A DNA stretch of 64,000 nt. Source: a phage. Positions 1 to 64,000 of this stretch are shown piece after piece. Location of the stretch: sequence record PZ495249.1. One strand, 5' to 3'. Position numbers and translations under genes: made by a program. How positions within the stretch are numbered: position 1 is the first letter of the stretch; each line of letters begins with the position of its first letter. The notes below the pieces were generated by a model. It did no database searches. It saw nothing but the letters and a program-made list of their open reading frames with translations, and was not told the DNA's origin.

Positions 1-2
1 TG

Positions 3-503
3 GAAGATAACAGCAATCTTTTCAGACTTGTTCGCATTGAAAACAACGGTGATTGGGTGTTTAAGGGTGTAACAACAGGAACTACTCAATTCTCTGGTGC
101 TGATATGGTGAAAACTGGTGAAGCCGTTATTACGCCAATGTACCCAGTTCTTCAAACAGAAAAACCAAAACGTGCCAAACGTAAAAAGGGTGAACGAAAC
201 AAAGCCCCAACTGTAAATAAAGCGACAATTACTTTCACAAGTGGAGAGCAGTATACAGTGAAAGACTTTATTTCCATCGAAGTAACTGCTGAGAAGGTTG
301 TCTTTATCATGGAAGATAACTGGAAAGATACTGTAAACTACCGTCAAGCAATCACCGTACCTAATGATGATGTTGCGCGTGTCAAAGTCCGTGGTGTTAA
401 CCATCAATTTGAACTGGATATGTCACTCACCAACTTGGGGACTGTGATCCTCGAAGCTGAGGGTGCAGAAATGTACACATCCTCCATTAACATGACTGTA
501 TAA
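3..503 (+). CDS. hypothetical protein, 5' end probably outside the window
   Basis: ORF 57..503 stays open in frame back to base 3; next gene starts 10 nt downstream with its own RBS. Confidence 0.5.
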   Translation, partial: EDNSNLFRLVRIENNGDWVFKGVTTGTTQFSGADMVKTGEAVITPMYPVLQTEKPKRAKRKKGERNKAPTVNKATITFTSGEQYTVKDFISIEVTAEKVVFIMEDNWKDTVNYRQAITVPNDDVARVKVRGVNHQFELDMSLTNLGTVILEAEGAEMYTSSINMTV

Positions 504-513
504 GGAGAAAGAA

Positions 514-1617
514 ATGTCTAAGAGTCCATTCCTGAATGCCGTGAAAGGCAATAAGCATGGTGCAAGTGTTCTGACCACTGTTGATGACAAACGCTCTGCA
601 CTGGCTCCAAGTGTGCTGGAAGCAAGCCCTGTGTTTGCTCCGGCAGTTGTTAAACCTGTACCTGCTCTTCCTGCAATGAGCCGCAAGGAGATTGATGGAG
701 TGGGCGCTGAGGCAGGACTAACTCTGCGTAGCCTCAACAGCGAAGTGCTGAAACACCAACGTGGTAATCAAGGCGGGGAGATGAATGAACGCCTCACTGC
801 CCTGATTAAACAGGCTAAACAGCTTGATCCTTCTTCAATCAAGCAGTCAAAAGGCGTTGGTAAATTCATCAAGAAGATCATGGGGCTGAAAGAAGATCTG
901 TTTGCTGAGTACGACAACGTTAACAACCGTATTGATGTTCTGGTGAAAGAACTGGAAGGTGATGTACGTAAAGAGGAAGATTCACTTGTCTATCTGGAAA
1001 AACTGAAATCCGCTATTGCTCAGTACGCCATGAGCCTTAACCGTGATGTGGAACTCCTGACGGACACCTACGCAAAAGAGGAAGCACGTTTCTTGAATAC
1101 ACCAGAGGAACAAGTGGAAACTCGTACCGAGATCCGTGATACCCTGGATATTCTGGAGATTCGTATTGCTGACCTTAAAGCACTGCGTCTGCTGTGTGTT
1201 CAGATGGGACCACGAGTGAACAGTATGATCAAGGTTAGCGAGATGCTTATGCGATCTGCTCGTAACATAGTGAACAACGTTATTCCGGCTTACTCTGCAA
1301 ACTTCTCAATGTATATTGAGAGCTTACGCCAGGCAGAAGCTGGTAAAACTCAGGCTAATGTGTTGGATGAATTCAACACTGCAATTCAAATGGGGAGCGA
1401 TTTGGCTGCACAAAACATTATCAATGCTACGGCTCTGTCTAACCGTCAGATTCTGGACATTGAAACCCTGCGTAAAGATCAGGAAAACCTGGTTAAAATG
1501 CTGGAAGAAACCAACCGCATCAATACCGAGGCTCGCGCCGCTCGTATTGATTACATCAACGAGGTTCAATCCCTGGAAGATGGGATGATCCAAAAAGTCA
1601 AATCTGGCTTAGTGTAA
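514..1617 (+). CDS. TelA-like (toxic anion resistance family) protein, tentative
   Basis: 367 aa, coiled-coil-rich all-alpha protein of typical TelA length; sits directly upstream of a vWA and a TerD gene; RBS aaggagaaagaa before ATG; no motif-level confirmation. Confidence 0.4.
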   Translation: MSKSPFLNAVKGNKHGASVLTTVDDKRSALAPSVLEASPVFAPAVVKPVPALPAMSRKEIDGVGAEAGLTLRSLNSEVLKHQRGNQGGEMNERLTALIKQAKQLDPSSIKQSKGVGKFIKKIMGLKEDLFAEYDNVNNRIDVLVKELEGDVRKEEDSLVYLEKLKSAIAQYAMSLNRDVELLTDTYAKEEARFLNTPEEQVETRTEIRDTLDILEIRIADLKALRLLCVQMGPRVNSMIKVSEMLMRSARNIVNNVIPAYSANFSMYIESLRQAEAGKTQANVLDEFNTAIQMGSDLAAQNIINATALSNRQILDIETLRKDQENLVKMLEETNRINTEARAARIDYINEVQSLEDGMIQKVKSGLV

Positions 1618-1626
1618 GGAGAAAAC

Positions 1627-1833
1627 ATGCGAATTCGTATTTATAAACTGGAAGATGGGTATGTAGCTGTTCGTTATGATGATGAAGAGCAGTTTGCAGG
1701 GAACAGTGATCATATTTTATCTTTCCCTAATCTGGAGCCTGTGTTGGCTGTTGGTCGTGAACTCTATGGTTATGACCAGTGTTCAGCAGAACGCTTTGAT
1801 GAACTTGAGTTGGTCAAGGAGTTTGAGGTATGA
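1627..1833 (+). CDS. hypothetical small protein
   Basis: 68 aa ORF; RBS ggagaaaac before ATG; tightly packed with neighbours. Confidence 0.45.
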   Translation: MRIRIYKLEDGYVAVRYDDEEQFAGNSDHILSFPNLEPVLAVGRELYGYDQCSAERFDELELVKEFEV

Positions 1834-2069
1834 AGATTGCTCTCGTAATTGCCGATTGCGGTGATGGTAGCGCCACTATTCGTTTCTTCAAAGATGTTGA
1901 CTTTGCGGAGAAGATCGCTTACCATGATTACTTCTGTGAAGAGTTAGCAATGAGCGAAGGTGGAACAATCATCGAAGTGCCTGATGACTTCAAACCACCC
2001 GCTGGTTGGTCAGATCAAGACTATCGTGAAGAAGTAGAACGTGCAGGGTTGGATTTAGACGATGAGTGA
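1830..2069 (+). CDS. hypothetical small acidic protein
   Basis: 79 aa ORF; ATGA start/stop overlap with upstream gene. Confidence 0.45.
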   Translation: MKIALVIADCGDGSATIRFFKDVDFAEKIAYHDYFCEELAMSEGGTIIEVPDDFKPPAGWSDQDYREEVERAGLDLDDE

Positions 2070-2268
2070 TAAAATTGTCTTGACACGCGAAGAGTTGAAG
2101 ACTATCATTGAAGACGCATTCATAGATGGTTGGAAGCAAGGGCAAGAATCGGATTGGTACGATGCAGAAGACTTTTTGCACTACCACGCCAATCCAGATG
2201 GTTCTGAGGAAGAAACTCAGTCTGAAACAACCATCGCAATCAAAAACTTAATGGAGGAAAAATTATGA
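2062..2268 (+). CDS. hypothetical small protein
   Basis: 68 aa ORF overlapping the stop of the upstream gene. Confidence 0.45.
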   Translation: MSDKIVLTREELKTIIEDAFIDGWKQGQESDWYDAEDFLHYHANPDGSEEETQSETTIAIKNLMEEKL

Positions 2269-3059
2269 GCGAGAAAATTAGTCTGGTGAAACGTCAGGAA
2301 CAACTGGTAATCAGCCTGAAAAAGAAAAAGATTGCACAGATCGTACTGCGCGTTGCATCTGCACTGGATATCTCCGGTAGTATGCACAGCCTATATCGTA
2401 ACGGGACTGTTAGCGATTTCGTTGGTAAACTCCTGCCGTTCGGTATGCAGTTTGACGATAACCAGCAGATCGATATGTGGGCGTTCAACAACTACTCTTC
2501 TGAACTGCCGCCAGCTACCGCTGACGTGTACGATGACTATGTAGGTAAATGTATGCGTAACGTATCCATCAATGGTGGCACGAGCTACGCACCAGTTATC
2601 CAGGCGATCTACGACGAATACTTTGGCTCTACGCCAATGAAAACTGTATCTCGTGAAGTTGAGGTACAAGAGCAGCGTCCGGTGAGCGGTTTCTTTGCCA
2701 AACTGACAGGTAAAACTGAAACCGTTACTGTCAAGAAAACGATCACAGAACAAGTACCAGATACCTCTGCGCCTGTGGATACCACACCTGCAATGGTGTT
2801 CTTCCAGACTGATGGTGAGAACAATGACGAATCCGCAGTACGCGCTGTACTGAACCGTAACAAAGGTAAACCTATCTACTGGTTCATGGTTGGTGTTGGT
2901 AATGCTCGCTTTAGCTTCCTGAAAGCTCTGGCAAATGAATACGATAACGTAGCTTTCATCGGCATTGATGACCTGGATCTGTCTGACGAGCAACTCTATG
3001 ACAAACTGCTGTCTGATGAGTTTGGTCAGTGGGTTGAGAAAGTAGGTGCAAAAAACTAA
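2265..3059 (+). CDS. von Willebrand factor A domain protein with TerD-like N-terminal ISLxK motifs
   Basis: MIDAS DISGS, then GGTSYAPVIQA and FFQTDGENND vWA motifs; N-terminus MSEKISLVK...ISLKK resembles the TerD N-terminus of the next gene; RBS ggagg. Confidence 0.75.
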   Translation: MSEKISLVKRQEQLVISLKKKKIAQIVLRVASALDISGSMHSLYRNGTVSDFVGKLLPFGMQFDDNQQIDMWAFNNYSSELPPATADVYDDYVGKCMRNVSINGGTSYAPVIQAIYDEYFGSTPMKTVSREVEVQEQRPVSGFFAKLTGKTETVTVKKTITEQVPDTSAPVDTTPAMVFFQTDGENNDESAVRAVLNRNKGKPIYWFMVGVGNARFSFLKALANEYDNVAFIGIDDLDLSDEQLYDKLLSDEFGQWVEKVGAKN

Positions 3060-3068
3060 AAATAGTTG

Positions 3069-3096
3069 TTGACTTACCCGAAGAAATACGTAGAAT
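3069..3096 (+). promoter_or_regulatory. sigma70-like promoter TTGACT-N16-TAGAAT upstream of terD
   Basis: -35 TTGACT at 3069..3074, -10 TAGAAT at 3091..3096. Confidence 0.45.
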
Positions 3097-3109
3097 AGAT
3101 TACATCAAA

Positions 3110-3130
3110 GGGGAAGAGCGGTTCTTCCCC
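3110..3130 (+). promoter_or_regulatory. leader hairpin in the terD 5' UTR
   Basis: Perfect 8 bp stem GGGGAAGA/TCTTCCCC with loop GCGGT between the promoter and the RBS. Confidence 0.4.
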
Positions 3131-3164
3131 CCAGTAAATGAAAACAGAAAGAAGGAGAACATAC

Positions 3165-3767
3165 ATGTCTGAGAAAATTTCCCTGAAAAAAGGTTCCACC
3201 GAAAAGATCTCCCTGAAAAAGATCGCACCTCTGCTGAAAGAGATTCGTCTGGAATTCTCCTGGAAATCATCCACTAAACTGGATCTGGACGTAAGCGCAC
3301 TGGTGTGCCGTCATAATGCCTCTGGTAATCCAGAAATGCTGTCTGCCCGTCACCTGGTTTGCTATGCAAACAAAGTTGATCCAGAGCGTTCAACCTTCGC
3401 TGGCGAAGATGTTCGTGATGGTACTGGCAACCTGGAGCAGATCGATGTTACTCTGAGTAAAATCTCCCAGAATGCAGATGAAATTGCATTCGTGATCACC
3501 ATCGACGATGAAACTGGTCAGAAGCGCCTCGGTCATGCCTCCGAAGGTATGCTGAAAATCTTCGACGCAGAACGTAACGTCGAGATCCTGGACTTTGACT
3601 TCCTTGCACCGGAAGTTGCTGGTAACACCATCTGTCACGTAGCTTCGCTGGTTCGCGAAGATGGCGAATGGAAACTGAAAGCCTACGGTGTTGGTAAAGC
3701 AGGTATGGATATCTGTGATGTGGTGGTAGCATTCGGTGGTGACGTCAACTGGTTTGACTGCCCGTAA
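3165..3767 (+). CDS. terD: TerD-family protein (tellurite resistance / stress response)
   Basis: Protein-level resemblance to E. coli TerD as recalled: MSEKISLKKG...ISLKK, DLDVSALVC, DGEWKLKAYGVGKAG; RBS agaaggagaa before ATG at 3165 (ORF track start 3138 is upstream of the RBS). Confidence 0.85.
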   Translation: MSEKISLKKGSTEKISLKKIAPLLKEIRLEFSWKSSTKLDLDVSALVCRHNASGNPEMLSARHLVCYANKVDPERSTFAGEDVRDGTGNLEQIDVTLSKISQNADEIAFVITIDDETGQKRLGHASEGMLKIFDAERNVEILDFDFLAPEVAGNTICHVASLVREDGEWKLKAYGVGKAGMDICDVVVAFGGDVNWFDCP

Positions 3768-3782
3768 GGATTAATCTGCCAC

Positions 3783-3800
3783 GGAGGGCGCAAGCCCTCC
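3783..3800 (+). terminator. GNRA-tetraloop hairpin after terD (terminator or processing site)
   Basis: GGAGGGC-GCAA-GCCCTCC; no T tract follows. Confidence 0.35.
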
Positions 3801-3828
3801 CCACTGAAACTTAAAGAAGGAGAATAAA

Positions 3829-4482
3829 ATGAGTGCATTAGAGAAACTGCGTAGCCTGTTCGAAGAAGATTTTGTTATTGATGTGGACTACAACGCAGCT
3901 AAGAGCCGCAAAGCTACAGCTTTATTTCAAGATGTAAGGGATATGGGTATTCATTTCACCGTCTGCGAGAATTTTGAAGATACTTGGATGGGTAAAACTG
4001 GTTTCACAATTGATAACTGGAACTATATGGGTATCAAAGACGGTGACACCGAGATCGATGACTGCGACTGGAGTGATCGTGATCCTCTCGAAGTAGAAGA
4101 GTTTGAAGAGATGGTTAGTGCAGCAATATCGGAATTCCAGTATCTGCAAAGTTTACCATCTTCAACCACTCTTGCAGTAGGTGTAAATACTGCTCCAGTG
4201 GCAATCGTGTTGGGTGATAATCTGGTAGTTAGCGGTGGTGTAGTTGTCGTCAACTATAAAAACGGTAGTTCTTACCACCTGGAACATGACGGTAAAGCTA
4301 CTCTGATCGTCGCAGACAAGGTGGTAGTCACAGAGCGTACTTTCCTGAAAGATGGTCAACCAGCCTACGAGCGTGTGACTGTCAAACTGGAATCTCTGGA
4401 TAATATTCAGAGCGACACCCTCAAGCTCACCGTCCTTGAAGATGGCGCTAAAGTGGACTTCACCACCACTTTCACACTGTAA
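3829..4482 (+). CDS. hypothetical protein
   Basis: 217 aa ORF; RBS aaggagaa; followed by an intrinsic terminator. Confidence 0.5.
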   Translation: MSALEKLRSLFEEDFVIDVDYNAAKSRKATALFQDVRDMGIHFTVCENFEDTWMGKTGFTIDNWNYMGIKDGDTEIDDCDWSDRDPLEVEEFEEMVSAAISEFQYLQSLPSSTTLAVGVNTAPVAIVLGDNLVVSGGVVVVNYKNGSSYHLEHDGKATLIVADKVVVTERTFLKDGQPAYERVTVKLESLDNIQSDTLKLTVLEDGAKVDFTTTFTL

Positions 4483-4485
4483 CAT

Positions 4486-4511
4486 GAGAGGGGCGAAAGC
4501 CCCTTTCTCTT
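4486..4511 (+). terminator. intrinsic terminator
   Basis: AGGGGC-GAAA-GCCCCT followed by TTCTCTT. Confidence 0.55.
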
Positions 4512-4569
4512 GCAAAATCCTCCCTCCTGTGATAGAATAATAGTTCGTAAAACAAAAAGGAGGCAAAAT

Positions 4570-5094
4570 TTGCTGATACGAAACTTTGTAACAATTGCGT
4601 TACTATCATTAACTGCTTTTACATTTACACCTGTAATCGGCGTTGCCGAAGCTGCAAACGTAAAGACCGCTAAAGTAGTCCACAAGTGTACAAAGCGAGA
4701 TACGAAAGAAAATCTTTTAGCTTGTGCAATGTACGCAGAGAGCCGTAACCAAGGAAAGAAAGGAATGGCTGCTGTCGGTAATGTTGTTCTGAATCGTGTT
4801 AACGATCCTCAGTTCCCTAAGACCGTCAAAGGTGTTCTCTTCCAACCAGGACAATTCTCATACACGTATAAAGGCGCATTTAATGTCGTCGAAAAGGACA
4901 GATGGCAGGAGGCAAAGCATATTGCTGATCGCTTAATCTACCTTGATAAGAACTTCCCCGAAGCTCGTGATGCAACAGATGTAACGAAAGGGGCTAAGTA
5001 TTTCAAAAAGAAGAATATCCGTACCCATTGGGAGAAGGATATGATCTTGGTGTACCGTTACAAGGAACATCAATTCTATATACCTAAGAGCTAA
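4570..5094 (+). CDS. SleB-like cell-wall hydrolase with N-terminal signal peptide (candidate secreted endolysin)
   Basis: AMYAESRNQ...GNVVLNRV...FPKTV...QPGQFS resembles the Hydrolase_2/SleB family; predicted signal peptide MLIRNFVTIALLSLTAFTFTPVIGVAEAA; probable TTG start at 4570 after RBS aggagg. Confidence 0.6.
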   Translation: MLIRNFVTIALLSLTAFTFTPVIGVAEAANVKTAKVVHKCTKRDTKENLLACAMYAESRNQGKKGMAAVGNVVLNRVNDPQFPKTVKGVLFQPGQFSYTYKGAFNVVEKDRWQEAKHIADRLIYLDKNFPEARDATDVTKGAKYFKKKNIRTHWEKDMILVYRYKEHQFYIPKS

Positions 5095-5103
5095 GGAGAA
5101 AAT

Positions 5104-5385
5104 ATGCAGGATAGACATGTAGTGGTGGCGAGTTATTTGATGATTGGACTCACTGAGGAGGATGCTCTGTACATCCGTAAACACCTCGAAAGTTATGGTC
5201 AGATGTTCGTGGAGGAAGATGAGAACCCAAACGTGTTTCACGTAGAGGTTATTCACGACTCTATCTATCCTTGCATAGCTCTCAAGGTTGATGCAGAGGT
5301 GTGGGAACGTTTTTCACGATCTCACGACATGGTAGAACTCAGTGCTACGATGGCACAGAATAACATCTTGGGAGCAGTACATTGA
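5104..5385 (+). CDS. hypothetical protein
   Basis: 93 aa ORF; RBS aaggagaaaat. Confidence 0.45.
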   Translation: MQDRHVVVASYLMIGLTEEDALYIRKHLESYGQMFVEEDENPNVFHVEVIHDSIYPCIALKVDAEVWERFSRSHDMVELSATMAQNNILGAVH

Positions 5386-5609
5386 TGGCAGATATCATCG
5401 AAGTTAATTTTCGTACTAAGAAACGTATTGAGAAGTACACAATCCTGAAAAATGTTTGCGTTGTGTGTTTCAACAGTGTAATCTATGACTCTCGTCGGGA
5501 AGATAACTCCCCGTATATTGAACTTGAAAAGAACAAAGGCAATTGTATCTGTAAAGATTGTGCCGTAGCCATTAAGGAGGTTGTTGATGCAAACGAATGG
5601 GACAAATGA
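5382..5609 (+). CDS. hypothetical small Cys-rich protein
   Basis: 75 aa ORF with CVVC...CICKDC spacing suggesting a zinc-binding fold; ATGA overlap with upstream gene. Confidence 0.4.
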   Translation: MMADIIEVNFRTKKRIEKYTILKNVCVVCFNSVIYDSRREDNSPYIELEKNKGNCICKDCAVAIKEVVDANEWDK

Positions 5610-5784
5610 TGTAGAGGTGTTTGATGACCTGACTCAGGTGACAGACGAGAAGCTCTTGAAGCTGCGCGATGTGGCTGGTGATCATCTCCAGGAGACTTTC
5701 ACAGAGTACATGGCTGCACGAGATCGCTCTATTGCCATTCAGTTGGAGCTACAGAATCGTGGCATTGTGAAGCCTAAAGATTAA
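5581..5784 (+). CDS. hypothetical small protein
   Basis: 67 aa ORF. Confidence 0.35.
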   Translation: MLMQTNGTNDVEVFDDLTQVTDEKLLKLRDVAGDHLQETFTEYMAARDRSIAIQLELQNRGIVKPKD

Positions 5785-5846
5785 TAGGCAATACCGATTG
5801 GACATTTCCACTGATCGGTGCTAAATTAACATTACAGGAGGGAGAA

Positions 5847-6410
5847 ATGATCTTCCACATTACTCCCTATCTTTCTGGTGATATCGGCAAAGGCATCAAC
5901 GATACCATCCGTGAACTGCCGGAAGATAGTTGGATTTGCTTGAGGGATATCGACACGATGTTCCTACTACCAGAACAACCGATGTGGCTTGAAACCCTCG
6001 TCCGTTCTAACCCAGAGTATGATGTTATTGGTGCATCATGCAACCGCTTGGGATCTACTTACCAATTGTTCGGTAACGAAATAAGTGACGATTCAGACAT
6101 ACGCAATCACATAGAAATTGCGAAAGCAGCCCGAACAGCCTGGGGCAATAGCATTGAAGATGTTCCTCTGGGAGTACCACTTGCAGGATTCTTCTTATTA
6201 TTCAGGAAGAGTTTGTGGCAAGAAATTCCATTCGAAGAAAGATCTATTCAATTCGATTTAATCTTCTCTAATACTCTACACGCAGCAGGAAAGCGATTAG
6301 GAATCATGCGAGGAATGTATCTGTTCCATACTTATCGTCTTGGAGCAATCGATCCACGTAGAGCCATTTCGCATCTCATTCACTGCCAGGATATGGAGAA
6401 GGTAATATGA
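5847..6410 (+). CDS. hypothetical protein, possible small GT-A-like glycosyltransferase
   Basis: 187 aa; RBS ggagggagaa; DxD-like RDID motif; first gene of a three-gene block. Confidence 0.3.
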   Translation: MIFHITPYLSGDIGKGINDTIRELPEDSWICLRDIDTMFLLPEQPMWLETLVRSNPEYDVIGASCNRLGSTYQLFGNEISDDSDIRNHIEIAKAARTAWGNSIEDVPLGVPLAGFFLLFRKSLWQEIPFEERSIQFDLIFSNTLHAAGKRLGIMRGMYLFHTYRLGAIDPRRAISHLIHCQDMEKVI

Positions 6411-6436
6411 TTGATAATTTAAGGAGGATGTTAAAC

Positions 6437-7405
6437 ATGCTTGTTCATAAGCCCCGCTTATATTGTGATAACAAGTTAGGGAGTGGGTGCGACTATCACC
6501 GAGTGGTGATGCCTTTTGCTGATAATAAATTCAAACCAAAAGAGAATGTATTGGTGTTCAACCGTATTTATTCTCGTGGTGCAGAAGAGGTTCGCCGTCT
6601 GAAAGAGCGTGGTGTTAAAGTGGTAGTAGATTTAGATGACTTCTATGAACTTAACCCTGAGCATTACCTGGCAAGCGTGTTCACAAGTCACACACAGAAC
6701 ATCATTGACATGGTGAAATTAGCAGATATTGTTATCGTCACCACTGAATATCTGGCTTACAAGGTAAGGCCACTGAATAGAAATGTGGTGGTTATCCGTA
6801 ACGCACTGCCTTTCGACACTGGTCAGTTTACCCTGAGTGAAGATAAAGAGTCAGACACTCCGCTGATATGGGCGGGTGGTGCAAGTCACTATCCTGATCT
6901 ATCTCTTGTCTCGAACAGTTTTGATGATGATTTGTTAACAATTGCCGGATATGAAGAGCACAAGTCTGCTCCTGCTGGTAGTCATCAGCAATTGACAACT
7001 GCCGAGTGGAGAAAAGTCAGACGTAAGCTACCAAATGCACAATACAAACCAGCAGTACATCATTTAGGCGAGTATATGTCGGTGTACGATGGTCATGCCG
7101 TAGCTATTGCTCCCTTGGTTGATAACGACTTCAATGCTTGTAAAAGCAACTTGAAGATCCTGGAGGCAGGAGCTAAGGGACTACCTATCATTTGTTCTAA
7201 GGTGTTACCATATTATAATCCGGTGGATGCTAACGTGGTGTTTTATGCTGAATCCCGCGCAGAATGGCACTACGAGGTGGTGAAACTTCTTCGTAATCCA
7301 AACTACGCAGAGGATCGTGGTTTAATGCTTGCAGAACACGTCAGAACACATTACAATCTTGATGATGCAAATGAATTGCGCCGACAAGTGATCGAAAGTT
7401 TATAA
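6437..7405 (+). CDS. putative GT-B glycosyltransferase, paralog A
   Basis: Shares DGH.V.IAPLVDN.FN.(A/C)KSNLKILEAGAKGLP.ICS and MDLDD blocks with the next gene; start chosen at third in-frame ATG by RBS spacing (6407 and 6428 also possible). Confidence 0.5.
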   Translation: MLVHKPRLYCDNKLGSGCDYHRVVMPFADNKFKPKENVLVFNRIYSRGAEEVRRLKERGVKVVVDLDDFYELNPEHYLASVFTSHTQNIIDMVKLADIVIVTTEYLAYKVRPLNRNVVVIRNALPFDTGQFTLSEDKESDTPLIWAGGASHYPDLSLVSNSFDDDLLTIAGYEEHKSAPAGSHQQLTTAEWRKVRRKLPNAQYKPAVHHLGEYMSVYDGHAVAIAPLVDNDFNACKSNLKILEAGAKGLPIICSKVLPYYNPVDANVVFYAESRAEWHYEVVKLLRNPNYAEDRGLMLAEHVRTHYNLDDANELRRQVIESL

Positions 7406-7413
7406 GGAGTTCT

Positions 7414-8358
7414 ATGCCTAACATTGTGCTTGACACACGCGACGGACATAATTATAGTGTCTGTGATTTCCATAGAATTATCCTTCCATACAAACGAGCG
7501 CTCACCATTAACCCACAACACAATATCTTCGTGTTCAATGGTGTGCCTACTCGTGGGAAGTCAGGATTCCTGGCTCTCAAACAACTTGGTTTCAAAATGG
7601 TTATGGATCTTGATGACTCTCTACATATTCCAGAAGGACATATGCTTGAGGACTTGTTTGATACCCGTATCCGTGATGACCTCAAGTGGTTTTTGGAACG
7701 GAGTGATTTGGTAACAACAACTACTCCTGCTCTCCAGAAAGAACTCTCAGAATATAATGACAACGTGCATATTGTGCCGAATGGTTTGCCTTTCGATGAA
7801 TGGCAATTCACCATAACAAAGGATCGTTATTCTAAGAGTCCACTGGTGTGGGCTGGCAGTGAAACCCATAAACATGACTTGGCAATCCTACCGCCCCTCG
7901 GTAAGATGCTAACACTCTGCGGATTCCGTAGAGACAAAGAAGAGCTAAGTAGCTTGCAATGGATATTGATACGAGAAGATATTCAACCTGATTGTATCTA
8001 TGAAGGTGTCCGACCATACGCCACTTACATGGAATCGTATGACGGTCATCAGGTGAGCATTGCTCCACTTGTGGATAATCCTTTTAATAATGCAAAAAGC
8101 AATCTCAAGATTCTTGAGGCTGGAGCCAAAGGCTTACCGCTGATTTGTTCTCCTCGTGAGAATTATTTCACCGAAGAGTTTAAGGATCTGGTTTACTTTG
8201 CCGATTCATTATCCGAATGGAAAGATCTGGTAGAATACTTAGTAGAGTCTCCAGATATTTGTGTTGAAAAGGGAATGGCCTTAGCCAAATATGTACGTGC
8301 TCAATACAGTATTGACGCATTAAACGAGACTCGTAGATTACTTATTGAGAGGTTGTAA
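7414..8358 (+). CDS. putative GT-B glycosyltransferase, paralog B
   Basis: Tandem paralog of 6437..7405 with the same conserved C-terminal block. Confidence 0.5.
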   Translation: MPNIVLDTRDGHNYSVCDFHRIILPYKRALTINPQHNIFVFNGVPTRGKSGFLALKQLGFKMVMDLDDSLHIPEGHMLEDLFDTRIRDDLKWFLERSDLVTTTTPALQKELSEYNDNVHIVPNGLPFDEWQFTITKDRYSKSPLVWAGSETHKHDLAILPPLGKMLTLCGFRRDKEELSSLQWILIREDIQPDCIYEGVRPYATYMESYDGHQVSIAPLVDNPFNNAKSNLKILEAGAKGLPLICSPRENYFTEEFKDLVYFADSLSEWKDLVEYLVESPDICVEKGMALAKYVRAQYSIDALNETRRLLIERL

Positions 8359-8627
8359 TGAACACATTCGATTTTGAATATAACTTGCCGTCCGGCACTC
8401 CTGTAATTGTCGAAGTAGATTTCTTCTACGAAGAACCAAATCCATTGTCTCGTGAAAGTGATTGGGACTTCTACGGTGGACTCATCATTGATGATGTTCG
8501 TGTCTATGATGGAATGGAAGAAATATCCAACGTAAGTATTACAGGTGCAGAAATAGCTTTCCAATTTAAGAAATACAAGGAAGACTTGGAACTTAATTAT
8601 GTAATGGAGAGCAACGAATATTTTTAA
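8358..8627 (+). CDS. hypothetical small protein
   Basis: 89 aa ORF; start overlaps upstream stop. Confidence 0.4.
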   Translation: MNTFDFEYNLPSGTPVIVEVDFFYEEPNPLSRESDWDFYGGLIIDDVRVYDGMEEISNVSITGAEIAFQFKKYKEDLELNYVMESNEYF

Positions 8628-8639
8628 CAGGAGAAACCA

Positions 8640-10409
8640 GTGACACATGTTGTAAATAAGTACGGCTTTAATATTGATTTGAGTCGAGAAGGTCACACTG
8701 GTTGTCCACGTTGTATGAAGAATGGTAGAGATCGTTCACAGAATAACTTGATGGTATATGGGTTAGATAGTGGCGGTGAGCACAAAGGAGCACACTGCTT
8801 CTCATGCGAATTTACCATTCCGAGTCAAGAATGGTTGGATGAACACGGTGAAGAAATTGAAGAGGAGGATATCTTGGGAAGCGAGTTCAACCCACAAATT
8901 CATGATAAACTGAAAGAACAAACCGGAACAAACCCACGAGGCTATCGTGGAATCCGAGAAGATATTTCAAAACCCCTGGGTGTACGTTATGGTTATGATG
9001 CTGAAACAGGCAATGTGACAGACACATATTATCCAACCACTAAGAGCTATCAGATCGCAGGTTATAAACACCGCATTGATCCGAAAGACTTTACGCAACC
9101 CGTAGGGGAAACAGGTAAAGAATGTGACCTGTTCGGTGAGTTTAAATATCGAAACCACAGTGGTACAATCGTCATCGTAGGTGGTGAGCATGACATGCTT
9201 GCAGCTACACAGATGCTGATGGATCATAACAAAGGTGGTAAATACCCTGTGCCAGCCGTTGTCTCTGGTACATGCGGTGAGAGTTCCCTGCACAAGCAAC
9301 TGCAATCACGCTACAAGTTCCTTGATCAGTTCAAGAAAATCATTCTCTGCATGGACAATGATGATGCTGGTAGAGCAGCAGTAGAGAAGTGTGTTAAGAT
9401 TCTACCTCGCAACAAAGTGTACGTGATGGACTTAACTGAGGTTAAAGATCCTAATCAGGCACTTGAAGAAGGGAAGGTTGATCACTTCATTGACCGATTC
9501 TTTAAAGCGAAGATGTACACCCCTGCTGGTGTATACGCATCAAACGTCCTGTACGAGGCTGCATTGGAATGTTTGGAGGCTAAGGTCATAACCCTACCGC
9601 CATTCATGCGACAGGCTGCTAACATGCTTGGAGGCGGTTTGGTGGAGGAAGAGATTACTGTTATTCTGGCTAAAACCAGTATCGGTAAAACTCTCCTGGT
9701 GAATGAGATCACCAAACACATTATCATGGCGCACCCAGAGCATACTCTTGGCGTTCTTTCCTTGGAGGCAACGTACAAGAAGTATTCTCGTAACTTGCTG
9801 TCATCTTTCCTGCACATTCCTCTGCACCGTAAAACGGCAGAAGAGAAACAGGAGATCCTGAAAGCGAATGAGGAGAGAATTCGTAACTTCTACGAGCACG
9901 AAGACGGCACTCCACGTTTCTACGTGTGTGATGACCGAGGAGCTAACGTAGACGTTATCAAGGAAAAGGTTCTGGAGATGATCATCTACTTCGGAGTGAC
10001 AATCCTTGTTATCGACCCTTATTCTGACTTGCTTTCTGGTATGGATGTTTCCGCGCAGGAAGAACTCGCAACTTGGCTGAAACGTATTATGAAAGAGTAC
10101 GGTATCACTATTATCGTAATCTCTCACGTTAAGAAGTCTTCCAATAACAGCAATGAACACATTGTGGAAGATGATGCAATGGGTAGTAGCTTCCTGGCTA
10201 AAGGTGCTGGTATCACCATCGCACTGGAACGTGACAAACAAGCAGAAGATCCAATGGAACGAAACCGTACATATTGCTACATCCTCAAGAACCGTGAGTT
10301 CTCTGAGACAGGTGCAGCAGGTAGTTTCTTCTATGAAATCAAGACTGCTACCCTTCATGATTACGATCAGTACATGAACAAACTGCCTGTACCCGAAGGT
10401 AGTTATTAA
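8640..10409 (+). CDS. bifunctional DNA primase-helicase (T7 gp4-like)
   Basis: N-terminal zinc ribbon CPRCMKNG...CFSCEF, central TOPRIM-like region, Walker A ILAKTSIGKT; GTG start after RBS aggaga. Confidence 0.85.
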   Translation: MTHVVNKYGFNIDLSREGHTGCPRCMKNGRDRSQNNLMVYGLDSGGEHKGAHCFSCEFTIPSQEWLDEHGEEIEEEDILGSEFNPQIHDKLKEQTGTNPRGYRGIREDISKPLGVRYGYDAETGNVTDTYYPTTKSYQIAGYKHRIDPKDFTQPVGETGKECDLFGEFKYRNHSGTIVIVGGEHDMLAATQMLMDHNKGGKYPVPAVVSGTCGESSLHKQLQSRYKFLDQFKKIILCMDNDDAGRAAVEKCVKILPRNKVYVMDLTEVKDPNQALEEGKVDHFIDRFFKAKMYTPAGVYASNVLYEAALECLEAKVITLPPFMRQAANMLGGGLVEEEITVILAKTSIGKTLLVNEITKHIIMAHPEHTLGVLSLEATYKKYSRNLLSSFLHIPLHRKTAEEKQEILKANEERIRNFYEHEDGTPRFYVCDDRGANVDVIKEKVLEMIIYFGVTILVIDPYSDLLSGMDVSAQEELATWLKRIMKEYGITIIVISHVKKSSNNSNEHIVEDDAMGSSFLAKGAGITIALERDKQAEDPMERNRTYCYILKNREFSETGAAGSFFYEIKTATLHDYDQYMNKLPVPEGSY

Positions 10410-10413
10410 TAAA

Positions 10414-10429
10414 AGGGGCGCAAGCCCCT
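10414..10429 (+). terminator. GNRA-tetraloop hairpin after primase-helicase
   Basis: AGGGGC-GCAA-GCCCCT; same family as 4486 and 13370. Confidence 0.35.
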
Positions 10430-10448
10430 TGACTTAGAGGAGAGAATT

Positions 10449-10766
10449 ATGATACAGTTAAAAGGTTCCGTAACGACAGTCGAGAGAATGGATGTAGAAG
10501 TTACCCCGCAGGAACTATCCAAACACACAATAAAGAACTTCACCCCTTACGAAATAACCCGCATGGCTTATGCAAGTTGGCTTGCTGGCAAGGGTATGGG
10601 GACAGATGTTCAACTCAAACAAAATTCCCTTGGTGCATATTATTTTCAAGAGTATGAAAATAATGGGAGCCATTATTCAGGTTATTACGAAGTGAGTAAT
10701 GCATACAAGGAAGGTGACGAAGTTATTTGGGAGCAATTCCATCAGCTACTTAATACATTAAAATAA
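10449..10766 (+). CDS. hypothetical protein
   Basis: 105 aa ORF; RBS gaggagaga. Confidence 0.45.
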   Translation: MIQLKGSVTTVERMDVEVTPQELSKHTIKNFTPYEITRMAYASWLAGKGMGTDVQLKQNSLGAYYFQEYENNGSHYSGYYEVSNAYKEGDEVIWEQFHQLLNTLK

Positions 10767-10778
10767 TTAGGAGGGAAA

Positions 10779-13364
10779 ATGGGAGCATTTACTTTCGACA
10801 TTGAAAGTAACAACTTGCTTAATGATGAGAGTGTGGATTACCTGTCAAGTCCTTATCGACTGAAAGACAGTTTCGAGATGCACTGTATTGTATGCGAGAG
10901 TCATGACACCGGAGAGATTATTGCTTTCCACGATGGAGACAAGTATCACTTCGATGGTCGTCCTTACGTAGAGACTGACGGGAAATACACTTACAGCCTG
11001 TTAGAATACGAACATCAGGATTACACCCATTTTCCAATGAGCGCATTCCGAGACTTCGTTAAAGGCACTGGTGTATTTGCCAACAAACCTCAGTACAAGA
11101 TTACGAAAGTAGTTGGTCATAACATTATCAACTTTGACTTGTTAGCCATTAAACTCTACTTTAAAATGAATTACAGCGTGAAATACAATACTTGGGATAA
11201 TCAGGATGTAGAAATCTGTGATACCATGATCCTGAGTAAAGTGCTGAACCCTGACCGTTTCGGTGGTCATAGCCTGGCGGAATTATCCAGCAAGGCAGGT
11301 GGTGATGTTAAGCTTGACTTCCGTAAAGATATTCCGGTTGAAGATCGATTCAAAACGTTTGCAGCAGACATGCTCTATTACTGTATTTACGATAACAAAT
11401 CGAACACCGCCGTATATAAATATCTGATGGAAGAATGGGGAGACTACGATAAATGGGCGGAACCATTTATTCTTGAACAACGTATTGCTGATATTATCAC
11501 TCGTCAGGAACACCGTGGCTTCGCTTTCAATATGAAACAAGCCGAAGAGAATATAAAAGATCTTGATTCTAAGATGGAAGCGTGTAGACTTGAGGCTGAA
11601 CCTATTCTTCCTCCGAAACCTGCAACGAAAGGTTATCTGAAAGACTTCATTCCGCCTAAACTCCAGTTTAAGAAGAATGGTGATCCAACGAGTAACATTA
11701 CGAAGTTTGCAGCTAAGCATGGTGGTGAACTGGTTGAACGTGAAGATGGATGGTGGTTGATCGCCTTGGATAAGGAAATGAAACTTCCTATCTCCAGTGA
11801 AGAGCCAATCTGTGAACCTACTGTTCCGGCTACACTGAACGACACGACACACATCAAGAACTGGCTGGTAGGATTAGGCTGGAGTCCTTCTGAGTACAAA
11901 GATAAAGACATTACGTTGAAGTCTGGTACTAAGATTAAAAAGGACGAGGCGCAGATGGAGAAAGCGATTCGCGATTACGTGGATCAAACTTTAGCATCAA
12001 ACTTCTGTCAAGATCGTTGTGACCACCTTGAATGTACGCCTGAAACTCTTGAGTGGAAGCTGCGTGACCGTATTGCTAAGGCAAAAGGTAAAGGTGTGAA
12101 GGTATTGACTAACCCATCATTCACCAAGGGGCAGGAGAAAGAGATTTGTCCTAACTTGGCTGAACTGGGTGAGAAGTTCCCGTATGCTACCCAGATCGTG
12201 GAATACCTGACGTACAAACACCGTCGAAACTCTATTCTCGGTGGTGGTGCAGATTGGGAAGATGATGAAGAGGATCAGGAATACAACAAAGGTTATCTTG
12301 CAGCAGTAAGGGCAGACGGGCGTATTCCAACGCCAGCGGCAACGTGTGACGCTGCTACTTCTCGTATGAAACACCGTCTTGTTGCTAACATTCCTCGTGT
12401 AACCTCTCTATACGGTTTCCAGATGCGTAACATGTTTGGTGTAGAGGTTCCGGCATACTTCCAGATTGGTTATGACTTTGACTCACTTGAGGCGAAGATT
12501 GAATCACATTACTGCTGGAGATATGAAGCAGAGCCGCATGAATATTGTAACGCTCTTCTGTTAGAAAAGCCGCACGATGTTCACTCAATGATGGCACGAC
12601 GCATTACAGAAACTATCGGACGTAAGTTTGAACGTGCTCCGGCTAAATCTGTTAAGTATGGTATCACATACGGCGCTCAGGCTGCGAAGGTGGCTAAGAC
12701 AATCGGTAGTGATATGCACACAGGCCAGATGGTTTATGATGCATTCTGGGAAGCTGCAAAGCCTCTCGCATTACTGAAAGAACGTCTGCATGACTTCTGG
12801 GTTAAAACAGGTAAGAAATACATTCTCGGTATCGACGGACGTAAAGTGCCTACCCGTTCTGCTCACGCTATCCTGAACTCACTTTTCCAGAGTGGCGGGG
12901 TAATCTGTGCGAAACGTGCAATGGTGATTTACGACGACCTGATCGAAGAAGAAGGGCTGGCAGTTGACTTCTTTGTTGACGATTGGAAAAACAAATCCTT
13001 CGTGCAGCAAATGATCGCTTACCACGATGAAGCACAACTTGAGGTTACTCGTGACCTGGTTGAGTTCAAATGGTTCTCCAAAGAATCTCTGGGCTGGATT
13101 CAAGTTGAGGATGAGAAAGAGCAGGAACGAATCGACAAAGAATGTATGGCTAAAGTAAATGCGTGGAAAGCTGAGGAAGAAACTCGTACTGGTAAGATCT
13201 GGGCTAACGTACACGAATCTCCGAAAGGTGGTTGGTTTACTGGCTACAGTCGTGCAGGTGAACTGGCATCCATCGCAGTTAAGAAAGCAGGTGAATTCTA
13301 TGGCCTGAACGTAGAACTGACAGCAGGTTATGACTTAGGTAATTCCTGGGCGTCCTGTCACTGA
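10779..13364 (+). CDS. DNA polymerase, family A, with 3'-5' exonuclease domain
   Basis: Exo I FDIESNN; motif A YDFDSLEAKI; motif B RAPAKSVKYGITYGAQAAK; motif C YHDEAQLEV; 861 aa. Confidence 0.9.
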   Translation: MGAFTFDIESNNLLNDESVDYLSSPYRLKDSFEMHCIVCESHDTGEIIAFHDGDKYHFDGRPYVETDGKYTYSLLEYEHQDYTHFPMSAFRDFVKGTGVFANKPQYKITKVVGHNIINFDLLAIKLYFKMNYSVKYNTWDNQDVEICDTMILSKVLNPDRFGGHSLAELSSKAGGDVKLDFRKDIPVEDRFKTFAADMLYYCIYDNKSNTAVYKYLMEEWGDYDKWAEPFILEQRIADIITRQEHRGFAFNMKQAEENIKDLDSKMEACRLEAEPILPPKPATKGYLKDFIPPKLQFKKNGDPTSNITKFAAKHGGELVEREDGWWLIALDKEMKLPISSEEPICEPTVPATLNDTTHIKNWLVGLGWSPSEYKDKDITLKSGTKIKKDEAQMEKAIRDYVDQTLASNFCQDRCDHLECTPETLEWKLRDRIAKAKGKGVKVLTNPSFTKGQEKEICPNLAELGEKFPYATQIVEYLTYKHRRNSILGGGADWEDDEEDQEYNKGYLAAVRADGRIPTPAATCDAATSRMKHRLVANIPRVTSLYGFQMRNMFGVEVPAYFQIGYDFDSLEAKIESHYCWRYEAEPHEYCNALLLEKPHDVHSMMARRITETIGRKFERAPAKSVKYGITYGAQAAKVAKTIGSDMHTGQMVYDAFWEAAKPLALLKERLHDFWVKTGKKYILGIDGRKVPTRSAHAILNSLFQSGGVICAKRAMVIYDDLIEEEGLAVDFFVDDWKNKSFVQQMIAYHDEAQLEVTRDLVEFKWFSKESLGWIQVEDEKEQERIDKECMAKVNAWKAEEETRTGKIWANVHESPKGGWFTGYSRAGELASIAVKKAGEFYGLNVELTAGYDLGNSWASCH

Positions 13365-13369
13365 TAAAC

Positions 13370-13386
13370 AGGGGCGAAAGCCCCTT
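13370..13386 (+). terminator. GNRA-tetraloop hairpin after DNA polymerase
   Basis: AGGGGC-GAAA-GCCCCTT. Confidence 0.35.
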
Positions 13387-13402
13387 ATTAGAGGAGAAAA
13401 CA

Positions 13403-13633
13403 ATGAAATTAGTATTCCAAACAGACGACATTTTCATGTTCACAAAGGATATGGGAACATATACAGGTGGACAGATTATCATCCTGGGAGATAAAAACGG
13501 ATCATCATTTAATATCTTAGGTGACATTCGTAAGGATGGGGAAGAAAAACCTGTGACTGTAACAGGTTCAGAGAGTTGGTTAGAAACTTTATACCAAACT
13601 GGTGTTATCAAATTTATTGGGGAGAAAAAATGA
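13403..13633 (+). CDS. hypothetical small protein
   Basis: 76 aa ORF; RBS gaggagaaaacaATG. Confidence 0.45.
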   Translation: MKLVFQTDDIFMFTKDMGTYTGGQIIILGDKNGSSFNILGDIRKDGEEKPVTVTGSESWLETLYQTGVIKFIGEKK

Positions 13634-13872
13634 AACTTGTAGAAACAGTAATCACTACCGTAGAATTTGAAGTAGGGGATGTAGTTATGTTCCTGGATGA
13701 AGTTGGCTTTTATAAATTGGGAGATGTAATTGTTCTCCGTAAAGATTCCGAGCCAGAGAGATTCAAAGCTGAGGGTGCAGGGTTTATTGCTGGAGAAGCT
13801 AATGTAACACAGAAATGGCTGCATGATCTTCTGAAAGAAGGTCGAGTGAAACTGTTAGGGGAGTTAAAATAA
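13631..13872 (+). CDS. hypothetical small protein
   Basis: Start chosen at ATG 13631 after RBS ggggagaaaaa; shares MKLV start and LLGELK-like end with the previous gene. Confidence 0.4.
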
Positions 13873-14510
13873 TGGCATTATTCATGACCGTAGATAATCA
13901 AAAGCAAGCAGCATCAGAACTTCTTTCTAAATTGAAGATGGTAGATCCGTTTGCTATGATCGCAGGTGGTGCTCCTCGTGACTGGTACTTTAACACCGTT
14001 GCCAAGGACTTGGACGTATATCTCCGTCTTCCTAACCACAATACCATTGGATTGGTAACTTCCTTGGCTGCAATGGTGGGGATTAAAGATTTCTACCCTA
14101 TCGACAAGATTAAGGAATCAACCTACGCAGAATTACCTAACCTGAAATGGGTGTTTGAAGGTCGTTACAACGGTGTTCAAGTTAATCTGATGGTTATGGA
14201 GAAGGGTGTACGCGAAGAAATTATCAAAGATTTCGACGTGGCTATCTGTCGGGCATGGTTTGATGGGATCGAGTGTCATTACAATGAAGAATTTCAATTC
14301 TGTGTGAAGACTCGTGTTTGCCTGGTTCATGAGAACTACACTGGTAAAGAAGCCCACCTGCGTAAGATGGCTAAACGTTTCCCACAATTCATGTTCTATA
14401 AGAAAGTGGAGATCCCAGAAGAACCGGACGTGAGCTTTGACGCACCTCCAAGCCACGCTAAGGCTGCACCGCTTCCTCGTAAGCTGCCTGATTTCTGTGA
14501 TGAAATTTAA
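13872..14510 (+). CDS. pol-beta-superfamily nucleotidyltransferase (CCA-adding / poly(A) polymerase head-domain-like)
   Basis: IAGGAPRDW...KDLDVYL fits the GGxxRD...DxD head motif of class II tRNA nucleotidyltransferases; 212 aa. Confidence 0.5.
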   Translation: MALFMTVDNQKQAASELLSKLKMVDPFAMIAGGAPRDWYFNTVAKDLDVYLRLPNHNTIGLVTSLAAMVGIKDFYPIDKIKESTYAELPNLKWVFEGRYNGVQVNLMVMEKGVREEIIKDFDVAICRAWFDGIECHYNEEFQFCVKTRVCLVHENYTGKEAHLRKMAKRFPQFMFYKKVEIPEEPDVSFDAPPSHAKAAPLPRKLPDFCDEI

Positions 14511-14514
14511 TAAA

Positions 14515-14550
14515 TAAGGGGTTGACAAGCCCCTCCATTTTATGTTAAGA
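14515..14550 (+). promoter_or_regulatory. hairpin whose loop carries TTGACA; possible promoter TTGACA-N18-TAAGAT
   Basis: GGGG-TTGACAAG-CCCC at 14515..14533 directly upstream of gene 14562. Confidence 0.25.
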
Positions 14551-14561
14551 TGAGGACTTGA

Positions 14562-14960
14562 ATGACAGATTCACGCGCTAAAATAACAGTCGAGACTTCT
14601 TACAGTCGTGAGATGAACAGTCTCGTTCTCGTTGAGAAAGAAGCACTTCCGCAAGACAATTCGTTCTTCATACAACTCCTGAGTATCACTGGCGGTGCAG
14701 TACGTTTAAGTGTACGTATCGACGATTCTCAGTTCTCAGAACAAACTGTCACCCGTAAAGAATTTACCCTGTTGCAAGACACACTCCGAAATATCTTAGA
14801 TACTCCAGGCAAAGCCGGAATCATTAATCTTGGTGGAAACAAGATTCAACTTCTGCATTTTGAAAATGGTGAAATCGGTGTGGGTATTGGGAAAGGTAAA
14901 TATCTGTTAGAACCAACAGATGCAATTCTATTAAGAGAATTCTGTGTCAAAGTAATGTAA
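14562..14960 (+). CDS. hypothetical protein
   Basis: 132 aa ORF. Confidence 0.45.
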   Translation: MTDSRAKITVETSYSREMNSLVLVEKEALPQDNSFFIQLLSITGGAVRLSVRIDDSQFSEQTVTRKEFTLLQDTLRNILDTPGKAGIINLGGNKIQLLHFENGEIGVGIGKGKYLLEPTDAILLREFCVKVM

Positions 14961-14977
14961 TCCAAAGAGGAGAATAT

Positions 14978-15886
14978 ATGCCAGTAATTAATTCCGAAAT
15001 CGACCGCAAGACTAAACAAGAAGCATTCTGGGCTGAGGGTATTGTAGAATACGTTAAGCTGGATAAGTTTGCAGAGATGAAAGTCTCTTACATTAAAGTC
15101 GCTGGTCAGCCGGATAAGAAAATTGAGTCCACTCACAAAGCTTCCATTCTTCTGAAAGAGAAAGGTGCTGGTAAGGATGATCCAGGTGTTTGGATCGGTC
15201 TGGGTGATGTTAAGCTGCATCCAGAGCATGAAAATCTGCAAGTCAAGAAAGACGACCAGTGGGTGACTATCGAACGTGGTGTTGAAATTACACTGGACGT
15301 TAAGCCTAATGAATGGCAGGGTAAAACTTATTACCAATCATCCAAAGGTAAGATCTTCGTTGTATCTACCGAAGGTGTTCAAGCTGCTGCTCCGAAAGCA
15401 GGAAAAGGTGGTGATAGCACTCCAGCTAAACAACCGTTCAAGAAACGCGATACCGTAGGTATTGAAACTGGTCACGCTGTTAACGGTGCTCTTGAGCTAA
15501 TCCGTGGTGGTGTGAAAGGTGATGCCTTTGAACTCGCAGGTGTAGTACAGTCTGCCACTGTAACGCTGAAAGCAGAAGTTGCTAAGGCTCGTGGTGTGGA
15601 TATCACTGATTACGATCTGGGTGCTTCTGTCGGTCATGCTATCCTGAATGCTTGCCGTGATCACTCTCGCGATGATGTGACCATTGACGAACTGATTGAA
15701 GCTGCTCGCGATGTGCTGGCGCTATCTGATAAGGTGGCTGCTGCAATCCGTGGTGATGCTCCTGTTGCTGAATCCAAACCAGCCGCAGAGAAGCCAAAGA
15801 CAACTCGTAAGCCAAAAGAGGCGGTAAAAGCTCCTGAGCCAGAGCCAGAACCTCCAATGGACTTCGACGACGATATTCCTTTCTAA
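14978..15886 (+). CDS. ssb: single-stranded DNA-binding protein
   Basis: Ends PMDFDDDIPF, the canonical acidic SSB C-terminal tail; Gly/Ala/Pro-rich linker; RBS agaggagaa; sits with polymerase and primase. Confidence 0.8.
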   Translation: MPVINSEIDRKTKQEAFWAEGIVEYVKLDKFAEMKVSYIKVAGQPDKKIESTHKASILLKEKGAGKDDPGVWIGLGDVKLHPEHENLQVKKDDQWVTIERGVEITLDVKPNEWQGKTYYQSSKGKIFVVSTEGVQAAAPKAGKGGDSTPAKQPFKKRDTVGIETGHAVNGALELIRGGVKGDAFELAGVVQSATVTLKAEVAKARGVDITDYDLGASVGHAILNACRDHSRDDVTIDELIEAARDVLALSDKVAAAIRGDAPVAESKPAAEKPKTTRKPKEAVKAPEPEPEPPMDFDDDIPF

Positions 15887-15899
15887 GGATAAAAATAAA

Positions 15900-15930
15900 G
15901 GGAGCCTCTTTCGAGGTTCCCTTTTTTATT
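15900..15930. terminator. bidirectional intrinsic terminator between the convergent plus and minus modules
   Basis: GGGAGCCTC-TTTC-GAGGTTCCC flanked by an A run upstream and TTTTTTATT downstream; SSB ends at 15886 and the minus-strand gene ends at 15929. Confidence 0.7.
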
Positions 15931-17080
15931 ACACAGCATTTACGGATAAGTAGGAGCTATCAGAAGCAACCACCGTACCTTGATATGTGGCAGTACATCC
16001 TATCCTGCACCCGCCATCGCCTACTCCAGTAATAAGACCATTACTATCAACCGTAGCCACTGTAGGATCTGTTGTGGTATAAGTGATAACCATATCTGAT
16101 AACGACGCTGCACCATCTGGTGTTATCGTTGCCACAAGTTGTTGTGTAGTCCCTACACTCATTGCACTCAAGCTTTCAGTGTACACGCTTAATGTAGATG
16201 CATAGCCTCCAGAACTATCAGAGAGCGTTGTTCCAACATTGTTTTTAGCTGTTAAACTTGCATCGAAACCACCTTCACTAACAAACGACATTAGCCCATT
16301 AGTATCAATGGTCATAATAGAAGTATTACTTGAAGCATAAACTTTATCTGTTATTGGTGCTCCGGTTGGAGTAACAGAGTATGTTAATTGTTTCGTGCCT
16401 CCCACTATTGCAATACCGATGGAATCTGTGGTAATGCTTGTGGCTGTCGGTACTATACTGGTCATGATAGTTAGATCGTCTATTTTACCACGCAGCATTA
16501 GCGCGTTATCTGTAGTCCCAGCAATACAGAAGGGATTAGCAGTATTTCCCCCGAAACCCTTAGAAATAGTTAAAACAGATCCGAGAAAGACATTATCTTT
16601 CTTCACATACAAGCTACTCCCTGACTTCGTTATTGTCAGTCGAAACCAAGTATTAACTGGTAGTGCAGCAGTCCCAAAACGAAATCTTTGGACTTCCCCT
16701 GTCGTGCTGTAGCCATCTATACTAACGGATGCGAATACTTGATACGTATTGTTTAAGGTTATCCACCAACTACCAGAACCAGCATTGTTATTCAAGTTAC
16801 CGCATAGAATAGCTTGAGAGGTGTTATCTAAATATAACCATGTGTCTATAAGTAGGTCGGTAGTAGTCCCAACCACAAGACCAGTAGGTAGGCCACCAGA
16901 CGGGTTTGTAACGGTTATTTTACTATTAGATGTTCCACTAAATATGAGCGAACCTTTCCCTGATGCCGAATCTGTAGACTCGGCAACACCTGCACCCAAG
17001 GTAACTACACCGAATTCTTGCAAGCGTTTAACGATGTAGTTTACGTAAGGCTTTCCTCCGGCGAGTAACACTTCAAGCAT
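15929..17080 (-). CDS. LamG/concanavalin-like domain protein with Ig-like repeats (virion-associated)
   Basis: 383 aa; N-terminal MLEVLLAGGKP motif shared with 55897..56553; Thr/Ser-rich beta-rich sequence. Confidence 0.5.
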   Translation of the reverse strand: MLEVLLAGGKPYVNYIVKRLQEFGVVTLGAGVAESTDSASGKGSLIFSGTSNSKITVTNPSGGLPTGLVVGTTTDLLIDTWLYLDNTSQAILCGNLNNNAGSGSWWITLNNTYQVFASVSIDGYSTTGEVQRFRFGTAALPVNTWFRLTITKSGSSLYVKKDNVFLGSVLTISKGFGGNTANPFCIAGTTDNALMLRGKIDDLTIMTSIVPTATSITTDSIGIAIVGGTKQLTYSVTPTGAPITDKVYASSNTSIMTIDTNGLMSFVSEGGFDASLTAKNNVGTTLSDSSGGYASTLSVYTESLSAMSVGTTQQLVATITPDGAASLSDMVITYTTTDPTVATVDSNGLITGVGDGGCRIGCTATYQGTVVASDSSYLSVNAV

Positions 17081-17089
17081 AAGTTCACC

Positions 17090-17758
17090 TTAACTAATAA
17101 ATGTATTAGGTACAGCAGGTAGATTCTGCTTACTTGTCGCCTCGTATGTTGCTTTCAAGACAGTCAGATAATTTTGTACCACAACACCCCATTGCTTCAT
17201 AGCTTCATCAATTAGGCCAAGGGTATCTGTTTTATTTAGTGGATTTGACACACCTTCTTTCAGATTGATCAGATAAGTATCGGTGGCAGTTCCGCTGGTA
17301 GCAGACGTTTTGATAATATTTAATAGTGCCATACCATCTGCTGTCATTTGCAGGGTGTAATTTTGACCTGCGTATGTAACAGTGATACCTGTGAAACCAT
17401 CTTGAATAAAGATGTTATACAAGTTAGCTGCTTGACCTTGTTTTCTTTGTGCAAGATCTGCTGCGGCTTCTTGTTCATCAAAATCACGTACAACATAAGT
17501 ACGGTAGAATTTACCATCTGCCCCTTGCACTGGAGTGACTTCTGTAATAACATCACCATCAGGAATAGGTGAATCGAAAATCACAGCATAACCAAACTCT
17601 TCAAGAATGTAATCTCGGCAAGGGTATGGATAACTGATGTTAGTGTTAGAAGCACGAATAGCAGGGAAATAAATAGGCCAAGAAAGATCAGCCATATTAA
17701 TTAACGGGGTGTAATCATAAACCAAAGTAAAATCTTCGATTGAAGTAGTTTCTTCCAT
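17090..17758 (-). CDS. hypothetical tail-fibre-associated protein
   Basis: 222 aa; RBS ggaggaata; immediately downstream of the collagen-like fibre gene. Confidence 0.4.
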   Translation of the reverse strand: MEETTSIEDFTLVYDYTPLINMADLSWPIYFPAIRASNTNISYPYPCRDYILEEFGYAVIFDSPIPDGDVITEVTPVQGADGKFYRTYVVRDFDEQEAAADLAQRKQGQAANLYNIFIQDGFTGITVTYAGQNYTLQMTADGMALLNIIKTSATSGTATDTYLINLKEGVSNPLNKTDTLGLIDEAMKQWGVVVQNYLTVLKATYEATSKQNLPAVPNTFIS

Positions 17759-17779
17759 CGTATTCCTCCGAATAAAAGA

Positions 17780-17799
17780 AGAGGGGATTTCTCCCCTCT
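17780..17799 (-). terminator. intrinsic terminator, copy 1 of an identical 20-nt hairpin
   Basis: AGAGGGGA-GAAA-TCCCCTCT (minus sense) followed by TCTTTTATT; identical to 20341..20360. Confidence 0.55.
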
Positions 17800-17803
17800 G
17801 TTA

Positions 17804-20296
17804 TTAAGCGTAACCACCTGGTTTGAAACCAAGTAGGCTCGTTCCGTCCCATAACAGACTAACTGTGCAACGTCCAGTGGTGTAGGTTGGAGCCGTTCCA
17901 TCTGTCCAGTTGATTGTGTTAGTCCATGACACTGAACCTGTATTACCAGTGAAGATAACAACAATGGTCATCGCTCTACCCGCTGGTAGGTTAGTAATCG
18001 TTAGGGTTTTGCTTGATGCCAGAGAGACAGTAAACACTTGTCCCTGACTTGCGTCAAGTGTAGCAGTTGCAGTAGATACAGCCAAATCGTAACGATTTAG
18101 ACGAGTCCACACACCACCGCTTTGCATGTAATATCCATCTGTGGTAGGGGCTTTCGCCAGTGTTTCTACCCAAGCTGTATCTTTACGTGCATAAACTTTC
18201 CCATCAGCAGGAGCATCTGAGATTCCTGGAGAAGGAATCGTAAACGCTGTCCAACCACCGTCTTTACGAGCGTACATAGAGCCATCGCTTGGTGCGTCAT
18301 AGACGTTACCACCACCCATGTAACCCATAGAAGCCCAGTTAAGGCTGCTGGTTTTCTGGAAGAACTGTAGTGTTAAGGAGTTTAGGAAGTAGTCGCCTAC
18401 ACGTCCGTCAGCAGGTCCAGGGTTACGCTGCAATACGATCCACAGTGTACCTTGATCACCCTTATCACCTTTCACACCCTGCGCACCTTGCGGTCCCGCT
18501 GGTCCCTGGATATTACCTGCGTTCTGGTATGATCCATTTCCTGAGCTATCTACGTTCCAAACCCAGAAGTTGCCATCAATCAGATAACCTTCACCGATGG
18601 TTCCAGTTGCAGGAAGATCTGCGGTTGAATCAAGTTCACCAAGGATCTTAACCCCTGGTCCCATAGGACCTGGAATACCCTGAATACCTTGTTCCCCTTG
18701 AATACCCTGCTCACCCTGGATACCTTGTGGACCGCTGTTCACGCCCATATCGATCCAAGCTGTACCGCTCCAGATGTATGAACGCTGGTGAATGTAGTAC
18801 ATGTCACCTTGAATGTTACCAGTGGTAGGTAGGTCTGAGGTGTTACTTAGTTCACCCTTCGCATGAATAGAATTACCAGTGGCTCCTGTTGCACCTTGTT
18901 CCCCTTGGATGCCACGAAGAACACCCATATCCACCCAACCTTCACTCTTGTCAAAGTTTAGCGTATAGATGTAAAGATTGCCAGTGTCTTCTAAGCTATA
19001 TGCGCTACCGTATGGAGGCTTAACTGGAAGATCGCTTGCAGATGGTACTTGACCTTTAGCGGTGATTGAGATACCTTGTAGAACACCAGCGTTGAGCCAT
19101 TCACCAGTTCCTGCAACAGGATCTATTGCTACCCAAATATAGATGTATTTATCAGGACCGACTAAGTAAGCTGTACCATAATTAACATCTTCCGGCGGAG
19201 GTAATTGACTTTCGTTATCTACTTCACCTACGATGTTAAGACCTGTACCAGGAACACCTTGGATACCAGGTACACCTTGCTCGCCTTGGATACCTTGTTC
19301 ACCTCTATCTCCTTTATCTCCCTTCAGAGATGCAAGGAAATCGGCTTCGGAACCAAAGTTACCAGCATTAATCCAGATTTGGTAAGCGGAGTCCCCGTCT
19401 TTACCATCTGCACCGTTTGTACCAGCATTACCTTTGTCTCCCTTATCCCCTTTGTCGCCTTTCGGACCGACAATAGCTCCCATGTCCACCCACGCAGTAC
19501 CGTTAGATACGTAGAGGTAGGTTCCATAGCTCCATGCCTGAGATACGTTAGCTGGAGATGGTAGTGGCAGTAGTCCAGGATCAGAGATAGCACCCTGATA
19601 ATCAAATCCGTTAGCGTTTACACCAGGATCACCTTTCTGTCCTTGTGGACTTGGATCACCTTTATCGCCCTTGATGGATTGAACGAAGTCAAGCTCTGTA
19701 CCTGTGTTACCAACGTCTAACCAACTTTGATACGCAGATTTACCTTCCGGTCCCACTTGACCAACAGGCGACCATTGGATACTATCCCATACCCACATTT
19801 GCTCTTGAACAATATATGCATCACCAGGAGAGTTTCCTGTCATAGGTAGGTCGGATACAGAATCAAAGCTTCCTTTGATTACAAGACCACTACCTGTATC
19901 TCCTTTCAGAGAATCAAGCCATTCTTGTTCAGTACCGACGAAGCCATTATCTACCGCAATATCATATGCAGATTTACCAGCTTCTGGAATTTGTGTAGCG
20001 AGGTCGTCGATCTCTTGTTGAATAGTTGTGAACTTGGCATTGATAATAGCAATATCGTCAGCTTTACCAACGTTAACCCAAGTGTTAACACCGATGCCAC
20101 CTGTAGAACCAGGGGTAGAGTTTGCTGGAACGACTTTCGGTAAAGCGCCCTTCCATTGATAGTAGTTACCGTCTGTATCGTACAGTAATACTTCTCTTGC
20201 ATTTGTTAATGTAAAGCCAGCTACAAAGCTTCTACGCTTTCTGTAGGTAGCTTCGACCATATCAGCAATAGCGCTATTAGGTCTTGTTAGAATCAT
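17804..20296 (-). CDS. tail fibre protein with collagen-like Gly-X-Y repeats
   Basis: 830 aa; GXY tracts such as GPQGIQGEQGIQGEQGIQGIPGPMGPG and GPKGDKGDKGDKGNAGTNGADGKDG. Confidence 0.7.
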   Translation of the reverse strand: MILTRPNSAIADMVEATYRKRRSFVAGFTLTNAREVLLYDTDGNYYQWKGALPKVVPANSTPGSTGGIGVNTWVNVGKADDIAIINAKFTTIQQEIDDLATQIPEAGKSAYDIAVDNGFVGTEQEWLDSLKGDTGSGLVIKGSFDSVSDLPMTGNSPGDAYIVQEQMWVWDSIQWSPVGQVGPEGKSAYQSWLDVGNTGTELDFVQSIKGDKGDPSPQGQKGDPGVNANGFDYQGAISDPGLLPLPSPANVSQAWSYGTYLYVSNGTAWVDMGAIVGPKGDKGDKGDKGNAGTNGADGKDGDSAYQIWINAGNFGSEADFLASLKGDKGDRGEQGIQGEQGVPGIQGVPGTGLNIVGEVDNESQLPPPEDVNYGTAYLVGPDKYIYIWVAIDPVAGTGEWLNAGVLQGISITAKGQVPSASDLPVKPPYGSAYSLEDTGNLYIYTLNFDKSEGWVDMGVLRGIQGEQGATGATGNSIHAKGELSNTSDLPTTGNIQGDMYYIHQRSYIWSGTAWIDMGVNSGPQGIQGEQGIQGEQGIQGIPGPMGPGVKILGELDSTADLPATGTIGEGYLIDGNFWVWNVDSSGNGSYQNAGNIQGPAGPQGAQGVKGDKGDQGTLWIVLQRNPGPADGRVGDYFLNSLTLQFFQKTSSLNWASMGYMGGGNVYDAPSDGSMYARKDGGWTAFTIPSPGISDAPADGKVYARKDTAWVETLAKAPTTDGYYMQSGGVWTRLNRYDLAVSTATATLDASQGQVFTVSLASSKTLTITNLPAGRAMTIVVIFTGNTGSVSWTNTINWTDGTAPTYTTGRCTVSLLWDGTSLLGFKPGGYA
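18460..19435 (-). repeat. coding collagen-like GXY repeat region inside the tail fibre gene
   Basis: Five or more interrupted Gly-X-Y tracts; approximate boundaries. Confidence 0.6.
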
Positions 20297-20340
20297 TTAT
20301 TACTCCTCGTTCGATTATTAAACGGTAGCATAGAAATTAA

Positions 20341-20360
20341 AGAGGGGATTTCTCCCCTCT
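20341..20360 (-). terminator. intrinsic terminator, copy 2 of the identical hairpin
   Basis: Same 20 nt as 17780..17799, placed right after the tailspike stop codon. Confidence 0.55.
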
Positions 20361-20362
20361 AT

Positions 20363-23300
20363 TTACGTCGTTGGTACATCGTTTGGAGTTGGACGAATTA
20401 CCGCAGTGTTACCCACTGAAACATTACTTGCGTCGTTAGGAACAGTTTTAATTCTAATTCCAGCCGCAGTAGCTGTTTGAATAGGATCGGCAATATCAAT
20501 CTTGACAGGGTTTGTCCACAGGTCATTATCTTGATATGGTGCGCGGGTAATTACAGTATCGAGATCTGCACCACCTGCACCTGCCCCAGGAATACGGATA
20601 CGTGTTCCGGCTGATAATGGGTAATGGTATAACCAAGAAGCGTTTGTCGCCGTTCCATTTGGTACTAAGTTCTGAGCCAGTGATTTATCGCCAACAGTTG
20701 TTGCACGAATTCCGAATGCTGCAATATCTGGGATATATGCACCACTTGTCGTAACAAGGAAGAACGTGTTATCTGCTTTAACGATCATGTCACCTTTATC
20801 AAACTCTTTCCCAGTTGGGAAGTGCAGACCATCAATGTTTCTGCTTGGGTTAGCTTCCAGGTAATAAACCTTTCCGGTAGAACCAAGAAGAGCACCAATT
20901 CCGCCAGCGATGTTGGTATACATGTTGGCTTCAACGTTACAGTTGACACGGTGAATGTCAGAGTAACGGCAACGGCTCCATGCTGGACGACCACTAACCA
21001 TTGTGTTACCATTTGGGTAGCAGTTTACGTTAACCATTTCAAGAACAGATTTCTCGCGACGGAAGAATCCATCGTAGAATGTACCTGGTCCTGACTCTGG
21101 TTGACCAACACACTCGAAGCTGTTACAAGTGATGTTTGACATTGACAGCCAAGAAGCAATACCGAATAGCTGTAGTGCAGCACAACGGATGTTCTCGAAG
21201 CTCACACGGTTTTCAAATCCTGGTCCTGCTGAAACACCTGCGAACACACGCCCTGTGCGGGTATGAACGTTCTTAACAGAGTAGTTGAAGCAAGGGTTTG
21301 AAGGTCTACCTTGTGGTGGCTGAACTGGTTGTCCATCCGGTCCCAATACTGGGTTAGTACCCCACTCCAAGTAAATCAGACGGATATTACTTGCTGGAGT
21401 GTTAGCATCAGTTTTAGGTTCACCGTAAACACCGTCAATCGTGAAGTCTTTGCTTCCGTACATTACCACTGCACCTGTTGCTAAACCAGTACCTGTCGAA
21501 ACAGTCTGATCAGGATCACCGTGGATGTTCTCAATAGTAATGTTACGTCCAACTTCTACGTGAACAATTTGACGACAACGTTTTGCAAACACGTTGCGGA
21601 TTGTGATATTCTTACAGTATTGACTGTCTGGGATATCGTAACCATATGGTCCCTGTCCTGCCACACCGATACCGATACCCCAGTTGGAGTTAGCGATAGG
21701 AGCGTTTGTACCGTCAATGTTAGACAGATAGATGTTCTCGATCACACAACCATCATCATAGTGTTTACTGATAACGTTAAGTTCGATAGCATCACCTTGC
21801 ATATCCATGAAGGTAAGGTTGCGGAATACACCACGAGTTACAGGCTCACCAGTACCTTGTTGAAGAATACCGTATAAACCGTTTTTGAAGGTACAGTTGT
21901 CAATCTCGAATGTACCCGTGATTGGGTTGCCCTGGAATACCAGGCTACCAACTTGTCCTGCGCGTGGCGCACCGTCCCACAGGCAGTCGTAGATACGAAC
22001 TGCACCACCCCAATACATAACGCGAGCGTTACGGAAGGTTACACCTTCTAAGGTAGCATTTTGTAAACGATAGTCACGTTGACCACGGAATACACCACCT
22101 TTCAGCGTGATACCAGTGATATCAAAGCTGCTTGTAGTGAAAGTCATGTCACACCCGTAGGCGTTCAACACTTTCCCTTTGCTGTTAGCAGTTGCTGTCA
22201 GAGCCGCCTGGAAAGCTGCTTCTGGTGTGGTGTATTTTGAATTGTTCGCAAACTCAGACAAGTAAACAACGTCGAACAGATCGTTGAATACACCACCGTG
22301 TGGTGTTAGAAGCGCTTCTGTGTTCGTCAGAACCCAAGTGGTAGGGCTAACCCCTCCGCTGCTTTCTAAAGTGTCTGTAGCTGAAATTGTCTTAGGTAGA
22401 GTACCAGCCCAACGATAACGACCTGAACCCATACCGATAGTTTGGTTCTTGATAGTTAAAGTAGCTGCGTTACCGAAGCTCGTTGGCAGGTGAACAAATT
22501 GTCCACGTTCAACAGCCAGTGCAGCAAGGTCAACTGTACCACCTGAGTAAGTTAACACACCTGTTGCAGAAAGGCTACCGAAGTTACCGCTAATACCTAC
22601 TGGTAGAGTGTACGCTGCTTGGGTTGTAGGATCGTAAAGAGCCTTAATCCCTGTTAGAGACTGCCCTGTTTGTGCTAAACCAACTTCTGCATCTTTCAGA
22701 CCGAACTTACGTGCCACAATCTGTGTTGGAACTTTACTCATCTGAGTCGTCAGATCAGAAGTAGTAGTTTCCAGTGCAGTAACACGGTTTGCCAGGTTAG
22801 GATCGTTATCTGCGGCAGCTACAATTTTACCAATGTACGCAAACAGTTTGTTAGGTAGTCCAGTAGCAGGATCTAAACCAAGAGGTTCAGAAAGAATGAT
22901 CTTGCTGTCCTGAATAGTATACGCATCACCAACAATCTGCACAACCCCGTTGATAGTTACGATAGCACTATCAAACACGTATGGAGGGCTGATAACTTTC
23001 TCATAACCTGTTGCGCCAGTGTACAACCAAGGGTATACTTCGTTAGCAAGCTGTTCAGTTTTCATAGCCCAGAGAACCCAGTTATTATCTCCTACTGGAG
23101 TCCCTTGCATAGGGATTGGGTTAGCGGTTGTCGCTGTTGGAGCGTAGTAATACCCACTCAGAATCCCATTCTGGAAGAAACGGAGTTGGTTAAATACTGT
23201 TTCATTAGTACCTGCCGCCCAAGCGACAGGGCTTTTGAAATAGAAGTTATCAAGCAACGCTTTACGCAGCGTAGGAATTAAACCTGTTTCAGTTTCAACC

Positions 23301-23407
23301 GTAGCTGTCGCAGCACCGTTAATAACATCGTGCAACTGGTTAGAAGAGAAAATAACCAGGTCAACACCCTGATCGAGTGTTGTAGCAGGATATGTTGGAA
23401 ATGCCAT
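20363..23407 (-). CDS. tailspike protein with right-handed beta-helix (pectate-lyase-like, candidate depolymerase)
   Basis: 1014 aa; long run of N/G/T/V-rich beta-helix-type repeats (NITIRN, NITIEN). Confidence 0.6.
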   Translation of the reverse strand: MAFPTYPATTLDQGVDLVIFSSNQLHDVINGAATATVETETGLIPTLRKALLDNFYFKSPVAWAAGTNETVFNQLRFFQNGILSGYYYAPTATTANPIPMQGTPVGDNNWVLWAMKTEQLANEVYPWLYTGATGYEKVISPPYVFDSAIVTINGVVQIVGDAYTIQDSKIILSEPLGLDPATGLPNKLFAYIGKIVAAADNDPNLANRVTALETTTSDLTTQMSKVPTQIVARKFGLKDAEVGLAQTGQSLTGIKALYDPTTQAAYTLPVGISGNFGSLSATGVLTYSGGTVDLAALAVERGQFVHLPTSFGNAATLTIKNQTIGMGSGRYRWAGTLPKTISATDTLESSGGVSPTTWVLTNTEALLTPHGGVFNDLFDVVYLSEFANNSKYTTPEAAFQAALTATANSKGKVLNAYGCDMTFTTSSFDITGITLKGGVFRGQRDYRLQNATLEGVTFRNARVMYWGGAVRIYDCLWDGAPRAGQVGSLVFQGNPITGTFEIDNCTFKNGLYGILQQGTGEPVTRGVFRNLTFMDMQGDAIELNVISKHYDDGCVIENIYLSNIDGTNAPIANSNWGIGIGVAGQGPYGYDIPDSQYCKNITIRNVFAKRCRQIVHVEVGRNITIENIHGDPDQTVSTGTGLATGAVVMYGSKDFTIDGVYGEPKTDANTPASNIRLIYLEWGTNPVLGPDGQPVQPPQGRPSNPCFNYSVKNVHTRTGRVFAGVSAGPGFENRVSFENIRCAALQLFGIASWLSMSNITCNSFECVGQPESGPGTFYDGFFRREKSVLEMVNVNCYPNGNTMVSGRPAWSRCRYSDIHRVNCNVEANMYTNIAGGIGALLGSTGKVYYLEANPSRNIDGLHFPTGKEFDKGDMIVKADNTFFLVTTSGAYIPDIAAFGIRATTVGDKSLAQNLVPNGTATNASWLYHYPLSAGTRIRIPGAGAGGADLDTVITRAPYQDNDLWTNPVKIDIADPIQTATAAGIRIKTVPNDASNVSVGNTAVIRPTPNDVPTT

Positions 23408-23748
23408 TAATTTTTGTCCTTACTTTGTGTGCGTTTAGTTATTTCCTCTAACATCATCTGGATAGTCGCATTCTTGAGATCCATAATCTTTTCGATTTTC
23501 TGTTCAAGAGCGGTATTGTTTGCCATCAGAGTAGAGTTTATCTGGTTCAGCATCTGAGCAAGTTCGGCTTTCGTTGCGTAAGTTGATTCGACAAAGACGA
23601 GTTTCTTTTCTAATTCTCGATACTTGTCTTCAACTTCTTCTAAATCCGATGACATGTCATCAACTTTCTGTTTGAAGAAGAACCAGATAACACCAATTAA
23701 AGGGAGTATCGTTTCCTTTGCGATATCCCATAGTTCGGTAATTTGCAT
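23407..23748 (-). CDS. hypothetical protein (possible fibre assembly factor)
   Basis: 113 aa; coiled-coil-like; start overlaps upstream stop. Confidence 0.35.
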   Translation of the reverse strand: MQITELWDIAKETILPLIGVIWFFFKQKVDDMSSDLEEVEDKYRELEKKLVFVESTYATKAELAQMLNQINSTLMANNTALEQKIEKIMDLKNATIQMMLEEITKRTQSKDKN

Positions 23749-23757
23749 GTGATCTCC

Positions 23758-24303
23758 TTATTTGGTTGGCAGGATAGGCCATTCAATATTAGTTGGATAG
23801 CCCTCTTGCGAAGTCACACGGCTTAGATATACCAAGTAACGTTGCAATTCTTTTAAGTAGGCAGCTTCTTCGTCAGTCATCATATCCAACTCTTTAGCCG
23901 CCTGTAACGGAGCCATAAGTTGAGAGACTTCGTTTTGTAATGTATCTGCTTTACTTTTTGCATTTGCAATCAGTTCTTCACGAGTTGGTATACGATCTTT
24001 TATTTTCCCTGTTCGAAGATCAAACACCTTGTTTTTGAAATCATCAATGACACCATCTAAATCAATATCGGCAATGCAAGCATTGATAGGCCACAAGCCA
24101 GATACATCCTTGGAGACGGATGTAATTACCCCAGACTGTTTATCGAAAACAATTTTCAGCTTATCATTATCAAACAAACGCTGGCATTCGTACCAATCTA
24201 CACCTTCTTGACTTTTCAGAAAAATGACGTTTAAAGTTTTCTGTAACTCCAGCTTGTCTTTATCTTCTGGGTTGTAAATTTTAAAATTTGTTAAAATAGT
24301 CAT
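23758..24303 (-). CDS. hypothetical protein (possible tail fibre chaperone)
   Basis: Start set at ATG 24303 (TAATG overlap with upstream stop) rather than ORF-track 24327. Confidence 0.4.
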   Translation of the reverse strand: MTILTNFKIYNPEDKDKLELQKTLNVIFLKSQEGVDWYECQRLFDNDKLKIVFDKQSGVITSVSKDVSGLWPINACIADIDLDGVIDDFKNKVFDLRTGKIKDRIPTREELIANAKSKADTLQNEVSQLMAPLQAAKELDMMTDEEAAYLKELQRYLVYLSRVTSQEGYPTNIEWPILPTK

Positions 24304-25358
24304 TATAATTGTCCCACCGTGTACCAATTTCCGTTAACATTCTTCTGGACAGGTTTGAAATATAATGTATCCCCGCCAGGGTTTTCACCCTCGAAGTAAT
24401 AACCCATTACAAAACCGCCACCATCTGCTAAGACAGCCTGATTGTGTTTAATAATCTTCGTGTACGTCGCGCCTAAGCGGATATCTATAACACAGTTAGC
24501 AAGAGTCCAGTTCCAGTTGTTAGAGATCTGCCCTTGCAGGTAGTCCTGTACGTTAGTAATACGGTTGTTAACTGCACCAATCTGAGAGTTGATGTAGTTA
24601 GTTAGGTTGGTATTAACGTTGTTGATGTTGTTTTGCAACGTCGTCTGTAACGTGTTTAAACGTGAGTTTAAATAGTCTAAACGAACAAGCGCATTCTGGT
24701 TCACTGTATCCTGTGCATCGTTTGTACGAGGACTTGTCAGGGTAACATAACCACCATCCCACATAGTAACAACAGCAGTTTGAGCACCGTTTGCAGGGTT
24801 AATACGTGCCATTGATAAATAACCACCACCCGCATAAGTGGATGAGAAGTTACCATTAGTCTGACCAGCGAAATTCTGAAAGAAGATCGTTGCAGCATCT
24901 GTTGTGCTTGTACCACAGACATAAATATCACCGCCCCAAATACCACCATTACCATCTCGCTTAACTAATACGTTAGGAGTGACAACATTACTTGTAGCAT
25001 CTGAGATATTCGCTGATAAGTGGTTGTGACTGTTATCTACCACCTGAATTGAAAGAGTAACCTCTTTGTTACCATTCCAAGTTACAGAACCCGTGGCATC
25101 ACCAGCCATTGTAATCTTAGTACCAACAAGCGGAAGATAGGTGTTTGGTAACGTTGGCATGAAGTCATCTACGATGTAGTGAATCCATAATCCAAGGTTA
25201 TTCAGCAGCCAGTTTAATTCTTCGCAAGTCATAATTTGACCGAAGTCCATACCCACTGTGCGGATAGTTTCTTTCGGTCTAATCTTGTTTGTGTTCCCTG
25301 TCCCTGGAAGCGTTACTGTTTGTGTCGCCCAATCAGGGTAGTATGTTGGCTTAGCCAT
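24303..25358 (-). CDS. tail fibre protein
   Basis: 351 aa; Asn/Thr/Gly-rich with C-terminal NxxN repeats; lies after the baseplate genes. Confidence 0.5.
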   Translation of the reverse strand: MAKPTYYPDWATQTVTLPGTGNTNKIRPKETIRTVGMDFGQIMTCEELNWLLNNLGLWIHYIVDDFMPTLPNTYLPLVGTKITMAGDATGSVTWNGNKEVTLSIQVVDNSHNHLSANISDATSNVVTPNVLVKRDGNGGIWGGDIYVCGTSTTDAATIFFQNFAGQTNGNFSSTYAGGGYLSMARINPANGAQTAVVTMWDGGYVTLTSPRTNDAQDTVNQNALVRLDYLNSRLNTLQTTLQNNINNVNTNLTNYINSQIGAVNNRITNVQDYLQGQISNNWNWTLANCVIDIRLGATYTKIIKHNQAVLADGGGFVMGYYFEGENPGGDTLYFKPVQKNVNGNWYTVGQL

Positions 25359-25367
25359 TTAAACTCC

Positions 25368-25997
25368 TTACTCTATTTGCGCTATTAGCATACACATGCG
25401 TCCAGTTTCTTCTCCGGTAGATTCCATGTATAGGGAACCCAGGCCACCAATCCCATGAGGGGGCTTAGTCGCGTAATAGGAAGTGAAACCGAAAGCCGAT
25501 CCAGACTTCGCTCCTAAACGGTAGCTACTTAAAATTGGGAAAACGTTAAGCAGTTGCGCAATAGCCTGATCAGATTGCAGACACAAGTTATAAAAGAATA
25601 CGTCGAAGGTTTTGTTTAACCCAACGTATGTGTTAATCGTAGATCTATCTGTACCTGTGAAACGAGCGAAAATATCAATAATGTCGCCTCGTGTACCAGA
25701 GGATGCAACACGATATGCCCTGATTTTTAAAATCGTTCTATACTCTTCATCGTCAGAACCATTTCGTTCGATCCCCATTTCTTCACCGATGATATCGAGA
25801 TATTCACCTGTAGCAGTGGAGATCAAACGGTGTTTAGCAAGATAGATCATTGCCTGATCTATCTTTTGCTTTTCACTTGAAATGACGTAAAGGAGCTTGA
25901 CAATGTTTTCAGAAGATTTAAAATCTTCAATCAGGAGGTTTTTAACATCTTCATTGATATTATCCCAAGTCGTTACATGGTCAACACTCACTGCCAT
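25368..25997 (-). CDS. baseplate protein (gpI-like position)
   Basis: 209 aa immediately downstream of the baseplate J-like gene. Confidence 0.4.
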   Translation of the reverse strand: MAVSVDHVTTWDNINEDVKNLLIEDFKSSENIVKLLYVISSEKQKIDQAMIYLAKHRLISTATGEYLDIIGEEMGIERNGSDDEEYRTILKIRAYRVASSGTRGDIIDIFARFTGTDRSTINTYVGLNKTFDVFFYNLCLQSDQAIAQLLNVFPILSSYRLGAKSGSAFGFTSYYATKPPHGIGGLGSLYMESTGEETGRMCMLIAQIE

Positions 25998-25999
25998 TT

Positions 26000-27487
26000 T
26001 TAGACTCCGTATTCGTATGAAATGTTTTCAAGGTCGAATGATGGTACAACGTTGTACGCAGGAACGATATCGCTCTCAGTGTATTTACTGTCATCCTCAG
26101 TATTAAGTTTAACATAAACACGCAGAGAAGTCAAGCGTCCAAACGCCAGAGCGGAATAAATTACCCCTTTAATCTGGTCGTTAGTAACAGTTGAACCTAA
26201 TTCGAAGTAAGCTTGCAGGTCAGAGAGAGCCTTGACAATGTTTTCTCTTTCTGTCGTACTTAGAGTAGAACCGTTAGCACTCTGATAAACCAGTTTCAGA
26301 GAGTAAACTTGGCTATCACCTGGAGAGAAACGAATAATCTCTTGACCACCGTCTTCCGTTGTGATAGTAATAGCTGTAGTCCCATAAGTCAGGGTGTTGA
26401 TTGGCTTAGTGTCATAAATAACTTTAGCCACTTCCTCAGCGTTACCACCGAATACGATAGTTTGGAAAGTAAAGGCTGGTGCATATGTCTGATCGTGCAG
26501 TGTCGGGTTATCATAAATCTTAACCTTAGTTACACCGTCAGTTAACAGCAGAGCTTTGACAATCGCAGCACGAGTAGCAGCATTTGCTTCATCAAGGTTG
26601 TCATTGAAACGTGAACGGAATTCCGCATCGGTTTCAACATCACGACCTGGGGAGAATGCATAGAAGTTACCAGTGTCTAAGTAACCCGCAAATGTTGAAG
26701 AGATACCAGTGATACTCTCCACGCCAACAGGGTTATATCCAGCCTCTGCACCAACGACAGGAATTTCACTCCACTTAATTCCGATAGGAATGGAAGCGTA
26801 GAATTTCATTGGAGTAACAAGCCCAACGGGATTAACGTTATCTGAGGTATTAAAACCTACGTATACGTTGCTTGAATCGTTCCATACAAGGTTTCTATCC
26901 GTGATAGATACGTTTGCCTTAATGAAATTCATTAAGTCTGTAATGAACGTTGTAGAGTTCGGATTTAGCGTTTTACTGTTCAGACCACCATCACTTGCGT
27001 TCTGCATGTAGAATGTAATAGCGTTTACACCAGATCCTGTTGCGTTAGCCTTGGAAATAGTGTATGCTCCAATCTTAGCATTAAGCATGGTAGGAGTGCT
27101 GACGTAATATGTCAAGTCGTTATCTGCATTGAAATAGGTTTCTGTGCCTAATTCATAAGTCCAAGCAGCTTTGTTGTTTGTCTTAACGTAAGCATAACCA
27201 CTACCAGCAGATGCACCTTGGCGGTAGAAACCACGTTTAGAGAAAATCTCGTCGAGGTAAATACCTTCTGCGCCATCTAAGGTTTGCGTGTTATAGACAC
27301 CCTGCATACCTTCCCACAATGTGTAGTCGGTGTATGCAACAATGCGGAACAACTGCCCGAAAACCGTATCTTCGGAAGTTGCAGTGTCTGCCCCGAAAGT
27401 GTTTTTCAGGGAAGTCATGTAGTTATTCAGAATGTCATCGAATGTCGGGATTACAAATCCCGCATCTGTTAGGCCATAATCTGCCAT
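26000..27487 (-). CDS. baseplate J-like protein
   Basis: 495 aa; size and position typical of Baseplate_J proteins. Confidence 0.5.
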   Translation of the reverse strand: MADYGLTDAGFVIPTFDDILNNYMTSLKNTFGADTATSEDTVFGQLFRIVAYTDYTLWEGMQGVYNTQTLDGAEGIYLDEIFSKRGFYRQGASAGSGYAYVKTNNKAAWTYELGTETYFNADNDLTYYVSTPTMLNAKIGAYTISKANATGSGVNAITFYMQNASDGGLNSKTLNPNSTTFITDLMNFIKANVSITDRNLVWNDSSNVYVGFNTSDNVNPVGLVTPMKFYASIPIGIKWSEIPVVGAEAGYNPVGVESITGISSTFAGYLDTGNFYAFSPGRDVETDAEFRSRFNDNLDEANAATRAAIVKALLLTDGVTKVKIYDNPTLHDQTYAPAFTFQTIVFGGNAEEVAKVIYDTKPINTLTYGTTAITITTEDGGQEIIRFSPGDSQVYSLKLVYQSANGSTLSTTERENIVKALSDLQAYFELGSTVTNDQIKGVIYSALAFGRLTSLRVYVKLNTEDDSKYTESDIVPAYNVVPSFDLENISYEYGV

Positions 27488-27735
27488 TAATCTTCCTCCT
27501 TCTTATCAGGGGCAGGTGTTCTGCCCCAACGTAGATCGATCAGATTCTTCATTAAGCGTGAAGGTGTGATCATGAAAACGAAAGCCCAACCCATCCACTC
27601 AGGGATCTCTTTTTCGATCCCTAAGAAGATGAACATTCCTGTCATGGTAAGCATTCCGACTGCGTTCCACACTTTGGTAGAACTAACTTTGCTGTTTGGA
27701 TAAGTACAAAACATTCCGATTAAAAATTTCTTCAT
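27487..27735 (-). CDS. small membrane protein
   Basis: 82 aa with two or three hydrophobic segments (GMLTMTGMFIFLGI, WMGWAFVFMITP); overlapping stops and starts with both neighbours. Confidence 0.45.
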   Translation of the reverse strand: MKKFLIGMFCTYPNSKVSSTKVWNAVGMLTMTGMFIFLGIEKEIPEWMGWAFVFMITPSRLMKNLIDLRWGRTPAPDKKEED

Positions 27736-30566
27736 TGGTTTTTTCTCAAGTCAATGCCAATATCTGGTAGGCTTGACTGCGGATTCAGTTCACGGTAAAG
27801 TGCATACAGACCGAAGCCACGTAGCAATTCACCTGCGTGGAAACCGAAGAACATGCCGTTGTCCGTATTGGCGCGAGGTGCAACACTCCAGCTTCCGTTC
27901 ATTGGATGATTAGGAGTCAGAATGATGTAATTTTCTTGGATCAGTTCGAAGCAACGATCAGCCACAATACCGATGTTAGGAATTTGATTTTCCAGACCAG
28001 CAAGACCAACATAAGAACATCCAGCCATCCACAACGCTGACATGTGACTTGTGAAGTCATCAATAGGTGCAAGCACTGTTCCATCTGGGTTAAAGATGGT
28101 TGGTGTACGTCCATCATTATGATCCTGGAACCATTTCAGGTAATCAACCCAGTTCTTAACAACTGTCAGTAGTTTAGGTGGAATAGGCTCGTTACGAGCT
28201 TTTAGTTCGTGCAGACAACGTGCAGCACAATAGAATGCGCGAGCTTCGTATCCATCCCAAGCTTTCTCGTTCCAGTGTTTCATTGTGAACTCATTGGTGT
28301 CACCGTATTTCTTAGCATCCCAACGATCCCATACGAATGCTTGAGCCATAGGACCAGGCATTACAGGATTGAATGTTGTGTAGAACCATTGTTGAGCGTC
28401 ATAAAGGAAGTTGATACTTTCATTCAGACGTGTATAATCAATGTTCTGACCTTTGAAGCAATACAGAGTAGGGTACTGGTATCCTGGGTATGGAAGTCCA
28501 CGCCATCCATCAAACAAAGCCGTATTAGGGTCACTGATGTTGGAGAACGGGATAATACCAGGTGTGTAGTACAAACTGTTTAGCTTATAGTCGATGATTA
28601 CACAATCACCAAGTTTGGCATTGTACGGATTGCTTCCCTGTACCGTGATACGGAAATACATGGTATAATCATCACCACTCGTAGAGGAGTAGGTGGTAGG
28701 TACGTCATTAACGCAATACCAATCAATTTTACCATTTACACCGTTCACTGGATCTGTATCCAGCACCAGGTTGATTTGATCTACATGGCTTAAATCAATA
28801 ACAGATGGTTTAGGATCTGTCTCTGGGTGGTTAGGCTGATAAGCACTTAATTTGAAGCTTGCTGGAGTTAGGTTTAATGTAGACCATGCACCACCAGTTT
28901 TCGGAACCATAGCCCACCATCTCCATCCGGCAGCATCTGTAATCGTGATATTAAAATCATCGTTGTAAGATCTGTACGATAGAGACTTTAAGTTTGTTGT
29001 CTCAGCATCAAGTAACCAGAAACCGATAGTGATACCACCATCGCCATCCATTGTTGCACTGCAAATCTGATCACTAATTCCTGATAGAATGTTAGTAGTA
29101 TACTGGAATTGTACCACAGTATTATCACCCCAGTCAACAACAATTCGTGGATCTGCAATAATATATTGACCACCACCAGGAGGAGTTGAACGGACGAAGT
29201 TATATAGCGGAATATCCATTGACTGAATCGCTGTTGTACCTAATGGCAAACCACAACGATACTCAACTAAATCATTCTCAGTTTTTGATTTACTCAGTGA
29301 TAATTCAGGGCGGAACAGCAGACCATTACCTGCATCATCTACACCGGAGAATTGAACACGGAGTTTAGAATTCTGATCTACACGGAACCAGATTGCTTGT
29401 TGTTCCAGTGTAGTTTGTGCAGCCACATTCTGACGAATTGTGATATAACCCTTTGAGTCACGTCCATATACCGGAGTAGCATCTGAGGGGTATGTGTAAT
29501 CATAACTGATACCGTCAGTAAATGGAATAGCTGCCATTGTTGATTTACGGAAGAATTTATCAAAACGGTCAATATCTGAATAGTCGATACATACCATTAA
29601 TGAAGACTGCCAGCAAAGCCAGTATTTTCTTTCTCCAGTAATTTTATACATGATGTAGTTAACATCGCACCACCATGTCTCAGCATCCGAGGCATTGTCT
29701 GCGAAGTCAAGAGAAATAGGAACGTTCACAGGACGGTTATGCCACATTTCATTACGTCCCATTAAATATCCACCTTTATCCACCGGATTGCAAGTTGCGT
29801 AATTGAACTTGTGGTTTCCATTTAATGTTGTGTTCTTTAACTGAACTGTTCCATATTCGGCAACAGAATACCCTTCTTGGATAATATTTCCGTCCCAATC
29901 CACTTTACGTCCCAGGCGGTCGATAATCCAATCCACATCATATTGCTGTCCCTTAGCATCCCAGTTTGTTGATCCGTCAGCGTTAGCAGCATATACTGTT
30001 GCGTTAACAGAATTCCAACCTAAGTTACCGTCGAAAGCGAACCATGCTTTGTCCAGATATTCACCCCAATGCGGAGCACCGTGAGGAATAACAGTACGCC
30101 CGTTTGTCCATGTCATCATGCTTCCTTTGAAGCCACCATGAGTAGGATATCCGTCATCGGTTAACGGGTAGTGTGCCAGGCGCGGTTCTTTCCCGTTAAT
30201 GATCCAGTTAGGACGATATTTAGCCGGAGGATCAGGAATAGGTTGACCACCGAAGAAGTGATCAATATAGGCTTGCCAGTATTTCTTAGCAGAGTCTAAA
30301 TATTTCTTATCCCCCGTAGCAAGATATGCATAGGCACATCCAAGAATCAGCACTGATTGACCTTCGGTAGTAGCGTCACCATTTGGCTGACCTTCTTGAC
30401 CTGTCCAGTTAATAAAGTGTCTGTTGTTCGCTAATACGAATTGTGGGTTGAATACGTAGTGTTGAACTGTAGGATCAATAGTCAAACCCGTATTACGATC
30501 AAGGAACTGAATATGTCCCTCAATCAATTGAAAAGCATTGTCAATATTGTGCTGTGTTCTTGACAT
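27732..30566 (-). CDS. large baseplate/tail-associated protein, function unknown
   Basis: 944 aa, Trp/Tyr/Asn-rich; embedded among baseplate genes. Confidence 0.5.
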   Translation of the reverse strand: MSRTQHNIDNAFQLIEGHIQFLDRNTGLTIDPTVQHYVFNPQFVLANNRHFINWTGQEGQPNGDATTEGQSVLILGCAYAYLATGDKKYLDSAKKYWQAYIDHFFGGQPIPDPPAKYRPNWIINGKEPRLAHYPLTDDGYPTHGGFKGSMMTWTNGRTVIPHGAPHWGEYLDKAWFAFDGNLGWNSVNATVYAANADGSTNWDAKGQQYDVDWIIDRLGRKVDWDGNIIQEGYSVAEYGTVQLKNTTLNGNHKFNYATCNPVDKGGYLMGRNEMWHNRPVNVPISLDFADNASDAETWWCDVNYIMYKITGERKYWLCWQSSLMVCIDYSDIDRFDKFFRKSTMAAIPFTDGISYDYTYPSDATPVYGRDSKGYITIRQNVAAQTTLEQQAIWFRVDQNSKLRVQFSGVDDAGNGLLFRPELSLSKSKTENDLVEYRCGLPLGTTAIQSMDIPLYNFVRSTPPGGGQYIIADPRIVVDWGDNTVVQFQYTTNILSGISDQICSATMDGDGGITIGFWLLDAETTNLKSLSYRSYNDDFNITITDAAGWRWWAMVPKTGGAWSTLNLTPASFKLSAYQPNHPETDPKPSVIDLSHVDQINLVLDTDPVNGVNGKIDWYCVNDVPTTYSSTSGDDYTMYFRITVQGSNPYNAKLGDCVIIDYKLNSLYYTPGIIPFSNISDPNTALFDGWRGLPYPGYQYPTLYCFKGQNIDYTRLNESINFLYDAQQWFYTTFNPVMPGPMAQAFVWDRWDAKKYGDTNEFTMKHWNEKAWDGYEARAFYCAARCLHELKARNEPIPPKLLTVVKNWVDYLKWFQDHNDGRTPTIFNPDGTVLAPIDDFTSHMSALWMAGCSYVGLAGLENQIPNIGIVADRCFELIQENYIILTPNHPMNGSWSVAPRANTDNGMFFGFHAGELLRGFGLYALYRELNPQSSLPDIGIDLRKNQ

Positions 30567-31039
30567 TAAATAACTCCTGCTGTCGCTAACTTACCTGTCC
30601 AGGTAGCGCCGTTGTCATAGCTGGTGAACTCGAAAGTGTCAACAGCCCCTTGTGCATAACTCAACACCGGATCACGTCCATAGCTCCACTTGACAGAAGG
30701 AGGCCATGATACTAAATTAGCACCACTGCCTTGTTTCAATGCCAATACAAACGTCTGAACCACGTTCGTAGTTACAGGAATGTTTGTGAAGCTGATTGTA
30801 CATGTTGAGGATGATAGTGTGGCAGTGAAATAGTCTGCCGTGTTTAAGTCTAAAGATAAAGCACTACCTACTGTTCCTCTTACAGAGAGGCGGTTACGCA
30901 CCACCCCTCCTCCGGCAAGAAGAACTTTCAAGGCAGTTTTCTTAGTGATACCCGCTTGGTCAGTAATGAAGAAATCATTATCTCCTACTGACGTTGTTTG
31001 GGAAAGATCACTAACCTTGATTGTTGTTAGATCTGCCAT
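30566..31039 (-). CDS. hypothetical tail/baseplate protein
   Basis: 157 aa; translationally coupled to neighbours. Confidence 0.4.
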   Translation of the reverse strand: MADLTTIKVSDLSQTTSVGDNDFFITDQAGITKKTALKVLLAGGGVVRNRLSVRGTVGSALSLDLNTADYFTATLSSSTCTISFTNIPVTTNVVQTFVLALKQGSGANLVSWPPSVKWSYGRDPVLSYAQGAVDTFEFTSYDNGATWTGKLATAGVI

Positions 31040-31667
31040 TTATACTGTTAACTCCCATAGTTGCAGTAATACCGAAGCCATTATCATTCGCCAATGCTTT
31101 ACCACCCTCGTTGACCATGATTTTCTCAACGAGTCCTTCTTCAACCCATTCATTCCACCAGGTAGAATATGTTCCTCTTGGTAGCCCAACAAAGTTGATG
31201 AAGCGGTATAGACGGTTAGAAGAATCGACAATTTCGAATGCTTCACAAGTGATCGAAGCGTTATCATCCCCAGATTCAGGATAAATAAATTCTTCGGAAG
31301 GTTGTGTGTTAAATACTGAGGTAACAGTATCTGCACCAACTGTAACAGTGACATTCATAGAGTAATATCTTTCATCACGATCAAAGTAGGACGTGTATGA
31401 ATTGATATTGTCTACGTAAATGTTGTTAGCAATTTCAGCCAGGAAGATTCTGTCCACAACTTCTTTCTTCTTAGCCACACCTACAATTTCTTGGAGATAT
31501 GGTACACCGAATTGAGAATTTAGGAACCACTCTCCACGATATGTTTTAAGAGTGATACCTAAAGTTTGAGCAGCAATTTCCGTCTTCGTTGTCGTTAGTG
31601 TAAGATCCCCGTTCGCAAGAACGAGGTCATTATTACTACCTAACTTTAGATCAAATGGAATACCCAT
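31011..31667 (-). CDS. hypothetical baseplate protein
   Basis: 218 aa. Confidence 0.4.
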   Translation of the reverse strand: MGIPFDLKLGSNNDLVLANGDLTLTTTKTEIAAQTLGITLKTYRGEWFLNSQFGVPYLQEIVGVAKKKEVVDRIFLAEIANNIYVDNINSYTSYFDRDERYYSMNVTVTVGADTVTSVFNTQPSEEFIYPESGDDNASITCEAFEIVDSSNRLYRFINFVGLPRGTYSTWWNEWVEEGLVEKIMVNEGGKALANDNGFGITATMGVNSINGRSNNNQG

Positions 31668-31669
31668 TA

Positions 31670-32404
31670 TTATTCTCCAGTAGGTGGATCAGATTCACGA
31701 GAACTATTACCGCTCTGAACGTTACGGACTGTGTGGGTGTGGTTATGGAATCCAATACCGTTACCATCAGTCATCTTACCGCTTTCGTCGATAATTAAGC
31801 CGTTAATGTTTACTACGCCACCTTTCCATGTTAACTTACCGCCAGAGATGGTTAATGTTCCTGTACCATCCGTGATAGTTATTCCAGAAGGTGTCATATC
31901 CATTTTCATGCCTTGGCTATTGTAAATGGAAATAGTACCTGTCGGGTCGAATGAGGCGTATGTATTTTTATTGTTTGAGATAACCACTTTATCGGAGTCA
32001 ACTGGTTCAGTCGAATCGGTTGCAGTAGAAATCTTAGGAATGAAGCAAGCCGGATAAAGCCCACACGGTTGAATTAAAGTGCTTCCACTGGAAGAGTCAC
32101 CAGATGTTTGGAATGCATTAGATGGATCTCGTTCAGAGAAGATCACCACTCCAATATCCCCCGCTTTAATCGGGAATGAAATGCGTCCAGTACCACCACC
32201 ATTTACCATAAAGGGTACATCGTGGAATGTTGGGTAGTCAATTTCATCATCAGTAGAACGTGTGTTCTTTACGATAGATTCCAGTGTAACTGTTTTACCG
32301 CCGTAATCAACGCCTGTAACACGTACAGGCAATGATGTATGAACTTCCGCAAGTTGCTCCAGCATTAAACCTCGAAGAGAGGTTACAAAATTAAGAGCGT
32401 CCAT
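31670..32404 (-). CDS. baseplate central spike (gpV-like) with C-terminal His-rich apex
   Basis: 244 aa; C-terminal GIGFHNHTHTV motif resembles metal-binding spike tips. Confidence 0.45.
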   Translation of the reverse strand: MDALNFVTSLRGLMLEQLAEVHTSLPVRVTGVDYGGKTVTLESIVKNTRSTDDEIDYPTFHDVPFMVNGGGTGRISFPIKAGDIGVVIFSERDPSNAFQTSGDSSSGSTLIQPCGLYPACFIPKISTATDSTEPVDSDKVVISNNKNTYASFDPTGTISIYNSQGMKMDMTPSGITITDGTGTLTISGGKLTWKGGVVNINGLIIDESGKMTDGNGIGFHNHTHTVRNVQSGNSSRESDPPTGE

Positions 32405-33423
32405 TATTTACCTTTCTTGATAATTGCGGATACAGATACAGACTCAACTTCTGTTGTCCAATCTTTCCCTTCTTTGTCGCCAGTGTGTGTCACAGACACA
32501 ACTTTAAATCCACCATCATAATCATGACTCTTGAGCCAAACTGTTTTCTCTGGTAGAATAGCACCATTCATTTCACATTTGAATTTAACACCATCAGTAG
32601 GTTTCTTAGCCTTCTTAGAAGACTTGGTAACTTTCTGGGTTGGTTTAATATCGTTGTGGAAAGGTTCGGGACTTCCTATTAAACCTGTCTCTGGGCTAAT
32701 GTACGCACAACGTGCGCTTGACATTTGAGAACGAGGTGTAACATAAACTGAACCATCTTGAATAGACACGTTATGATCGATACTTCGACAAATATGTTCA
32801 AGATAGTGCGAAGTGTTTCCGCACATCGCTGTGGCTGATGAAAGTGTTTGGTCTGTGTCAATGTGAATATTACCCTCGGTTGTACCGAGATCTTTCACCA
32901 GGTCACTTACTACTTTCTTAACCTTAGTACCTTTTGGATAACTACGACTTGTACGGGCTTCGGCAATGTTAATGCCACCATCAAGGCAATGTAACACTGT
33001 CTTGCGTTCCGTGTTATTGAATGTGTCACTTACCCATTGCACAGTTCCTTTGAAAATCATAACTAAATCTTGACCTTCATATCCAACTGCCAATGCAACT
33101 GCCAAGTTGTTTCGGATAGAACGGTTAATATAGTTTACTGTGTCATCTGATAAGTTATAAATAGTAATCTCTGCCTGATTAGGATCTTTATTATTATCTT
33201 TCTTTACTGTGAAAGATATTTGATGTTCCGTAAGTAGATATAAATTAGCAGACGACTTTGTTGTACTTGAAATCTTTGTGTCCAAATCAACTGTCGATTT
33301 AAATGAAGAGTTCTTAGTACGTTTCTTTGAAGTATCGGTAGCTGTACCGATTAGAAGCTTATAGGCTCTATTTAAGTTAGGAGCCGGAGCTTTCGTATAT
33401 TGTCTTTCTGTTGTATCTGCCAC
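32404..33423 (-). CDS. baseplate hub / tail protein
   Basis: 339 aa; position between spike and tape measure. Confidence 0.4.
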   Translation of the reverse strand: MADTTERQYTKAPAPNLNRAYKLLIGTATDTSKKRTKNSSFKSTVDLDTKISSTTKSSANLYLLTEHQISFTVKKDNNKDPNQAEITIYNLSDDTVNYINRSIRNNLAVALAVGYEGQDLVMIFKGTVQWVSDTFNNTERKTVLHCLDGGINIAEARTSRSYPKGTKVKKVVSDLVKDLGTTEGNIHIDTDQTLSSATAMCGNTSHYLEHICRSIDHNVSIQDGSVYVTPRSQMSSARCAYISPETGLIGSPEPFHNDIKPTQKVTKSSKKAKKPTDGVKFKCEMNGAILPEKTVWLKSHDYDGGFKVVSVTHTGDKEGKDWTTEVESVSVSAIIKKGK

Positions 33424-33434
33424 GTAACCTCCTA

Positions 33435-33854
33435 TTAAGCTTGATCAGATACTGCATCTATGTAGACAAGTGCAAAACGTTTATCTAATCCGGTTGTTGT
33501 GAAACCTGGTCTTCCGTTCATCTTCACTGTGTCTACCAAGAAAAGCTGTCCATCTGGTACTGATTCTAAATGTTTGTACGGCAACAGTAAGTCTAAACCG
33601 TTTGTAATCTTGAAGGTAATACTCGGATCATCCCCAGATAACCCCAACTGACATTGCCAGGATTCATCTCTGGTGTTCCAACGCAGACGAATATCGTAAT
33701 CTACTCCATCCAGTGTTACGGTGTAAGTTTGATCTGGGTATTCTTCTGTCTTGAGATACCATGCGAAATATGTTGAACGGTCGTCAAGGAATACTGCTTT
33801 GTAGCCAGTGTTCGTTGTTGTACGGCTGGCTTGAGAGAATGAAGAAATAGCCAT
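33435..33854 (-). CDS. hypothetical tail protein
   Basis: 139 aa. Confidence 0.4.
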   Translation of the reverse strand: MAISSFSQASRTTTNTGYKAVFLDDRSTYFAWYLKTEEYPDQTYTVTLDGVDYDIRLRWNTRDESWQCQLGLSGDDPSITFKITNGLDLLLPYKHLESVPDGQLFLVDTVKMNGRPGFTTTGLDKRFALVYIDAVSDQA

Positions 33855-34558
33855 TATCTTCCTGTCGGACCTCCGTTGTTAAGATTAGACGTTCCTGTTG
33901 TATCACCAGTACGCTGAGTTAAATCACCCTGTGGTGCAACAACCTTCTGCTTAACTGTGCCACCGACGTTCTTGTTGGCTTTGGTTTTAGTTGCAATTAT
34001 GTTTGTTTCGCCATAGGATACAAGACGAATTTGCTCAAACTCCAATTCAAATTGCATGGCATATTCAGATTGATAGTCGTAAGAAATTCCCTTGAGGATC
34101 ACATTTTCATAAACTCTATGTTCTGTGATAAGAATAATTGGTTGACGCGCATCAAAAATCTGGTCAAGATAGGTGATAGCCTGACTAATACGTGTTCCGT
34201 TAACTCCTGCACTGTAGAGCATGTCCCTCATAAGACGGACAGGCGTTTCAGTTATCATACCCGATAATGTGAATGTGTTGTTCTTAATTTGCACATGGTC
34301 TGATACGTCAGCGCCATTTTCTACAGGATAACTTGTAACGTCTGCTTGACGTTTAATCCCTACACTCGGAACGGCATCGAACACAATGGCTTGAAAGTTC
34401 TGAATGTACTGATCGCTGGAACTGTTGTAGATGCTTGCAAGAATACAAAATCCGTTTTCACTTTTTACCGTAGAACTGGTATTACTATTCTGCGTAGAGT
34501 TAATGGCTCTTTCCATTTCGGACATTTCGCCAGTGTTTTGGCTTGGTTGTGTTGCCAT
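33854..34558 (-). CDS. hypothetical tail protein
   Basis: 234 aa; preceded by a promoter-like element. Confidence 0.4.
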   Translation of the reverse strand: MATQPSQNTGEMSEMERAINSTQNSNTSSTVKSENGFCILASIYNSSSDQYIQNFQAIVFDAVPSVGIKRQADVTSYPVENGADVSDHVQIKNNTFTLSGMITETPVRLMRDMLYSAGVNGTRISQAITYLDQIFDARQPIILITEHRVYENVILKGISYDYQSEYAMQFELEFEQIRLVSYGETNIIATKTKANKNVGGTVKQKVVAPQGDLTQRTGDTTGTSNLNNGGPTGR

Positions 34559-34603
34559 GTTTTACCTCTTAGTTAGTTTAGGGTGGATCTTCCCATATGA
34601 CTT

Positions 34604-34633
34604 ATTTTAACACATATAGCAAGAGTTTGTCAA
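34604..34633 (-). promoter_or_regulatory. sigma70-like promoter TTGACA-N18-TAAAAT with TGT extended -10 (minus sense)
   Basis: Reverse complement of 34628..34633 is TTGACA and of 34604..34609 is TAAAAT; sits between the tape-measure terminator and the next gene. Confidence 0.4.
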
Positions 34634-34646
34634 GAGAAACGAAAAA

Positions 34647-34668
34647 ACCCCGCCGAAGCGAGGTTTAT
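34647..34668 (-). terminator. intrinsic terminator after the tape measure gene
   Basis: Minus sense CCTCGC-TTCG-GCGGGG followed by TTTTTTC. Confidence 0.5.
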
Positions 34669-34670
34669 CA

Positions 34671-36629
34671 TTATCCGCCAGTTGATGAACCACCACTTGA
34701 CATTTGTAATGTCAGTGACTGAGTGTATGAGTTACTGAATTCATTCATACGAGCATCAAACATGTTCTGGAATCCGTAGCTGTCTGGTGTAATCAGAACT
34801 TGGAACGCCTCTTTAGGGATCGTCAGAGTGTTCTGTACTAATAGTTGAGACTGCGTAGGACGATAAGAGTTAGCACCAAGAGTTGCTTGGTTAGCAGCAA
34901 AACTGTATGGGTCCATACTTGCGTAGCTGTTTGCAAATCCAACCTGGTTCGGACCGAGAGCAGCCTGTCCAGCCATAAGGTTAGGATCTTGTACGCCAGG
35001 GATCATGTTCAGATTGGCTGCGCTATTCATCATACTATTCCAACGAGCTACCAACCAACCAACTGCACTATCTTCATAGTACAAGCCGTTATCGGAAAGT
35101 TTTTCATGCTTATTCTCAGGATTAATACTTACAACCCAACTTGCAAGAGATGCAAGAGCGACAGCAATTTCACCCGCTGATTTACCGATCTCTTTCGCTG
35201 CATTCATGAATAGAGGAACATTCTTCTGGAACTCAGGAGCTTCCTTCATTGCATCCATGAAACCAACCACCATGTTAGCGCTAAAACCGTCACCGAACTG
35301 ATTCATTTTCTCTGAAAGAATAACGTACTGTTGAGCGGCTTTGATTTGTTGATCAGTTAGCGCACCACCAGTTTGAGTTAACTGGCGAACCATGTCCATG
35401 TACTCTTTACCGTTGTCCAGGAACATACGTTGGTAGTGCATTAAGTCATCACCTAAGTTTTCCATTAGACGACCAATCTGCGCAGAGTTCATACCACGAC
35501 GCTGACCTTCATTCACAGTTGCCTGGATAAAGTCAAGAGGTCTGTTCTGGAATTGTTTAAGCTGATCAATGTTCCAACCAAACTGGTTCATGATATCGTT
35601 AATACCGCTATCACCACCTTTCCACTTCCCTGATTTTTGGTCAAAGGTAGAGTTCATCGCAGAGTTACCTAAGCGTTCACGAACGTCTTTGATGTTGTCG
35701 ATTGCTTTGATGATGTTAGCTGAGTCAACACCGTTCACACGTCCCCAGGCTTGCATAGCTAAGATTGCGTTAGGGTTAGTCTGTACGTTCTGAGCACCAC
35801 GAGAAATCATGTTGGTACGTTCAGCACTCTTCGACATTGTTTCCTGAATACGGCGTAGTCCTTCAACCACTCCAGCACCAAGAATAGCCCCTGCAATCAT
35901 GCTTGGGTTAAGTCCTAAACCACCTTCTTTGATTCTATCATAACGACGAGCACGATCTCTTGCTCTTTGATCCTGTTCACGCTTCTGTTCACGTTCACGA
36001 AGTTTACGTTCTCTTTCACGTTGACGAATACGGGCTTTTGCGATAGCCTCTTCTTCACGTTTGACACGGCGACGGCCTCTCACTTCATCTTCGATCTCTG
36101 CGTTCTTAGCGCGGTGAGAACGACGAATGTTATCAAGCTGATGAGCCATTGTTTGGTTTAAACGTTGAAGAGTGATTTGCTCTTGACGATATAAATCTAA
36201 CGTCTGTGAGACAATACGGTTTGCTTGTTGGAGTGTAGCGTTATCGGCTTTTGGAAGCTGTGCTGCTCGGAACGAGAAGTTTTCCATCTTCATGTTCGCG
36301 ATATCATTTCTACGTACAGCCGGATCTACCTTCGGTGGTTTTGGCGGCTTAGGTGGACGTGGAGGAGGTGGCGCGGGTGGTGGATTACCACCGCCAGCAC
36401 CTGGAGGAGGATTGCCCCCTCCGGCTCCGCGCATAGCGTCACGAATACGTTTAGCGTAACGTTCCATCTCTTGCATCTGGCGTCTAATCTTCGTCATGTT
36501 CAATGACGGTTGAATACCTTCCGCAAAATTTTTGATACCTTGGATGGAATCCTTTGCCTCTTTCAGACTCTGTTTATCCACCGTAAAGGTAACGGTGTTT
36601 TTGATTTTCGAAGTGTTAATTTCTAACAA
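34671..36629 (-). CDS. tail tape measure protein
   Basis: 652 aa; Lys/Arg/Glu coiled-coil tract, Pro/Gly-rich GGGNPPPGAGGGNPPP segment; located after the chaperone frameshift pair. Confidence 0.65.
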   Translation of the reverse strand: MLEINTSKIKNTVTFTVDKQSLKEAKDSIQGIKNFAEGIQPSLNMTKIRRQMQEMERYAKRIRDAMRGAGGGNPPPGAGGGNPPPAPPPPRPPKPPKPPKVDPAVRRNDIANMKMENFSFRAAQLPKADNATLQQANRIVSQTLDLYRQEQITLQRLNQTMAHQLDNIRRSHRAKNAEIEDEVRGRRRVKREEEAIAKARIRQRERERKLREREQKREQDQRARDRARRYDRIKEGGLGLNPSMIAGAILGAGVVEGLRRIQETMSKSAERTNMISRGAQNVQTNPNAILAMQAWGRVNGVDSANIIKAIDNIKDVRERLGNSAMNSTFDQKSGKWKGGDSGINDIMNQFGWNIDQLKQFQNRPLDFIQATVNEGQRRGMNSAQIGRLMENLGDDLMHYQRMFLDNGKEYMDMVRQLTQTGGALTDQQIKAAQQYVILSEKMNQFGDGFSANMVVGFMDAMKEAPEFQKNVPLFMNAAKEIGKSAGEIAVALASLASWVVSINPENKHEKLSDNGLYYEDSAVGWLVARWNSMMNSAANLNMIPGVQDPNLMAGQAALGPNQVGFANSYASMDPYSFAANQATLGANSYRPTQSQLLVQNTLTIPKEAFQVLITPDSYGFQNMFDARMNEFSNSYTQSLTLQMSSGGSSTGG

Positions 36630-36644
36630 GGGATTCCTCCGCTA

Positions 36645-36995
36645 TTACTCGTTAGGGATCATATTCTTGAAGACATTATCCAGTTGTTTAACTGTACGTT
36701 GTTGTCCTCGTTTAATATCATGATCTTTGGCATAAAGCGCCTCAACATATTCTTCGTAAGTCAGATATTCATACAACTTGAGAAGATAGTCCACCCCGTA
36801 GTTATCCAGCGTGTACAATGTTTCAGAGGTGTGTTTCACTACTTTACAGAGAATAACTTCATACCATGTTAAGCTAATTGTTTGCGAGGCAATGTCAATT
36901 GCATGTTTAATGGCTGGATTTAGCTCTTCGCCAGGCTCTCTATTCCTTTGAACTGTGTCAACAGTTTTCCGAAACCTCGTTTGAAAAAAGGGGAA
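36645..36995 (-). CDS. -1 frame extension of the tail assembly chaperone (GT-like product)
   Basis: The -1 frame is open from the slippery site at 36993..36999 down to the stop at 36645 and contains ORF 36645..36839. Confidence 0.55.
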   Translation of the reverse strand, partial: FPFFQTRFRKTVDTVQRNREPGEELNPAIKHAIDIASQTISLTWYEVILCKVVKHTSETLYTLDNYGVDYLLKLYEYLTYEEYVEALYAKDHDIKRGQQRTVKQLDNVFKNMIPNE

Positions 36996-37402
36996 TAGTT
37001 CACCTCAAGAACTTTCGCAGTTAATTCAATTACGAGTTCAGGGTGAGCAAAGAATAATTCGTCGAAGTTTTCTGATACGTTATGACCAGATTCAGTATAA
37101 ACCTCATCAAGAATTTTCTGGAGGAATAACGCCAGGTTCTTTTCTTCCAATCCTGAGAATAGCTGAATAAGTGCCATCGCAATACGCGCTTCAAGATCCT
37201 CGTCTGCTGACGAAGTAGCCGTGTCATACATGATCATTGGGACAGCTAATACGCTTCCCAGTTCAGGAATCCTTTCAAATACTTTGGTTGGACTCCATTT
37301 TAAAATTCTGAATCGGACAGAACGACCTTCATCAAGTTCAATGTCTACGATTTCTTCTGGACGTGCATACTTTTGGATAGTATTATCTTTCTGTTTTTCC
37401 AT
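36920..37402 (-). CDS. tail assembly chaperone (G-like, 0-frame product)
   Basis: Sits between tube and tape measure; start set at ATG 37402 after RBS gagagaggaatatata; slippery heptamer 18 codons before its stop. Confidence 0.6.
   Translation of the reverse strand: MEKQKDNTIQKYARPEEIVDIELDEGRSVRFRILKWSPTKVFERIPELGSVLAVPMIMYDTATSSADEDLEARIAMALIQLFSGLEEKNLALFLQKILDEVYTESGHNVSENFDELFFAHPELVIELTAKVLEVNYSPFFKRGFGKLLTQFKGIESLAKS
36993..36999 (-). other. programmed -1 ribosomal frameshift slippery heptamer T_TTT_TTC
   Basis: Minus sense ccT TTT TTC in the X_XXY_YYZ register of the 0 frame. Confidence 0.55.
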
Positions 37403-37425
37403 TATATATTCCTCTCTCAAAAAAT

Positions 37426-37446
37426 AAAGGGCATTGCTGCCCTTTT
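37426..37446 (-). terminator. intrinsic terminator after the tail tube gene
   Basis: Minus sense AAAGGGCA-GCAA-TGCCCTTT followed by ATTTTTT. Confidence 0.5.
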
Positions 37447-37449
37447 ATA

Positions 37450-37929
37450 TTACTGAATGGTCAGCGCAGAAATTGAGTTCAGCGCGTTAACGCCAACACC
37501 AATTGTTGAGCGAAGCAGAGTCGCATCTTGCAGACCGATTACCCACTGGTTTTCCTGAATAGTGTCACCGATGGTATCGTCTGGTTGACTTTGAATCCAA
37601 CCAATGGTAGTAATGTAGTAACCGCGAGGGTCTTCCAGGTATACGCTGAAAGCTACTGCGCGAGTAGAATACATTTGCTGTGCATAGGCTGAAAGAACTT
37701 CATTAGCCGGAGATGTACGTTGCAAAGACATAGTTAGCGTACCAAGACGGTTACGGCTAAGCGCTAATGAAACATCACCATCAGTACCAGCATATGGGTT
37801 GATGATATCGTTGGTTTTAGATACTACGATCTTAGTATCTGAGGCAAAGCCCCACGGTTCCCAACCACCCAGAGAAAGAATTACCTGAGAAGGGTCGTAG
37901 GCCATCATGCCTGTAAGCATTTTATCCAA
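37450..37929 (-). CDS. tail tube protein
   Basis: 159 aa directly downstream of the sheath gene. Confidence 0.55.
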   Translation of the reverse strand: MDKMLTGMMAYDPSQVILSLGGWEPWGFASDTKIVVSKTNDIINPYAGTDGDVSLALSRNRLGTLTMSLQRTSPANEVLSAYAQQMYSTRAVAFSVYLEDPRGYYITTIGWIQSQPDDTIGDTIQENQWVIGLQDATLLRSTIGVGVNALNSISALTIQ

Positions 37930-37955
37930 AGTGGATCTCCTTTACTTGTGTATAA

Positions 37956-37973
37956 GCGGGGCTTTCACCCCGC
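37956..37973 (-). promoter_or_regulatory. hairpin between sheath and tube genes (possible attenuator)
   Basis: GCGGGG-loop-CCCCGC, 6 bp GC stem, no strong T tract. Confidence 0.3.
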
Positions 37974-37979
37974 CCTCGA

Positions 37980-39386
37980 TTATGAGGATACTGTAGTGCT
38001 GTTAGAGTTCTGTACGTTGGCAGTACGGTTCGTTAGAACGTTCACCTGCACTTTAACGTAGTGGAAGAATCCAGCATATACATACTCAATCACCATACCG
38101 TCTACCAGGCGCTGGTTGATTTGCGCATCGGTCATGTCGGCACGAGATGGGATGTAAACCGTTGGTTTCAGACTCACAAGCAGTCCAGTTTCTTCTGAGG
38201 TAACTACTTCGTTAGAAATAGAACCGTTACGAATACCCACTTGGATTGGGTTTGCCATTACCGCTTGACGAATCAGAGCGATACCAGCAGATGTTGCACG
38301 AACACCGCTTCCAAGCATTGATTGCTGCTTGAACAGAGTGAATAGAGATTCTTCTGTACGAGCTTTGAACCACAGTGAGTGAACAACGTAGTCAACGAAG
38401 AACCCATTAACCATGAAGCCATCACGATAGAACAGTACGCCGTGTTCTTTACGGTAGATGTTACCATTCTGTTGAACAATATAGTTCTCGGAAGTCTGAT
38501 CCAGTTTTTCAATCTCAATACCAACCAGAGTCTTACCGTGAAGGGTAGTCGTACCAGGTTGAGCAGAGCAGATTGAACCTACAACCGCAGCTTCTGGGAA
38601 TACAGTGTCAGCTTTCGTCATCCACAGGGCAAAACAAGTGTTCACATAACCCATGTCGCCAAGGCGTTCAAGGATGTTATCTGTGGCCTTAGTTTTGATG
38701 CCAGGTTCAGAGCTTGAGAAGAAGTACACTTTATCGTGTTCTTCAACATACCCTGCTACGTCAATGATATCCTGATCTACGTGAGAATCAGAAACTACCC
38801 AGAAGTAACTGTTATCTTCGTTAGAGATTGCTGTCAGATCTTCGAGAATAGAGTTCTCATAAGTTGTTACGCTTGTGAAACCTTGGCTTGATACGGAAGC
38901 AAATTTACCTGCTTTCGGTGCGAAGGTCATCTTAGCTCCATCGTTTGCCACGGTGAAGAAAGCGTTATAAGTTGTGTCTGCGTTGATCATTTCGGTTAAA
39001 CCTACTACGATCTCTTGCGCAGTTGCAGTGTCGTCAGAAACGAACTTGAAGTCCTTGCTCTTAGTACCGTTCTTGATAGTTACAATGTAGGTGTAGCTAT
39101 CTGTTACAATCGGTGTTAGAGTGAACTGGTCAACGTCACGTTTACCAACGATTACTTGTTGTGGTGCGAACAGTCCATCAAATAGCAGTTTTGCCATTTT
39201 ATAAGCTGGATCGCTCGTACTGAAACCTGCCGCCAGAAGTGCATCTGACGAAGTGAAGTAGTCAACTAAATTACCTGTTACAGAATGCCCTGTAAGAATT
39301 AGCGGAATGTCGAACTGAACTTCACTAATTGCAGTAGCACCGTAGGTAAGAGTAACGGAAACTACCTTTTCGCGAAAAGTTGCCAT
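37980..39386 (-). CDS. tail sheath protein
   Basis: 468 aa; size and position upstream of tube typical of contractile tail sheath. Confidence 0.6.
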   Translation of the reverse strand: MATFREKVVSVTLTYGATAISEVQFDIPLILTGHSVTGNLVDYFTSSDALLAAGFSTSDPAYKMAKLLFDGLFAPQQVIVGKRDVDQFTLTPIVTDSYTYIVTIKNGTKSKDFKFVSDDTATAQEIVVGLTEMINADTTYNAFFTVANDGAKMTFAPKAGKFASVSSQGFTSVTTYENSILEDLTAISNEDNSYFWVVSDSHVDQDIIDVAGYVEEHDKVYFFSSSEPGIKTKATDNILERLGDMGYVNTCFALWMTKADTVFPEAAVVGSICSAQPGTTTLHGKTLVGIEIEKLDQTSENYIVQQNGNIYRKEHGVLFYRDGFMVNGFFVDYVVHSLWFKARTEESLFTLFKQQSMLGSGVRATSAGIALIRQAVMANPIQVGIRNGSISNEVVTSEETGLLVSLKPTVYIPSRADMTDAQINQRLVDGMVIEYVYAGFFHYVKVQVNVLTNRTANVQNSNSTTVSS

Positions 39387-39420
39387 TTATGCTCCTGTTA
39401 GAAACTTTATTCCAATGAAT

Positions 39421-40098
39421 TTATCCGTTAGGATTATTAAATAATGATCCATCACTTGGCACATAAACCCCGTTAGGATTATGAGTGACGTAAACTCTAT
39501 CCAATGTTAAATCCAATGGATAAGGATCATCGTAAGTATCTCTGAATGAAAGAATGTGCATGTTGATTGCTTCAATTGGTGTGGTATCGAGGTCTTCGAT
39601 AATCATCTGCGTATTGAAGGTCATAAACATACGCGCTCTTGGTTCAGTTTTATCTCCATCCAGTACGGTGTTAGCTTGTGCAATATTACTTGCAGATAAG
39701 AAGCCAAGCCCTTTGGAATAAAGATACTGGTATTTTAATTCCTCTGCACCACGAAGAGCAGCCAGAACGTAAGTCATTAACGTCATCGGTCTACCACGAA
39801 CAGCAACAAGTTCTATTTCATACGTGTTGTCCATTGCATAGGATTGAGCCGATTGCGTGAATGAATATCTTTGTGACCACCCGCCTGAGTCATCAGACGA
39901 AACGATCCGTAGTGCCAGGTAGGGTGTTGTTGGTTTGACGAATGGTTTGTCCATTACATAAACCGGAAGCCCCGTTAATCTCTGTAAGAAACTCCCGATA
40001 TTAAGCAGGATGTTATTTTCATACAGTTCAATTTGTTCGTAGATATTAGCCAAAGTTGCCACCTTGTTCCGAATAAGAATATGTGTTGCTTTGGTCAT
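39421..40098 (-). CDS. hypothetical head-tail joining / tail completion protein
   Basis: 225 aa between the connector genes and the sheath. Confidence 0.35.
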   Translation of the reverse strand: MTKATHILIRNKVATLANIYEQIELYENNILLNIGSFLQRLTGLPVYVMDKPFVKPTTPYLALRIVSSDDSGGWSQRYSFTQSAQSYAMDNTYEIELVAVRGRPMTLMTYVLAALRGAEELKYQYLYSKGLGFLSASNIAQANTVLDGDKTEPRARMFMTFNTQMIIEDLDTTPIEAINMHILSFRDTYDDPYPLDLTLDRVYVTHNPNGVYVPSDGSLFNNPNG

Positions 40099-40489
40099 CT
40101 AAGATAGCCACACAATGTGTGTGAATCAGGAAGGAAGTTCTTGTCCAATCCTTTAAAGAGTAAATGGAGTACCACAGACCGTCAATTAAGATCATGTCCG
40201 GTAGTTGATTCGTTCCTTGCTGGATGCCTCTGATATCTGTTTTAGTCCAGAAGCTGTATTGAGCCTTAGATCTGTAACCTTCTGGAAGCGCCTGGAGAGT
40301 CTTGCCTGAAATAGGTTGCAAGCTCGCTGCTTCGATGGTAAATTCTTCGTAATCGACAGAGTTACCCATGTTGGCAATTGGCGAATCAGGATCTGAGACA
40401 TAGATTCTTCTACGTCCCTGATATGTTGTAAGATCAAGGAGAGTAAATTGGTCTAATAGCATTAGTATCTCCTTTTTAGTATACATCAA
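40046..40489 (-). CDS. hypothetical head-tail connector protein
   Basis: 147 aa; overlaps the downstream gene start. Confidence 0.35.
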   Translation of the reverse strand: MMYTKKEILMLLDQFTLLDLTTYQGRRRIYVSDPDSPIANMGNSVDYEEFTIEAASLQPISGKTLQALPEGYRSKAQYSFWTKTDIRGIQQGTNQLPDMILIDGLWYSIYSLKDWTRTSFLIHTHCVAILDDQSNTYSYSEQGGNFG

Positions 40490-40507
40490 AAACAGACTTA
40501 TTGCAAG

Positions 40508-40996
40508 TTATTTTTTCTTGCGACCACGCTTAACGTCTGACTCAATCGAGTTAATCAAGTGAGCAGTGTCGATAAGAATGTGAGTTGACATGTTGCCTCT
40601 GTCTTGACGAATCTTAATTGTCACAGGAGACAGCGGTTTATAACGTTGCAATGCAATTGCTTGCGCAATCCCTTCTCGTGTTGCCTTGGCAATAGGTTCG
40701 AATGCGCCCAATCCTTTACCTCTTAGCAGATAATCTCTGAACACGGATTGCCAGTGTTTAGGTATTTCTTTCGAAGCATGAAGCGCCCCGTCTGTTAAGA
40801 AGGGACGCGCAGGAACATTGTTGCTCTCGTTACCGAATTGTTGAATGGCAGCGATAGTAGGGATTGTGAGATCTGATTCAGGATGCATTTTCGGTTGAAG
40901 GAAACCTGCCTCTATTTCAATATAGTCCAGGGCTTCCATCTTGCGGAAATAATCTTCGAGAGACATATCATCGCCTTTAAGGATCTCACATTTCAT
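40508..40996 (-). CDS. hypothetical head-tail connector protein
   Basis: 162 aa. Confidence 0.35.
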   Translation of the reverse strand: MKCEILKGDDMSLEDYFRKMEALDYIEIEAGFLQPKMHPESDLTIPTIAAIQQFGNESNNVPARPFLTDGALHASKEIPKHWQSVFRDYLLRGKGLGAFEPIAKATREGIAQAIALQRYKPLSPVTIKIRQDRGNMSTHILIDTAHLINSIESDVKRGRKKK

Positions 40997-41544
40997 TATT
41001 TGTCTCTTCTGTAATAGCCTATGTTGCCATAATTACGGAGATAATTAATGTTACGTGTTTGTCTATCAACACTTGCAACCCCTCCGAGTCCGTTAACGGA
41101 ATCAGGATCACTGTTGACACGATCAATTTCACGAGCGCTAACGCCACCAACAATCACTTTACTCGTTACGCCACGTCCAGAAGCACAACCAGGAATCATC
41201 ATGTCACCATTGATATATCCATTGTAGATATCTTCCCAAGGTGATTTATATTCTGTTTGTCCGTTACTGAACACAACTTCAACTTGCACCTCTCCGACTT
41301 TTTCTTTGCGAGAGAGAGCACCACCAGATTGACTATTATGATTTAGTATATCGGTGTTCCACAGGTATTCAAGAACAGAGATTAAACTGTTCCACAGTAC
41401 AGCACATTTATTCGAGTCTTCATTCCCAAGAATATCAATCCAAGTTTGGATAATTGGGATTAGCACTTCATCCGGCAATACTTCCTGTGAAGGACTAAAT
41501 ACCAGGATACGAATCATAGGTGCGAGTTCAGTAGCAATAAGCAT
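40996..41544 (-). CDS. hypothetical head completion protein
   Basis: 182 aa. Confidence 0.35.
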   Translation of the reverse strand: MLIATELAPMIRILVFSPSQEVLPDEVLIPIIQTWIDILGNEDSNKCAVLWNSLISVLEYLWNTDILNHNSQSGGALSRKEKVGEVQVEVVFSNGQTEYKSPWEDIYNGYINGDMMIPGCASGRGVTSKVIVGGVSAREIDRVNSDPDSVNGLGGVASVDRQTRNINYLRNYGNIGYYRRDK

Positions 41545-41554
41545 TACTCACTCC

Positions 41555-41914
41555 TTATTTTTTAAGGGATGTGCGTTGAGATCTTTTCTTAGCTGGAGTA
41601 TCTACGGCTTTAACTTCAATCTTTTCCGCAGGGGCTTGCTCGTCTAATTTGGTATAGTCTTCAAAGCTCACCAGGTAATAACCAACGTGTTCTTCGCTGC
41701 TGAATGGAAGCACTTTAAGACCAGTTTCTTCACGTAGACGCACAAGGAAGTGTACAAAGTTTCCACCAAGTGCTACTCTACCATCAGTTGTGTAGAAGGA
41801 CATTGGCGGCGCAACGCTCAGAGTCTTACCTGCATCGAGAGATGGGGCAAGAGAGGCGAAGTCCATGATCATTTCATGGTATGAAAAATAACGTTTTAGT
41901 TCAGGGCTTGACAT
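41555..41914 (-). CDS. hypothetical head protein
   Basis: 119 aa downstream of the capsid terminator. Confidence 0.35.
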   Translation of the reverse strand: MSSPELKRYFSYHEMIMDFASLAPSLDAGKTLSVAPPMSFYTTDGRVALGGNFVHFLVRLREETGLKVLPFSSEEHVGYYLVSFEDYTKLDEQAPAEKIEVKAVDTPAKKRSQRTSLKK

Positions 41915-41948
41915 TTGAGTTCTCCTCGTTTATATTCTTCTCATAACA

Positions 41949-41975
41949 AAAAAGCCCACCCGCAAGGGGCAGGCT
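41949..41975 (-). terminator. intrinsic terminator after the major capsid gene
   Basis: GC-rich hairpin with GCAA/TTGC loop followed by TTTTTTGTT on the minus strand. Confidence 0.55.
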
Positions 41976-41993
41976 TTTTAGAATCCGTTAGGA

Positions 41994-42995
41994 TTAAGCA
42001 GTAGTCAGACGAACAACCAGTTCTGGGCGAGTGTTAACTGCCAGAAGAGAGAATTCAGACTGTAGCTGAACTGTACGGTGTTCTGATACCATGAAGGTAT
42101 ACAGTTCACGAGCAACAGTGTTCGCCAGTTCAGGTGTGTCAGCAGGAGCGTAGTGCGCCTGGAACATATCTGGGATACCCATTGGCAGCACGAATGCTTC
42201 ACCAGCAGGGATGTTTCCGTGGATATCTTCGATGTAAGTTACACCGTTCCATTCGAACACTTGAACGTCCATGTTGCCACTCAGACGGTCACGCAGCAGG
42301 TTTGGAGTACCTTGGAAATACTGGTACGCCTGACGCACGAACGGAGAGTTCACCAGAGAGGCGAAGAACTCGCGAGAGCACAGAGCGATGATACGAGTAG
42401 CGGTAGAACCGTCTTGTTTCTCGTCGATGATGTACGCACGAGCTTCCTGTTCTACAGTTGCCGCAGGGGAAACAGTAGTAGAAGTGAAGTCGATTGGTAC
42501 AACTTTCTGTGTTGCGTTCCATTCTGTGTACCAGTTGTACGCAGAGTTAGCTGCACCACCTGGTCCATTGTACGCGAAACCACGTACTGCATCAGCAAAG
42601 ATAGTTTCTTTGGTTTTGGCTACGTCGCGCATGATTTGAGTCATGTAGCGGTTAACAACTTCCGCTTCGGTACGAAGACTATCGTTGATACCAGCCATAG
42701 CGAAGCTACGGAAGGATTGGATATCCTGTGCCTTAATGTTCTTATCCAGAGGGAAGAACGGAATACGGAAGACTTTAACGCTTGGTGCGTCCATAGTCAG
42801 GAAGTTACGTTCACCACCACGTTCACGGGCAGGAATCAGACCATCAGCGTTTTTCTGTTTACCGATTTCGATAGCAGTAGTCGCGTGATAGTGAGTGTCG
42901 AACAGGCCAAGACTTGCGATCAGAGTATCAGGGGTGTCCTGTAACTCGATCATTGGGCTAAAGTCTACAACCTGGTCCAGAATAATAGCTGGCAT
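41994..42995 (-). CDS. major capsid protein (lambda gpE-like family)
   Basis: 333 aa; preceded by a small decoration-like gene and a scaffold gene; followed by a strong terminator. Confidence 0.6.
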   Translation of the reverse strand: MPAIILDQVVDFSPMIELQDTPDTLIASLGLFDTHYHATTAIEIGKQKNADGLIPARERGGERNFLTMDAPSVKVFRIPFFPLDKNIKAQDIQSFRSFAMAGINDSLRTEAEVVNRYMTQIMRDVAKTKETIFADAVRGFAYNGPGGAANSAYNWYTEWNATQKVVPIDFTSTTVSPAATVEQEARAYIIDEKQDGSTATRIIALCSREFFASLVNSPFVRQAYQYFQGTPNLLRDRLSGNMDVQVFEWNGVTYIEDIHGNIPAGEAFVLPMGIPDMFQAHYAPADTPELANTVARELYTFMVSEHRTVQLQSEFSLLAVNTRPELVVRLTTA

Positions 42996-43016
42996 GTATT
43001 AATCTCCTATTAATAA

Positions 43017-43409
43017 TTAAGAAGTGAAAACGACTTTTTCAGTCAGTTTCAGATCGTGAGTTTCCAGAGCAGCTACACCAGCGTCGTCGATCAGATTACC
43101 ATTTTTGTAGTAAACTGCGAAACGGTTTAGAGTCAGGTCACGTACACCAACAACTGCGGTGAAAGTGTCACCCACAGCTACATCGTCGATACCGAACAGT
43201 GCATCAGTCCATAGAAGAACTTTAACAGCACCAGAGGCAGCGGTAGCTTCCGTGTTGTCGGCTTGCAGTACAGAACCAATTTTCATGGTTGCAGTTTTAA
43301 CCAGGTTTACTTCGCGAACGCAGTGTCCAAGGTCAGAACTGAATACTCCACCCAGAACAAGGTGTCCGAATTCCTGGCGGTAGTTAGATAATGAAATTCC
43401 AGTTGCCAT
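43017..43409 (-). CDS. head decoration protein (gpD-like position)
   Basis: 130 aa immediately upstream of the capsid gene. Confidence 0.45.
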   Translation of the reverse strand: MATGISLSNYRQEFGHLVLGGVFSSDLGHCVREVNLVKTATMKIGSVLQADNTEATAASGAVKVLLWTDALFGIDDVAVGDTFTAVVGVRDLTLNRFAVYYKNGNLIDDAGVAALETHDLKLTEKVVFTS

Positions 43410-43427
43410 TAATTAAATCTCCTGAGA

Positions 43428-44558
43428 TTATTTCTGGGCTTTAGATTTTTTAAGTTCAGCGGCTTTCTGACGAATCAGATCAGAGGCAGATTTAGCAACT
43501 TGTTCTTGGTTGTTAACATCAACACCAACTTCTTTGCCAAATTCTTTCTTCACTGCTTCAACTTCTTCGCGAGCTTTCTCAAATGCAACAACAATAGTTT
43601 CAGCGATATCTTTGTTTTCGATCAGGTATTTAACCAGCGCTTCTACTTTGTCTTCTGCTACGAAATCATAAGATTTGATTACGGTAGCGTATTCGTCTTC
43701 AACACGAGCCAGTTCAGCTTTACGCAGTTCTTCTGCTGCTGCCTGTGCCTTAGCGATTTCTTCCTGAGCAGCGGCTTCGGCTTCTGCTTTCGCTTCGGCT
43801 TTTGCTTTTGCAATTTCTTCTGCTACCTGAGCTTTAATTAGCTCTTGGATTTCCGCAGATTTCAGGATTTCGTCTTTGTCGATATTTTCCAAAGGGATAT
43901 CTCCTTTATTTATGTCGGTTGTGTTTGCAGGGGAATTTGTATTTCCTTCTGCTGGATTATCCTCTGCAATCACAGAGTTCTTATCGGCGCGAGCATCAGA
44001 TGCTTTCACCAGGTAATCTTTTACATGATCAAATTTAATAGCACCTTTAACAAGGTTGCCTAATGCATCGTCGATCAGGTTATCAAAGAAATCCAGAGAG
44101 ACTAAAACATCACCGTCAACTACTTGATAATCTGTTGTCTGCACTACCGGATTAGCCACATCACCAACTTCAACAAGAAGTCCATTCAGTGTAAACTCAG
44201 TAGAGAACATTCCGTAGTCGCTACAGAAAATTACGATACCATTATCAAAGTCGGCATCCACAACATATACCCAATCCCAACCTGATTCGTATTTCTCACG
44301 AACAGCTTCTTGCAGAAGTGACATTAGTTGGTTAAGGTATGATTTACGTAGTTCGGTAACATCTTCACCCATCTTTTCGAGAGCTTCTAATTTCTCAAGA
44401 TTGATTTCAGGGTTGTCACCAGATTTGAAAAGTAAGGGGGTATTAAACCCAGAAGCTGCACCGCCTTGGAAATCGAAGGTATATGCGATGTGCGCTCCGC
44501 ATGAGTCTTCCGTAGCTTTACTTGAAAAGTCTACGTCAGTTAAATAAGTATGTGCCAC
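43428..44558 (-). CDS. capsid scaffolding protein (possibly protease-scaffold)
   Basis: 376 aa with C-terminal Ala/Glu/Lys coiled coil AEEIAKAKAEAKAEAEAAAQEEIAKAQAAAEELRKAE. Confidence 0.5.
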   Translation of the reverse strand: MAHTYLTDVDFSSKATEDSCGAHIAYTFDFQGGAASGFNTPLLFKSGDNPEINLEKLEALEKMGEDVTELRKSYLNQLMSLLQEAVREKYESGWDWVYVVDADFDNGIVIFCSDYGMFSTEFTLNGLLVEVGDVANPVVQTTDYQVVDGDVLVSLDFFDNLIDDALGNLVKGAIKFDHVKDYLVKASDARADKNSVIAEDNPAEGNTNSPANTTDINKGDIPLENIDKDEILKSAEIQELIKAQVAEEIAKAKAEAKAEAEAAAQEEIAKAQAAAEELRKAELARVEDEYATVIKSYDFVAEDKVEALVKYLIENKDIAETIVVAFEKAREEVEAVKKEFGKEVGVDVNNQEQVAKSASDLIRQKAAELKKSKAQK

Positions 44559-44560
44559 GA

Positions 44561-45040
44561 TTAGTCCTTCTTGACTATTCTACCCATAGCGCCAATGCTC
44601 AAGCCTTTAAGAACTCCGTCCTTACGTGCTTGGTATAGCTCTGCGTCGTAGAATTGGATTTTAACGAGAGGTGTACCTTCAACAACGAGTTCGTCACCAA
44701 TATAACAATCAACTTCATTAACCCATGCTTTAACTGGTTTAAATTTGTCAGTGTTTTTCAAGTGACCAAGATTGCCACTTACGTTGGCAATGTTTGCGTT
44801 GAAGTTGTCAACCATCTTTCTGATCTCAAGGTCAGACATACGTTCACCGTGAAGGTCGTCGTATTCTGGTGGACAATACATCACTTCGATAACTTGCATT
44901 TGTTCTTCATCAAACTTATTGTGTTTGATTACTTGCGCAGGTGTATCTTCTGGTGTAGAATCTTGTTGAGATGTGGAATCCTTACCCATAGCTTTAAAGG
45001 TTTCGAATAGATTCCAAAGTGTGTCTTTATTCAGTTCCAT
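44561..45040 (-). CDS. hypothetical head morphogenesis protein
   Basis: 159 aa between portal and scaffold. Confidence 0.35.
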   Translation of the reverse strand: MELNKDTLWNLFETFKAMGKDSTSQQDSTPEDTPAQVIKHNKFDEEQMQVIEVMYCPPEYDDLHGERMSDLEIRKMVDNFNANIANVSGNLGHLKNTDKFKPVKAWVNEVDCYIGDELVVEGTPLVKIQFYDAELYQARKDGVLKGLSIGAMGRIVKKD

Positions 45041-45076
45041 GAGGTTCCTCGTAAAAACAAATATCCCATAAATCTT

Positions 45077-45105
45077 AGTCTACAGGATATTCGCTTATTT
45101 GTCAA
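45077..45105 (-). promoter_or_regulatory. sigma70-like promoter TTGACA-N17-TAGACT in the AT-rich gap downstream of portal
   Basis: Minus sense TTGACA at 45100..45105, TAGACT at 45077..45082; 95 nt AT-rich intergenic region. Confidence 0.3.
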
Positions 45106-45135
45106 TACCTAAATTAAAAATTTTTCAAATTATTT

Positions 45136-46704
45136 TTAATTCGATAAATTTGCTGCTGAGTTGTCGGTTGCTGATGGGCTTGTTGAAGTGCCGTTTCCGG
45201 CTCCTGCTGCGAGTCCATCCCCAGAGCGTGAGGTTTTATCCGGTAAGAACGTAGCTGAGAACTCAGCCCACTTCTCAGGGCTTGTCACAATATCATCAGG
45301 GATACGATAGTTGATTCCACACATTGCGTAGAACTGGTTCATAACTTCTGGTGTCACTGCGATAGCTCCGGCTGCTACCAGTTGCTGGATAGCTTTGGCA
45401 TTTACCTCGATATTAGGATCGCCAATGTCATCACTGACAAACTTAGGCATATCTTCATCAGATAAGAAAATACCGTTAAGGCGAAGCATCTGCGGAATTA
45501 ACTGCGTATTGATGGCTTCTACCACGATATCAACATCACGTTCAATAAAGTGTGATAGTAATGTTTGTTTGTTATCGGATAATGCAAAACTACCTGCATC
45601 TCCGTCACCCATAATCAGAACACCTGCACCGAAACGGTTAAAGATATCCAGCTTACGCTGTTTGATTAGGGCTTGTGTGTCAAACTGTTTACCTGTACCT
45701 TGAACACCCTGGAAAGCAAGATCATATTGACGCATTACCGTTCCTTCGTAAACGTCAGAAGGTAGCACCATGTATGACTGCTCACCTGCGTGTAGGTTGG
45801 CAATATTAGCCTGTAGCACACGTAGAGATTGTGCCTCATCACCTTCTGGGTTCAGAGATGCACGATTAAGAATGTCGCTTGGAACCATCAGCACTGGCAT
45901 ACCGCCAAGGTCTTTTGATACCCCAACAACTTCGTATTCTTGGATCAGAGATTTCTCACGCCATGATCTGTACACTGCTAACAGTGGACTCACACCGAGA
46001 GGGTTATTCTCTGTAATATTGCTCCCGACATAAAGCACCTTATCCATCGGGATTTCTTTACGACCAAGCAGAGATACGTTAGTGCCTGGTGTCACCATAG
46101 ATCCGGTGATATTCTGGTTCACCGTAAGAATTGTGCGACCATCAGCAGAATAAGTGAAAGGCTCTGATAGATCAATTGTATCCTGGGGTCTAAACGCCAA
46201 TTTAGTAATGCGATAGTAACCGAAATACGGACTCTTTGGATCTTCGTCAAGTTCAAATACTTTCTCCGCAAACGCGAAACCAAACTGCTTGTATGTCAGT
46301 AATGAACGAACATACTGGCGAAGTGGAGCGTTCATGTTACGCAGAGCGAAGTCAACAAATTTTGCAGCCTTTCTTGACTTAGCTGATTTAACGTTGTATT
46401 CTATTGTGAAATCAAAGAATGCTCTGTCTACAAAGATATAGGTAGCGTCAAGAGCAGTTGCTACGTCTGGGTCTTCGCCCATCTCTTTGTACGTGCGGAT
46501 ATTCTCTGGGAAGCGAGTTTCATATGGCTGCATGAAATTCGTAAAGGCTTTGATTGAATTAAGCCCGATAGTACCAATTTCAGGCGACAGGAGTAAACTC
46601 TTTTCCTGCTGTGCTGTCTTAGTCGGTGAAAGTGTGGCTTTATTCGTCGTACCTTTGTTCCAGTAATCCGATTTTTTAGTGTACTTACGTTTTTCCGTTG
46701 ACAC
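45136..46704 (-). CDS. portal protein
   Basis: 522 aa directly downstream of the large terminase. Confidence 0.55.
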   Translation of the reverse strand: MSTEKRKYTKKSDYWNKGTTNKATLSPTKTAQQEKSLLLSPEIGTIGLNSIKAFTNFMQPYETRFPENIRTYKEMGEDPDVATALDATYIFVDRAFFDFTIEYNVKSAKSRKAAKFVDFALRNMNAPLRQYVRSLLTYKQFGFAFAEKVFELDEDPKSPYFGYYRITKLAFRPQDTIDLSEPFTYSADGRTILTVNQNITGSMVTPGTNVSLLGRKEIPMDKVLYVGSNITENNPLGVSPLLAVYRSWREKSLIQEYEVVGVSKDLGGMPVLMVPSDILNRASLNPEGDEAQSLRVLQANIANLHAGEQSYMVLPSDVYEGTVMRQYDLAFQGVQGTGKQFDTQALIKQRKLDIFNRFGAGVLIMGDGDAGSFALSDNKQTLLSHFIERDVDIVVEAINTQLIPQMLRLNGIFLSDEDMPKFVSDDIGDPNIEVNAKAIQQLVAAGAIAVTPEVMNQFYAMCGINYRIPDDIVTSPEKWAEFSATFLPDKTSRSGDGLAAGAGNGTSTSPSATDNSAANLSN

Positions 46705-46803
46705 TCCAATCTCCTTAGATTGATGCTGGACAAATAAAACTACCCCAATAAAGGGGTAGACTCTAAAGTTACTTTAACATACTTTGACAACTTTTGTCAA
46801 GCT

Positions 46804-48897
46804 TTATCTGCGACGAGTAGACCAAGGCTGAGCGAAGGAAGCCCTTGAACTGTTTTGCAGTTTTCCGTATCCGGTGGTTGCTCCCATCGGTGTAGGAATG
46901 GCTACAGCTTTGAATACTTGCTCTTTTGACAATGTGTTGAAGCATGATGCCGCAGCATCGGGAATATCGTCTTTAAGCGTTGCGGTAGAACGTTCCCCGT
47001 TGAACGATTCGAGTTCTTTGTAAAAGTGATCCAAAGTCTCTTTGTTCGGGAATGATTCTTCAACGATGTAAACGAAACCATTCTGACATGCACTACTGAA
47101 CGGCATGAAACGCTGGAGCTTCTTCTTGTTACCAGGCATTGCGTCCGGCTTAACAATGAATCCCTCTGCGATCAATTTCTTCGCTGACTCGGTGTATTCA
47201 ATTAAACCTGCACCAGATGGATCTTTCGGTAACACTACCGTCACTTCATCACCATCAATTTTACATTGCTGGAGAATCAGATTATCACGATCACCTGGTA
47301 GGCGACGGAATCGACCAAAGATCTTGCTGTCTTTATCCTTAGCGTCATAATCATAATCACCAAAGATATAAATATTCCCGTCCGAGTCTTTCGCCATCTT
47401 AACAGATGTTGTATAGTCAGGGTAACGATAAGATTCAGTTGGAACAGAAACAGCCTTATCCCATGCTCGCATGTATTTCAGGTTGTTTGGCAGATCTGCA
47501 AACTTGATTACGTTCAGCCATTCGCGCTGGAAGAAACTCTCTTCTTGCGCACGAGCAAACCAGCAACCATCCAGAAGCTGTGCTCTCTTAACCGCAGTCT
47601 GAGATTTCAGAGCAGCAAGATATTTAGGGTTGAGGCGAATCAATTCAGGGTTATCGAAGATTGTACCACCGATGAACACGAAACTCTGTGGTTCAATGTC
47701 AACCATCTCTCCGGTGTTTGGGTTGATGATTTGACAGTTGTCAGGATACTTCTCTTTGAGTTCTTCTGCTGTCTCAGCAAATACTGGTTCATCTTGAACG
47801 ATGATGAAGTAAAGCTGCTTACCGCACATATCTTCACGAGGGAATCCCGCTTCATCCAGATATGGCAACACCCAATTCAATACCCAACTATCTGCATCAG
47901 GGTTACAGGTGCAAAGCATGAATGACGTTTCAGATTCAGAACGAAGACGACCAAGCAGGTATAGGAATTCATACTGTGTGAAGTGTGTCAATTCGTCGAA
48001 ACCAATCATAGAATACTGTGTACCCTGATGGTTAGTCTCTGCTGTTACGTTATCATTCTCTAAGTGGTCAAACTTGAGCGTACCACCTTTCGTTGCTCTG
48101 AATTCCATCTCCATTGCCTGTTCACGAACGTGCGGGCGTAGTGGAGAATATAGTTTCTTAGCCTCAGAGAACAAGCCCCCTGGTTTACGGTGAGCAGTGG
48201 TATTCTTACGGAATAAGATTCCCCCGAAGAGAGGATCTTTGTATGCGTATTTAAGCGCCTTTAAAAGCAGTAGGCGAGACTTACCGCTATTGCCAGTAAC
48301 GAAGATGTGATCGCCACGTCTAAAGACAACATAGCTACTTGGAGTTTCAAAACAGTATTTCTTATCATCGGTTGTCATTACCTCGTGAATTTTCAGGTGA
48401 GTGCTTGGCTTACCTTGAATGTTAAACGGTACACGCTTTCCAAACGGGTTTTCAATATATCCTCTGAGAGGATGCCCTGCTTGTTGTAACGCGATCAGAT
48501 CCCCAACAAGGATCTCGAAATGCTTCTTGGATTTCTTCTTCTTGTAGAATACAAATCGGTGTTCCATACTCAATTCTTGGAATACACCAACACCATTCGT
48601 AATACGATGTAAGTTGTCACTTGTTTCATGTTCTACGAAATACGGTGAAGTTAGTTCAAGACGTTTATTACGAGGATTGTATTGATAAATATCCTCTCCT
48701 GAATATCCGCTGATTGGCTTCCAGCCATCCACTGTCAGATATTCTGTTTCTGCACTGACACATCCCGCAGCCCCACCGTAAATCATTAGCTCCGGCATTA
48801 AATCCATCGCCAGTGTTTGTTTACCTGGTTGTGCTTTTACTTCAATGTCAGCATCTGCCAACGACATATTGGCCTTAGCTTTTGGTGTCCTTGCCAC
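46804..48897 (-). CDS. terL: terminase large subunit interrupted by a candidate mini-intein
   Basis: Walker A split as YGGAAG / SGKS by a 158-codon insert; Walker B IGFDELTHF; CTCNP motif; GTG start after RBS aggagg. Confidence 0.75.
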   Translation of the reverse strand: MARTPKAKANMSLADADIEVKAQPGKQTLAMDLMPELMIYGGAAGCVSAETEYLTVDGWKPISGYSGEDIYQYNPRNKRLELTSPYFVEHETSDNLHRITNGVGVFQELSMEHRFVFYKKKKSKKHFEILVGDLIALQQAGHPLRGYIENPFGKRVPFNIQGKPSTHLKIHEVMTTDDKKYCFETPSSYVVFRRGDHIFVTGNSGKSRLLLLKALKYAYKDPLFGGILFRKNTTAHRKPGGLFSEAKKLYSPLRPHVREQAMEMEFRATKGGTLKFDHLENDNVTAETNHQGTQYSMIGFDELTHFTQYEFLYLLGRLRSESETSFMLCTCNPDADSWVLNWVLPYLDEAGFPREDMCGKQLYFIIVQDEPVFAETAEELKEKYPDNCQIINPNTGEMVDIEPQSFVFIGGTIFDNPELIRLNPKYLAALKSQTAVKRAQLLDGCWFARAQEESFFQREWLNVIKFADLPNNLKYMRAWDKAVSVPTESYRYPDYTTSVKMAKDSDGNIYIFGDYDYDAKDKDSKIFGRFRRLPGDRDNLILQQCKIDGDEVTVVLPKDPSGAGLIEYTESAKKLIAEGFIVKPDAMPGNKKKLQRFMPFSSACQNGFVYIVEESFPNKETLDHFYKELESFNGERSTATLKDDIPDAAASCFNTLSKEQVFKAVAIPTPMGATTGYGKLQNSSRASFAQPWSTRRR
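48289..48762 (-). mobile_element. candidate mini-intein (Hint domain, no endonuclease domain) in the terminase P-loop
   Basis: Begins with Cys (CVSAETEYLTVDGW), ends with Asn followed by Ser; 158 aa; removal restores GGAAGSGKS. Confidence 0.55.
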
Positions 48898-48905
48898 TTA
48901 TCCTC

Positions 48906-49235
48906 CTACTTGGAAATGATACCTTTCTCTTGCAATGTTCTGATATAATTCTGCAAGGATGTTAGTTTAGCTCTATCTTTACTCCACAACACATTGTTTG
49001 AGGCTTGGTTATCAACCACCTCAGAACGGCTCACGCCGCGCTCTATCTGTTTTGTAGTGTAAGGAATAGGGTGAGATGGGTTATCCATGTCTGTAGCGTC
49101 TGGAGCCTTAATCTGCTCCGTTGCTACCGCTTTGCATTGATCAATTAGAATCGGTTGGGAAGCTTTCGTTGATGATGCGCAGCCCGTCATCGCGAGGGGC
49201 AAAGCAAGACATAGAGCCAGCAGAAGTTTTCGCAT
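48906..49235 (-). CDS. o-spanin (Rz1-like outer-membrane lipoprotein)
   Basis: MRKLLLALCLALPLAMTGC signal peptide with lipobox Cys; start lies inside the i-spanin gene in another frame. Confidence 0.6.
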   Translation of the reverse strand: MRKLLLALCLALPLAMTGCASSTKASQPILIDQCKAVATEQIKAPDATDMDNPSHPIPYTTKQIERGVSRSEVVDNQASNNVLWSKDRAKLTSLQNYIRTLQEKGIISK

Positions 49236-49584
49236 AGTCAGTCTTCTCTTGGTTAGTCTTCCTTTCTTTCTTATCAAGTTGCTCACGAAGATCTTTGTTC
49301 GTTGCTGAAAGAGAGGTGATTTGTTTATTAAGATCAGTTCTGTCCTTGTCGGCTTGTGCCTGGAGAACATCAAACTGTTGTTTAGCTTTTGCCTGATTAT
49401 TCTTATCAACTTGCACTTGATATGCAATACCAGCACCATACCCTTCTTGGTATATGCTGTCTCGGATACTTGCTGCACATAGATATAGAACAATCACAGA
49501 TGCAATGATGAGAATAGCACTTCTCACCCACTTATTCTGAAATATCTTCGCCAGTAGGCTCAGGAATGTCGTCATAATCTGCAA
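49141..49584 (-). CDS. i-spanin (Rz-like)
   Basis: N-terminal transmembrane helix SAILIIASVIVLYLCAASI followed by a charged coiled coil. Confidence 0.6.
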   Translation of the reverse strand: MQIMTTFLSLLAKIFQNKWVRSAILIIASVIVLYLCAASIRDSIYQEGYGAGIAYQVQVDKNNQAKAKQQFDVLQAQADKDRTDLNKQITSLSATNKDLREQLDKKERKTNQEKTDYAKTSAGSMSCFAPRDDGLRIINESFPTDSN

Positions 49585-49947
49585 ACCTTATCTTCGGGAG
49601 ACTCGGTGAATTATTCTTGATTTGTTTCACTGCCATTGGCTGAGCTTCTTGAAGAATCTCTTCCCATGTCTTTTCCGTCATCATAATCTAATTCCTCATC
49701 GAGATCCCAGTTACGGGAATAATCATTCTTCTTGTCACGGTGGACAGAAGAACGGTTAAAGTCATTCTTTGCTACATAGTTTCTCATACTTTCCTCCTTT
49801 TCTTTGATCTTATCACAAAACGCACAGTAATTGCAAGCATTTTAAACGAAAAAATCCCCTAACCTTTCGGAGAGGGGCGTTAAATAACGAGGAGGATGGG
49901 AGCAAGGCTCCCAAGAGAGGAGAGATGTTAATCAAGCAGACACTTGA

Positions 49948-50247
49948 TTAGATTGAGATTTTAAGACGTTCAGTACCAGCAGACTCAGGCGTTTCCTCGT
50001 CGGCTTCTTCCATTGCTTCGTAATGTTCTTCCAGCCATCCTTCGACTTGCTCTTTGACAGTCTTCGCTGCTTGGAAGCGCAGATTCTTGGGTGCTTGATC
50101 GTCCATAACAAGTTCGACGATATATTTCATAGCAGCCAGATATTTATCTGCGAACAGTTCCTTTACTTGTGCCTGGGCAGCGTCCATCGCGTAGATTTGC
50201 TGCATCTCGGCTGTTGGTCTACCACGACCACGTTTTAGTTTTGGCAT
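49948..50247 (-). CDS. hypothetical small DNA-binding protein (possible terminase small subunit)
   Basis: 99 aa; basic N-terminus MPKLKRGRGRP, acidic C-terminus. Confidence 0.3.
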   Translation of the reverse strand: MPKLKRGRGRPTAEMQQIYAMDAAQAQVKELFADKYLAAMKYIVELVMDDQAPKNLRFQAAKTVKEQVEGWLEEHYEAMEEADEETPESAGTERLKISI

Positions 50248-50321
50248 AATTGCACCTCCTAATAATTCATTTTAACATGAAATTATTAGTTTGTAAAGTA
50301 ATTTGTTTTGGACAAAAGAAA

Positions 50322-50338
50322 ACCCGCCGGAGCGGGTT
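50322..50338 (-). terminator. intrinsic terminator at the 3' end of the tRNA array
   Basis: Minus sense AACCCGC-TCCG-GCGGGTT followed by TTCTTTTGT. Confidence 0.55.
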
Positions 50339-50449
50339 ATCAGATTTGCGTTTAGAAGTCGCAACCCTTCACTCTTAGAAGGAACCAGGCAAGGTCTTCG
50401 AAGATACCGCTGGAGCGGAATTTGGTATTCAGACTTGCGTCTTCAATAT

Positions 50450-50524
50450 TGGTTGTAGCAGATGGAATCGAACCATCATCAATCGGTTATCAGCCGAACG
50501 TATTAGCCGTTATACTATGCCACA
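50450..50524 (-). tRNA. tRNA-Ile (anticodon GAT)
   Basis: 7 bp acceptor with encoded CCA, loop CTGATAA, T arm GATGG-TTCGATT-CCATC; hand-folded. Confidence 0.55.
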
Positions 50525-50530
50525 ATTGTT

Positions 50531-50613
50531 TGGCATCCAGGTGAGGAATCTAACCCCTTGAAACTGGTTTTGGAGGCCAGCAACGGGAACACCCATTTTT
50601 AATCTACCCAGAT
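50531..50613 (-). tRNA. tRNA-like element, possibly Trp (CCA) with aberrant D region
   Basis: Acceptor pairs with two G/U wobbles; loop CTCCAAA; T loop TTAGATT lacks C56; D region about 7 nt too long. Confidence 0.25.
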
Positions 50614-50619
50614 ATTGTT

Positions 50620-50695
50620 TGGAGGCGGGAGCCGGAATCGAACCGACCTGCGACAAGCATATGAAACTTGTGAGTTCCCAGAACTCTATCCCGCA
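50620..50695 (-). tRNA. tRNA-Met (anticodon CAT) with U1/C72 mismatch
   Basis: Loop TTCATAT, T arm GTCGG-TTCGATT-CCGGC, CCA encoded. Confidence 0.5.
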
Positions 50696-50776
50696 CTTTT
50701 GGTTGATAGTAAGAGAATCAAACTCTTCTCACAACGCCGTATGAAAGCGTCCGAAACATCAGCTTCACACTATCAA

Positions 50777-51040
50777 TTAAACACGATGGATTATTTTAAC
50801 TGTCTCACCCTTATCATTCATAAGGTAGGCACTTTCATTCCTATGAATAAAGTCCGTAGAGTTGCCACTAATGACACTTGCAATAACACCATCCAGCTTA
50901 TCATAACCTTCAAAATGATATTGGATGTGTATATTTCCATCAAGTTCTATATAATGTTCTTCTTCATCTACCTCGTAAGGTACTGAGTCATAAATTTTTG
51001 TCCCTTTGGGGAACTTGCGAACTATTTTCAATGTATACAT
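50777..51040 (-). CDS. hypothetical protein inside the tRNA array
   Basis: 87 aa; RBS gaaggaaa. Confidence 0.4.
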   Translation of the reverse strand: MYTLKIVRKFPKGTKIYDSVPYEVDEEEHYIELDGNIHIQYHFEGYDKLDGVIASVISGNSTDFIHRNESAYLMNDKGETVKIIHRV

Positions 51041-51124
51041 AGTATTTCCTTCGTAGTGTTTATATTAGTAATATGCCGTCCCAAGCCGAACGGCGATTAG
51101 TGTTTTAGCTTGGCATTGATAATA

Positions 51125-51199
51125 TGGTACTTCCTGGAGGAATCGAACCACCGACGCTCACCTTGTAAGGATGACGTTCTACCATTGAACTAAGGAAGT
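51125..51199 (-). tRNA. tRNA-Val (anticodon TAC)
   Basis: D arm GTTC-AATGGTA-GAAC, loop CTTACAA, T loop TTCGATT. Confidence 0.6.
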
Positions 51200-51272
51200 A
51201 TGGCGGGGATTTTCCGCACTGTCTATCGCGATATGGACTCGGACAGTGTTCTCGGCTAAATACCCCATTGTT

Positions 51273-51359
51273 TGGTACATCAGGTCAGACTCGAACTGAC
51301 ACGCCCTCACGAGCACTGGAACCTAAATCCAGGGCGTCTACCAATTTCGCCACTGATGC
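51273..51359 (-). tRNA. tRNA-Leu (anticodon TAG), long variable arm
   Basis: Loop TTTAGGT, 15 nt variable arm, T loop TTCGAGT. Confidence 0.6.
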
Positions 51360-51367
51360 ATTTAATT

Positions 51368-51444
51368 TGGTGGAGAAGTGGAGAATCGAACTCCATACTC
51401 GAAGGTGCAAACCTCGTGTTTTAACCGAATATTACTACATCCCC
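51368..51444 (-). tRNA. tRNA-Ala (anticodon TGC)
   Basis: Loop TTTGCAC; G3/U70 wobble in the acceptor stem (Ala identity element); T arm TGGAG-TTCGATT-CTCCA. Confidence 0.6.
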
Positions 51445-51506
51445 AATTTGTATACACTACACAGAAGATAGGTCTGATTGCCTCGGCAGTTGCCGTAGTG
51501 TTTATC

Positions 51507-51582
51507 TGGTACGGATGGAAGGAGTCGAACCTCCGACGCAGGGCTTCGTAGACCCTCGTTCTATCCACTGAACTACACCCGT
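51507..51582 (-). tRNA. tRNA-Arg (anticodon ACG)
   Basis: D arm GTTC-AGTGGATA-GAAC, loop CTACGAA, T arm GGAGG-TTCGACT-CCTTC. Confidence 0.7.
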
Positions 51583-51588
51583 ATTGTT

Positions 51589-51663
51589 TGGTGCAGAGTG
51601 TTGGTAACGATCCAACCTGTGTGGCTTTTCAGACCACCACTAATCCATCTCAGTTAACTCTGC
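51589..51663 (-). tRNA. tRNA-Phe (anticodon GAA)
   Basis: Loop CTGAAAA; T loop ATCGTTA (A54/U58 covariation). Confidence 0.6.
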
Positions 51664-51669
51664 ATAATC

Positions 51670-51745
51670 TGGTCAGTGAGAGAGGACTCGAACCTCCAAC
51701 AGCTACGCCCCAAACGTAACACTCTACCACTTGAGCTACTCACTG
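51670..51745 (-). tRNA. tRNA-Pro (anticodon TGG)
   Basis: C1-G72 first pair typical of bacterial tRNA-Pro; loop TTTGGGG. Confidence 0.6.
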
Positions 51746-51752
51746 ATAAATC

Positions 51753-51827
51753 TGGCTACAGGTCTTGGGATCGAACCAAGTCATACGGTGGTCAAAGCAC
51801 CGTGCCTTCCCATTTGGCTACCCTGTA
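51753..51827 (-). tRNA. tRNA-Gln (anticodon TTG)
   Basis: U1-A72 and 3 bp D stem GCC/GGC as in E. coli tRNA-Gln; loop CTTTGAC. Confidence 0.6.
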
Positions 51828-51834
51828 ATTAAAT

Positions 51835-51922
51835 TGGTATCGTGGACGAGATTCGAACTCGCAAGGGATTACTCCCGCCAGATTGAAAGTCTGGTTACTT
51901 AGGCCGTTTTGTATACCACGAT
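51835..51922 (-). tRNA. long-variable-arm (type II) tRNA with anticodon loop CTTTCAA (anticodon TTC); isotype ambiguous
   Basis: Perfect acceptor ATCGTGG/CCACGAT, anticodon stem CCAGA/TCTGG, 15 nt variable arm with GGGA-GTAA-TCCC stem, T arm GCGAG-TTCGAAT-CTCGT. Confidence 0.45.
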
Positions 51923-52025
51923 ATAAAATTTCTTAAAGAGAACTGCTGAAAGTTGAAGGAGAAAACCATGAGCGAAAAGAGAAAAGGTTTCCAGCAGTTC
52001 CATTTAAAAAATCTCGTAGGGTTGT

Positions 52026-52104
52026 TGGCGCGGGTGACAGGATTCGAACCTGCGACGAACTGGGTGGAAGCCAGACACTCTACCAAACTGAGTTACACAC
52101 GCGC
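52026..52104 (-). tRNA. tRNA-Gly (anticodon TCC)
   Basis: Loop CTTCCAC, T arm GCAGG-TTCGAAT-CCTGT; D region slightly long. Confidence 0.5.
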
Positions 52105-52170
52105 TGATTAACAACTCTATAATACTACTCTACTACATTTTAGCCCTCGTTGTCAAGGGCTTTTGACAAA

Positions 52171-52497
52171 TTATTTCAGAAGTTTTTCCAAACCTTGCTT
52201 CATCGCATACTCTATGAAGAAGTTTAGTTCACCGATTAACTCTGGTTCCCACTGGTCTTCCAAGCCATAACATGAACAATGTCCACCATGAACTTCATAA
52301 AACTTATTGTCACGCTTATCGTAGAAGTAAACATCGGATGATCCAGTGTAGCACTCATACGTATAATCTGCGTACAGGATGATAATATCATCTTCTGTTA
52401 GATCAACATGATAATCACTCATCACTTGATCGAAGTCTGAAAAGTCGTTATCATACACGTCAACATGCAGATACTTTTCTAATTCTTGTTTATCCAT
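52171..52497 (-). CDS. hypothetical acidic protein inside the tRNA array
   Basis: 108 aa; strong RBS aagaggaggaaac; HGGHCSCYG motif. Confidence 0.5.
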   Translation of the reverse strand: MDKQELEKYLHVDVYDNDFSDFDQVMSDYHVDLTEDDIIILYADYTYECYTGSSDVYFYDKRDNKFYEVHGGHCSCYGLEDQWEPELIGELNFFIEYAMKQGLEKLLK

Positions 52498-52737
52498 GTT
52501 TCCTCCTCTTTAGAATATGTGGGGCAGTGACGGATACCCCTTTGGGTGACAAACCCTACGTTCGGAAGCTCGGTCAGACTGACACAAAACACGAAGTCAA
52601 ATGTCCTTCCTCCCTGCTGTCGATTGGAGAGAGCCGATCCCCTCTGAACTTCATTTAAGCGCGATACCACTTAGGGCTGTCTAACACTTTCCTGAACTTA
52701 CCAATCCACCTAATCCCAGTCACGGTTTCGGATTTTC

Positions 52738-52813
52738 TGGTGCTCCCACACTGAATCGAACAGTGATTTGCGGGTTACAAAGCCGCAGTAATAGGCCATT
52801 ATACGATAGGAGC
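52738..52813 (-). tRNA. tRNA-Thr (anticodon TGT)
   Basis: T arm CACTG-TTCGATT-CAGTG, loop TTTGTAA closed by a C/C mismatch. Confidence 0.55.
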
Positions 52814-52819
52814 AAATTT

Positions 52820-52895
52820 TGGCGGGCAATATTGGATTCGAACCAATTACCATTCGGTTAACAGCCGACCGCACATCCGTATGTGCTTATCACCC
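52820..52895 (-). tRNA. tRNA-Asn (anticodon GTT)
   Basis: Loop CTGTTAA, T arm ATTGG-TTCGAAT-CCAAT, acceptor with two G/U pairs. Confidence 0.55.
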
Positions 52896-52973
52896 ATGTT
52901 CTTCGTTAAGAGTAGGCGCGTTTCATCAGTCGCCTCGTGTTATTTTCTCCTGTTTCCAGGCTCCCTTTAGTGC

Positions 52974-53096
52974 TCGCGAGGGAGGGATTCGAACCACTCA
53001 CCTCTGCCAGAGCCAACCAGATCTTTCGGGTAATTACTCCGTCCAACCATTTGATTAACCTGCTGGCAGCGTCCATCGCCCTTAGACTGCCTCGCG
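52974..53096 (-). ncRNA. tRNA-like element, 123 nt, perfect 7 bp acceptor but weak T stem (pseudo-tRNA or tRNA with insertion)
   Basis: Acceptor CGCGAGG/CCTCGCG, T loop TTCGAAT present, about 35 nt more than a type II tRNA. Confidence 0.2.
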
Positions 53097-53136
53097 TCTG
53101 TCAATTCAGATGCCACTAAAGCTCTCTCAACTAATT

Positions 53137-53220
53137 TGGTGTGGGTAGATGGATTCGAACCACCGCGCCTTTCGGATCAGATTTACAGTCTGGTGCATTC
53201 AGCCACTCTGCCATACCCAC
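53137..53220 (-). tRNA. tRNA-Tyr (anticodon GTA), long variable arm
   Basis: Loop CTGTAAA, T arm GGTGG-TTCGAAT-CCATC, CCA encoded. Confidence 0.7.
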
Positions 53221-53226
53221 ATTGTT

Positions 53227-53303
53227 TGGTGCGCCGGAAAGGATTCGAACCTTTAGTCCTCTCATTAAAAGTGAGATGCCTTATCCAGTTTAGCTACCGA
53301 CGC
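53227..53303 (-). tRNA. tRNA-Lys (anticodon TTT)
   Basis: D arm GCTA-AACTGGATAA, loop CTTTTAA, T arm AAAGG-TTCGAAT-CCTTT. Confidence 0.7.
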
Positions 53304-53443
53304 ATAAATTTTCTTTAGGATAGGAAGTGTGGGGCACTTCACTATTTATATCGGTGATGGTTGCCGCCATCTGCCGAAAGTTTACTCTATCTAAGTAAGA
53401 GTCGAAACGCTACACGAATAGTATTTCTATCATAAAGAAAACT

Positions 53444-53529
53444 TGGCGGAAGAGGGGAGGGTTGAACTCCCACGCCCTTTCGGACGGCAGTTTAGCAAAC
53501 TGCTATGGCTACCATTTCATCACTCTTCC
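53444..53529 (-). tRNA. tRNA-Ser (anticodon GCT), long variable arm
   Basis: Loop TTGCTAA, 14 nt variable arm, T arm GGGAG-TTCAACC-CTCCC. Confidence 0.65.
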
Positions 53530-53537
53530 ATTTTGTT

Positions 53538-53614
53538 TGGCAGTCGCGACGGGTTACGATCCCGCATTCTCTCCCGTGACAGGGGAGTACCATTACCAAG
53601 CCAGCCCCGCGACT
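53538..53614 (-). tRNA. tRNA-Asp (anticodon GTC)
   Basis: Anticodon arm CTCCC-CTGTCAC-GGGAG; T loop ATCGTAA. Confidence 0.65.
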
Positions 53615-53621
53615 ATTAATT

Positions 53622-53711
53622 TGGAGGAAGATAATGGAGTCGAACCATCACCGTATCACTACAATGGGCCAGGGTTCAAATCTGGTTGCGTACCACTACG
53701 CCCTATCTTCC
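53622..53711 (-). tRNA. tRNA-Ser (anticodon TGA), long variable arm
   Basis: Acceptor GGAAGAT/ATCTTCC, loop TTTGAAC, long variable arm. Confidence 0.55.
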
Positions 53712-53775
53712 AATCTATACTTCTTAGTCTATCATACTTTTCAATCGGTTGTCAATAGCTTTTTGAAAATTATTT

Positions 53776-53853
53776 TGGTCGGGGAGATAGGACTCGAACC
53801 TACATTTCCTCCATTACGCTATACGGCTTAGAAGACCGCCACGGTACACCCCG
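53776..53853 (-). tRNA. tRNA-like element, possibly Arg (TCT), with aberrant D region
   Basis: T arm GTAGG-TTCGAGT-CCTAT and arm GCGGT-CTTCTAA-GCCGT present, but no canonical D arm and 19 nt between anticodon and T arms. Confidence 0.3.
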
Positions 53854-53881
53854 ATCTCTTAGTGCTGACTATAACATAACT

Positions 53882-54052
53882 TATTCGTTACTGTCAAGCT
53901 CTTTTTTAATTTCTTTTCTTGCTTTCTGACGTTCAGTGGCTTTACACACTTCCTGCCAAGATTCGTACTCGTCACCTTTACGGTAGCCACGGCTACGACA
54001 AAGGGAGCAGAGACAACCTTCTTGACGATATTTCAAACCATGAGGTTTCATA
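53882..54052 (-). CDS. hypothetical small Cys-rich protein (not in ORF track, 56 aa)
   Basis: ATG after strong RBS aaggaggatatATG; MKPHGLKYRQEGCLCSLCRSRGYRKGDEYESWQEVCK. Confidence 0.4.
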
Positions 54053-54064
54053 TATCCTCCTTAA

Positions 54065-54139
54065 TTGGTGAGCATTACCAGATTCGAACTGGTGTCTTTC
54101 GGGTTTAGAATCCTACGCTTTACCGCTAAGCTAAATGCC
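54065..54139 (-). tRNA. tRNA with anticodon CTA (candidate amber suppressor); low-confidence fold
   Basis: Acceptor GGGCATT/AATGCTC, D arm GCTT-AGCGGTA-AAGC, T arm ACCAG-TTCGAAT-CTGGT, loop TTCTAAA; anticodon stem has two mismatches. Confidence 0.35.
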
Positions 54140-54371
54140 CTTCGTAAATGTCACGACTATCAGGATCGTGATACAATTCTGCAATTTCTTTACTTAAAGT
54201 AGCTCTCAGTATAATCCCTTTGTGCGAAACAATCAAGTAGATTTTCGTTTCACTTACATCTCCAGGGGCTAAGAGTTTACCTCTTACAATCCGCAAACGT
54301 TCTGCTGAATACCCTTCTTCGAGATCAGCCAACATATCTGCCAACGATTTAGAGAAAGTTAACCGATGCAA
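54126..54371 (-). CDS. hypothetical protein (TTG start, weak)
   Basis: 81 aa ORF with weak RBS; 3' end overlaps the CTA tRNA. Confidence 0.25.
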   Translation of the reverse strand: MHRLTFSKSLADMLADLEEGYSAERLRIVRGKLLAPGDVSETKIYLIVSHKGIILRATLSKEIAELYHDPDSRDIYEGHLA

Positions 54372-55459
54372 GGTATTACTTTCACGGTTTACAATTCCCC
54401 AGATACGATCATCCAGTTTGCAACTTCCTGACTCACAATTAGTCTATGACATTTTCGTTCTCCTGTTTGTTAATAAAACATATAAAGAAGGACAATGATC
54501 AGGTGACGTTTGCCAACGCCCTGCCGAAGTTCCGAAGATTGCAAGTCTTCGCTTGAACCGCATTTCATCAGGAGTAACGTATGATCAGTACGTTTTTCCG
54601 AAATGCTCACACCCCACGGTGCTGACAGTTTTAACACCAATCAATGCCTTTCTTTATATGTTCTGTCGATGGTGGAGGACGGTACGGGATTTTAACCCGT
54701 CTAAACTGGTTTGCAATCAGCCACATAGACACTCTGACAACCGTCCCATCGAAAAGCCAGTCTGTTCCTGGCTGTCACCACAGTTTTAACATTCTGTGGC
54801 TTGAACGTAGGAGCTATTCGATGCTGGCATTCTCCCGTAGCTCTGCCTTTATAGGGGTATGAACCCGTAGGGCGCACCTTATTGTTCCGTTCAAGGGATC
54901 ATGTTGAATGTTAACCTCTGCTTTTCCTTTAGGTTATTCGGAGAGGTACAACGATTGGGTTAGCGAAGCCCAAACACCTCCAGAGCAAACAACAATCTCC
55001 AAAACTGGTGTGACTGGTGGGGCATGATCCCACATCATCTCCTTCACAGGGAGGAACGTTAACCAGCTTACGCTCACAGTCACCATTGTTTGTAGTGTCT
55101 CCAAGGCTTCCTATTCCATCCTAAGATGATCCACCCCTTCAACTAACGCGCTACATCCCTACGAAGAATGAACGTCATTCTCATCGTCTGAAATCTTGTT
55201 CAGAGCATACCACTGCGGAGATTAACCCGCTTCTCATCCTACGTGGTCGGTAGTAGTTGTCAATCAAACAACTCGTAAAATATATTCTCGTAAGAACACA
55301 TATTGCGAGAGTTTGGCACCAGGAGGAGGAGTCGAACACTCCTAATCAGGTCATGACTCCTGACTATCTCAAACCAAACACTGTTGTGTCGGCTATTGCA
55401 TAACAGCGAGCGCTCACTCCTATGCAGACCTTCACCAGTGTCGAGATCCTGGTATTGTT

Positions 55460-55550
55460 TGGTACGGGTGACGAGATTCGAACTCGTAAGATCATCAAAG
55501 ACCTGGGGGATTTTAAGTCCCATGTGTACTGCCAATACCACCACACCCGC
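55460..55550 (-). tRNA. tRNA-Leu (anticodon TAA), long variable arm
   Basis: Anticodon arm GGGA-CTTAAAA-TCCC as in E. coli Leu-UAA; T arm ACGAG-TTCGAAT-CTCGT; 91 nt. Confidence 0.7.
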
Positions 55551-55558
55551 TTTATTTA

Positions 55559-55741
55559 TTATCGACGAAGAATATCAATCACTTCGCCAAGCAACGCACT
55601 GTACGCCGCATCTTCGAGAATATCCTTCTGGAGTTCACTGTCAATCCCTGTTACGCTCTCGACAGTATCTGTTACCGGAGATACAACATCACGAGCAACG
55701 CTGGTAACATCATCAAGCACTTCACCGATAAATCCGAACAT
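55559..55741 (-). CDS. hypothetical small acidic protein
   Basis: Start set at ATG 55741 after RBS aaagaggagaa. Confidence 0.4.
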   Translation of the reverse strand: MFGFIGEVLDDVTSVARDVVSPVTDTVESVTGIDSELQKDILEDAAYSALLGEVIDILRR

Positions 55742-55760
55742 AATATTCTCCTCTTTAAGT

Positions 55761-55838
55761 TGGTGGTTCCACCTGGTTTCGAACCTGGACACTCTCGGTT
55801 ATGAGCCGAGTGCTCTGACCTACTTGAGCTATGGAACC
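55761..55838 (-). tRNA. tRNA with anticodon CAT (elongator Met or Ile2)
   Basis: Perfect acceptor GGTTCCA/TGGAACC, anticodon arm CTCGG-CTCATAA-CCGAG, T loop TTCGAAA. Confidence 0.6.
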
Positions 55839-55896
55839 AATATGCCTACCTTAACACAGATAGGCTTTCATTGTCAATACCTTATCGTAAAATATT

Positions 55897-56553
55897 TTAA
55901 TCTACGACAAACGGTGTAGTTGGAACAGAGAAGTTAGCATTATATCTGGCAACTTTACTGATGCGGATCTGATCAATATCACCAAACATTGTAGCTTCAC
56001 CAAAGCCGATTCGAGCTATGGCTGTAGCCAGTCCCCAACCGCCAGAAGCAAATCCAGCGCCAGTTACAGCCGTCGAACCATTGACATACAACTTAGTTAC
56101 ACCGTCCTTGTTAACCAAGGCAATGTGTGTCCAGTTAGTAAGAGGCCAAAAGTTACCATTGAAAGTTAATCCGGCAGATTGATCTCTCAAAGTAATGGTT
56201 CCACCATTGTTTCGCAAATAACTCTGTGTATTGTTACCAGCAAAGTATAACCACCAAGATCCAGCAATACTGTTGTTTCTTGACCACCATTCAATTGTGT
56301 AGTCTTGATTAGCAGCAAAAACCAAATCTGCTCTTTCGGATGCAATCATTTCGAAATAGTTCGGTGAACTTGTGCAAGTAAACATCTTATTGTTAAACTT
56401 TGCCACACTCGAAGTCGTTACCGTTGGTACTTTCGAAAAGGCTCGCGTTGGCTTTGCCTGGTCTACACCACCTTTATCTGCCTGTAACAGTAATAGTGTA
56501 CTGTTTGGCTGAGGTGTTGGTGGCTTGCCACCTGCTAACATTGTTTCTAACAT
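55897..56553 (-). CDS. LamG/concanavalin-like domain protein, paralog of 15929..17080
   Basis: 218 aa; N-terminal MLETMLAGGKP shared with the other LamG gene; Trp/Asn/Gly-rich lectin-like sequence. Confidence 0.5.
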   Translation of the reverse strand: MLETMLAGGKPPTPQPNSTLLLLQADKGGVDQAKPTRAFSKVPTVTTSSVAKFNNKMFTCTSSPNYFEMIASERADLVFAANQDYTIEWWSRNNSIAGSWWLYFAGNNTQSYLRNNGGTITLRDQSAGLTFNGNFWPLTNWTHIALVNKDGVTKLYVNGSTAVTGAGFASGGWGLATAIARIGFGEATMFGDIDQIRISKVARYNANFSVPTTPFVVD

Positions 56554-56570
56554 GCTTTACCCTTAAGTTC

Positions 56571-56840
56571 TCAAGAGAAGATAGCAAGTTCCTCATCACC
56601 TTCTGCGCGACGTTCAAACAGGACAGTAGCCAATGCACAAGCATTACCTTCTGTACGTTCTAAACCCATTATATCCATTGTCGCCAAGAAGTCAAGAAAT
56701 TCTGCGTCTTCATTCAAAATAAAACCTTCACCAGATGGATTAGGTGTGACTGCCTTTTCAGGCTCAAATACTAAAATTGTTGATCCGTCAGTACCCACTA
56801 ACAAGTGTTTGTTCAGGGTGTCGATATCGATCATTTCCAT
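56571..56840 (-). CDS. hypothetical protein
   Basis: 89 aa ORF. Confidence 0.4.
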   Translation of the reverse strand: MEMIDIDTLNKHLLVGTDGSTILVFEPEKAVTPNPSGEGFILNEDAEFLDFLATMDIMGLERTEGNACALATVLFERRAEGDEELAIFS

Positions 56841-56842
56841 TA

Positions 56843-56938
56843 TTGCTCTCCTCTTTCTCGGTATCCTGCTATGTAACCAGCAGCGAATGACACTACTGCG
56901 ATAAAGACACCGACACCAAACAGCATTTCAGTAGTCAT
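56843..56938 (-). CDS. hypothetical single-pass membrane micro-protein (32 aa, not in ORF track)
   Basis: MTTEMLFGVGVFIAVVSFAAGYIAGYRERGEQ read on the minus strand. Confidence 0.25.
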
Positions 56939-56947
56939 GGTATCTCC

Positions 56948-57166
56948 TTAATTATAATCTGAGTCGTCCTCACCAACGGAGGTGAGAAGCAAGTCTGTTA
57001 TCATTTGATGCTGATAAACCCTTTCGGGAGTATCATCGAAAGCCAAGCCTGTACATATCGAACAGAGATCCGACTCTTGAATAGTTCCTGTCCTATCTCG
57101 ACGGGAGTGATTCTTCAAGTGCCTATTACAGGCTCGGCATCGAAAGTAAAAATTGTTTTGTGACAT
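56948..57166 (-). CDS. hypothetical zinc-ribbon protein
   Basis: 72 aa with CRACNRH...CSICTG Cys pairs. Confidence 0.4.
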   Translation of the reverse strand: MSQNNFYFRCRACNRHLKNHSRRDRTGTIQESDLCSICTGLAFDDTPERVYQHQMITDLLLTSVGEDDSDYN

Positions 57167-57244
57167 AATTCCTTCATACCCCAGAGTGGGGAGTTATCGG
57201 CATCTCCTCACTCTTATATTAACATGAAGGAATCATTTAGTCAA

Positions 57245-58942
57245 CTATTTCACCTCAATCAGATGATTCATAACCTCTTTATCCAGACGCGCACGAATAT
57301 CGTTGAAATCTTCATCTCGACCGTTCACCTGCGGAATCAGCACATCTCCGTTACGGAAGATTGGCTGCAACAGGTTATCTTCATCGTTGATCTCGTTGAA
57401 GGAGATGTTGTCAACCTGACGGATAACACCATCGTCACCACGAACAACTTTGATGAAGCCTTTCGCAGAGCGTTTACCTGGATCAGTTTTCGGCTCTTTG
57501 CTCACCATGATTTCGTAATCGTCAATGAAGCAACCAGTAGCTTTCACAGCAATACCGAAGGTATCACGAGTGTTGAACTGGTAGGTGAAGCTACCAACAC
57601 CGAATACGATGTTTGAGGAAGCAAAACCGTTACGTTTCAGACGAGACAGAATTTCAATCTCACGCTGAACAGTGATTGAATCACCGTAAATCATGCCGAT
57701 ATGAGTATCCAGCACTTTGTAACCTTTGTTGTTCACTTCACCACCGAAGATTTCCCACAGGATCTGGATAGAACCTACCGCCTCATGGCGTGGAATCTCA
57801 CGGTCTTCGTCGATCAGCCAGTAAATATTCTCTTCTTTCAGGAACGCAACTTCTGTCAGGATATGACGAGAAGTGTTAATGAAGTGTTCACGATTCTCGA
57901 ACTCTTCAATATGATAACCAGCAACAACATGTACCGGATTACCTGAGTCAGGGCGAATAACCAGGCGACCATCACGAGCCATAATCTCTTCTTTCAGTTC
58001 GCTCAGGATGCGAGTCAGTACAGTCCAGTAATCGTAGGAGTCAGCAACGTAAGAGCAGAAACCTTTAGGAACCACTTTGGTAATAAAGTGCAGCAGGAAT
58101 TCTTTCTCTGCAAGATAACGGAGGCCATCAACATCACCTGCGAGGTGAGGGAAATGCTCTTCGAGATCTTTTACGATACGACTGATGTTTGTAGTTGCCA
58201 CAGAGTGCTCAGACGCAGGGATACTACCAGCAACGAAATCATCTTCATCAATACCGTAGTATTCGTAAACCGCGTCGATTGCCAGAATGTTATCTGTACC
58301 AGTGAACGCTGCCAGGTGAGCGATACCGCTCTTATAGCCGTCTTCAATACAAGATAAACCGCGCAAACTGAAATCGTGACACTGGAAATTAACGTGATCC
58401 ACATTGTCACAAGTTGCCAGTGCATATGACATTGCCACACGCTTGTACTGGAACGCAGCAGTTGCGTTGGTGATCGCTTTCCAGCTTTCGGTTGACATTA
58501 CGGTTTCAACGTAGTTAGTCACCCAGAAGAATTTCTCAATCGTATTGTGAATGGTATAAACCGGAACACCAATCGGAGACAGAATACCTTCTGGCAGAGC
58601 ACGAATTTCCAGAGGCAGGTAGCCTAAATCGTGCAGTTCACCCCAACATTCAGCGCTTGGCGCAGATTCACCGAGTGATTTTTTAGCCATGCGATCAAAA
58701 CGCTTAACGGCTGCTTCTCGCTTCATCTTGAAGAATTTCTTCCACATGCCTACCATTGAGTCCATCACCATACGGCGGAAGCCGATGACGATAACACCGC
58801 GAGCATTTTTATCTGCGTAATGCGCAAAGTTCTTGTCATTACGTGGAGTCAGGTTAGAGAAGATCAGTTTAGTGTTTGGATTGTACATTGGCTTGTGACC
58901 AGGTTTGTACCAATCGGCAGCAGACGGTGCATAAATTTCCAT
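57245..58942 (-). CDS. nadV: nicotinamide phosphoribosyltransferase (NAMPT/NadV)
   Basis: 565 aa; NAMPT-family motifs recalled by eye (GTDNILAIDAVYEYYGI, FGVGSFTYQ); RBS aaggagaaaca. Confidence 0.8.
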   Translation of the reverse strand: MEIYAPSAADWYKPGHKPMYNPNTKLIFSNLTPRNDKNFAHYADKNARGVIVIGFRRMVMDSMVGMWKKFFKMKREAAVKRFDRMAKKSLGESAPSAECWGELHDLGYLPLEIRALPEGILSPIGVPVYTIHNTIEKFFWVTNYVETVMSTESWKAITNATAAFQYKRVAMSYALATCDNVDHVNFQCHDFSLRGLSCIEDGYKSGIAHLAAFTGTDNILAIDAVYEYYGIDEDDFVAGSIPASEHSVATTNISRIVKDLEEHFPHLAGDVDGLRYLAEKEFLLHFITKVVPKGFCSYVADSYDYWTVLTRILSELKEEIMARDGRLVIRPDSGNPVHVVAGYHIEEFENREHFINTSRHILTEVAFLKEENIYWLIDEDREIPRHEAVGSIQILWEIFGGEVNNKGYKVLDTHIGMIYGDSITVQREIEILSRLKRNGFASSNIVFGVGSFTYQFNTRDTFGIAVKATGCFIDDYEIMVSKEPKTDPGKRSAKGFIKVVRGDDGVIRQVDNISFNEINDEDNLLQPIFRNGDVLIPQVNGRDEDFNDIRARLDKEVMNHLIEVK

Positions 58943-59011
58943 TTGTTTCTCCTTTCTCTTGTTTGTTTCGATGAGGAGAAGATTAAGTTATCCTCTCCAC
59001 AAAGTCAACAC

Positions 59012-59911
59012 TTATTTGTAATTTTTACGAAGATTGCCGTTCAGAATGAAATTCTGGAGCGCTTGTTGGTTTAACACCAGTTTACCTGTCTCGTCAACAT
59101 TATTCTCCCACACATTGAAAGAATGGATGCAATCAAAGTGCTCATTTAGTTCTTTCATACCCTTAGAGAAGATACCGTGGGTAACGAACAGTTCAATCTT
59201 ACCAGCGTTACGTTCACGCAATACTTTGGCAAGCTCAATGAAAGTACGACCACCATCGCAGATATCATCCACGATCATCAAATTCTTACCGCAGAAGTCC
59301 TCGACGTTGATGTTGGTCTTGACAATATCTCCGGTCTTCGTATCACGGATTTTCTCTGCACAGTGTACAATGAGTTGCATTGGTTTAGCCAGTTTGAAGA
59401 TTTTCTTCAAGGCTCCACCGTCTGGACTAACCAGATCAAACTCTTCCATACGGAGTTTCCAGTTAATCGCGAACATTGCAATCTCTTCTTGTGGGATAAC
59501 AAACAAGTTATGGATTACAGCCGGAGTTACATCACTGTGCGGATCAGCAACAGTCACACGGTCAAAGTTAAGGTTGTTAAGTGCTTCTGCAAACGCACCG
59601 ATACCATTGGCTTCACCTGGTTCACACACTCGGTCTTGTCGAGCATATGGCACATAGAGCATAACAAGCTCTGTTGTGTGAGGGATGAATTTAAGAATGT
59701 TATCAATTGCATTCTTAGTCATCAGCAACACCATGAAGTCATTACCTGATCTTACTTCGTGATGGATAATCACACGAGAACCTGGTTCAGTTAATGCAAT
59801 CATCGTGTCTGCATCAACACGTACATGTTCTTCTCCGCCAGAGAAGGTGAATGTTTTGATTGGTACAGGATAAACTTCACTGTTGTGTGGGTGCATGATA
59901 TCAATCTTCAT
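59012..59911 (-). CDS. prs: ribose-phosphate pyrophosphokinase (PRPP synthetase)
   Basis: PRPP-binding loop NLMIVDDICDGGRTF, conserved YARQDRV; start set at ATG 59911 after RBS gaggagg. Confidence 0.8.
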   Translation of the reverse strand: MKIDIMHPHNSEVYPVPIKTFTFSGGEEHVRVDADTMIALTEPGSRVIIHHEVRSGNDFMVLLMTKNAIDNILKFIPHTTELVMLYVPYARQDRVCEPGEANGIGAFAEALNNLNFDRVTVADPHSDVTPAVIHNLFVIPQEEIAMFAINWKLRMEEFDLVSPDGGALKKIFKLAKPMQLIVHCAEKIRDTKTGDIVKTNINVEDFCGKNLMIVDDICDGGRTFIELAKVLRERNAGKIELFVTHGIFSKGMKELNEHFDCIHSFNVWENNVDETGKLVLNQQALQNFILNGNLRKNYK

Positions 59912-60113
59912 TGTCTTCCTCCTCTTCTTCAATTTCTTCAATTTCACTTAAACGATCAAGAATTGTCTGAGCCTGGTCCCAGAGAGCATCATAGGCTCTA
60001 CGCTCACGAGGAGATAGCTGTGAAGGTCTGAAATCATCTTGGTACATCTTATCAATAATATCTTGCATATCGTTCGATGTATTCTCGAACATACAATAAC
60101 TCATGTTTGACAT
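59901..60113 (-). CDS. hypothetical acidic protein
   Basis: 70 aa with poly-Glu C-terminus. Confidence 0.35.
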   Translation of the reverse strand: MSNMSYCMFENTSNDMQDIIDKMYQDDFRPSQLSPRERRAYDALWDQAQTILDRLSEIEEIEEEEEDNED

Positions 60114-60378
60114 ATCTTTCTCCTTGGTTAGTTGATGGACAGGAGTATAGATATGTAAGATCAGTAAGTCAACTACTTTCTTAGTATGAATTAATTAAGG
60201 AATAGATTGACTCAGGTATGTTAGATCTGATACATTGACAGACATGAAAGATATCTATACAGACAACTCTACTGTCTAAGAGATCTAAGTGAAACAGAAT
60301 GAGAGAATCTCCCCTCGCTTCGCTCGGCAAACTTCGTGTTTAGGGTAGCATGTTTCAAAACAAAAGTCAATACCTCAA

Positions 60379-60528
60379 AGGAGAAAAATGAAAATTAATT
60401 TAGAACAAGTAAAAGACCTCACACCTAAGTATAAGAGAGGCGGTGCATCACGCCGTAGAACGCTGCGTGAGGGCATTGACAAGCCACGGTTAGTGGTTTA
60501 TCATCCAGAGAAAGAAAACGGCTCATAA
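60379..60528 (+). CDS. hypothetical small basic protein (49 aa, not in ORF track)
   Basis: RBS caaaggagaaaaATG; first plus-strand gene after the divergent intergenic region. Confidence 0.35.
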   Translation, partial: RRKMKINLEQVKDLTPKYKRGGASRRRTLREGIDKPRLVVYHPEKENGS

Positions 60529-60546
60529 CGCGATACAGGAGGTCTG

Positions 60547-60849
60547 ATGGACTTTACGCACACAACTTTGATGGGAGAGCTTCACGGATTCTACAATGGT
60601 GAAGTTTTCTGTGCTGCTTACCACGACGATGATATGTCAGTGGAATGGGAGCAACTTGAATTTATCTCGGAGAAAGCCAGTGTGATGGTTGACTTCGACC
60701 ACATCGAGTGGTACATTGGCAACTCTGTTAAGGTGGTAGGTTTGGATCGTAACCAGATCATTGATCTTGATTGCAAATTAATCAACTTCCAATTTGGGAA
60801 TAAGATTCCCTTGGAGCGACAATTACAACTCGTTTGTGAGGAGGAGTGA
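60547..60849 (+). CDS. hypothetical protein
   Basis: 100 aa; RBS aggaggtctg. Confidence 0.45.
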   Translation: MDFTHTTLMGELHGFYNGEVFCAAYHDDDMSVEWEQLEFISEKASVMVDFDHIEWYIGNSVKVVGLDRNQIIDLDCKLINFQFGNKIPLERQLQLVCEEE

Positions 60850-61073
60850 TGAGTAAATATCAAAAAGGTATCTGGTATCCTTGGGGAGAAAGCGGGGATA
60901 AGCGTAATGGTTTCCCGCCTGTCCCGCTTGGTACAAAAGTAACTGTTCGTCATCGTGACGGTGACGTGATTCCTGATCAGTTTGTAGGGTATGGTGCTGC
61001 CGAAACATGGGTAGTAATCAATGACCGTTACTGGGACGGTGATATCATGGCTTTTATGGTTGAGGAGGAATGA
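60846..61073 (+). CDS. hypothetical protein
   Basis: 75 aa; ATGA overlap. Confidence 0.45.
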   Translation: MMSKYQKGIWYPWGESGDKRNGFPPVPLGTKVTVRHRDGDVIPDQFVGYGAAETWVVINDRYWDGDIMAFMVEEE

Positions 61074-61285
61074 TGGAGACTATCTACCGTGTAACCCTGG
61101 GTGGTATTCATGATGTTAAATCGACGTACAACTACGCAGAGGCGAAGGAACACTTCCTTATGTGGGTTCAAGAGGAGATTATGGATGAAAAGGTGGCTTA
61201 TAAAAGTGTGACGCTAACTGCCGATCATGAGCCAATCCTGGAGTATATTCGTCAACCCTACCCAGAGGAGTTTGACAATGAGTAA
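61070..61285 (+). CDS. hypothetical protein
   Basis: 71 aa; ATGA overlap. Confidence 0.45.
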   Translation: MMETIYRVTLGGIHDVKSTYNYAEAKEHFLMWVQEEIMDEKVAYKSVTLTADHEPILEYIRQPYPEEFDNE

Positions 61286-61517
61286 ACATCCGATCACAGG
61301 TGTTACCTACTCTTGCGTTGGTAAGGGTGGACTGTATTCAGTGCTAAGTTTCCCTACCCCTGCTGGTGTATCGAAGGTATTTGATCCTATTGTGATCTAC
61401 GAAGACCTTCGTACTGGTGCGCAATATTGGCGTTTTCAGGGCGATTTCTTAGATCGTATGGAGGTGGTGAGTGGCGAAAACACCGAAGAAGCAATCCGCT
61501 CGAAAACCCGCTACTAA
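61279..61517 (+). CDS. hypothetical protein
   Basis: Start set at ATG 61279 (MSKHPITG). Confidence 0.4.
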
Positions 61518-61809
61518 GCGTACAACGCCAGCTAAATCGCAAACTGCACCGAAACCTAAGTTTGACACGGAGGCATTTGTCTTTGACACACCGATTGAGA
61601 AGATTGAAGAGGCGCTCCAACGCCTTGAAGAGCAGGAGGCAGATCCTATGGCTGAACCTCTCACGCAGGATCAACTCTACTGGTGGGGATGGTGGACATT
61701 GCACATGCCTGATGCAAAAAGACGTGGCATGACTACGGTTCCGATTTGTGCGAAAGAGTCTGCGGTGTTGGGGCTTTACGAGAAACCGAAAGGGAGGAAG
61801 AAGAAATGA
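61471..61809 (+). CDS. hypothetical basic protein
   Basis: GTG start after RBS ggaggtg; Lys/Arg-rich N-terminus. Confidence 0.4.
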   Translation: MAKTPKKQSARKPATKRTTPAKSQTAPKPKFDTEAFVFDTPIEKIEEALQRLEEQEADPMAEPLTQDQLYWWGWWTLHMPDAKRRGMTTVPICAKESAVLGLYEKPKGRKKK

Positions 61810-61961
61810 AACTACGTATCACTGATATCCGAGCGTTTGACAACTATCACATAGCCTTGTCAATTCTTGGCGCACATAATGTAGGTGATGTGTTGGAGTA
61901 TAACGAACATATGCCTATCTTCGATATCTTGATCGAAAAAGGTTGGGTGCAAAAGGTATGA
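61806..61961 (+). CDS. hypothetical small protein
   Basis: Start ATG 61806 after RBS gggaggaagaagaa. Confidence 0.4.
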   Translation: MKLRITDIRAFDNYHIALSILGAHNVGDVLEYNEHMPIFDILIEKGWVQKV

Positions 61962-62302
61962 GAATCTGGCTTGATGATTTACGTGATCCAAGAGATTACG
62001 GATACCCTGATGCCATCTGGGTTAAAAACTCCATTGATTTCAAGCTGCAACTTATTGATTGTCTGCTTATGGAAGATGATGGTGATAGCCTGGTAGCGAT
62101 CCACTTTGACAACGATATTGGAGAAAAGACCGAAGGTTATCACCTCTTCTTAAAAGTGGAGGAGATCATTCATGCTGGAAAATTCAAGGGCTTGAAAGAA
62201 ATCTTTGTCCATACGTCGAATTCAGGGGCGGCTCAGAAATTTATGCTTGCAAAAGACGGGTTAGCTCGTTATGATGTGAACATAATTCGTAAATACTATT
62301 GA
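61958..62302 (+). CDS. hypothetical protein
   Basis: Start ATG 61958 overlapping upstream stop. Confidence 0.4.
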   Translation: MRIWLDDLRDPRDYGYPDAIWVKNSIDFKLQLIDCLLMEDDGDSLVAIHFDNDIGEKTEGYHLFLKVEEIIHAGKFKGLKEIFVHTSNSGAAQKFMLAKDGLARYDVNIIRKYY

Positions 62303-62314
62303 GGAGAGATAACA

Positions 62315-62481
62315 TGTGGAGCACACCATCAAGAGGCCAACTGCCTAACCAAAACGAAGTTGTTGTGGCTGTCAGTCCAGAGGGTAAGGAATTGGAGATG
62401 TACCGAATTGGCAATCTGTGGTTCCCTGTCGGTGACACATGTTATGTCTACTGGACACCTGTAATGTGGAGGAATAAGTAA
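62315..62481 (+). CDS. hypothetical small protein
   Basis: Start ATG 62315 after RBS gaggagag. Confidence 0.4.
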
Positions 62482-63044
62482 TGTTTGTGACGAGTGATCG
62501 CCACTTCTGGCATGATAAAGTGCTGGATTTTCAGGCGCATACCCGCCCATTCTCTGATTTAGAAGAGATGCATGAGGCATATATTAAAGAGTGGAACGCC
62601 TGTGCAACCAAACCTGGGGTGAAAATGTTCCACTTGGGAGATTTCAGTTTTGGTCTTCAAGACCAGACAGAAGAAATCTGCAAGCGTTTGCAGGGTGATA
62701 TCACCTTCATCGTTGGCAACCATGACCGCAGCTATACCCGTTCCGTAATGGAAAAGTATGGGCGTGTCGTCTGGTATGATGAAGTGAAATATCAGAAACA
62801 CTTCTTTGTATTGAGCCACTACCCTATGCTCACCTGGAACAAATCCCACAAGGGGAGTATCATGTTACATGGTCACGAGCATGGCAACTTGGTGCATCTC
62901 GAAGAGGAGCGTGGTAAAACTATGGATGTGGGCGTAGACGTTCACGGTCGCTTCTTACATTTCGATGAAATCATTGAGATTATGAAAGACCGTCCTATGC
63001 GCATGGATCATCGTAAATTTAGAGGGGAGGATATTATCCGATGA
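62481..63044 (+). CDS. calcineurin-like metallophosphoesterase
   Basis: GDFSFG, GNHD and GHEH metal-binding motifs in order; 187 aa. Confidence 0.65.
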   Translation: MFVTSDRHFWHDKVLDFQAHTRPFSDLEEMHEAYIKEWNACATKPGVKMFHLGDFSFGLQDQTEEICKRLQGDITFIVGNHDRSYTRSVMEKYGRVVWYDEVKYQKHFFVLSHYPMLTWNKSHKGSIMLHGHEHGNLVHLEEERGKTMDVGVDVHGRFLHFDEIIEIMKDRPMRMDHRKFRGEDIIR

Positions 63045-63201
63045 GTACAATTTATATACTGTTTGCTCTGTTCACCTACGGTGAGAGTAACAGTTCTTTT
63101 GATAAGGAATTCAACTCACAAGGTGCTTGTATCATGGCTATGAATGAAGGTGTCAGTAAGCGGATATTTACCCGCGCAATGTGCGTACCGAAGGGCTGAT
63201 T

Positions 63202-63444
63202 ATGCGTATACCTGATGATTTTTATACCCACGAAGATACGTGGAGAAAGGCTCTTGAGCGTCTGATCGAACTGGAGCCAGTAACGGGTGAACCTGATGAA
63301 GATAACAGAGGGTTCTGGCAACATGAATTGAATGCGTTCAACCGCGCCTATGCAGAACTTCATGAAGGTTGTCCTCATGATGGCGCTACCTACTATGATA
63401 TGAGTGGGCGTGAACGCTGCGGAATGTGTGGAGGTGACATGTGA
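63202..63444 (+). CDS. hypothetical protein
   Basis: Start ATG 63202 after RBS aaggg; C-terminal CPHDG...CGMCGG. Confidence 0.4.
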   Translation: MRIPDDFYTHEDTWRKALERLIELEPVTGEPDEDNRGFWQHELNAFNRAYAELHEGCPHDGATYYDMSGRERCGMCGGDM

Positions 63445-63632
63445 GTACACTGAAACGTGGAGACACTGTTATGTTGAAATTCCCATTAGGTGGTACTTGG
63501 AGAAAACTTCTTCTGGTAGAACAAACACCGTACTTGGATAATAAAGTCGATGTAATCTACTTTGATACGCAAGAACGTATTTGTCGTGATCGCCTCCACA
63601 TTGATCTTGTAGAGAAAGTAGGAGAAGATTAA
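63441..63632 (+). CDS. hypothetical small protein
   Basis: 63 aa; ATGA overlap. Confidence 0.4.
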   Translation: MSTLKRGDTVMLKFPLGGTWRKLLLVEQTPYLDNKVDVIYFDTQERICRDRLHIDLVEKVGED

Positions 63633-63817
63633 TGAAAAGTTTTGTAGTTCCTTGGTTAGATTGTCCTTGCACATCTCATAATATTGAGGTAAGCTCGGAG
63701 AAAGGTGATGAACTCTATCTTTACTTTGGCGATGAAGTGAAGTGTCTCGATTGTGGTCGAGAGGGTGTCATTGAAACAGATGATTGCTGCGCATACGCAG
63801 TGTGGGAGGATGATTGA
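63632..63817 (+). CDS. hypothetical zinc-ribbon protein
   Basis: 61 aa; CPC...CLDCGREG...DCCAY. Confidence 0.4.
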   Translation: MKSFVVPWLDCPCTSHNIEVSSEKGDELYLYFGDEVKCLDCGREGVIETDDCCAYAVWEDD

Positions 63818-63993
63818 TGGCTGATTTCAGCTCGACAAAACGGAATGCTTCTCTTGAGGATTGGGGAGAAGCTCTTGAGTGTATGGTTGAACTTAACGGT
63901 AAATCGTTCGACATTACAGAAATGGAGATCGAGGCAGCTTATGAAGCATATAAGCGTGTAGACGATTTCTATTATGAAGAATGGGAGGACTGA
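63817..63993 (+). CDS. hypothetical small acidic protein
   Basis: 58 codons with ATGA overlaps at both ends. Confidence 0.35.
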   Translation: MADFSSTKRNASLEDWGEALECMVELNGKSFDITEMEIEAAYEAYKRVDDFYYEEWED

Positions 63994-64000
63994 TGAGTAC

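Follow-up and report, generated by a model that had tools for sequence, protein, structure and literature searches.

A telA, vWA and terD gene trio as the distal half of a seven-gene Ter module in a virulent phage

Few bacterial stress and defence genes that still lack an explanation are as widespread as the Ter genes, and their occurrence in a phage raises the question of which Ter components the virus encodes and what they might do during infection. The window analysed here, a stretch of 64,000 nucleotides from a phage (sequence record PZ495249.1), contains at positions 514-3767 a group of genes for which the original prediction proposed three consecutive genes encoding a TelA-like protein, a TerD/vWA fusion and a TerD protein. 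Profile searches for TelA, TerD and VWA, set beforehand as the refutation test of this assignment, gave strong matches for all three. A Ter-type cluster in a virulent phage is supported and lies upstream of the primase-helicase and DNA polymerase genes on the same strand. Phage Ter clusters are already annotated in GenBank records and have been discussed previously (PMC7824862, PMC8386662, PMC9796965); the window contributes a further member to a cluster already described rather than a novel type of system.

The telA-like gene (514..1617, + strand) encodes a protein of 367 aa. Its match to the TelA profile PF05816 covers positions 13-330 of 332 and scores 115.8 bits (cut-off 30; E 2.8e-33), PHROG 5890 "tellurite resistance" was matched with E 3e-115, and the "toxic anion resistance protein" of Klebsiella phage KP2025 shares 88% of its residues. 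The TelA assignment, initially regarded as the weakest link, is thus among the strongest calls at the locus. AlphaFold2 modelled the protein as entirely helical, including helices of 78 and 92 residues, at low confidence (pLDDT 59.6), and this poor model had no structural match in the PDB at E <= 0.001. Due to the poor model and the lack of a significant structural neighbour the role of a "sub-membrane scaffold" is one of published prediction only. The gene starts 10 nt past the preceding ORF, and no promoter of its own was found in the upstream sequence.

The three genes are not consecutive since telA is separated from the vWA gene by three small overlapping ORFs on the + strand (1627-1833, 1830-2069 and 2062-2268; 68, 79 and 68 aa). 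None of them has a Pfam match, and they resemble only PHROGs of unknown function. In KP2025, an E. coli phage and phi92 the slot is filled by other ORFs, only the last of the three being partly common to KP2025. These ORFs constitute a variable filler of the telA-vWA interval.

The stand-alone vWA-TerF-like gene (2265..3059, + strand; 264 aa) matches PF10138 (E 4.1e-39; 135.3 bits, cut-off 29.4) and encodes a complete MIDAS motif, the residues D35, S37 and S39 (DISGS), T106 (GGT) and D183 (TDG) being invariant across the family alignment of 41 sequences. AlphaFold2 predicted a vWA fold (pLDDT 90.8) with a beta-hairpin arm of about 40 residues inserted at residues 125-165. The best Foldseek matches of this model in the PDB were the copine-type vWA domains of RGLG1/2 and BON1, besides CMG2 and the MDN1 MIDAS domain, and one of the matched RGLG1 structures holds Ca2+ in the MIDAS site.

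While the full vWA domain and its MIDAS motif had been recognised correctly, the proposed TerD-like N-terminus did not withstand closer inspection. No match to the Pfam TerD profile was obtained for this protein even at E<=1, and its resemblance to TerD is confined to 13 of the 20 N-terminal residues. This leader of about 20 residues is common to all vWA-TerF-like proteins, is modelled as a helix and, in an alignment with a true TerF-type fusion, corresponds to residues 231-250 of the latter, i.e. to the linker between the TerD domain (residues 2-184) and the vWA domain (from residue 251) of this reference protein. A TerD/vWA fusion was thus ruled out. Compared with TerF-type fusions (TerD, linker, vWA) the phage protein aligns from the linker "VSLVKR..." through the entire vWA domain (26% identity, E 6e-24). 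However, it lacks the TerD domain of about 185 residues, TerD being encoded by the next gene downstream, and its beta-hairpin insert is missing from the fusion.

The TerD call was confirmed by the profile PF02342 (E 1.5e-28; 100 bits against a cut-off of 25.3) and by the solved structures 2KXT of Klebsiella TerD (E 7.5e-15) and 3IBZ (E 2.5e-13). The predicted start at 3138 was moved to 3165, which is most likely the true start because AAGGAGAA is located 5 nt upstream of the ATG at 3165 and the resulting product of 200 aa (3165..3767, + strand) has the length of all relatives; its sequence is identical to that of the product on 11 metagenomic contigs. Canonical TerD is said, in work by Pan et al. 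from 2011, to carry the acidic Ca2+-binding loop GDN(R/L)TG(E/A)GDGDDE. The corresponding loop in the window, GEDVRDGT--GNL-E, is two residues shorter and lacks GDGDD, while the DLD motif (LDLDVSA) is retained. Due to the missing GDGDD cluster, Ca2+ binding may be altered in the TerD of this clade; other viral TerDs keep the canonical acidic loop.

A sigma-70-type promoter-like site (TTGACT-16-TAGAAT; 3069..3096, + strand) with 10 of 12 consensus positions was predicted in the spacer between the vWA gene and terD. Both its -35 element TTGAC and its -10 element TA(G/A)AAT are conserved without change among the window, KP2025 and phi92, in contrast to the diverging spacer in between. Where the terD transcript is predicted to begin, a GC-rich hairpin of 8 bp lacking a U-tract follows (3110..3130, + strand; -13.5 kcal/mol, z -3.2). 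KP2025 has another sequence at that place, yet still an 8-bp hairpin (-16.3 kcal/mol), and no hairpin was found in the terD leader of phi92. The promoter and leader hairpin attributed to the whole cluster thus exist, but they precede terD only and, judging from the sequence, serve this gene alone. Another hairpin (7 bp of GC pairs, GCAA loop, no U-tract; 3783..3800, + strand; -15.6 kcal/mol, z -3.1) just past the terD stop codon may be a terminator or mRNA stabiliser.

The impression of a compact cluster arose from a window that omits the upstream half of the locus. The metagenomic contig L003, which is 98.2% identical to the window across 13.4 kb, carries genes predicted to encode a HAD hydrolase, a PRTase_3, a Macro domain protein and TerC just beyond the left edge of the window, TerC being located 1.4-2.3 kb upstream of the position matching the window start. 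The full array in this phage species is encoded on a single strand in the order HAD hydrolase, PRTase_3, one ORF, Macro, two small ORFs, TerC, five ORFs, TelA, three small ORFs, vWA-TerF-like protein and TerD. Therefore, the trio forms the distal half of a seven-gene module, and the assignment of positions 514-3767 to this part of a self-contained phage Ter module is near certain. The upstream calls differ in strength: the PRTase_3 profile matched with E 3.4e-40 (range 3e-40 to 4e-45) and the Macro domain exceeds its Pfam cut-off, whereas HAD remains below its cut-off in L003 (E 3e-4; 21.6 bits versus 26.4) as well as in phi92 (26.2 bits) and reaches it only in another viral locus, L029 (31.9 bits).

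The definition of the Ter stress-response system that was reportedly given by Anantharaman, Iyer and Aravind in 2012 was used as a yardstick. As in such systems, genes for TerD, TerC, TelA and a vWA protein are linked when the window and L003 are considered together, and nucleoside-metabolite enzymes (PRTase and HAD phosphatase), both encoded outside the window, are linked to the Ter genes. TerB, which is part of the minimal bacterial terBCDE tellurite-resistance set, was absent among the precomputed Pfam matches of genes within 10 kb on either side of terD in L003, and no TerZ, TerA or TerE paralogues were detected near the module in this neighbourhood. None of the eight proteins around the locus matched a PADLOC defence model at E<=0.1. 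The TerY-P anti-phage defence system (TerY vWA, PP2C phosphatase, Ser/Thr kinase) was considered and rejected, given the lack of a PADLOC match and of any kinase or PP2C partner genes in L003.

Within the subfamily, phi92 included, the DNA polymerase (at least 60% identity) was found in 134 phage records, the vWA protein in 133, and TerD and TelA in 132 each; the Ter module is a core feature of phi92/phAPEC8-type phages. According to a comparison of organism counts it is missing from the Pseudomonas PAK_P1-like phages, which come next in DNA-polymerase relatedness. In phi92 (genes 187-172), in other Stephanstirmvirinae (Justusliebigvirus, Phapecoctavirus) and in KP2025 the array recurs with identical gene content, order and strand (hydrolase (HAD), PRTase, Macro, TerC, TelA, vWA, TerD), followed by genes for a hypothetical protein, a cell-wall hydrolase, glycosyltransferases and the DNA polymerase. 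The proteins share 73-88% (TelA), 73-85% (vWA) and 81-96% (TerD) identity with those of the window. Labels as tellurite or stress proteins have already been given to several of these genes, the phage TerD appearing as "yceD general stress protein 16U" in GenBank annotations. The phage of the window nevertheless represents a separate species, as within the first 6 kb the nearest isolate aligns over 60% with about 82% nucleotide identity, and it differs from KP2025, which has an additional SprT-like gene ahead of telA.

The trio is conserved as a block in related and unrelated phages; a lack of such conservation, the other outcome named in advance as refuting the assignment, was thus not observed. 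The Otagovirus phages phiPsa374 and phiPsa315, Klebsiella phage phiKp34 and Caulobacter/Brevundimonas jumbo phages encode the same set of TelA, vWA-TerF-like protein, TerC and TerD with TelA preceding vWA and vWA preceding TerD (PMC9796965, PMC8386662, PMC7824862). In these phages, however, TerC is not upstream of TelA but separates vWA from TerD, HAD, PRTase_3 and Macro do not lie next to the set, and the proteins are just 22-35% identical to those of the window. At this level of identity the order TelA, vWA, (TerC), TerD is kept in phiPsa315, the Brevundimonas jumbo phage Gurke and metagenomic viral contigs.

Across the 91 loci compared, vWA and TerD are adjacent in this order in 85. A further reduction is seen in 52 viral loci on large metagenomic contigs, which comprise only the vWA-TerD pair without TelA or TerC in the available flanks, indicating that the membrane components are not obligatory for the task of the core pair. 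Some cellular-type or unassigned homologues contain TerD and vWA fused in one protein, which supports a physical partnership of the two. HAD and PRTase_3 were found in 13 of the 91 loci, and Macro accompanies the vWA-TerD pair in 11 further ones. The HAD-PRTase_3 pair occupies three different positions, including one inside the cluster (L028, L029, L031), which suggests a functional link rather than chance synteny.

The bacterial terZABCDEF operons of IncHI2 plasmid R478, K. pneumoniae virulence plasmids and EHEC O-islands have TerC, a TerD-domain protein and the vWA part of TerF in common with the phage. Phage inhibition and resistance to colicins, tellurite and Zn/Mn, the phenotypes of these operons, underlie the mechanism proposed below. 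In contrast to their TerZ/A/D/E/F paralogues the phage module has a single TerD, no TerB was seen, and vWA is separate from TerD. It furthermore includes TelA, which in bacteria resides in the separate telAB/kilA locus, and HAD, PRTase_3 and Macro are phage additions. The stress operon yceCDEFGH of Bacillus subtilis likewise unites TerD-like YceC/D/E, TerC-like YceF/MeeF and TelA-like YceH. This operon is non-viral and part of a regulon for cell-envelope stress, and we know of no vWA-TerF-like gene or PRTase/HAD pair in it.

We tentatively prefer, with somewhat less than even confidence, an early, cation-dependent barrier at the inner membrane against superinfection as the explanation of the module. 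The module would be transcribed by the host RNA polymerase before or together with the replication genes. TerC would act as an inner-membrane transporter of divalent cations (Mn/Zn/Ca-type) and TelA as a helical layer beneath the membrane, while the vWA protein would bind a partner via its metal-loaded MIDAS and pair with the cation-binding TerD, in effect as a split TerF. HAD and PRTase_3 may produce a nucleoside-like ligand tuning the complex. As a result, the inner membrane of the infected cell would be hardened against insults such as pore-forming colicins or the injection of further DNA, leading to superinfection exclusion and protection of the ongoing infection. Such an effect would parallel the inhibition of phages and the resistance to colicins that bacterial ter operons provide. 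These phenotypes have been reported together with a contribution of K. pneumoniae terC to Zn, Mn and phage resistance (PMC12054061). TerD binds Ca2+ according to Pan et al. 2011 as cited in PMC8123226, and superinfection exclusion by phage Ter systems has been proposed (PMC7824862). The domain identities, the upstream half of the module on L003, the frequency close to that of the DNA polymerase, the gene order retained in unrelated phages, the adjacency and occasional fusion of vWA and TerD, the mobile HAD-PRTase_3 pair, the intact MIDAS, the copine-like vWA fold and the conserved sigma-70-type promoter before terD count in favour of this barrier, whereas the lack of TerB within 10 kb in L003 and of PADLOC matches, the TerD loop without GDGDD, the poor TelA model and the 52 loci without TelA or TerC count against it. 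The literature search turned up no experimental test of a phage Ter gene. The membrane and cation-homeostasis idea of the original prediction is a reasonable hypothesis.

The module might instead serve the phage's own infection through divalent-cation balance and envelope integrity, with no exclusion of other phages: TerC would export Mn, Zn and Ca, TerD and vWA would sense the load, and the cell as well as metal-dependent phage enzymes would be sustained through a long latent period. We regard this as possible, if rather unlikely. It accords with the intact MIDAS motif, with the role of K. pneumoniae terC in Zn/Mn resistance and the metal-inducible operon (PMC12054061), and with the Ca2+ binding of TerD and a TerD-domain gene in Streptomyces Ca homeostasis, both as cited in PMC8123226. 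Furthermore, in this strictly virulent subfamily of 150-kb phages the module is about as frequent as the DNA polymerase, as expected of something needed in every infection. Its absence from PAK_P1-like phages, however, indicates that it is not generally required for this type of replication, many viral loci have no TerC near the vWA-TerD pair, and the best-documented bacterial phenotypes concern invaders and toxins. Metabolic output is an improbable main function. HAD, PRTase_3 and Macro would then make or remove a nucleoside or ADP-ribose-like molecule, for instance countering a nucleotide-signalling or ADP-ribosylating host defence, with TerD, vWA, TelA and TerC as sensors or exporters. The strong PRTase_3 scores, the Macro score, the HAD score in the single locus reaching the cut-off, the three arrangements of the HAD-PRTase_3 pair with Ter genes, the further Macro loci and a published Ter model containing a nucleoside-like metabolite (PMC7824862) agree with it. 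Nevertheless, the restriction of HAD and PRTase_3 to 13 of 91 loci characterises these enzymes as accessories of the vWA-TerD core rather than the other way round, and the Macro domain could be an unrelated neighbour.

Taking into account that bacterial ter operons lower phage growth and that in Klebsiella, which is the host of the nearest isolates, virulence plasmids frequently carry ter (PMC12054061), the phage proteins could be mimics poisoning or hijacking the host Ter complex, in line with the suggestion that the phage counters a host system. But the phage has a full set including a membrane protein and enzymes instead of one decoy subunit, and its TerD and TelA are about 20-30% identical to the bacterial proteins. 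Moreover, 18 module-bearing records name E. coli K-12 MG1655 as host, a strain which to our knowledge has no ter operon (terZABCDEF). Self-sufficiency, low identity and MG1655 hosts together disfavour such a countering role, which seems quite improbable. Least credible, and very unlikely indeed, is a moron giving the host resistance to tellurite or other xenobiotics: the PHROG and GenBank labels "tellurite resistance" and the mention of xenobiotic resistance in pseudolysogeny (PMC7824862) speak for it, yet the phages are virulent, TerB, TerZ, TerA and TerE were not seen near the module in L003, and such incomplete phage sets are deemed unlikely to confer tellurium resistance (PMC9796965).

A broader, rather doubtful reading concerns the vWA-TerD pair ("split TerF") as the conserved unit to which virulent phage lineages independently added TelA, TerC and HAD/PRTase_3, the pair functioning as a portable, ligand-tuned and cation-dependent switch for the exclusion of rivals. 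The shortened acidic loop of TerD and the 40-residue beta-hairpin arm of the vWA protein, both specific to this clade, could be the mark of a retargeted partner or ion specificity. If this reading is true, the pair would represent a widespread phage-encoded exclusion system by a mechanism not yet described.

The comparison is of value mainly for the planning of experiments, for which it provides the full seven-gene module, the vWA-TerD pair as invariant core and HAD/PRTase_3 moving with this core. Whole families of virulent phages, including therapy candidates against E. coli and Klebsiella, contain the Ter module as a core feature, and in the annotation of such candidates the label "tellurite resistance" is unlikely to describe a transferable resistance trait.

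Glycosyltransferase genes are located directly downstream of the module according to the phi92 annotation and a weak precomputed Glyco_trans_1_2 match in L003, which fits an envelope-directed region.

The telA gene (514-1617), the vWA-TerF-like gene (2265-3059) and terD (3165-3767), all encoded on the + strand, form the distal half of an approximately 9-kb module with the order HAD > PRTase_3 > Macro > TerC > TelA > vWA > TerD. Matches to the region come from myoviruses of about 150 kb, namely those of the phi92/phAPEC8 group (Stephanstirmvirinae) and Klebsiella phages related to them. Within the first 6 kb the closest isolate, Klebsiella phage KP2025, aligns over 60% of the sequence with only about 82% identity. 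An exact-sequence look-up of TelA among contigs found none, and that of TerD detected an identical product on a JGI metagenome contig of 153,725 bp from the same phage species (L003, Ga0496123_0000130), which shares 98.2% identity with the window over 13.4 kb and in which position 6850 corresponds to window position 1. Upstream of the window edge this contig carries, on the same strand, genes predicted to encode a HAD-like hydrolase, PRTase_3 (E 3.4e-40) and a Macro domain protein (L003 1460-3994) as well as TerC (E 5e-41), from which the position of the trio within the module follows. In both L003 and phi92 the HAD prediction falls short of the Pfam cut-off, which the homologue on the viral contig L029 exceeds. 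TerB was not seen among the precomputed Pfam matches of the genes within 10 kb on either side of terD in L003.

Based on profile searches the identities of the three gene products are far above chance, namely E 2.8e-33 for TelA over nearly the full Pfam profile, E 4.1e-39 for vWA-TerF-like (264 aa, with weaker VWA and Copine matches) and E 1.5e-28 for TerD, which also matches the solved Klebsiella TerD structure 2KXT (E 7.5e-15). The 367-aa TelA, considered the weakest link in the original prediction, is thus firmly assigned, the more so as it matches the PHROG family 'tellurite resistance' with E 3e-115. The genes within 1-8000 are densely packed on the + strand, but the trio is not consecutive as had been proposed: three short overlapping ORFs (1627-1833, 1830-2069 and 2062-2268, + strand) with PHROG matches of unknown function only separate telA from the vWA gene, and in related phages this slot is filled by other ORFs. 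A search of the PDB with the TelA sequence yielded no match, and its AlphaFold2 model, computed from a 27-sequence alignment, is unreliable (pLDDT 59.6); Foldseek with this low-confidence model retrieved generic long-helix proteins only (BAR domains, AhlC/ClyA, designed bundles; E >= 0.0046, TM <= 0.39). The NCBIfam search returned noise only, and no PADLOC defence-system model matched any protein at the locus.

Two flanking candidates, the partial upstream ORF 57-503 and the downstream 217-aa protein encoded at 3829-4482, were rejected as module members, both being conserved within the subfamily only and having no informative matches. KP2025 carries an additional SprT-like gene (PF10263, E 1e-11; L001 4246-4824) directly before telA, which the window and L003 do not have. 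Directly downstream of the Ter genes the window encodes a SleB-type cell-wall hydrolase (4510-5094; Pfam Hydrolase_2 E 1e-21, PHROG endolysin), followed at 5847-8358 by three ORFs whose phi92 relatives are annotated as glycosyltransferases, which suggests an envelope-directed gene neighbourhood.

The vWA protein had been interpreted as a TerD/vWA fusion. Its metal-dependent adhesion site is complete as predicted, with D35, S37, S39, T106 and D183 invariant in the family alignment, and the AlphaFold2 model of 2265-3059 (pLDDT 90.8) comprises a standard vWA fold with a long β-hairpin arm at residues 125-165; its N-terminus, however, is a helix (residues 7-20) instead of a TerD domain. The best structural matches in the PDB were copine-type vWA domains (RGLG1/2, BON1), CMG2 and the MDN1 MIDAS domain, and a PDB search with the sequence gave chance-level matches only. 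The TerD profile did not match the protein even at E <= 1. Only its first 20 residues resemble the neighbouring TerD (MSEKISL.K...ISLKK; 13/20 identities, with E 0.024 for a single comparison), and since the shared serines are specified by different codons in the two genes the resemblance exists at the peptide level. This leader is nearly invariant (M1, L7, K9) among the 41 diverse vWA-TerF-like proteins aligned. True TerF-type fusions have a TerD domain that extends from residue 1 to about 185 and a vWA domain that begins after residue 213, and the phage N-terminus aligns to the linker of such a fusion (P0073 residues 231-250), not to its TerD domain. The alignment to the linker, the lack of a TerD domain and the vWA model together identify the protein as a stand-alone TerF-type vWA protein, TerD being encoded by the gene that follows. 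The arm (window 2637-2759) is a confidently modelled β-hairpin whose tip forms a short helix (GFFAKL); it is an insert of variable length in the family, and some members as well as a TerF-type fusion do not have it.

For terD the start at 3165 is preferred to the one proposed at 3138, given that AAGGAGAA is located 5 nt upstream of the ATG at 3165 and that the resulting product of 200 aa occurs in every relative and in every metagenomic-contig gene call. In the phage clade the acidic loop of TerD (residues ~80-95) reads GEDVRDGT--GNL-E where the canonical sequence is GDNRTGEGDGDDE; it is two residues shorter and does not contain the GDGDD cluster. In Ca2+-binding TerD proteins the acidic loop is GDN(R/L)TGxGDGDDE, a motif reportedly described by Pan et al. 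2011. The canonical loop is retained in other viral TerD proteins, apart from one metagenomic group in which about ten residues are inserted at this place.

The assumption of a single cluster with its own promoter could not be upheld. The telA gene, which lacks a promoter of its own, begins 10 nt past the stop codon of the ORF before it, and promoter-like sites in 1-6000 are not in excess (11 versus 9.9 in shuffled sequence). Solely the sigma-70-type site TTGACT-16-TAGAAT in the vWA-terD spacer (3069-3096, + strand) was accepted as a candidate promoter, since the window, KP2025 and phi92 share invariant -35 and -10 elements there despite divergence of the intervening sequence. A hairpin at 3110-3130 (+ strand; -13.5 kcal/mol, z -3.2) would fall at the very 5' end of the putative terD transcript, the start of which is predicted near position 3103, and, as it has no U-tract, may possibly act as a 5' mRNA stabiliser; KP2025 forms an equally good hairpin from a different sequence, and phi92 forms none. 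A second hairpin follows terD (3783-3800, + strand). The best sigma-70 consensus match of the region, TTGACA-17-TATCAT (11/12; 2080-2108), falls within the small ORF 2062-2268 and precedes the vWA start by about 160 nt.

The trio is present in about as many subfamily genomes as the DNA polymerase, as indicated by 134 records of the phage genome collection for the polymerase at >=60% identity to that of the window and by 133, 132 and 132 records for vWA, TerD and TelA at comparable identity, a match of counts in which the overlap between records is unchecked. Phage phi92 contains the full array, part of which has carried annotations ever since the phage was published, namely as hydrolase (gene 187), putative phosphoribosyltransferase (186), phosphatase/Macro (185), membrane tellurium-resistance protein (182), tellurite resistance (178), hypothetical (173, corresponding to the vWA gene) and stress protein (172). 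The block is thus kept in related phages, and the order TelA>vWA>TerC>TerD also in unrelated lineages, for instance in phiPsa315 of Pseudomonas and the Brevundimonas jumbo phage Gurke.

We furthermore searched 91 loci with profiles, comprising 80 loci on viral contigs that the vWA alignment had retrieved, together with the other loci collected here. TerD follows vWA in 85 of them; 52 contain vWA>TerD only, accompanied in 11 cases by a Macro gene, and TelA and/or TerC are also present in about 30. HAD>PRTase_3 was detected in 13 of the 91 loci at three different positions, two of which are inside the cluster (TelA>HAD>PRTase_3>vWA>TerC>TerD in L028; TelA>vWA>TerC>HAD>PRTase_3>TerD in L029 and L031). 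This rearrangement with retained linkage is good evidence that the module genes work together and points to vWA and TerD as the invariant core. In some cellular-type or unassigned homologues both are fused in one protein, which fits a physical partnership. The vWA>TerD-only loci are located on large viral contigs (L033-L089), which in many cases measure 100-250 kb and for the most part come from sample 3300045988; neither TelA nor TerC is present within 10 kb of the pair. A Macro gene precedes vWA>TerD in 11 further metagenomic loci.

The locus in the window adds one more case to a known phage Ter module for which annotations and a discussion in the literature already exist. The original observation holds in substance, with several details off; the gene identities, apart from the fusion, were broadly right, and the novelty had been overrated. 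In GenBank the KP2025 products are labelled 'toxic anion resistance protein', 'VWA domain-containing protein' and 'TerD-like protein', with similar labels in phi92, ESCO13 and others. The combination in phages is described in three papers (PMC8386662, PMC9796965, PMC7824862), of which the first reports terC, the vWA domain of terF, terD and telA for phage phiKp34. Our literature search for a functional test of phage Ter genes retrieved genome descriptions and one comparative-genomics hypothesis only. The window itself does not make the function of the module more tractable; the module boundaries and the core pair as defined here are useful for the design of experiments.

TerC is an integral membrane protein, and the vWA protein contains a complete metal-dependent adhesion site predicted from its sequence. 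Bacterial ter genes confer phage inhibition and resistance to colicins, terC of K. pneumoniae also contributes to Zn and Mn resistance (PMC12054061), and TerD binds Ca2+ (Pan et al. 2011, as cited in PMC8123226). These properties lead us to favour, tentatively and with slightly less than even confidence, an early-expressed, cation-dependent complex of TerC, TelA and the vWA-TerD pair at the inner membrane. Such a complex may be tuned by the product of HAD/PRTase_3 and would shield the infected cell from further injection and pore-forming attack. A use against superinfecting phages has been proposed for Ter genes, which occur in jumbo and 'related smaller tailed phages' (PMC7824862). Caution towards the membrane complex is called for by the failure to see TerB nearby and by the lack of a defence-model match, by the shortened TerD loop and the unreliable TelA model, and by the vWA-TerD pair having no membrane partners nearby in half of the viral loci.

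The main rival, that the module maintains cation and envelope homeostasis for the benefit of the phage itself, appears less probable than the membrane complex but deserves serious consideration. A metabolite-centred role, in line with the comparative-genomics model (PMC7824862), which assigns to Ter systems a 'nucleoside-like metabolite' arm made up of PRTase and HAD enzymes, seems unlikely, HAD>PRTase_3 being found in the minority of loci stated. Mimicry of a host Ter system is more doubtful still. Least probable is a tellurite-resistance moron, which we consider very unlikely; for the Ter set of phiPsa374, of unknown function, tellurium resistance was likewise judged unlikely by the authors (PMC9796965).

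Elsewhere in the window ARAGORN predicted an array of 23 tRNA genes (50450-55838, - strand), with two further Rfam tRNA matches at 53779-53853 and 54676-54746. One tRNA (54066-54140; Rfam tRNA score 60.2 bits) has a CUA anticodon, resembles an amber suppressor and was labelled tRNA-Pyl by ARAGORN. Of the 67 ORFs in a crude set, 50 end in TAA, 10 in TGA and 7 in TAG.

Follow-up and report, generated by a model that had tools for sequence, protein, structure and literature searches.

A candidate Sec-exported accessory murein hydrolase of the SleB type in a phi92-like phage

Lys44 of the Oenococcus phage fOg44 is exported by the Sec system ahead of lysis, independently of a holin, and is the sole lysin of a phage with a Gram-positive host. 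SAR endolysins, such as Lyz of P1 and R21 of phage 21, gain Sec-dependent access to the periplasm through an N-terminal hydrophobic segment. Papers on phages related to the one studied here have already reported that a SleB-like protein carries a signal peptide, that it is encoded far from the spanins and that "two endolysins" are present. The Certrevirus CB7 paper describes a SleB-like protein with a signal peptide as conserved in all Vequintavirinae, places the spanins by the terminase gene and states, with data not shown there, that expression of the Certrevirus homologue on its own is toxic to E. coli (PMC7344957). The canonical lysins of CB7 and Septuagintavirus are M15-type peptidases (CB7: PMC7344957), and the rV5 paper names a lysozyme as the lysin. 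For the phi92-like phage BME3, the published description includes two endolysins, of which one is a lysozyme and the other a SleB homologue, and distant holin-like proteins, and mentions an 81-aa class II holin-like protein. The gene analyzed below is the ortholog of phi92 gp170.

The DNA under study (sequence record PZ495249.1; hereafter, the window) is a stretch of 64,000 nucleotides from a phi92-like myovirus (Stephanstirmvirinae, Justusliebigvirus) with a genome of roughly 145-150 kb, of which the window covers less than half. Its closest sequenced relatives are five records of Klebsiella phages of 142-150 kb, namely FKP3, KP13-26, KP2025 and two of phi1_175008, which share about 80% nucleotide identity and an identical gene order with it. 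The large terminase subunit is encoded in the window by a single uninterrupted 697-aa ORF (46804-48897, minus strand), whereas in FKP3 an HNH endonuclease gene divides it in two. At 50450-55838 lie 23 tRNA genes in an array; one of them, at 54066-54140 (minus strand), has the anticodon CTA (labeled "tRNA-Pyl" by ARAGORN) and could be an amber-suppressor tRNA.

The SleB-like gene occupies positions 4570-5094 of the plus strand and encodes 174 amino acid residues, from a TTG start at 4570 to a stop codon at 5092-5094. With the Pfam model Hydrolase_2 its product scores 78.4 bits, where the cutoff is 27 (E=7.2e-22), and the match spans positions 2-100 of the 100-position profile; PHROG 938, "endolysin", is matched at 4e-22. 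A search of the PDB with a profile of close homologues retrieved the SleB catalytic domains 4F55 (8.6e-11) and 4FET; Glu57 (codon 4738-4740) aligns with the glutamate of YGESRGE in 4F55, and the protein carries the Y-x-E-(A/S)-R-G motif. Word-indexed protein searches returned only relatives with at least 55% identity, and an exhaustive HMMER search supplied the necessary diversity. With the resulting alignment of 67 diverse homologues, the AF2 model reached a pLDDT of 89.6; with a shallower alignment of 18 close homologues it reached just 45.8. Only two PDB entries were significant matches in Foldseek, again 4F55 and 4FET (target TM-scores 0.76-0.79). Among the 67 aligned homologues, no residues besides Glu57 and Arg76 are invariant. 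The mature SleB-type (Hydrolase_2) catalytic domain, as recognized by Pfam, the PDB profile search, the AF2 model and Foldseek, is encoded at 4654..5094 (plus strand), and the predicted mature protein has 146 residues, a mass of 17.0 kDa and a pI of 9.8. A sequence-only reading of the window had identified a SleB-like hydrolase here, and the Pfam and PHROG matches, the fold and the invariant Glu57 bear this out.

Judged by its sequence, the protein shares the catalytic domain of SleB but is not a SleB, because its score with the spore SleB equivalog model TIGR02869 is far under the threshold (61.5 bits against a cutoff of 236.5, with the match limited to profile positions 76-157) and because Pfam finds no N-terminal peptidoglycan-binding (PG_binding) domain in the 174 residues. 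By analogy with SleB, it may be a lytic transglycosylase that cuts the MurNAc-GlcNAc bond.

Residues 1-28, encoded at 4570..4653 (plus strand), form a predicted signal peptide with an n-h-c layout that obeys the -3/-1 rule, with cleavage predicted after A-E-A. The N-terminus reads MLIRNFVTIALLSLTAFTFTPVIGVAEA/ANV (here and below, a slash marks a predicted cleavage site) and has a charged n-region followed by a hydrophobic h-region; Pro/Gly serve as helix breakers, and the residues at -3 and -1 are small. By region, it divides into MLIRN, FVTIALLSLTAFTF and TPVIGVAEA, the last having Pro and Gly ahead of the A-x-A site. The h-region is about 20 residues long and consists of 55% Leu/Phe/Ile/Val and 40% Gly/Ala/Ser/Thr. 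In 17 close homologues the hydrophobic core is retained while the cleavage region drifts (AEA, AKA, SEA, VDA, VYA), always in keeping with the -3/-1 rule. Textbook signals are seen in rV5-like (…LSLPVVAA/PKQ), T5-like (…FSFSSQA/SHD) and Sugarlandvirus (…SFHAQA/KID) homologues, and signals are also present in most of the 150 nearest cluster representatives from a library of 1.84 billion proteins. The signal-peptide stretch has low pLDDT in the AF2 model, as expected if it is detached. This layout, which persists across homologues although the sequence of the cleavage region changes, upholds the Sec-type signal peptide proposed earlier. From these features we infer that the pre-protein is exported and cleaved.

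The cysteines of the mature domain also point to export. In the 67-sequence alignment they covary as strict pairs at positions {40,52}, at {49,87} or at both, apart from some variant pairings in a few sequences and a single sequence that lacks a pair in the mature domain; in the window protein, Cys40 and Cys52 are encoded at 4687-4689 and 4723-4725. The two pairs appear to substitute for each other: {40,52} is found in the phi92/rV5 clade and {49,87} in T5-like phages and many bacterial members, with a few proteins having both. Such a pattern would be expected of alternative structural disulfides in an oxidizing compartment, and the paired cysteines therefore lend independent support to a periplasmic location.

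In the program-made list of ORFs the frame begins at 4510 and has 194 aa, but the true start codon is the TTG at 4570, which is preceded at a distance of 6 nt by the ribosome-binding site AAGGAGG (4557..4563, plus strand). The AGGAGG and the TTG are invariant in the window, FKP3, phi92 and Phapecoctavirus anhysbys. A weak start codon is thus kept behind a strong AGGAGG, as TTG in these four phi92/phAPEC8-like genomes and as GTG in the homologue of the rV5-like phage FFH2, and it may hold down the translation of an enzyme that could be dangerous. Further upstream, a GC-rich terminator-like hairpin (4486..4507, plus strand) closes the preceding block of TelA, vWA, TerD and gp171-like genes. Its predicted RNA folding energy is -20.2 kcal/mol (z = -3.8 against shuffled sequences), and FKP3, phi92 and anhysbys all retain it, with a stem pair that has changed from C-G to G-C in a compensatory manner. 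Between the hairpin and the gene, a promoter scan found a putative sigma-70-type promoter (4510..4538, plus strand) composed of TTGCAA, a 17-nt spacer and the extended -10 element TG-n-TAGAAT. Both hexamers (-35 and -10) and the TG are kept in four genomes of two genera, and the spacer is variable.

We considered reading "early" expression from this promoter and dropped it, as equally good promoters lie 5' of structural genes in the window. Sigma-70-type promoters occur genome-wide in rV5, according to the rV5 paper. Because similar promoters precede structural genes, in the window as in rV5, the promoter gives no date for the SleB-like gene, and the term "early region" was derived from position.

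The gene belongs to the replication/non-structural module, and the structural genes are on the other strand. On its 5' side are genes for TelA, vWA-TerF-like and TerD proteins and a gp171-like gene; on its 3' side are three small soluble ORFs, followed by glycosyltransferase-like genes. The TelA, vWA-TerF-like and TerD genes, at 514-3767 (plus strand) directly 5' of the hydrolase, make up a cluster of the tellurite-resistance or membrane-stress type. The glycosyltransferase-like genes span 5847-8358 (plus strand) and number three in the window and four in phi92. In Vequintavirus the SleB-like ortholog overlaps the rIIA-rIIB start, and there, as at the Ter cluster, the neighbors are envelope-related.

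The spanin pair is encoded far from this locus, directly upstream of the large terminase gene. The i-spanin (49141..49584, minus strand) has an N-terminal transmembrane segment and a coiled coil and matches PHROG 4297, "Rz-like spanin", at 3.6e-26. The o-spanin (48906..49235, minus strand) has the lipoprotein signal MRKLLLALCLALPLAMTG/C with the lipobox AMTG/C; its gene overlaps that of the i-spanin by 95 nt, and its FKP3 ortholog is annotated as a spanin. The separation from the hydrolase is 43.8 kb, so that the figure of about 44 kb given by the sequence-only reading stands, backed by the PHROG match and the lipobox. Its remark that no holin is evident beside either locus holds as well: our hydropathy scan found no transmembrane segment in the genes flanking the hydrolase or the spanins, within several kb, and none in the ORFs upstream of the i-spanin. 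The window has a single, tentative holin-like candidate, an 82-aa ORF among the baseplate genes (27487..27735, minus strand), with two hydrophobic segments and a charged C-terminus, which matches PHROG 1322, "membrane protein", at 8e-26. We rejected as a holin a hydrophobic ORF of 62 aa at 1676-1864, which is an out-of-frame overlap of conserved soluble genes.

According to the earlier reading, the SleB-like protein was the only recognizable hydrolase. This is true of the 64-kb window, where no other murein-hydrolase Pfam domain was found among 30 proteins scanned, but not of the genome as judged from its relatives, the second enzyme having been hidden by the edge of the window. The FKP3 annotation contains a second "endolysin" at 119,988-120,515, about 75 kb from the SleB-like gene. 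Its product is a T4-lysozyme homologue with a PF00959 match, the catalytic Glu/Asp/Thr motif of T4 and no signal sequence. In all sequenced relatives, 72-82 kb separate the SleB-like gene from that of a cytoplasmic T4-type lysozyme of this kind. The window lacks the lysozyme gene because its expected position falls beyond the end, by about 20 kb. At 60% identity or more, about 138 phage records contain the T4-type lysozyme and about 132 the SleB-like gene. Both genes, again 72-82 kb apart, are present in two complete IMG/VR genomes of about 149 kb, and one metagenome, which provides the strongest link to the source genome, contains a copy 99% identical to the SleB-like protein of the window and a 91%-identical copy of the lysozyme on separate contigs. 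To judge from these relatives, the source genome most likely encodes a T4-type lysozyme as its proper lysis enzyme. No holin is found beside this lysozyme in the relatives, which indicates that the lysis genes are scattered as in T4. Of the classical endolysin/holin pair that had been named in advance as evidence against a lytic role for the SleB-like protein, the endolysin is thus present in every relative, and a holin is adjacent to it in none.

Functional data are available for homologues. In a Tn-seq study of the Vequintavirus Bas54, which belongs to another subfamily than the phi92-like phages and uses a different canonical lysin, the SleB-like gene bas54_0065 took insertions at 32 of its 36 TA sites and is non-essential (bioRxiv 10.1101/2025.11.20.689424). 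The endolysin gene bas54_0202 (0 of 24 sites) and the spanin genes (0 of 29 and 0 of 19) were all essential in the same study (bioRxiv 10.1101/2025.11.20.689424). The product of bas54_0065 is a full-length Hydrolase_2 homologue of the window protein (39% identity, E=2e-38), with which it shares the signal peptide and the cysteine pair. In Bas54 (MZ501093, 58858-59358) the mean Tn-seq insertion count is 916 in the SleB-like gene and 149-416 in its neighbors, a difference of 2-6 times, which could reflect insertion bias or a slight advantage of gene loss on plates. A CRISPRi-ART paper and a second transposon paper contain nothing on the SleB-like gene. The endolysin of Bas54 is of a lambda-R-like type, and BLASTP shows no relation between it and the FKP3 lysozyme of the T4 type. 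T5-like phages have the same pair of enzymes as the phi92-like ones. With lambda-R-like, T4-type or M15 lysins depending on the lineage, the canonical lysin has been swapped and the exported SleB-type enzyme retained. Of the secreted endolysin suggested earlier, the first half is supported by the signal peptide, the paired cysteines and the toxicity of the Certrevirus homologue, whereas the T4-type lysozyme of the relatives and the Bas54 Tn-seq data argue against the second.

On balance, and with modest confidence, we favor the view that the gene encodes a Sec-exported, holin-independent accessory murein hydrolase that helps lysis beside a separate cytoplasmic endolysin. The host Sec system would export the pre-protein, and signal peptidase I would cut it after Ala28, releasing into the periplasm a 17-kDa, very basic soluble enzyme held by a Cys40-Cys52 disulfide. 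There, the SleB-type fold would use a single glutamate, Glu57, to cut the MurNAc-GlcNAc bond as a lytic transglycosylase, if the analogy with SleB holds. Because it would reach the murein without a holin, the protein would be a second, accessory muralytic enzyme and not the endolysin of the phage. The endolysin proper would be the cytoplasmic T4-type lysozyme, presumably acting with a holin and the terminase-adjacent spanins. Expression of the SleB-like protein, from a promoter of its own and the conserved weak TTG start, would probably be low. It would probably nick or pre-weaken the sacculus, making destruction of the wall at lysis faster or more robust, and would be dispensable under laboratory conditions. 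The level and timing of expression and the benefit to the phage are likewise inferred.

The non-essential phenotype in Bas54 is equally compatible with a role unrelated to lysis. Under this alternative, which we regard as possible though rather improbable, the exported hydrolase would serve wall remodeling or turnover during infection within a programme of envelope management; it might, for instance, enlarge the cell, block division, free wall precursors or adjust superinfection or the timing of lysis. Non-structural modules house the gene in four lineages, and it is never found with canonical lysis genes: it follows TelA/vWA-TerF/TerD in phi92-like phages, overlaps rIIA-rIIB in Vequintavirus and lies between the ligase and helicase genes in PAK_P3-like phages. 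The varying neighborhoods also mean that there is no conserved partner, and this weakens the argument. The transcript of PAK_P3 gp151 is equally abundant at 3.5 and 13 min (log2FC 0.62, not significant), and the PAK_P3 authors proposed this protein as the cause of an accumulation of wall precursors; however, it is only 30% identical to the window protein and has a different N-terminus. Toxicity on expression would fit lytic activity equally well.

Among rV5-, phi92- and T5-like phages, more than 1,000 genomes contain genes for signal-peptide SleB-like proteins. A broader conjecture, which we put forward tentatively and consider doubtful, is that these exported hydrolases of the SleB type, in large virulent phages that infect Gram-negative bacteria, form a conserved class of periplasmic wall-remodeling enzymes that are made before the late stage and are not lysis enzymes. 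If true, such enzymes, with envelope-stress genes (the Ter cluster or rIIA-rIIB) as neighbors, could tune when lysis occurs or the state of the infected-cell envelope. The rV5-, phi92- and T5-like phages retain a Sec-exported SleB-type enzyme beside interchangeable canonical endolysins, and yet it is dispensable in the one phage tested. For work on enzyme-based antibacterials, the database label "endolysin" is probably a misnomer for this enzyme.

That label, attached to such proteins in many databases, goes with an alternative in which the SleB-like protein is the principal endolysin, exported before lysis and activated by membrane depolarization in the manner of Lys44. A signal peptide joined to a muralytic domain would suit this role, as would its being the only hydrolase in the window. 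We nevertheless consider it unlikely, given the signal-less T4-type lysozyme in all relatives and the dispensability of the Bas54 ortholog in a phage in which another lysin is essential. Still less probable is a SAR endolysin, with an uncleaved weak N-terminal anchor freed on depolarization by a pinholin. The rather long hydrophobic segment and its share of Gly/Ala/Ser/Thr are in its favor. The small-residue site at -3/-1 after Pro/Gly is, however, kept in all lineages despite its drifting surroundings, no small membrane protein or pinholin candidate lies nearby, and T5- and rV5-like homologues have short, cleavable signals. A cleaved signal is the preferred reading of the sequence, because the segment is richer in Leu/Phe/Ile/Val than the Gly/Ala-rich anchors of SAR endolysins. 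Least credible of all is a virion-associated or released factor attacking other cells from outside, as a DNA-entry lysin or the anti-competitor weapon once suggested, a role for which the small, very basic mature protein might seem apt but in which it would still meet the outer membrane that shields Gram-negative neighbors, and against which stand a Sec signal directing it away from the site of virion assembly, a gene outside the structural module, the failure of mass spectrometry to detect the PA5oct homologue in virions and an ortholog dispensable for plaque formation in Bas54.

The favored reading, an accessory murein hydrolase that assists a separate endolysin, can be set against the described systems. 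Canonical holin-dependent endolysins are a poor match: the window protein has a signal peptide, no holin is adjacent and the Bas54 ortholog is dispensable. With Bacillus SleB (4F55, 4FET) it has in common the fold of the catalytic domain and the glutamate motif; it differs in lacking the N-terminal peptidoglycan-binding domain and in its setting, since the phage host makes no spores and offers no muramic-lactam substrate. SAR endolysins differ in their catalytic fold and in having a pinholin partner, whereas the window protein has a conserved cleavage site and a more hydrophobic segment. The predicted Sec signal with small residues at -3 and -1 is shared with Lys44; unlike the Oenococcus phage, the phi92-like phages have a separate cytoplasmic lysozyme, and the SleB-like ortholog is dispensable in Bas54. 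PAK_P3 gp151, named "cell wall hydrolase domain protein" and carrying Hydrolase_2, is likewise encoded in a DNA-metabolism module of a virulent myovirus, but its N-terminus is longer and is possibly a membrane anchor. Closer are the "cell wall hydrolases" of the Vequintavirinae (Bas54 bas54_0065, FFH2 gp002, CB7_83 and PVP-SE1 gp243), which share 39% identity over the full length, the signal peptide, the Cys40/Cys52 pair and the Hydrolase_2 domain; they differ in having rIIA/rIIB instead of the Ter cluster as neighbors and a lambda-R-like lysin or M15 peptidase as partner. The closest match, without substantive difference, is the group formed by phi92 gp170 and its Stephanstirmvirinae orthologs (FKP3 XCI78035 and the BME3 "SleB-like hydrolase"). 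They are equal in length and 75-92% identical to the window protein, follow the same order of gp171-like gene, hydrolase, three small ORFs and glycosyltransferases, and have the same upstream hairpin, promoter, ribosome-binding site and TTG start.

What the first reader, a model, noticed from the sequence alone, without database searches (positions are those of the whole stretch)
5847..8358. Three glycosyltransferase-like genes, two of them tandem paralogs, directly upstream of the replisome genes
Genes 6437..7405 and 7414..8358 share a long conserved C-terminal block typical of GT-B nucleotide-sugar binding regions, and a smaller DxD-containing protein precedes them. Their position next to primase-helicase and polymerase is where DNA-modifying enzymes usually sit, so a glycosylation-based DNA hypermodification (anti-restriction) system is a reasonable hypothesis; no base hydroxymethylase is visible in this window.
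Basis: inference. Interest (0 to 1): 0.55.

Follow-up and report, generated by a model that had tools for sequence, protein, structure and literature searches.

The report
Mobile phage glycosyltransferase cassette, target unknown
Three real sugar-transferring enzymes sit next to the DNA-replication genes of a phi92-like phage, but the evidence favours them building a sugar chain on something other than DNA, most plausibly the virus particle's own proteins.

Summary
5847-6410 encodes a 187-aa minimal GT-A enzyme with an invariant DxD motif. 6437-7405 and 7414-8358 encode full-length tandem GT-B paralogs (37% identity, E 6e-74). Both predicted folds are high confidence. The window is a new relative of phi92 and phAPEC8 (Stephanstirmvirinae), where this cassette is conserved and already annotated.

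The DNA-hypermodification idea was published for this family in 2020, but the evidence goes against it:
- E. coli relatives with the complete cassette plus rmlABCD are "exceptionally susceptible" to restriction.
- No base hydroxylase is present in the window, and relatives carry only ThyX.
- The GT-B fold matches GT4 enzymes, not T4 DNA glucosyltransferases.
- All three proteins are acidic.

The cassette is mobile. A lambda-like siphovirus carries the same genes in the same order (46-50% identity), inserted right after its major capsid gene, and only its capsid and tail-tube proteins end in PTT. Other homologues sit in head modules or in large cassettes with sugar-modifying genes.

Best reading: a glycan-assembly module acting on a non-DNA acceptor, most plausibly virion proteins (about 0.4). 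DNA glycosylation remains possible (about 0.2). No acceptor has been shown experimentally. This is a new member of a known kind, of moderate interest.

The parts
5847..6410 (+). GT187: a 187-aa soluble, acidic, minimal GT-A (GT2-like) glycosyltransferase with a DxD motif (D34-I-D36). It is present in every variant of the cassette.
   Evidence: PHROG 14179, E 1e-102. No Pfam or NCBIfam hit. AlphaFold pLDDT 89.3. Foldseek GT-A matches: LH3 GT domain 7e-5, LARGE1, RmlT 6e-4, ColGalT1, ppGalNAc-T. Invariant D34, D36, N66, R67, H88, D137, H161, Y163, R164, H176. Family of 1,114 representative clusters. pI 5.3, no TM segment.
6437..7405 (+). GT-B1: a 322-aa GT4-like GT-B glycosyltransferase (the ORF is open from 6407; 6437 is the favoured start). 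It is the more widely conserved of the two paralogs.
   Evidence: PHROG 7162, E 7e-140. Weak Pfam Glyco_trans_1_4 and Glyco_trans_1_2 hits. 77% identical to alia gp045, 67% to KP2025, 50% to the siphovirus L016 and 40% to L006. Keeps all 13 invariant family residues. RBS AGGAGG upstream.
7414..8358 (+). GT-B2: a 314-aa tandem paralog of GT-B1, GT4-like GT-B glycosyltransferase. It is a variable member, absent from Klebsiella phages KP2025 and FKP3 and from L016.
   Evidence: 37% identity to GT-B1, E 6e-74. PHROG 7162, E 1.5e-134. Pfam Glyco_trans_1_2 25.1 bits against a 25-bit cut-off, plus Glyco_transf_4 N-domain. AlphaFold pLDDT 91.6, pTM 0.90. Foldseek top hits are GT4 enzymes: GlgM 7.6e-10, BshA, TreT, SdgB, PglA, MshA, GtfC, TarM, PimA. 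pI 5.3.
8358..8627 (+). orf89: a conserved, very acidic 89-aa ORF between the cassette and the primase-helicase. It is context, probably not part of the cassette.
   Evidence: PHROG 4240, unknown function. Present before the primase-helicase in all relatives whatever their GT content. No counterpart in the siphovirus cassette L016.

Best explanation
The three genes form a conserved, horizontally mobile glycan-assembly cassette.

GT187 is a metal-dependent DxD GT-A enzyme. GT2-like enzymes invert the anomeric configuration, by CAZy knowledge. Because it is present in every variant, it probably attaches the first sugar to the acceptor.

GT-B1 and its tandem duplicate GT-B2 are GT4-like enzymes, normally retaining by CAZy knowledge. 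They probably extend the chain, giving a short, lineage-variable oligosaccharide.

The sugar donors would be host UDP-sugars plus, in this phage family, dTDP-L-rhamnose from a phage-encoded rml operon. That operon lies outside this window in relatives, and its presence in this phage is unverified.

The acceptor is most likely not DNA. My single most likely candidate is one or more virion structural proteins, giving a glycan coat on the capsid or tail surface as in glycosylated mycobacteriophages.

Shown here: the gene structure, the folds, the conserved catalytic-type residues, the variation in cassette content, and the mobility of the cassette. Inferred: the order of action, the donors and the acceptor.
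For: Identity of the enzymes:
- High-confidence GT-A and GT-B models.
- Invariant DxD in GT187, and invariant D67, D68, N123, H152, D155, K228, S229, E235 in both paralogs.

The cassette is modular and mobile:
- {187, 228-type, B1, B2} in E. coli Justusliebigvirus and in metagenomic locus L015.
- {187, B1, B2} in this window.
- {187, B1} in KP2025 and FKP3.
- {187, 228-type, B1} at 46-50% identity, inserted 25 nt after the major capsid gene and 13 nt before the head-tail adaptor gene of a lambda-like siphovirus, L016. Spacing that tight implies co-transcription with the late head genes.
- The closest sequenced relative of L016, PseuP_222 (90% identical capsid), lacks the cassette.

A link to virion proteins:
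[quoted passage not shown] PseuP_222 ends in PPAGG and YLTSV.
- In mycobacteriophages, tandem GTs with an O-methyltransferase glycosylate exactly the capsid and tail-tube C-termini (PMC11600133 and PMC12619734, citing Freeman 2023).
- GT187 homologues lie inside head modules in Cellulophaga phage phi17:1 and in contig L005.
- A distant GT-B homologue plus a sugar epimerase lies just before terminase, portal and capsid in Streptomyces phage Zuko.

The wider families build complex glycans:
- GT187 domains are fused to TOD1/MUCI70, GT2 and Methyltransf_24 domains.
- They neighbour DegT aminotransferases, dehydratases, a radical-SAM gene, a deacetylase and UDP-galactopyranose mutase.

Against a DNA acceptor:
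- RM-sensitivity of relatives.
- No hydroxylase found.
- No similarity to T4 GTs.
- Acidic proteins, net charge -7, -4 and -12.
Against: - No glycoprotein has been reported for phi92-type virions. The literature search found none, and the phi92 paper itself could not be read.
- In this subfamily the cassette is packed into the same apparent transcription unit as the primase-helicase, so it is probably expressed early or in the middle of infection, not late.
- The window has no adjacent O-methyltransferase. The candidate in the head module turned out to be a prohead protease.
- The window's capsid, decoration, sheath and tube proteins share no common C-terminal tag (...LTTA...VFTS...TTVSS...LTIQ). 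The capsid has no C-terminal extension relative to cassette-less Vequintavirus capsids.
- Thr/Pro-rich capsid C-termini also occur in relatives of L016 that show no cassette in the fetched regions, so the PTT argument rests on one phage pair.
- The 228-type GT of relatives weakly resembles the DNA-modifying TAGT family.
Confidence: 0.4

Rival explanations
1. DNA glycosylation. The enzymes would transfer sugars, possibly rhamnose, onto a hydroxylated or otherwise reactive base in phage DNA, either sparsely or at specific sequences, to evade some DNA-targeting defence.
For: - The cassette lies in one gene block with the primase-helicase and DNA polymerase. A distant cassette (L013) also lies next to PolA and DnaB.
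- In relatives the rml operon lies among nucleotide-metabolism genes (PMC7552041).
- The 228-type GT of relatives has a sub-threshold match to Pfam TAGT (E 3.9e-5, 24.1 bits against a 27.5-bit cut-off) and to the PHROG of the T-even beta-glucosyl-HMC-alpha-glucosyltransferase.
- Relatives encode a C5-cytosine methylase.
- GT4-like GT-B enzymes are known to act on 5hmC DNA in other phages (bioRxiv 10.1101/2023.12.21.572611).
- Late co-expression with head genes in L016 would also suit a modification made just before packaging.
Against: - phi92-like phages carrying the full cassette and the rml genes are 'exceptionally susceptible' to RM systems (PMC8594841). They are also targeted by systems thought to act on unmodified DNA.
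- No ThyA-type hydroxylase or TET/5mYOX enzyme is in the window or annotated in 136 kb of alia. Its thymidylate synthase is ThyX.
- This window lacks the TAGT-like gene.
- GT187 has no TAGT match, and a TAGT protein ranks only 44th among viral structures.
- T4 alpha- and beta-GT are absent from the top structural and sequence matches.
- All three proteins are acidic.
- Homologous cassettes carry sugar O-methyl, amino and deacetylase chemistry and sit in head modules.
Confidence: 0.2
2. Remodelling of a host envelope glycan. The soluble GTs would act at the inner face of the membrane on undecaprenyl-linked or LPS, ECA or exopolysaccharide intermediates. This would change surface glycans during infection, for example to exclude superinfecting phages or to stop progeny adsorbing to cell debris.
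For: - GT4 and GT2 families, and dTDP-rhamnose, are the standard toolkit of O-antigen, ECA and capsule synthesis.
- Structural neighbours include PglA, PimA/B', TarM and RmlT.
- The nearest bacterial relative (L014) sits in a polysaccharide-type cluster.
- These phages recognise surface glycans as receptors.
- Early or middle expression alongside replication genes fits a host-takeover role.
Against: - There is no membrane segment or Gtr-type partner.
- In L016 the cassette is embedded without room for its own promoter or terminator in the late head operon, a time at which changing the envelope has little value.
- A strictly lytic phage leaves little time for glycan turnover.
- No flippase, polymerase or initiating phosphoglycosyl transferase lies nearby.
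Confidence: 0.18
3. Synthesis of a soluble glycoside, or glycosylation of a host protein or small molecule. This is the sense of the GenBank label 'putative disaccharide synthase'. Examples would be a rhamnoside or disaccharide metabolite, or the modification or sequestration of a host factor or immune signal.
For: - The best structural matches of the GT-B include small-molecule glycoside synthases: GlgM, BshA, MshA, TreT, sucrose-phosphate synthase and a tetrahydrobiopterin glucosyltransferase.
- The BASEL annotators named both paralogs 'putative disaccharide synthase'.
- The genome neighbourhood contains a Ter-type cluster (TelA, TerD, vWA-TerF) whose chemistry is not understood.
Against: - Structural ranking among GT4 enzymes is nearly flat (E 1e-10 to 1e-7, TM 0.5-0.6), so it does not identify the acceptor.
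- Three or four GTs with varying membership suggest an oligosaccharide rather than one metabolite.
- Placement in head modules in other phages is unexplained by this reading.
Confidence: 0.12

Closest known systems
The glycosyltransferase cluster of Justusliebigvirus and Phapecoctavirus (phi92, alia, Bas60-62, phAPEC8)
   Same: Orthologous genes in the same place: SleB-type endolysin, small ORFs, the GT cluster, orf89, primase-helicase, PolA. Identities to alia are 79% (GT187), 77% (GT-B1) and 83% (GT-B2).
   Different: This window has three genes, not four. The 228-aa PHROG-2456 GT is missing from the cassette and from all 64 kb. DNA identity to any sequenced phage is only about 75-77%, so this is a new lineage within the subfamily. 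No function has been shown experimentally for any of these genes.
Virion-glycosylation cassettes of mycobacteriophages (Che8, cluster O / Corndog; Freeman et al. 2023, read only through citing papers)
   Same: Tandem phage-encoded GTs. Homologous cassettes of the present families carry an O-methyltransferase and sit beside capsid genes. [quoted passage not shown]
   Different: No sequence comparison with the mycobacteriophage enzymes was made. The host is Gram-negative. In this window the cassette is in the replication block, there is no O-methyltransferase, and no glycoprotein evidence exists.
T-even DNA glucosyltransferases and TAGT / 5mYOX-linked DNA glycosylation pathways
   Same: Phage-encoded GT-A and GT-B enzymes placed near DNA-metabolism genes. 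Sugar-nucleotide supply genes are present in the family.
   Different: No structural or sequence match to T4 alpha- or beta-GT. No TAGT match for the window's proteins. No hydroxymethylase, 5hoC synthase or TET. Relatives are restriction-sensitive.
Chlorovirus PBCV-1 A064R and giant-virus capsid or fibril glycosylation (recalled from established literature, not tested here)
   Same: Virus-encoded multi-step machinery of rhamnosyl-type transferases plus a methyltransferase that acts on virion proteins. The GT187 family shows comparable MT-GT-GT fusions and structural matches to giant-virus GT2 proteins.
   Different: A resemblance of architecture only. No homology was shown, and the window's enzymes are single-domain proteins.

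Membership tests
GT-B fold, GT4-like (Pfam Glycos_transf_1 clan) | Two Rossmann-like domains with an interdomain cleft | tested here: met
   AlphaFold model pLDDT 91.6, pTM 0.90. 237 PDB matches at E<=1e-3, and the top 50 are GT-B enzymes, mostly GT4.
GT-B fold, GT4-like (Pfam Glycos_transf_1 clan) | Sequence match above the curated Pfam threshold | tested here: inconclusive
   GT-B2 reaches PF13524 at 25.1 bits against a 25-bit cut-off. GT-B1 stays below threshold (21.6 against 27 bits for PF13692).
GT-B fold, GT4-like (Pfam Glycos_transf_1 clan) | C-terminal nucleotide-sugar motif (the EX7E-type Glu and Lys residues of GT4 enzymes) | tested here: inconclusive
   K228, S229 and E235 are invariant in 29 sequences, within the block 'KSNLKILEAGAKGLP'. 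The first Glu of a canonical EX7E is not present. The residues were not mapped onto a ligand-bound structure.
GT-A fold, GT2-like | Single Rossmann-like domain with a DxD metal-binding motif | tested here: met
   Model pLDDT 89.3. All significant PDB matches are GT-A enzymes. D34-x-D36 is invariant.
GT-A fold, GT2-like | Match to Pfam Glycos_transf_2 or another curated GT-A model | tested here: not met
   No Pfam hit at E<=1 and no NCBIfam hit for the window protein. Only some distant family members touch PF00535 within this domain (P0087). The family has no curated model.
T4-type DNA glucosyltransferases (alpha-GT, beta-GT) | Structural or sequence similarity to T4 AGT or BGT | tested here: not met
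   Neither is among the top 50 Foldseek PDB hits, nor in the profile search of PDB sequences at E<=1.
T4-type DNA glucosyltransferases (alpha-GT, beta-GT) | A partner enzyme that makes a hydroxylated base (ThyA-type dCMP or dUMP hydroxymethylase, or a 5hoC synthase) | tested here: not met
   None in the 64-kb window. The relative alia has only a ThyX-type enzyme (Pfam Thy1). The rest of this phage's genome could not be retrieved.
T4-type DNA glucosyltransferases (alpha-GT, beta-GT) | Virion DNA resistant to restriction or containing glycosylated nucleosides | not testable with these tools
   Indirect only: relatives Bas60-62 are reported as highly RM-sensitive (PMC8594841).
TAGT / 5mYOX-associated DNA glycosylation | Match to Pfam TAGT (PF20691), and a neighbouring TET/JBP dioxygenase or C5-methylase | tested here: not met
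   No TAGT hit for any window protein. Only the 228-aa GT of relatives, absent here, has a sub-threshold hit. No methylase or dioxygenase is in the window.
Phage virion-glycosylation cassettes (mycobacteriophage type) | Tandem GT genes, with an O-methyltransferase | tested here: inconclusive
   Tandem GTs are present. No methyltransferase is in or near the window's cassette. Methyltransf_24 is adjacent to or fused with homologues elsewhere.
Phage virion-glycosylation cassettes (mycobacteriophage type) | Glycans on the C-termini of capsid and tail-tube subunits | not testable with these tools
   Suggestive only: a shared PTT terminus on the capsid and tail tube of the cassette-bearing siphovirus L016, absent in its cassette-less relative. 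No shared tag in this window.
Lysogenic-conversion O-antigen glucosylation (GtrABC type) | Integral-membrane GtrA flippase, GtrB and a serotype-specific GT | tested here: not met
   All three proteins are soluble. The maximum 19-residue hydropathy is 0.7-1.4, and none matches these families.

The most novel reading that the evidence does not exclude
This cassette is the first virion-protein glycosylation system of phages infecting Gram-negative bacteria. It would be a mobile three- or four-enzyme module that decorates exposed structural proteins (capsid, tail surface, or the collagen-like tail fibre) with a short glycan, which in this family would contain rhamnose from phage-made dTDP-rhamnose. 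In the siphovirus version the enzymes would recognise a C-terminal tag such as PTT. That would also explain why a strictly lytic coliphage family carries a complete dTDP-rhamnose pathway while its DNA stays restriction-sensitive.
Probability: 0.3. Interest if true: 0.7.

Novelty: new member of a known kind. Interest (0 to 1): 0.4.

Why it matters
Phi92- and phAPEC8-type phages have very broad host ranges and are candidates for therapy. Their unusual combination of a complete dTDP-rhamnose pathway with several glycosyltransferases has been noted but never explained. The one published idea, DNA glycosylation, conflicts with their restriction sensitivity.

If the cassette coats the virion with glycans, as in some mycobacteriophages, it would affect antibody recognition, stability and perhaps adsorption, all of which matter for therapeutic use.

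Finding the cassette in a siphovirus head operon, and finding that GT187 belongs to a family of about 1,100 clusters with no curated model, gives concrete handles: knockouts, virion mass spectrometry and C-terminal-tag tests. If the cassette instead modifies DNA sparsely, it would be a new and subtle kind of DNA modification.

Tried and rejected
1. A small 'DNA methyltransferase' annotated between portal and capsid in RefSeq alia might have been a sugar O-methyltransferase like the one beside the phi17:1 GT. The window's orthologue (44561-45040, minus strand) is an XkdF-type prohead protease with no similarity to Methyltransf_24. Rejected.

2. Collagen link. GT187's best PDB matches are collagen glycosyltransferases, and the window, alia and phi17:1 all encode collagen-like tail fibres. 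However, FKP3's fetched tail-fibre region and the L005 locus show none, and collagen-like fibres are common in phages. Kept only as a weak lead.

3. C-terminal tag test in the window's own lineage. The structural proteins share no common terminus, and the capsid has no extension relative to Vequintavirus capsids. Uninformative.

4. Thr/Pro-rich capsid termini also occur in relatives of L016 that show no cassette in the fetched regions, so that argument is weak beyond the L016 / PseuP_222 pair.

5. I first read FKP3 as {GT187 + 228-type GT}. Local tblastn showed that its '230-aa GT' is a frameshift-split GT-B1, and that its 228-type GT lies elsewhere at 137 kb. Corrected.

6. Retrieving the rest of this phage's genome failed: no exact protein on record and no exact DNA match in viral contigs. 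So rmlABCD and any hydroxylase could not be checked for this phage.

7. The promoter and terminator scan showed nothing above chance.

8. NCBIfam gave no names.

9. The phi92 genome paper and Freeman et al. 2023 are not held in the library. The Durham-collection and 5-hydroxycytosine papers do not cover this family.
Full report
**What is there**

The window's first 16 kb is a plus-strand replication block. In it, three ORFs lie head to tail:
- 5847-6410 (187 aa, called GT187 here)
- 6437-7405 (322 aa, GT-B1; the ORF is open from 6407)
- 7414-8358 (314 aa, GT-B2)

An 89-aa ORF (8358-8627), a Toprim/DnaB primase-helicase (8640-10409) and a family-A DNA polymerase (10779-13364) follow. Spacing is tight: a 4-nt overlap or 26-nt gap, then 8 nt, a 1-nt overlap and 12 nt. 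No promoter or terminator signal exceeds chance, so one transcription unit is likely. An AGGAGG box and the lengths of homologues favour 6437 as the start of GT-B1.

**Checking the observation**

GT-B1 and GT-B2 are true paralogs over their full length: 37% identity, E 6e-74.

GT-B2 models as a GT-B fold (pLDDT 91.6). Its best solved-structure matches are GT4-type enzymes: GlgM, BshA, MshA, TreT, SdgB, PglA, GtfC, TarM and PimA, at E 1e-10 to 1e-7. T4 alpha- and beta-glucosyltransferases appear neither there nor in a profile search of PDB sequences. Thirteen residues are invariant across 29 family members, including both paralogs, so both look catalytically competent.

GT187 has an invariant D34-x-D36 motif. 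It models as a minimal GT-A fold (pLDDT 89.3) and matches only GT-A enzymes: the LH3 and ColGalT1 collagen glycosyltransferases, LARGE1, the Listeria rhamnosyltransferase RmlT, and ppGalNAc-Ts. No Pfam or NCBIfam model covers it. Even so, a profile search finds 1,114 representative clusters. All three proteins are soluble and acidic.

**Whose genome**

The window is about 75-77% identical in DNA to both Justusliebigvirus (phi92-like) and Phapecoctavirus (phAPEC8-like). It is therefore a new lineage within Stephanstirmvirinae. The cassette is conserved and already annotated in that subfamily.

Its gene content varies between relatives:
- E. coli relatives and a divergent metagenomic relative (L015) have four genes: 187, a 228-aa PHROG-2456 GT, B1 and B2.
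- This window lacks the 228-aa gene throughout its 64 kb.
- Klebsiella phage KP2025 has only 187 and B1.
- FKP3 also has only 187 and B1, with B1 split by frameshifts.

GT187 and GT-B1 are therefore the constant core, and GT-B2 is a lineage-specific duplicate.

**The DNA hypothesis**

Olsen et al. 2020 already proposed rhamnosylation of hydroxymethylated nucleotides for these phages, because they carry rmlABCD (PMC7552041). In alia that operon sits about 68 kb from the GT cluster, among nucleotide-metabolism genes. This region lies outside the window, and I could not retrieve the rest of this genome.

Evidence against an anti-restriction role:
- The BASEL study found phi92-like phages "exceptionally susceptible" to RM systems "despite a putative dTDP glycosylation machinery" (PMC8594841). 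Bas61 carries all four GTs.
- Bas61 and Bas62 are also targeted by Druantia III and ARMADA II, which are thought to act on unmodified DNA (PMC13463889).
- No base hydroxylase is in the window, and alia's thymidylate synthase is ThyX-type.
- None of the window's proteins matches the TAGT family.

The one hint in favour is a sub-threshold TAGT-like match of the 228-aa GT in relatives. That gene is absent from this window.

**Position is not conserved**

A homologue of GT-B1 (50% identity) lies in a lambda-like siphovirus contig, L016. Local tblastn showed that the gene caller had missed a GT187 homologue there (46% identity, 8861-9469, with its own RBS and DxD motif).

L016 therefore carries 187, a 228-type GT and B1 in the same order as the myovirus cassette. 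The insertion begins 25 nt after the major capsid gene and ends 13 nt before the head-tail adaptor gene. Its closest sequenced relative, PseuP_222 (90% identical capsid), has no cassette.

Other homologues show the same pattern:
- GT187 homologues lie inside head modules in Cellulophaga phage phi17:1, fused to a TOD1/MUCI70 domain and next to Methyltransf_24, and in contig L005, together with UDP-galactopyranose mutase, a GT2, a deacetylase and two methyltransferases.
- A distant GT-B homologue plus an epimerase precedes terminase, portal and capsid in Streptomyces phage Zuko.
- Other homologues sit in large cassettes with aminotransferase, dehydratase, radical-SAM and methyltransferase genes. 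One of these lies next to PolA and DnaB.
- The nearest bacterial relative is in a polysaccharide-type cluster.
- Domain fusions of the GT187 family are with GT2, TOD1/MUCI70 and Methyltransf_24 domains.

**Mechanism**

These data fit a module that assembles a short and variable glycan. The constant member GT187 would prime the acceptor, and the GT-B enzymes would extend the chain.

Tight embedding in a late head operon (L016) argues against host-envelope remodelling. It fits either virion proteins or pre-packaging modification of DNA. Restriction sensitivity, the missing hydroxylase, the acidic proteins and the sugar-tailoring chemistry of related cassettes tip the balance toward virion proteins.

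[quoted passage not shown] These are the two proteins glycosylated at their C-termini in mycobacteriophages, by tandem GTs next to an O-methyltransferase. The cassette-less relative PseuP_222 lacks those endings. This rests on one pair of phages, and I found no equivalent tag in the window.

My estimates are virion or protein glycan 0.40, DNA 0.20, host envelope 0.18 and soluble glycoside or other target 0.12. The rest allows for something not considered.

**Verdict**

The cassette is a three-gene variant of a known, annotated but functionally uncharacterised phage GT cluster. Interest is moderate. The open question is real, and it now has sharper and cheaper tests.

Noticed in passing
window 50450-55838 (- strand): An array of 23 tRNA genes. 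It includes a tRNA with anticodon CUA (amber-suppressor type; ARAGORN labels it tRNA-Pyl) at 54066-54140.
   Followed up: no
window 514-3767 (+ strand): A Ter-type ('tellurite resistance') gene set just upstream of the endolysin and GT cassette: TelA (514-1617), vWA-TerF-like (2265-3059) and TerD (3138-3767). It is conserved in relatives, which also carry TerC. Its role in a lytic phage is unknown.
   Followed up: partly
window 17804-20296 (- strand): An 830-aa tail-fibre protein with four collagen-like (G-X-Y)7-9 runs separated by repeated modules. Alia gp032 and Cellulophaga phi17:1 gp52 are also collagen-like. GT187's best PDB matches are collagen glycosyltransferases, but the association did not hold in FKP3 or L005.
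   Followed up: partly
window 44561-45040 (- strand); alia gp002 (L010 1410-1889): RefSeq annotates the alia orthologue as 'DNA methyltransferase', but the window protein is an XkdF-type prohead protease (Pfam Peptidase_S78_2, E 1e-10). This is a likely mis-annotation in the public record.
   Followed up: yes
L016 8861-9469 (+ strand): The stored gene calls for this metagenomic siphovirus contig show a 170-aa minus-strand ORF at 8828-9340. The real gene is a 202-aa plus-strand GT187 homologue with its own RBS.
   Followed up: yes
L002 20578-21540 (Klebsiella phage FKP3, PP895363): GT-B1 is complete but split over three reading frames and annotated as a 230-aa glycosyltransferase. Other FKP3 genes are also split, for example the NinI-like phosphatase. 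This suggests sequencing frameshifts or pseudogenes.
   Followed up: partly
window 15886-15929, compared with L001 15729-16848 (Bas61): Bas61 has a Dam-like N6-adenine methyltransferase and a 143-aa gene between the replication block and the tail-fibre genes. The window has neither there, and no Dam homologue anywhere in its 64 kb.
   Followed up: partly
phage collection records MG065689, MG065639, MG065654 ('Campylobacter phage' A110a, A150, C15): Records labelled as Campylobacter jejuni phages carry near-identical Justusliebigvirus- or Vequintavirus-type genes (about 78-83% aa identity to the window's GTs) and have coliphage-like genome sizes. The host labels look doubtful.
   Followed up: no
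L007 25886-27294 (FKP3), compared with L004 27523-30783 (alia): FKP3 is annotated with only rmlC and rmlD, whereas alia has rmlB, A, C and D. The sugar-nucleotide pathway therefore also varies within the subfamily, perhaps relying on host RmlA and RmlB in Klebsiella.
   Followed up: no
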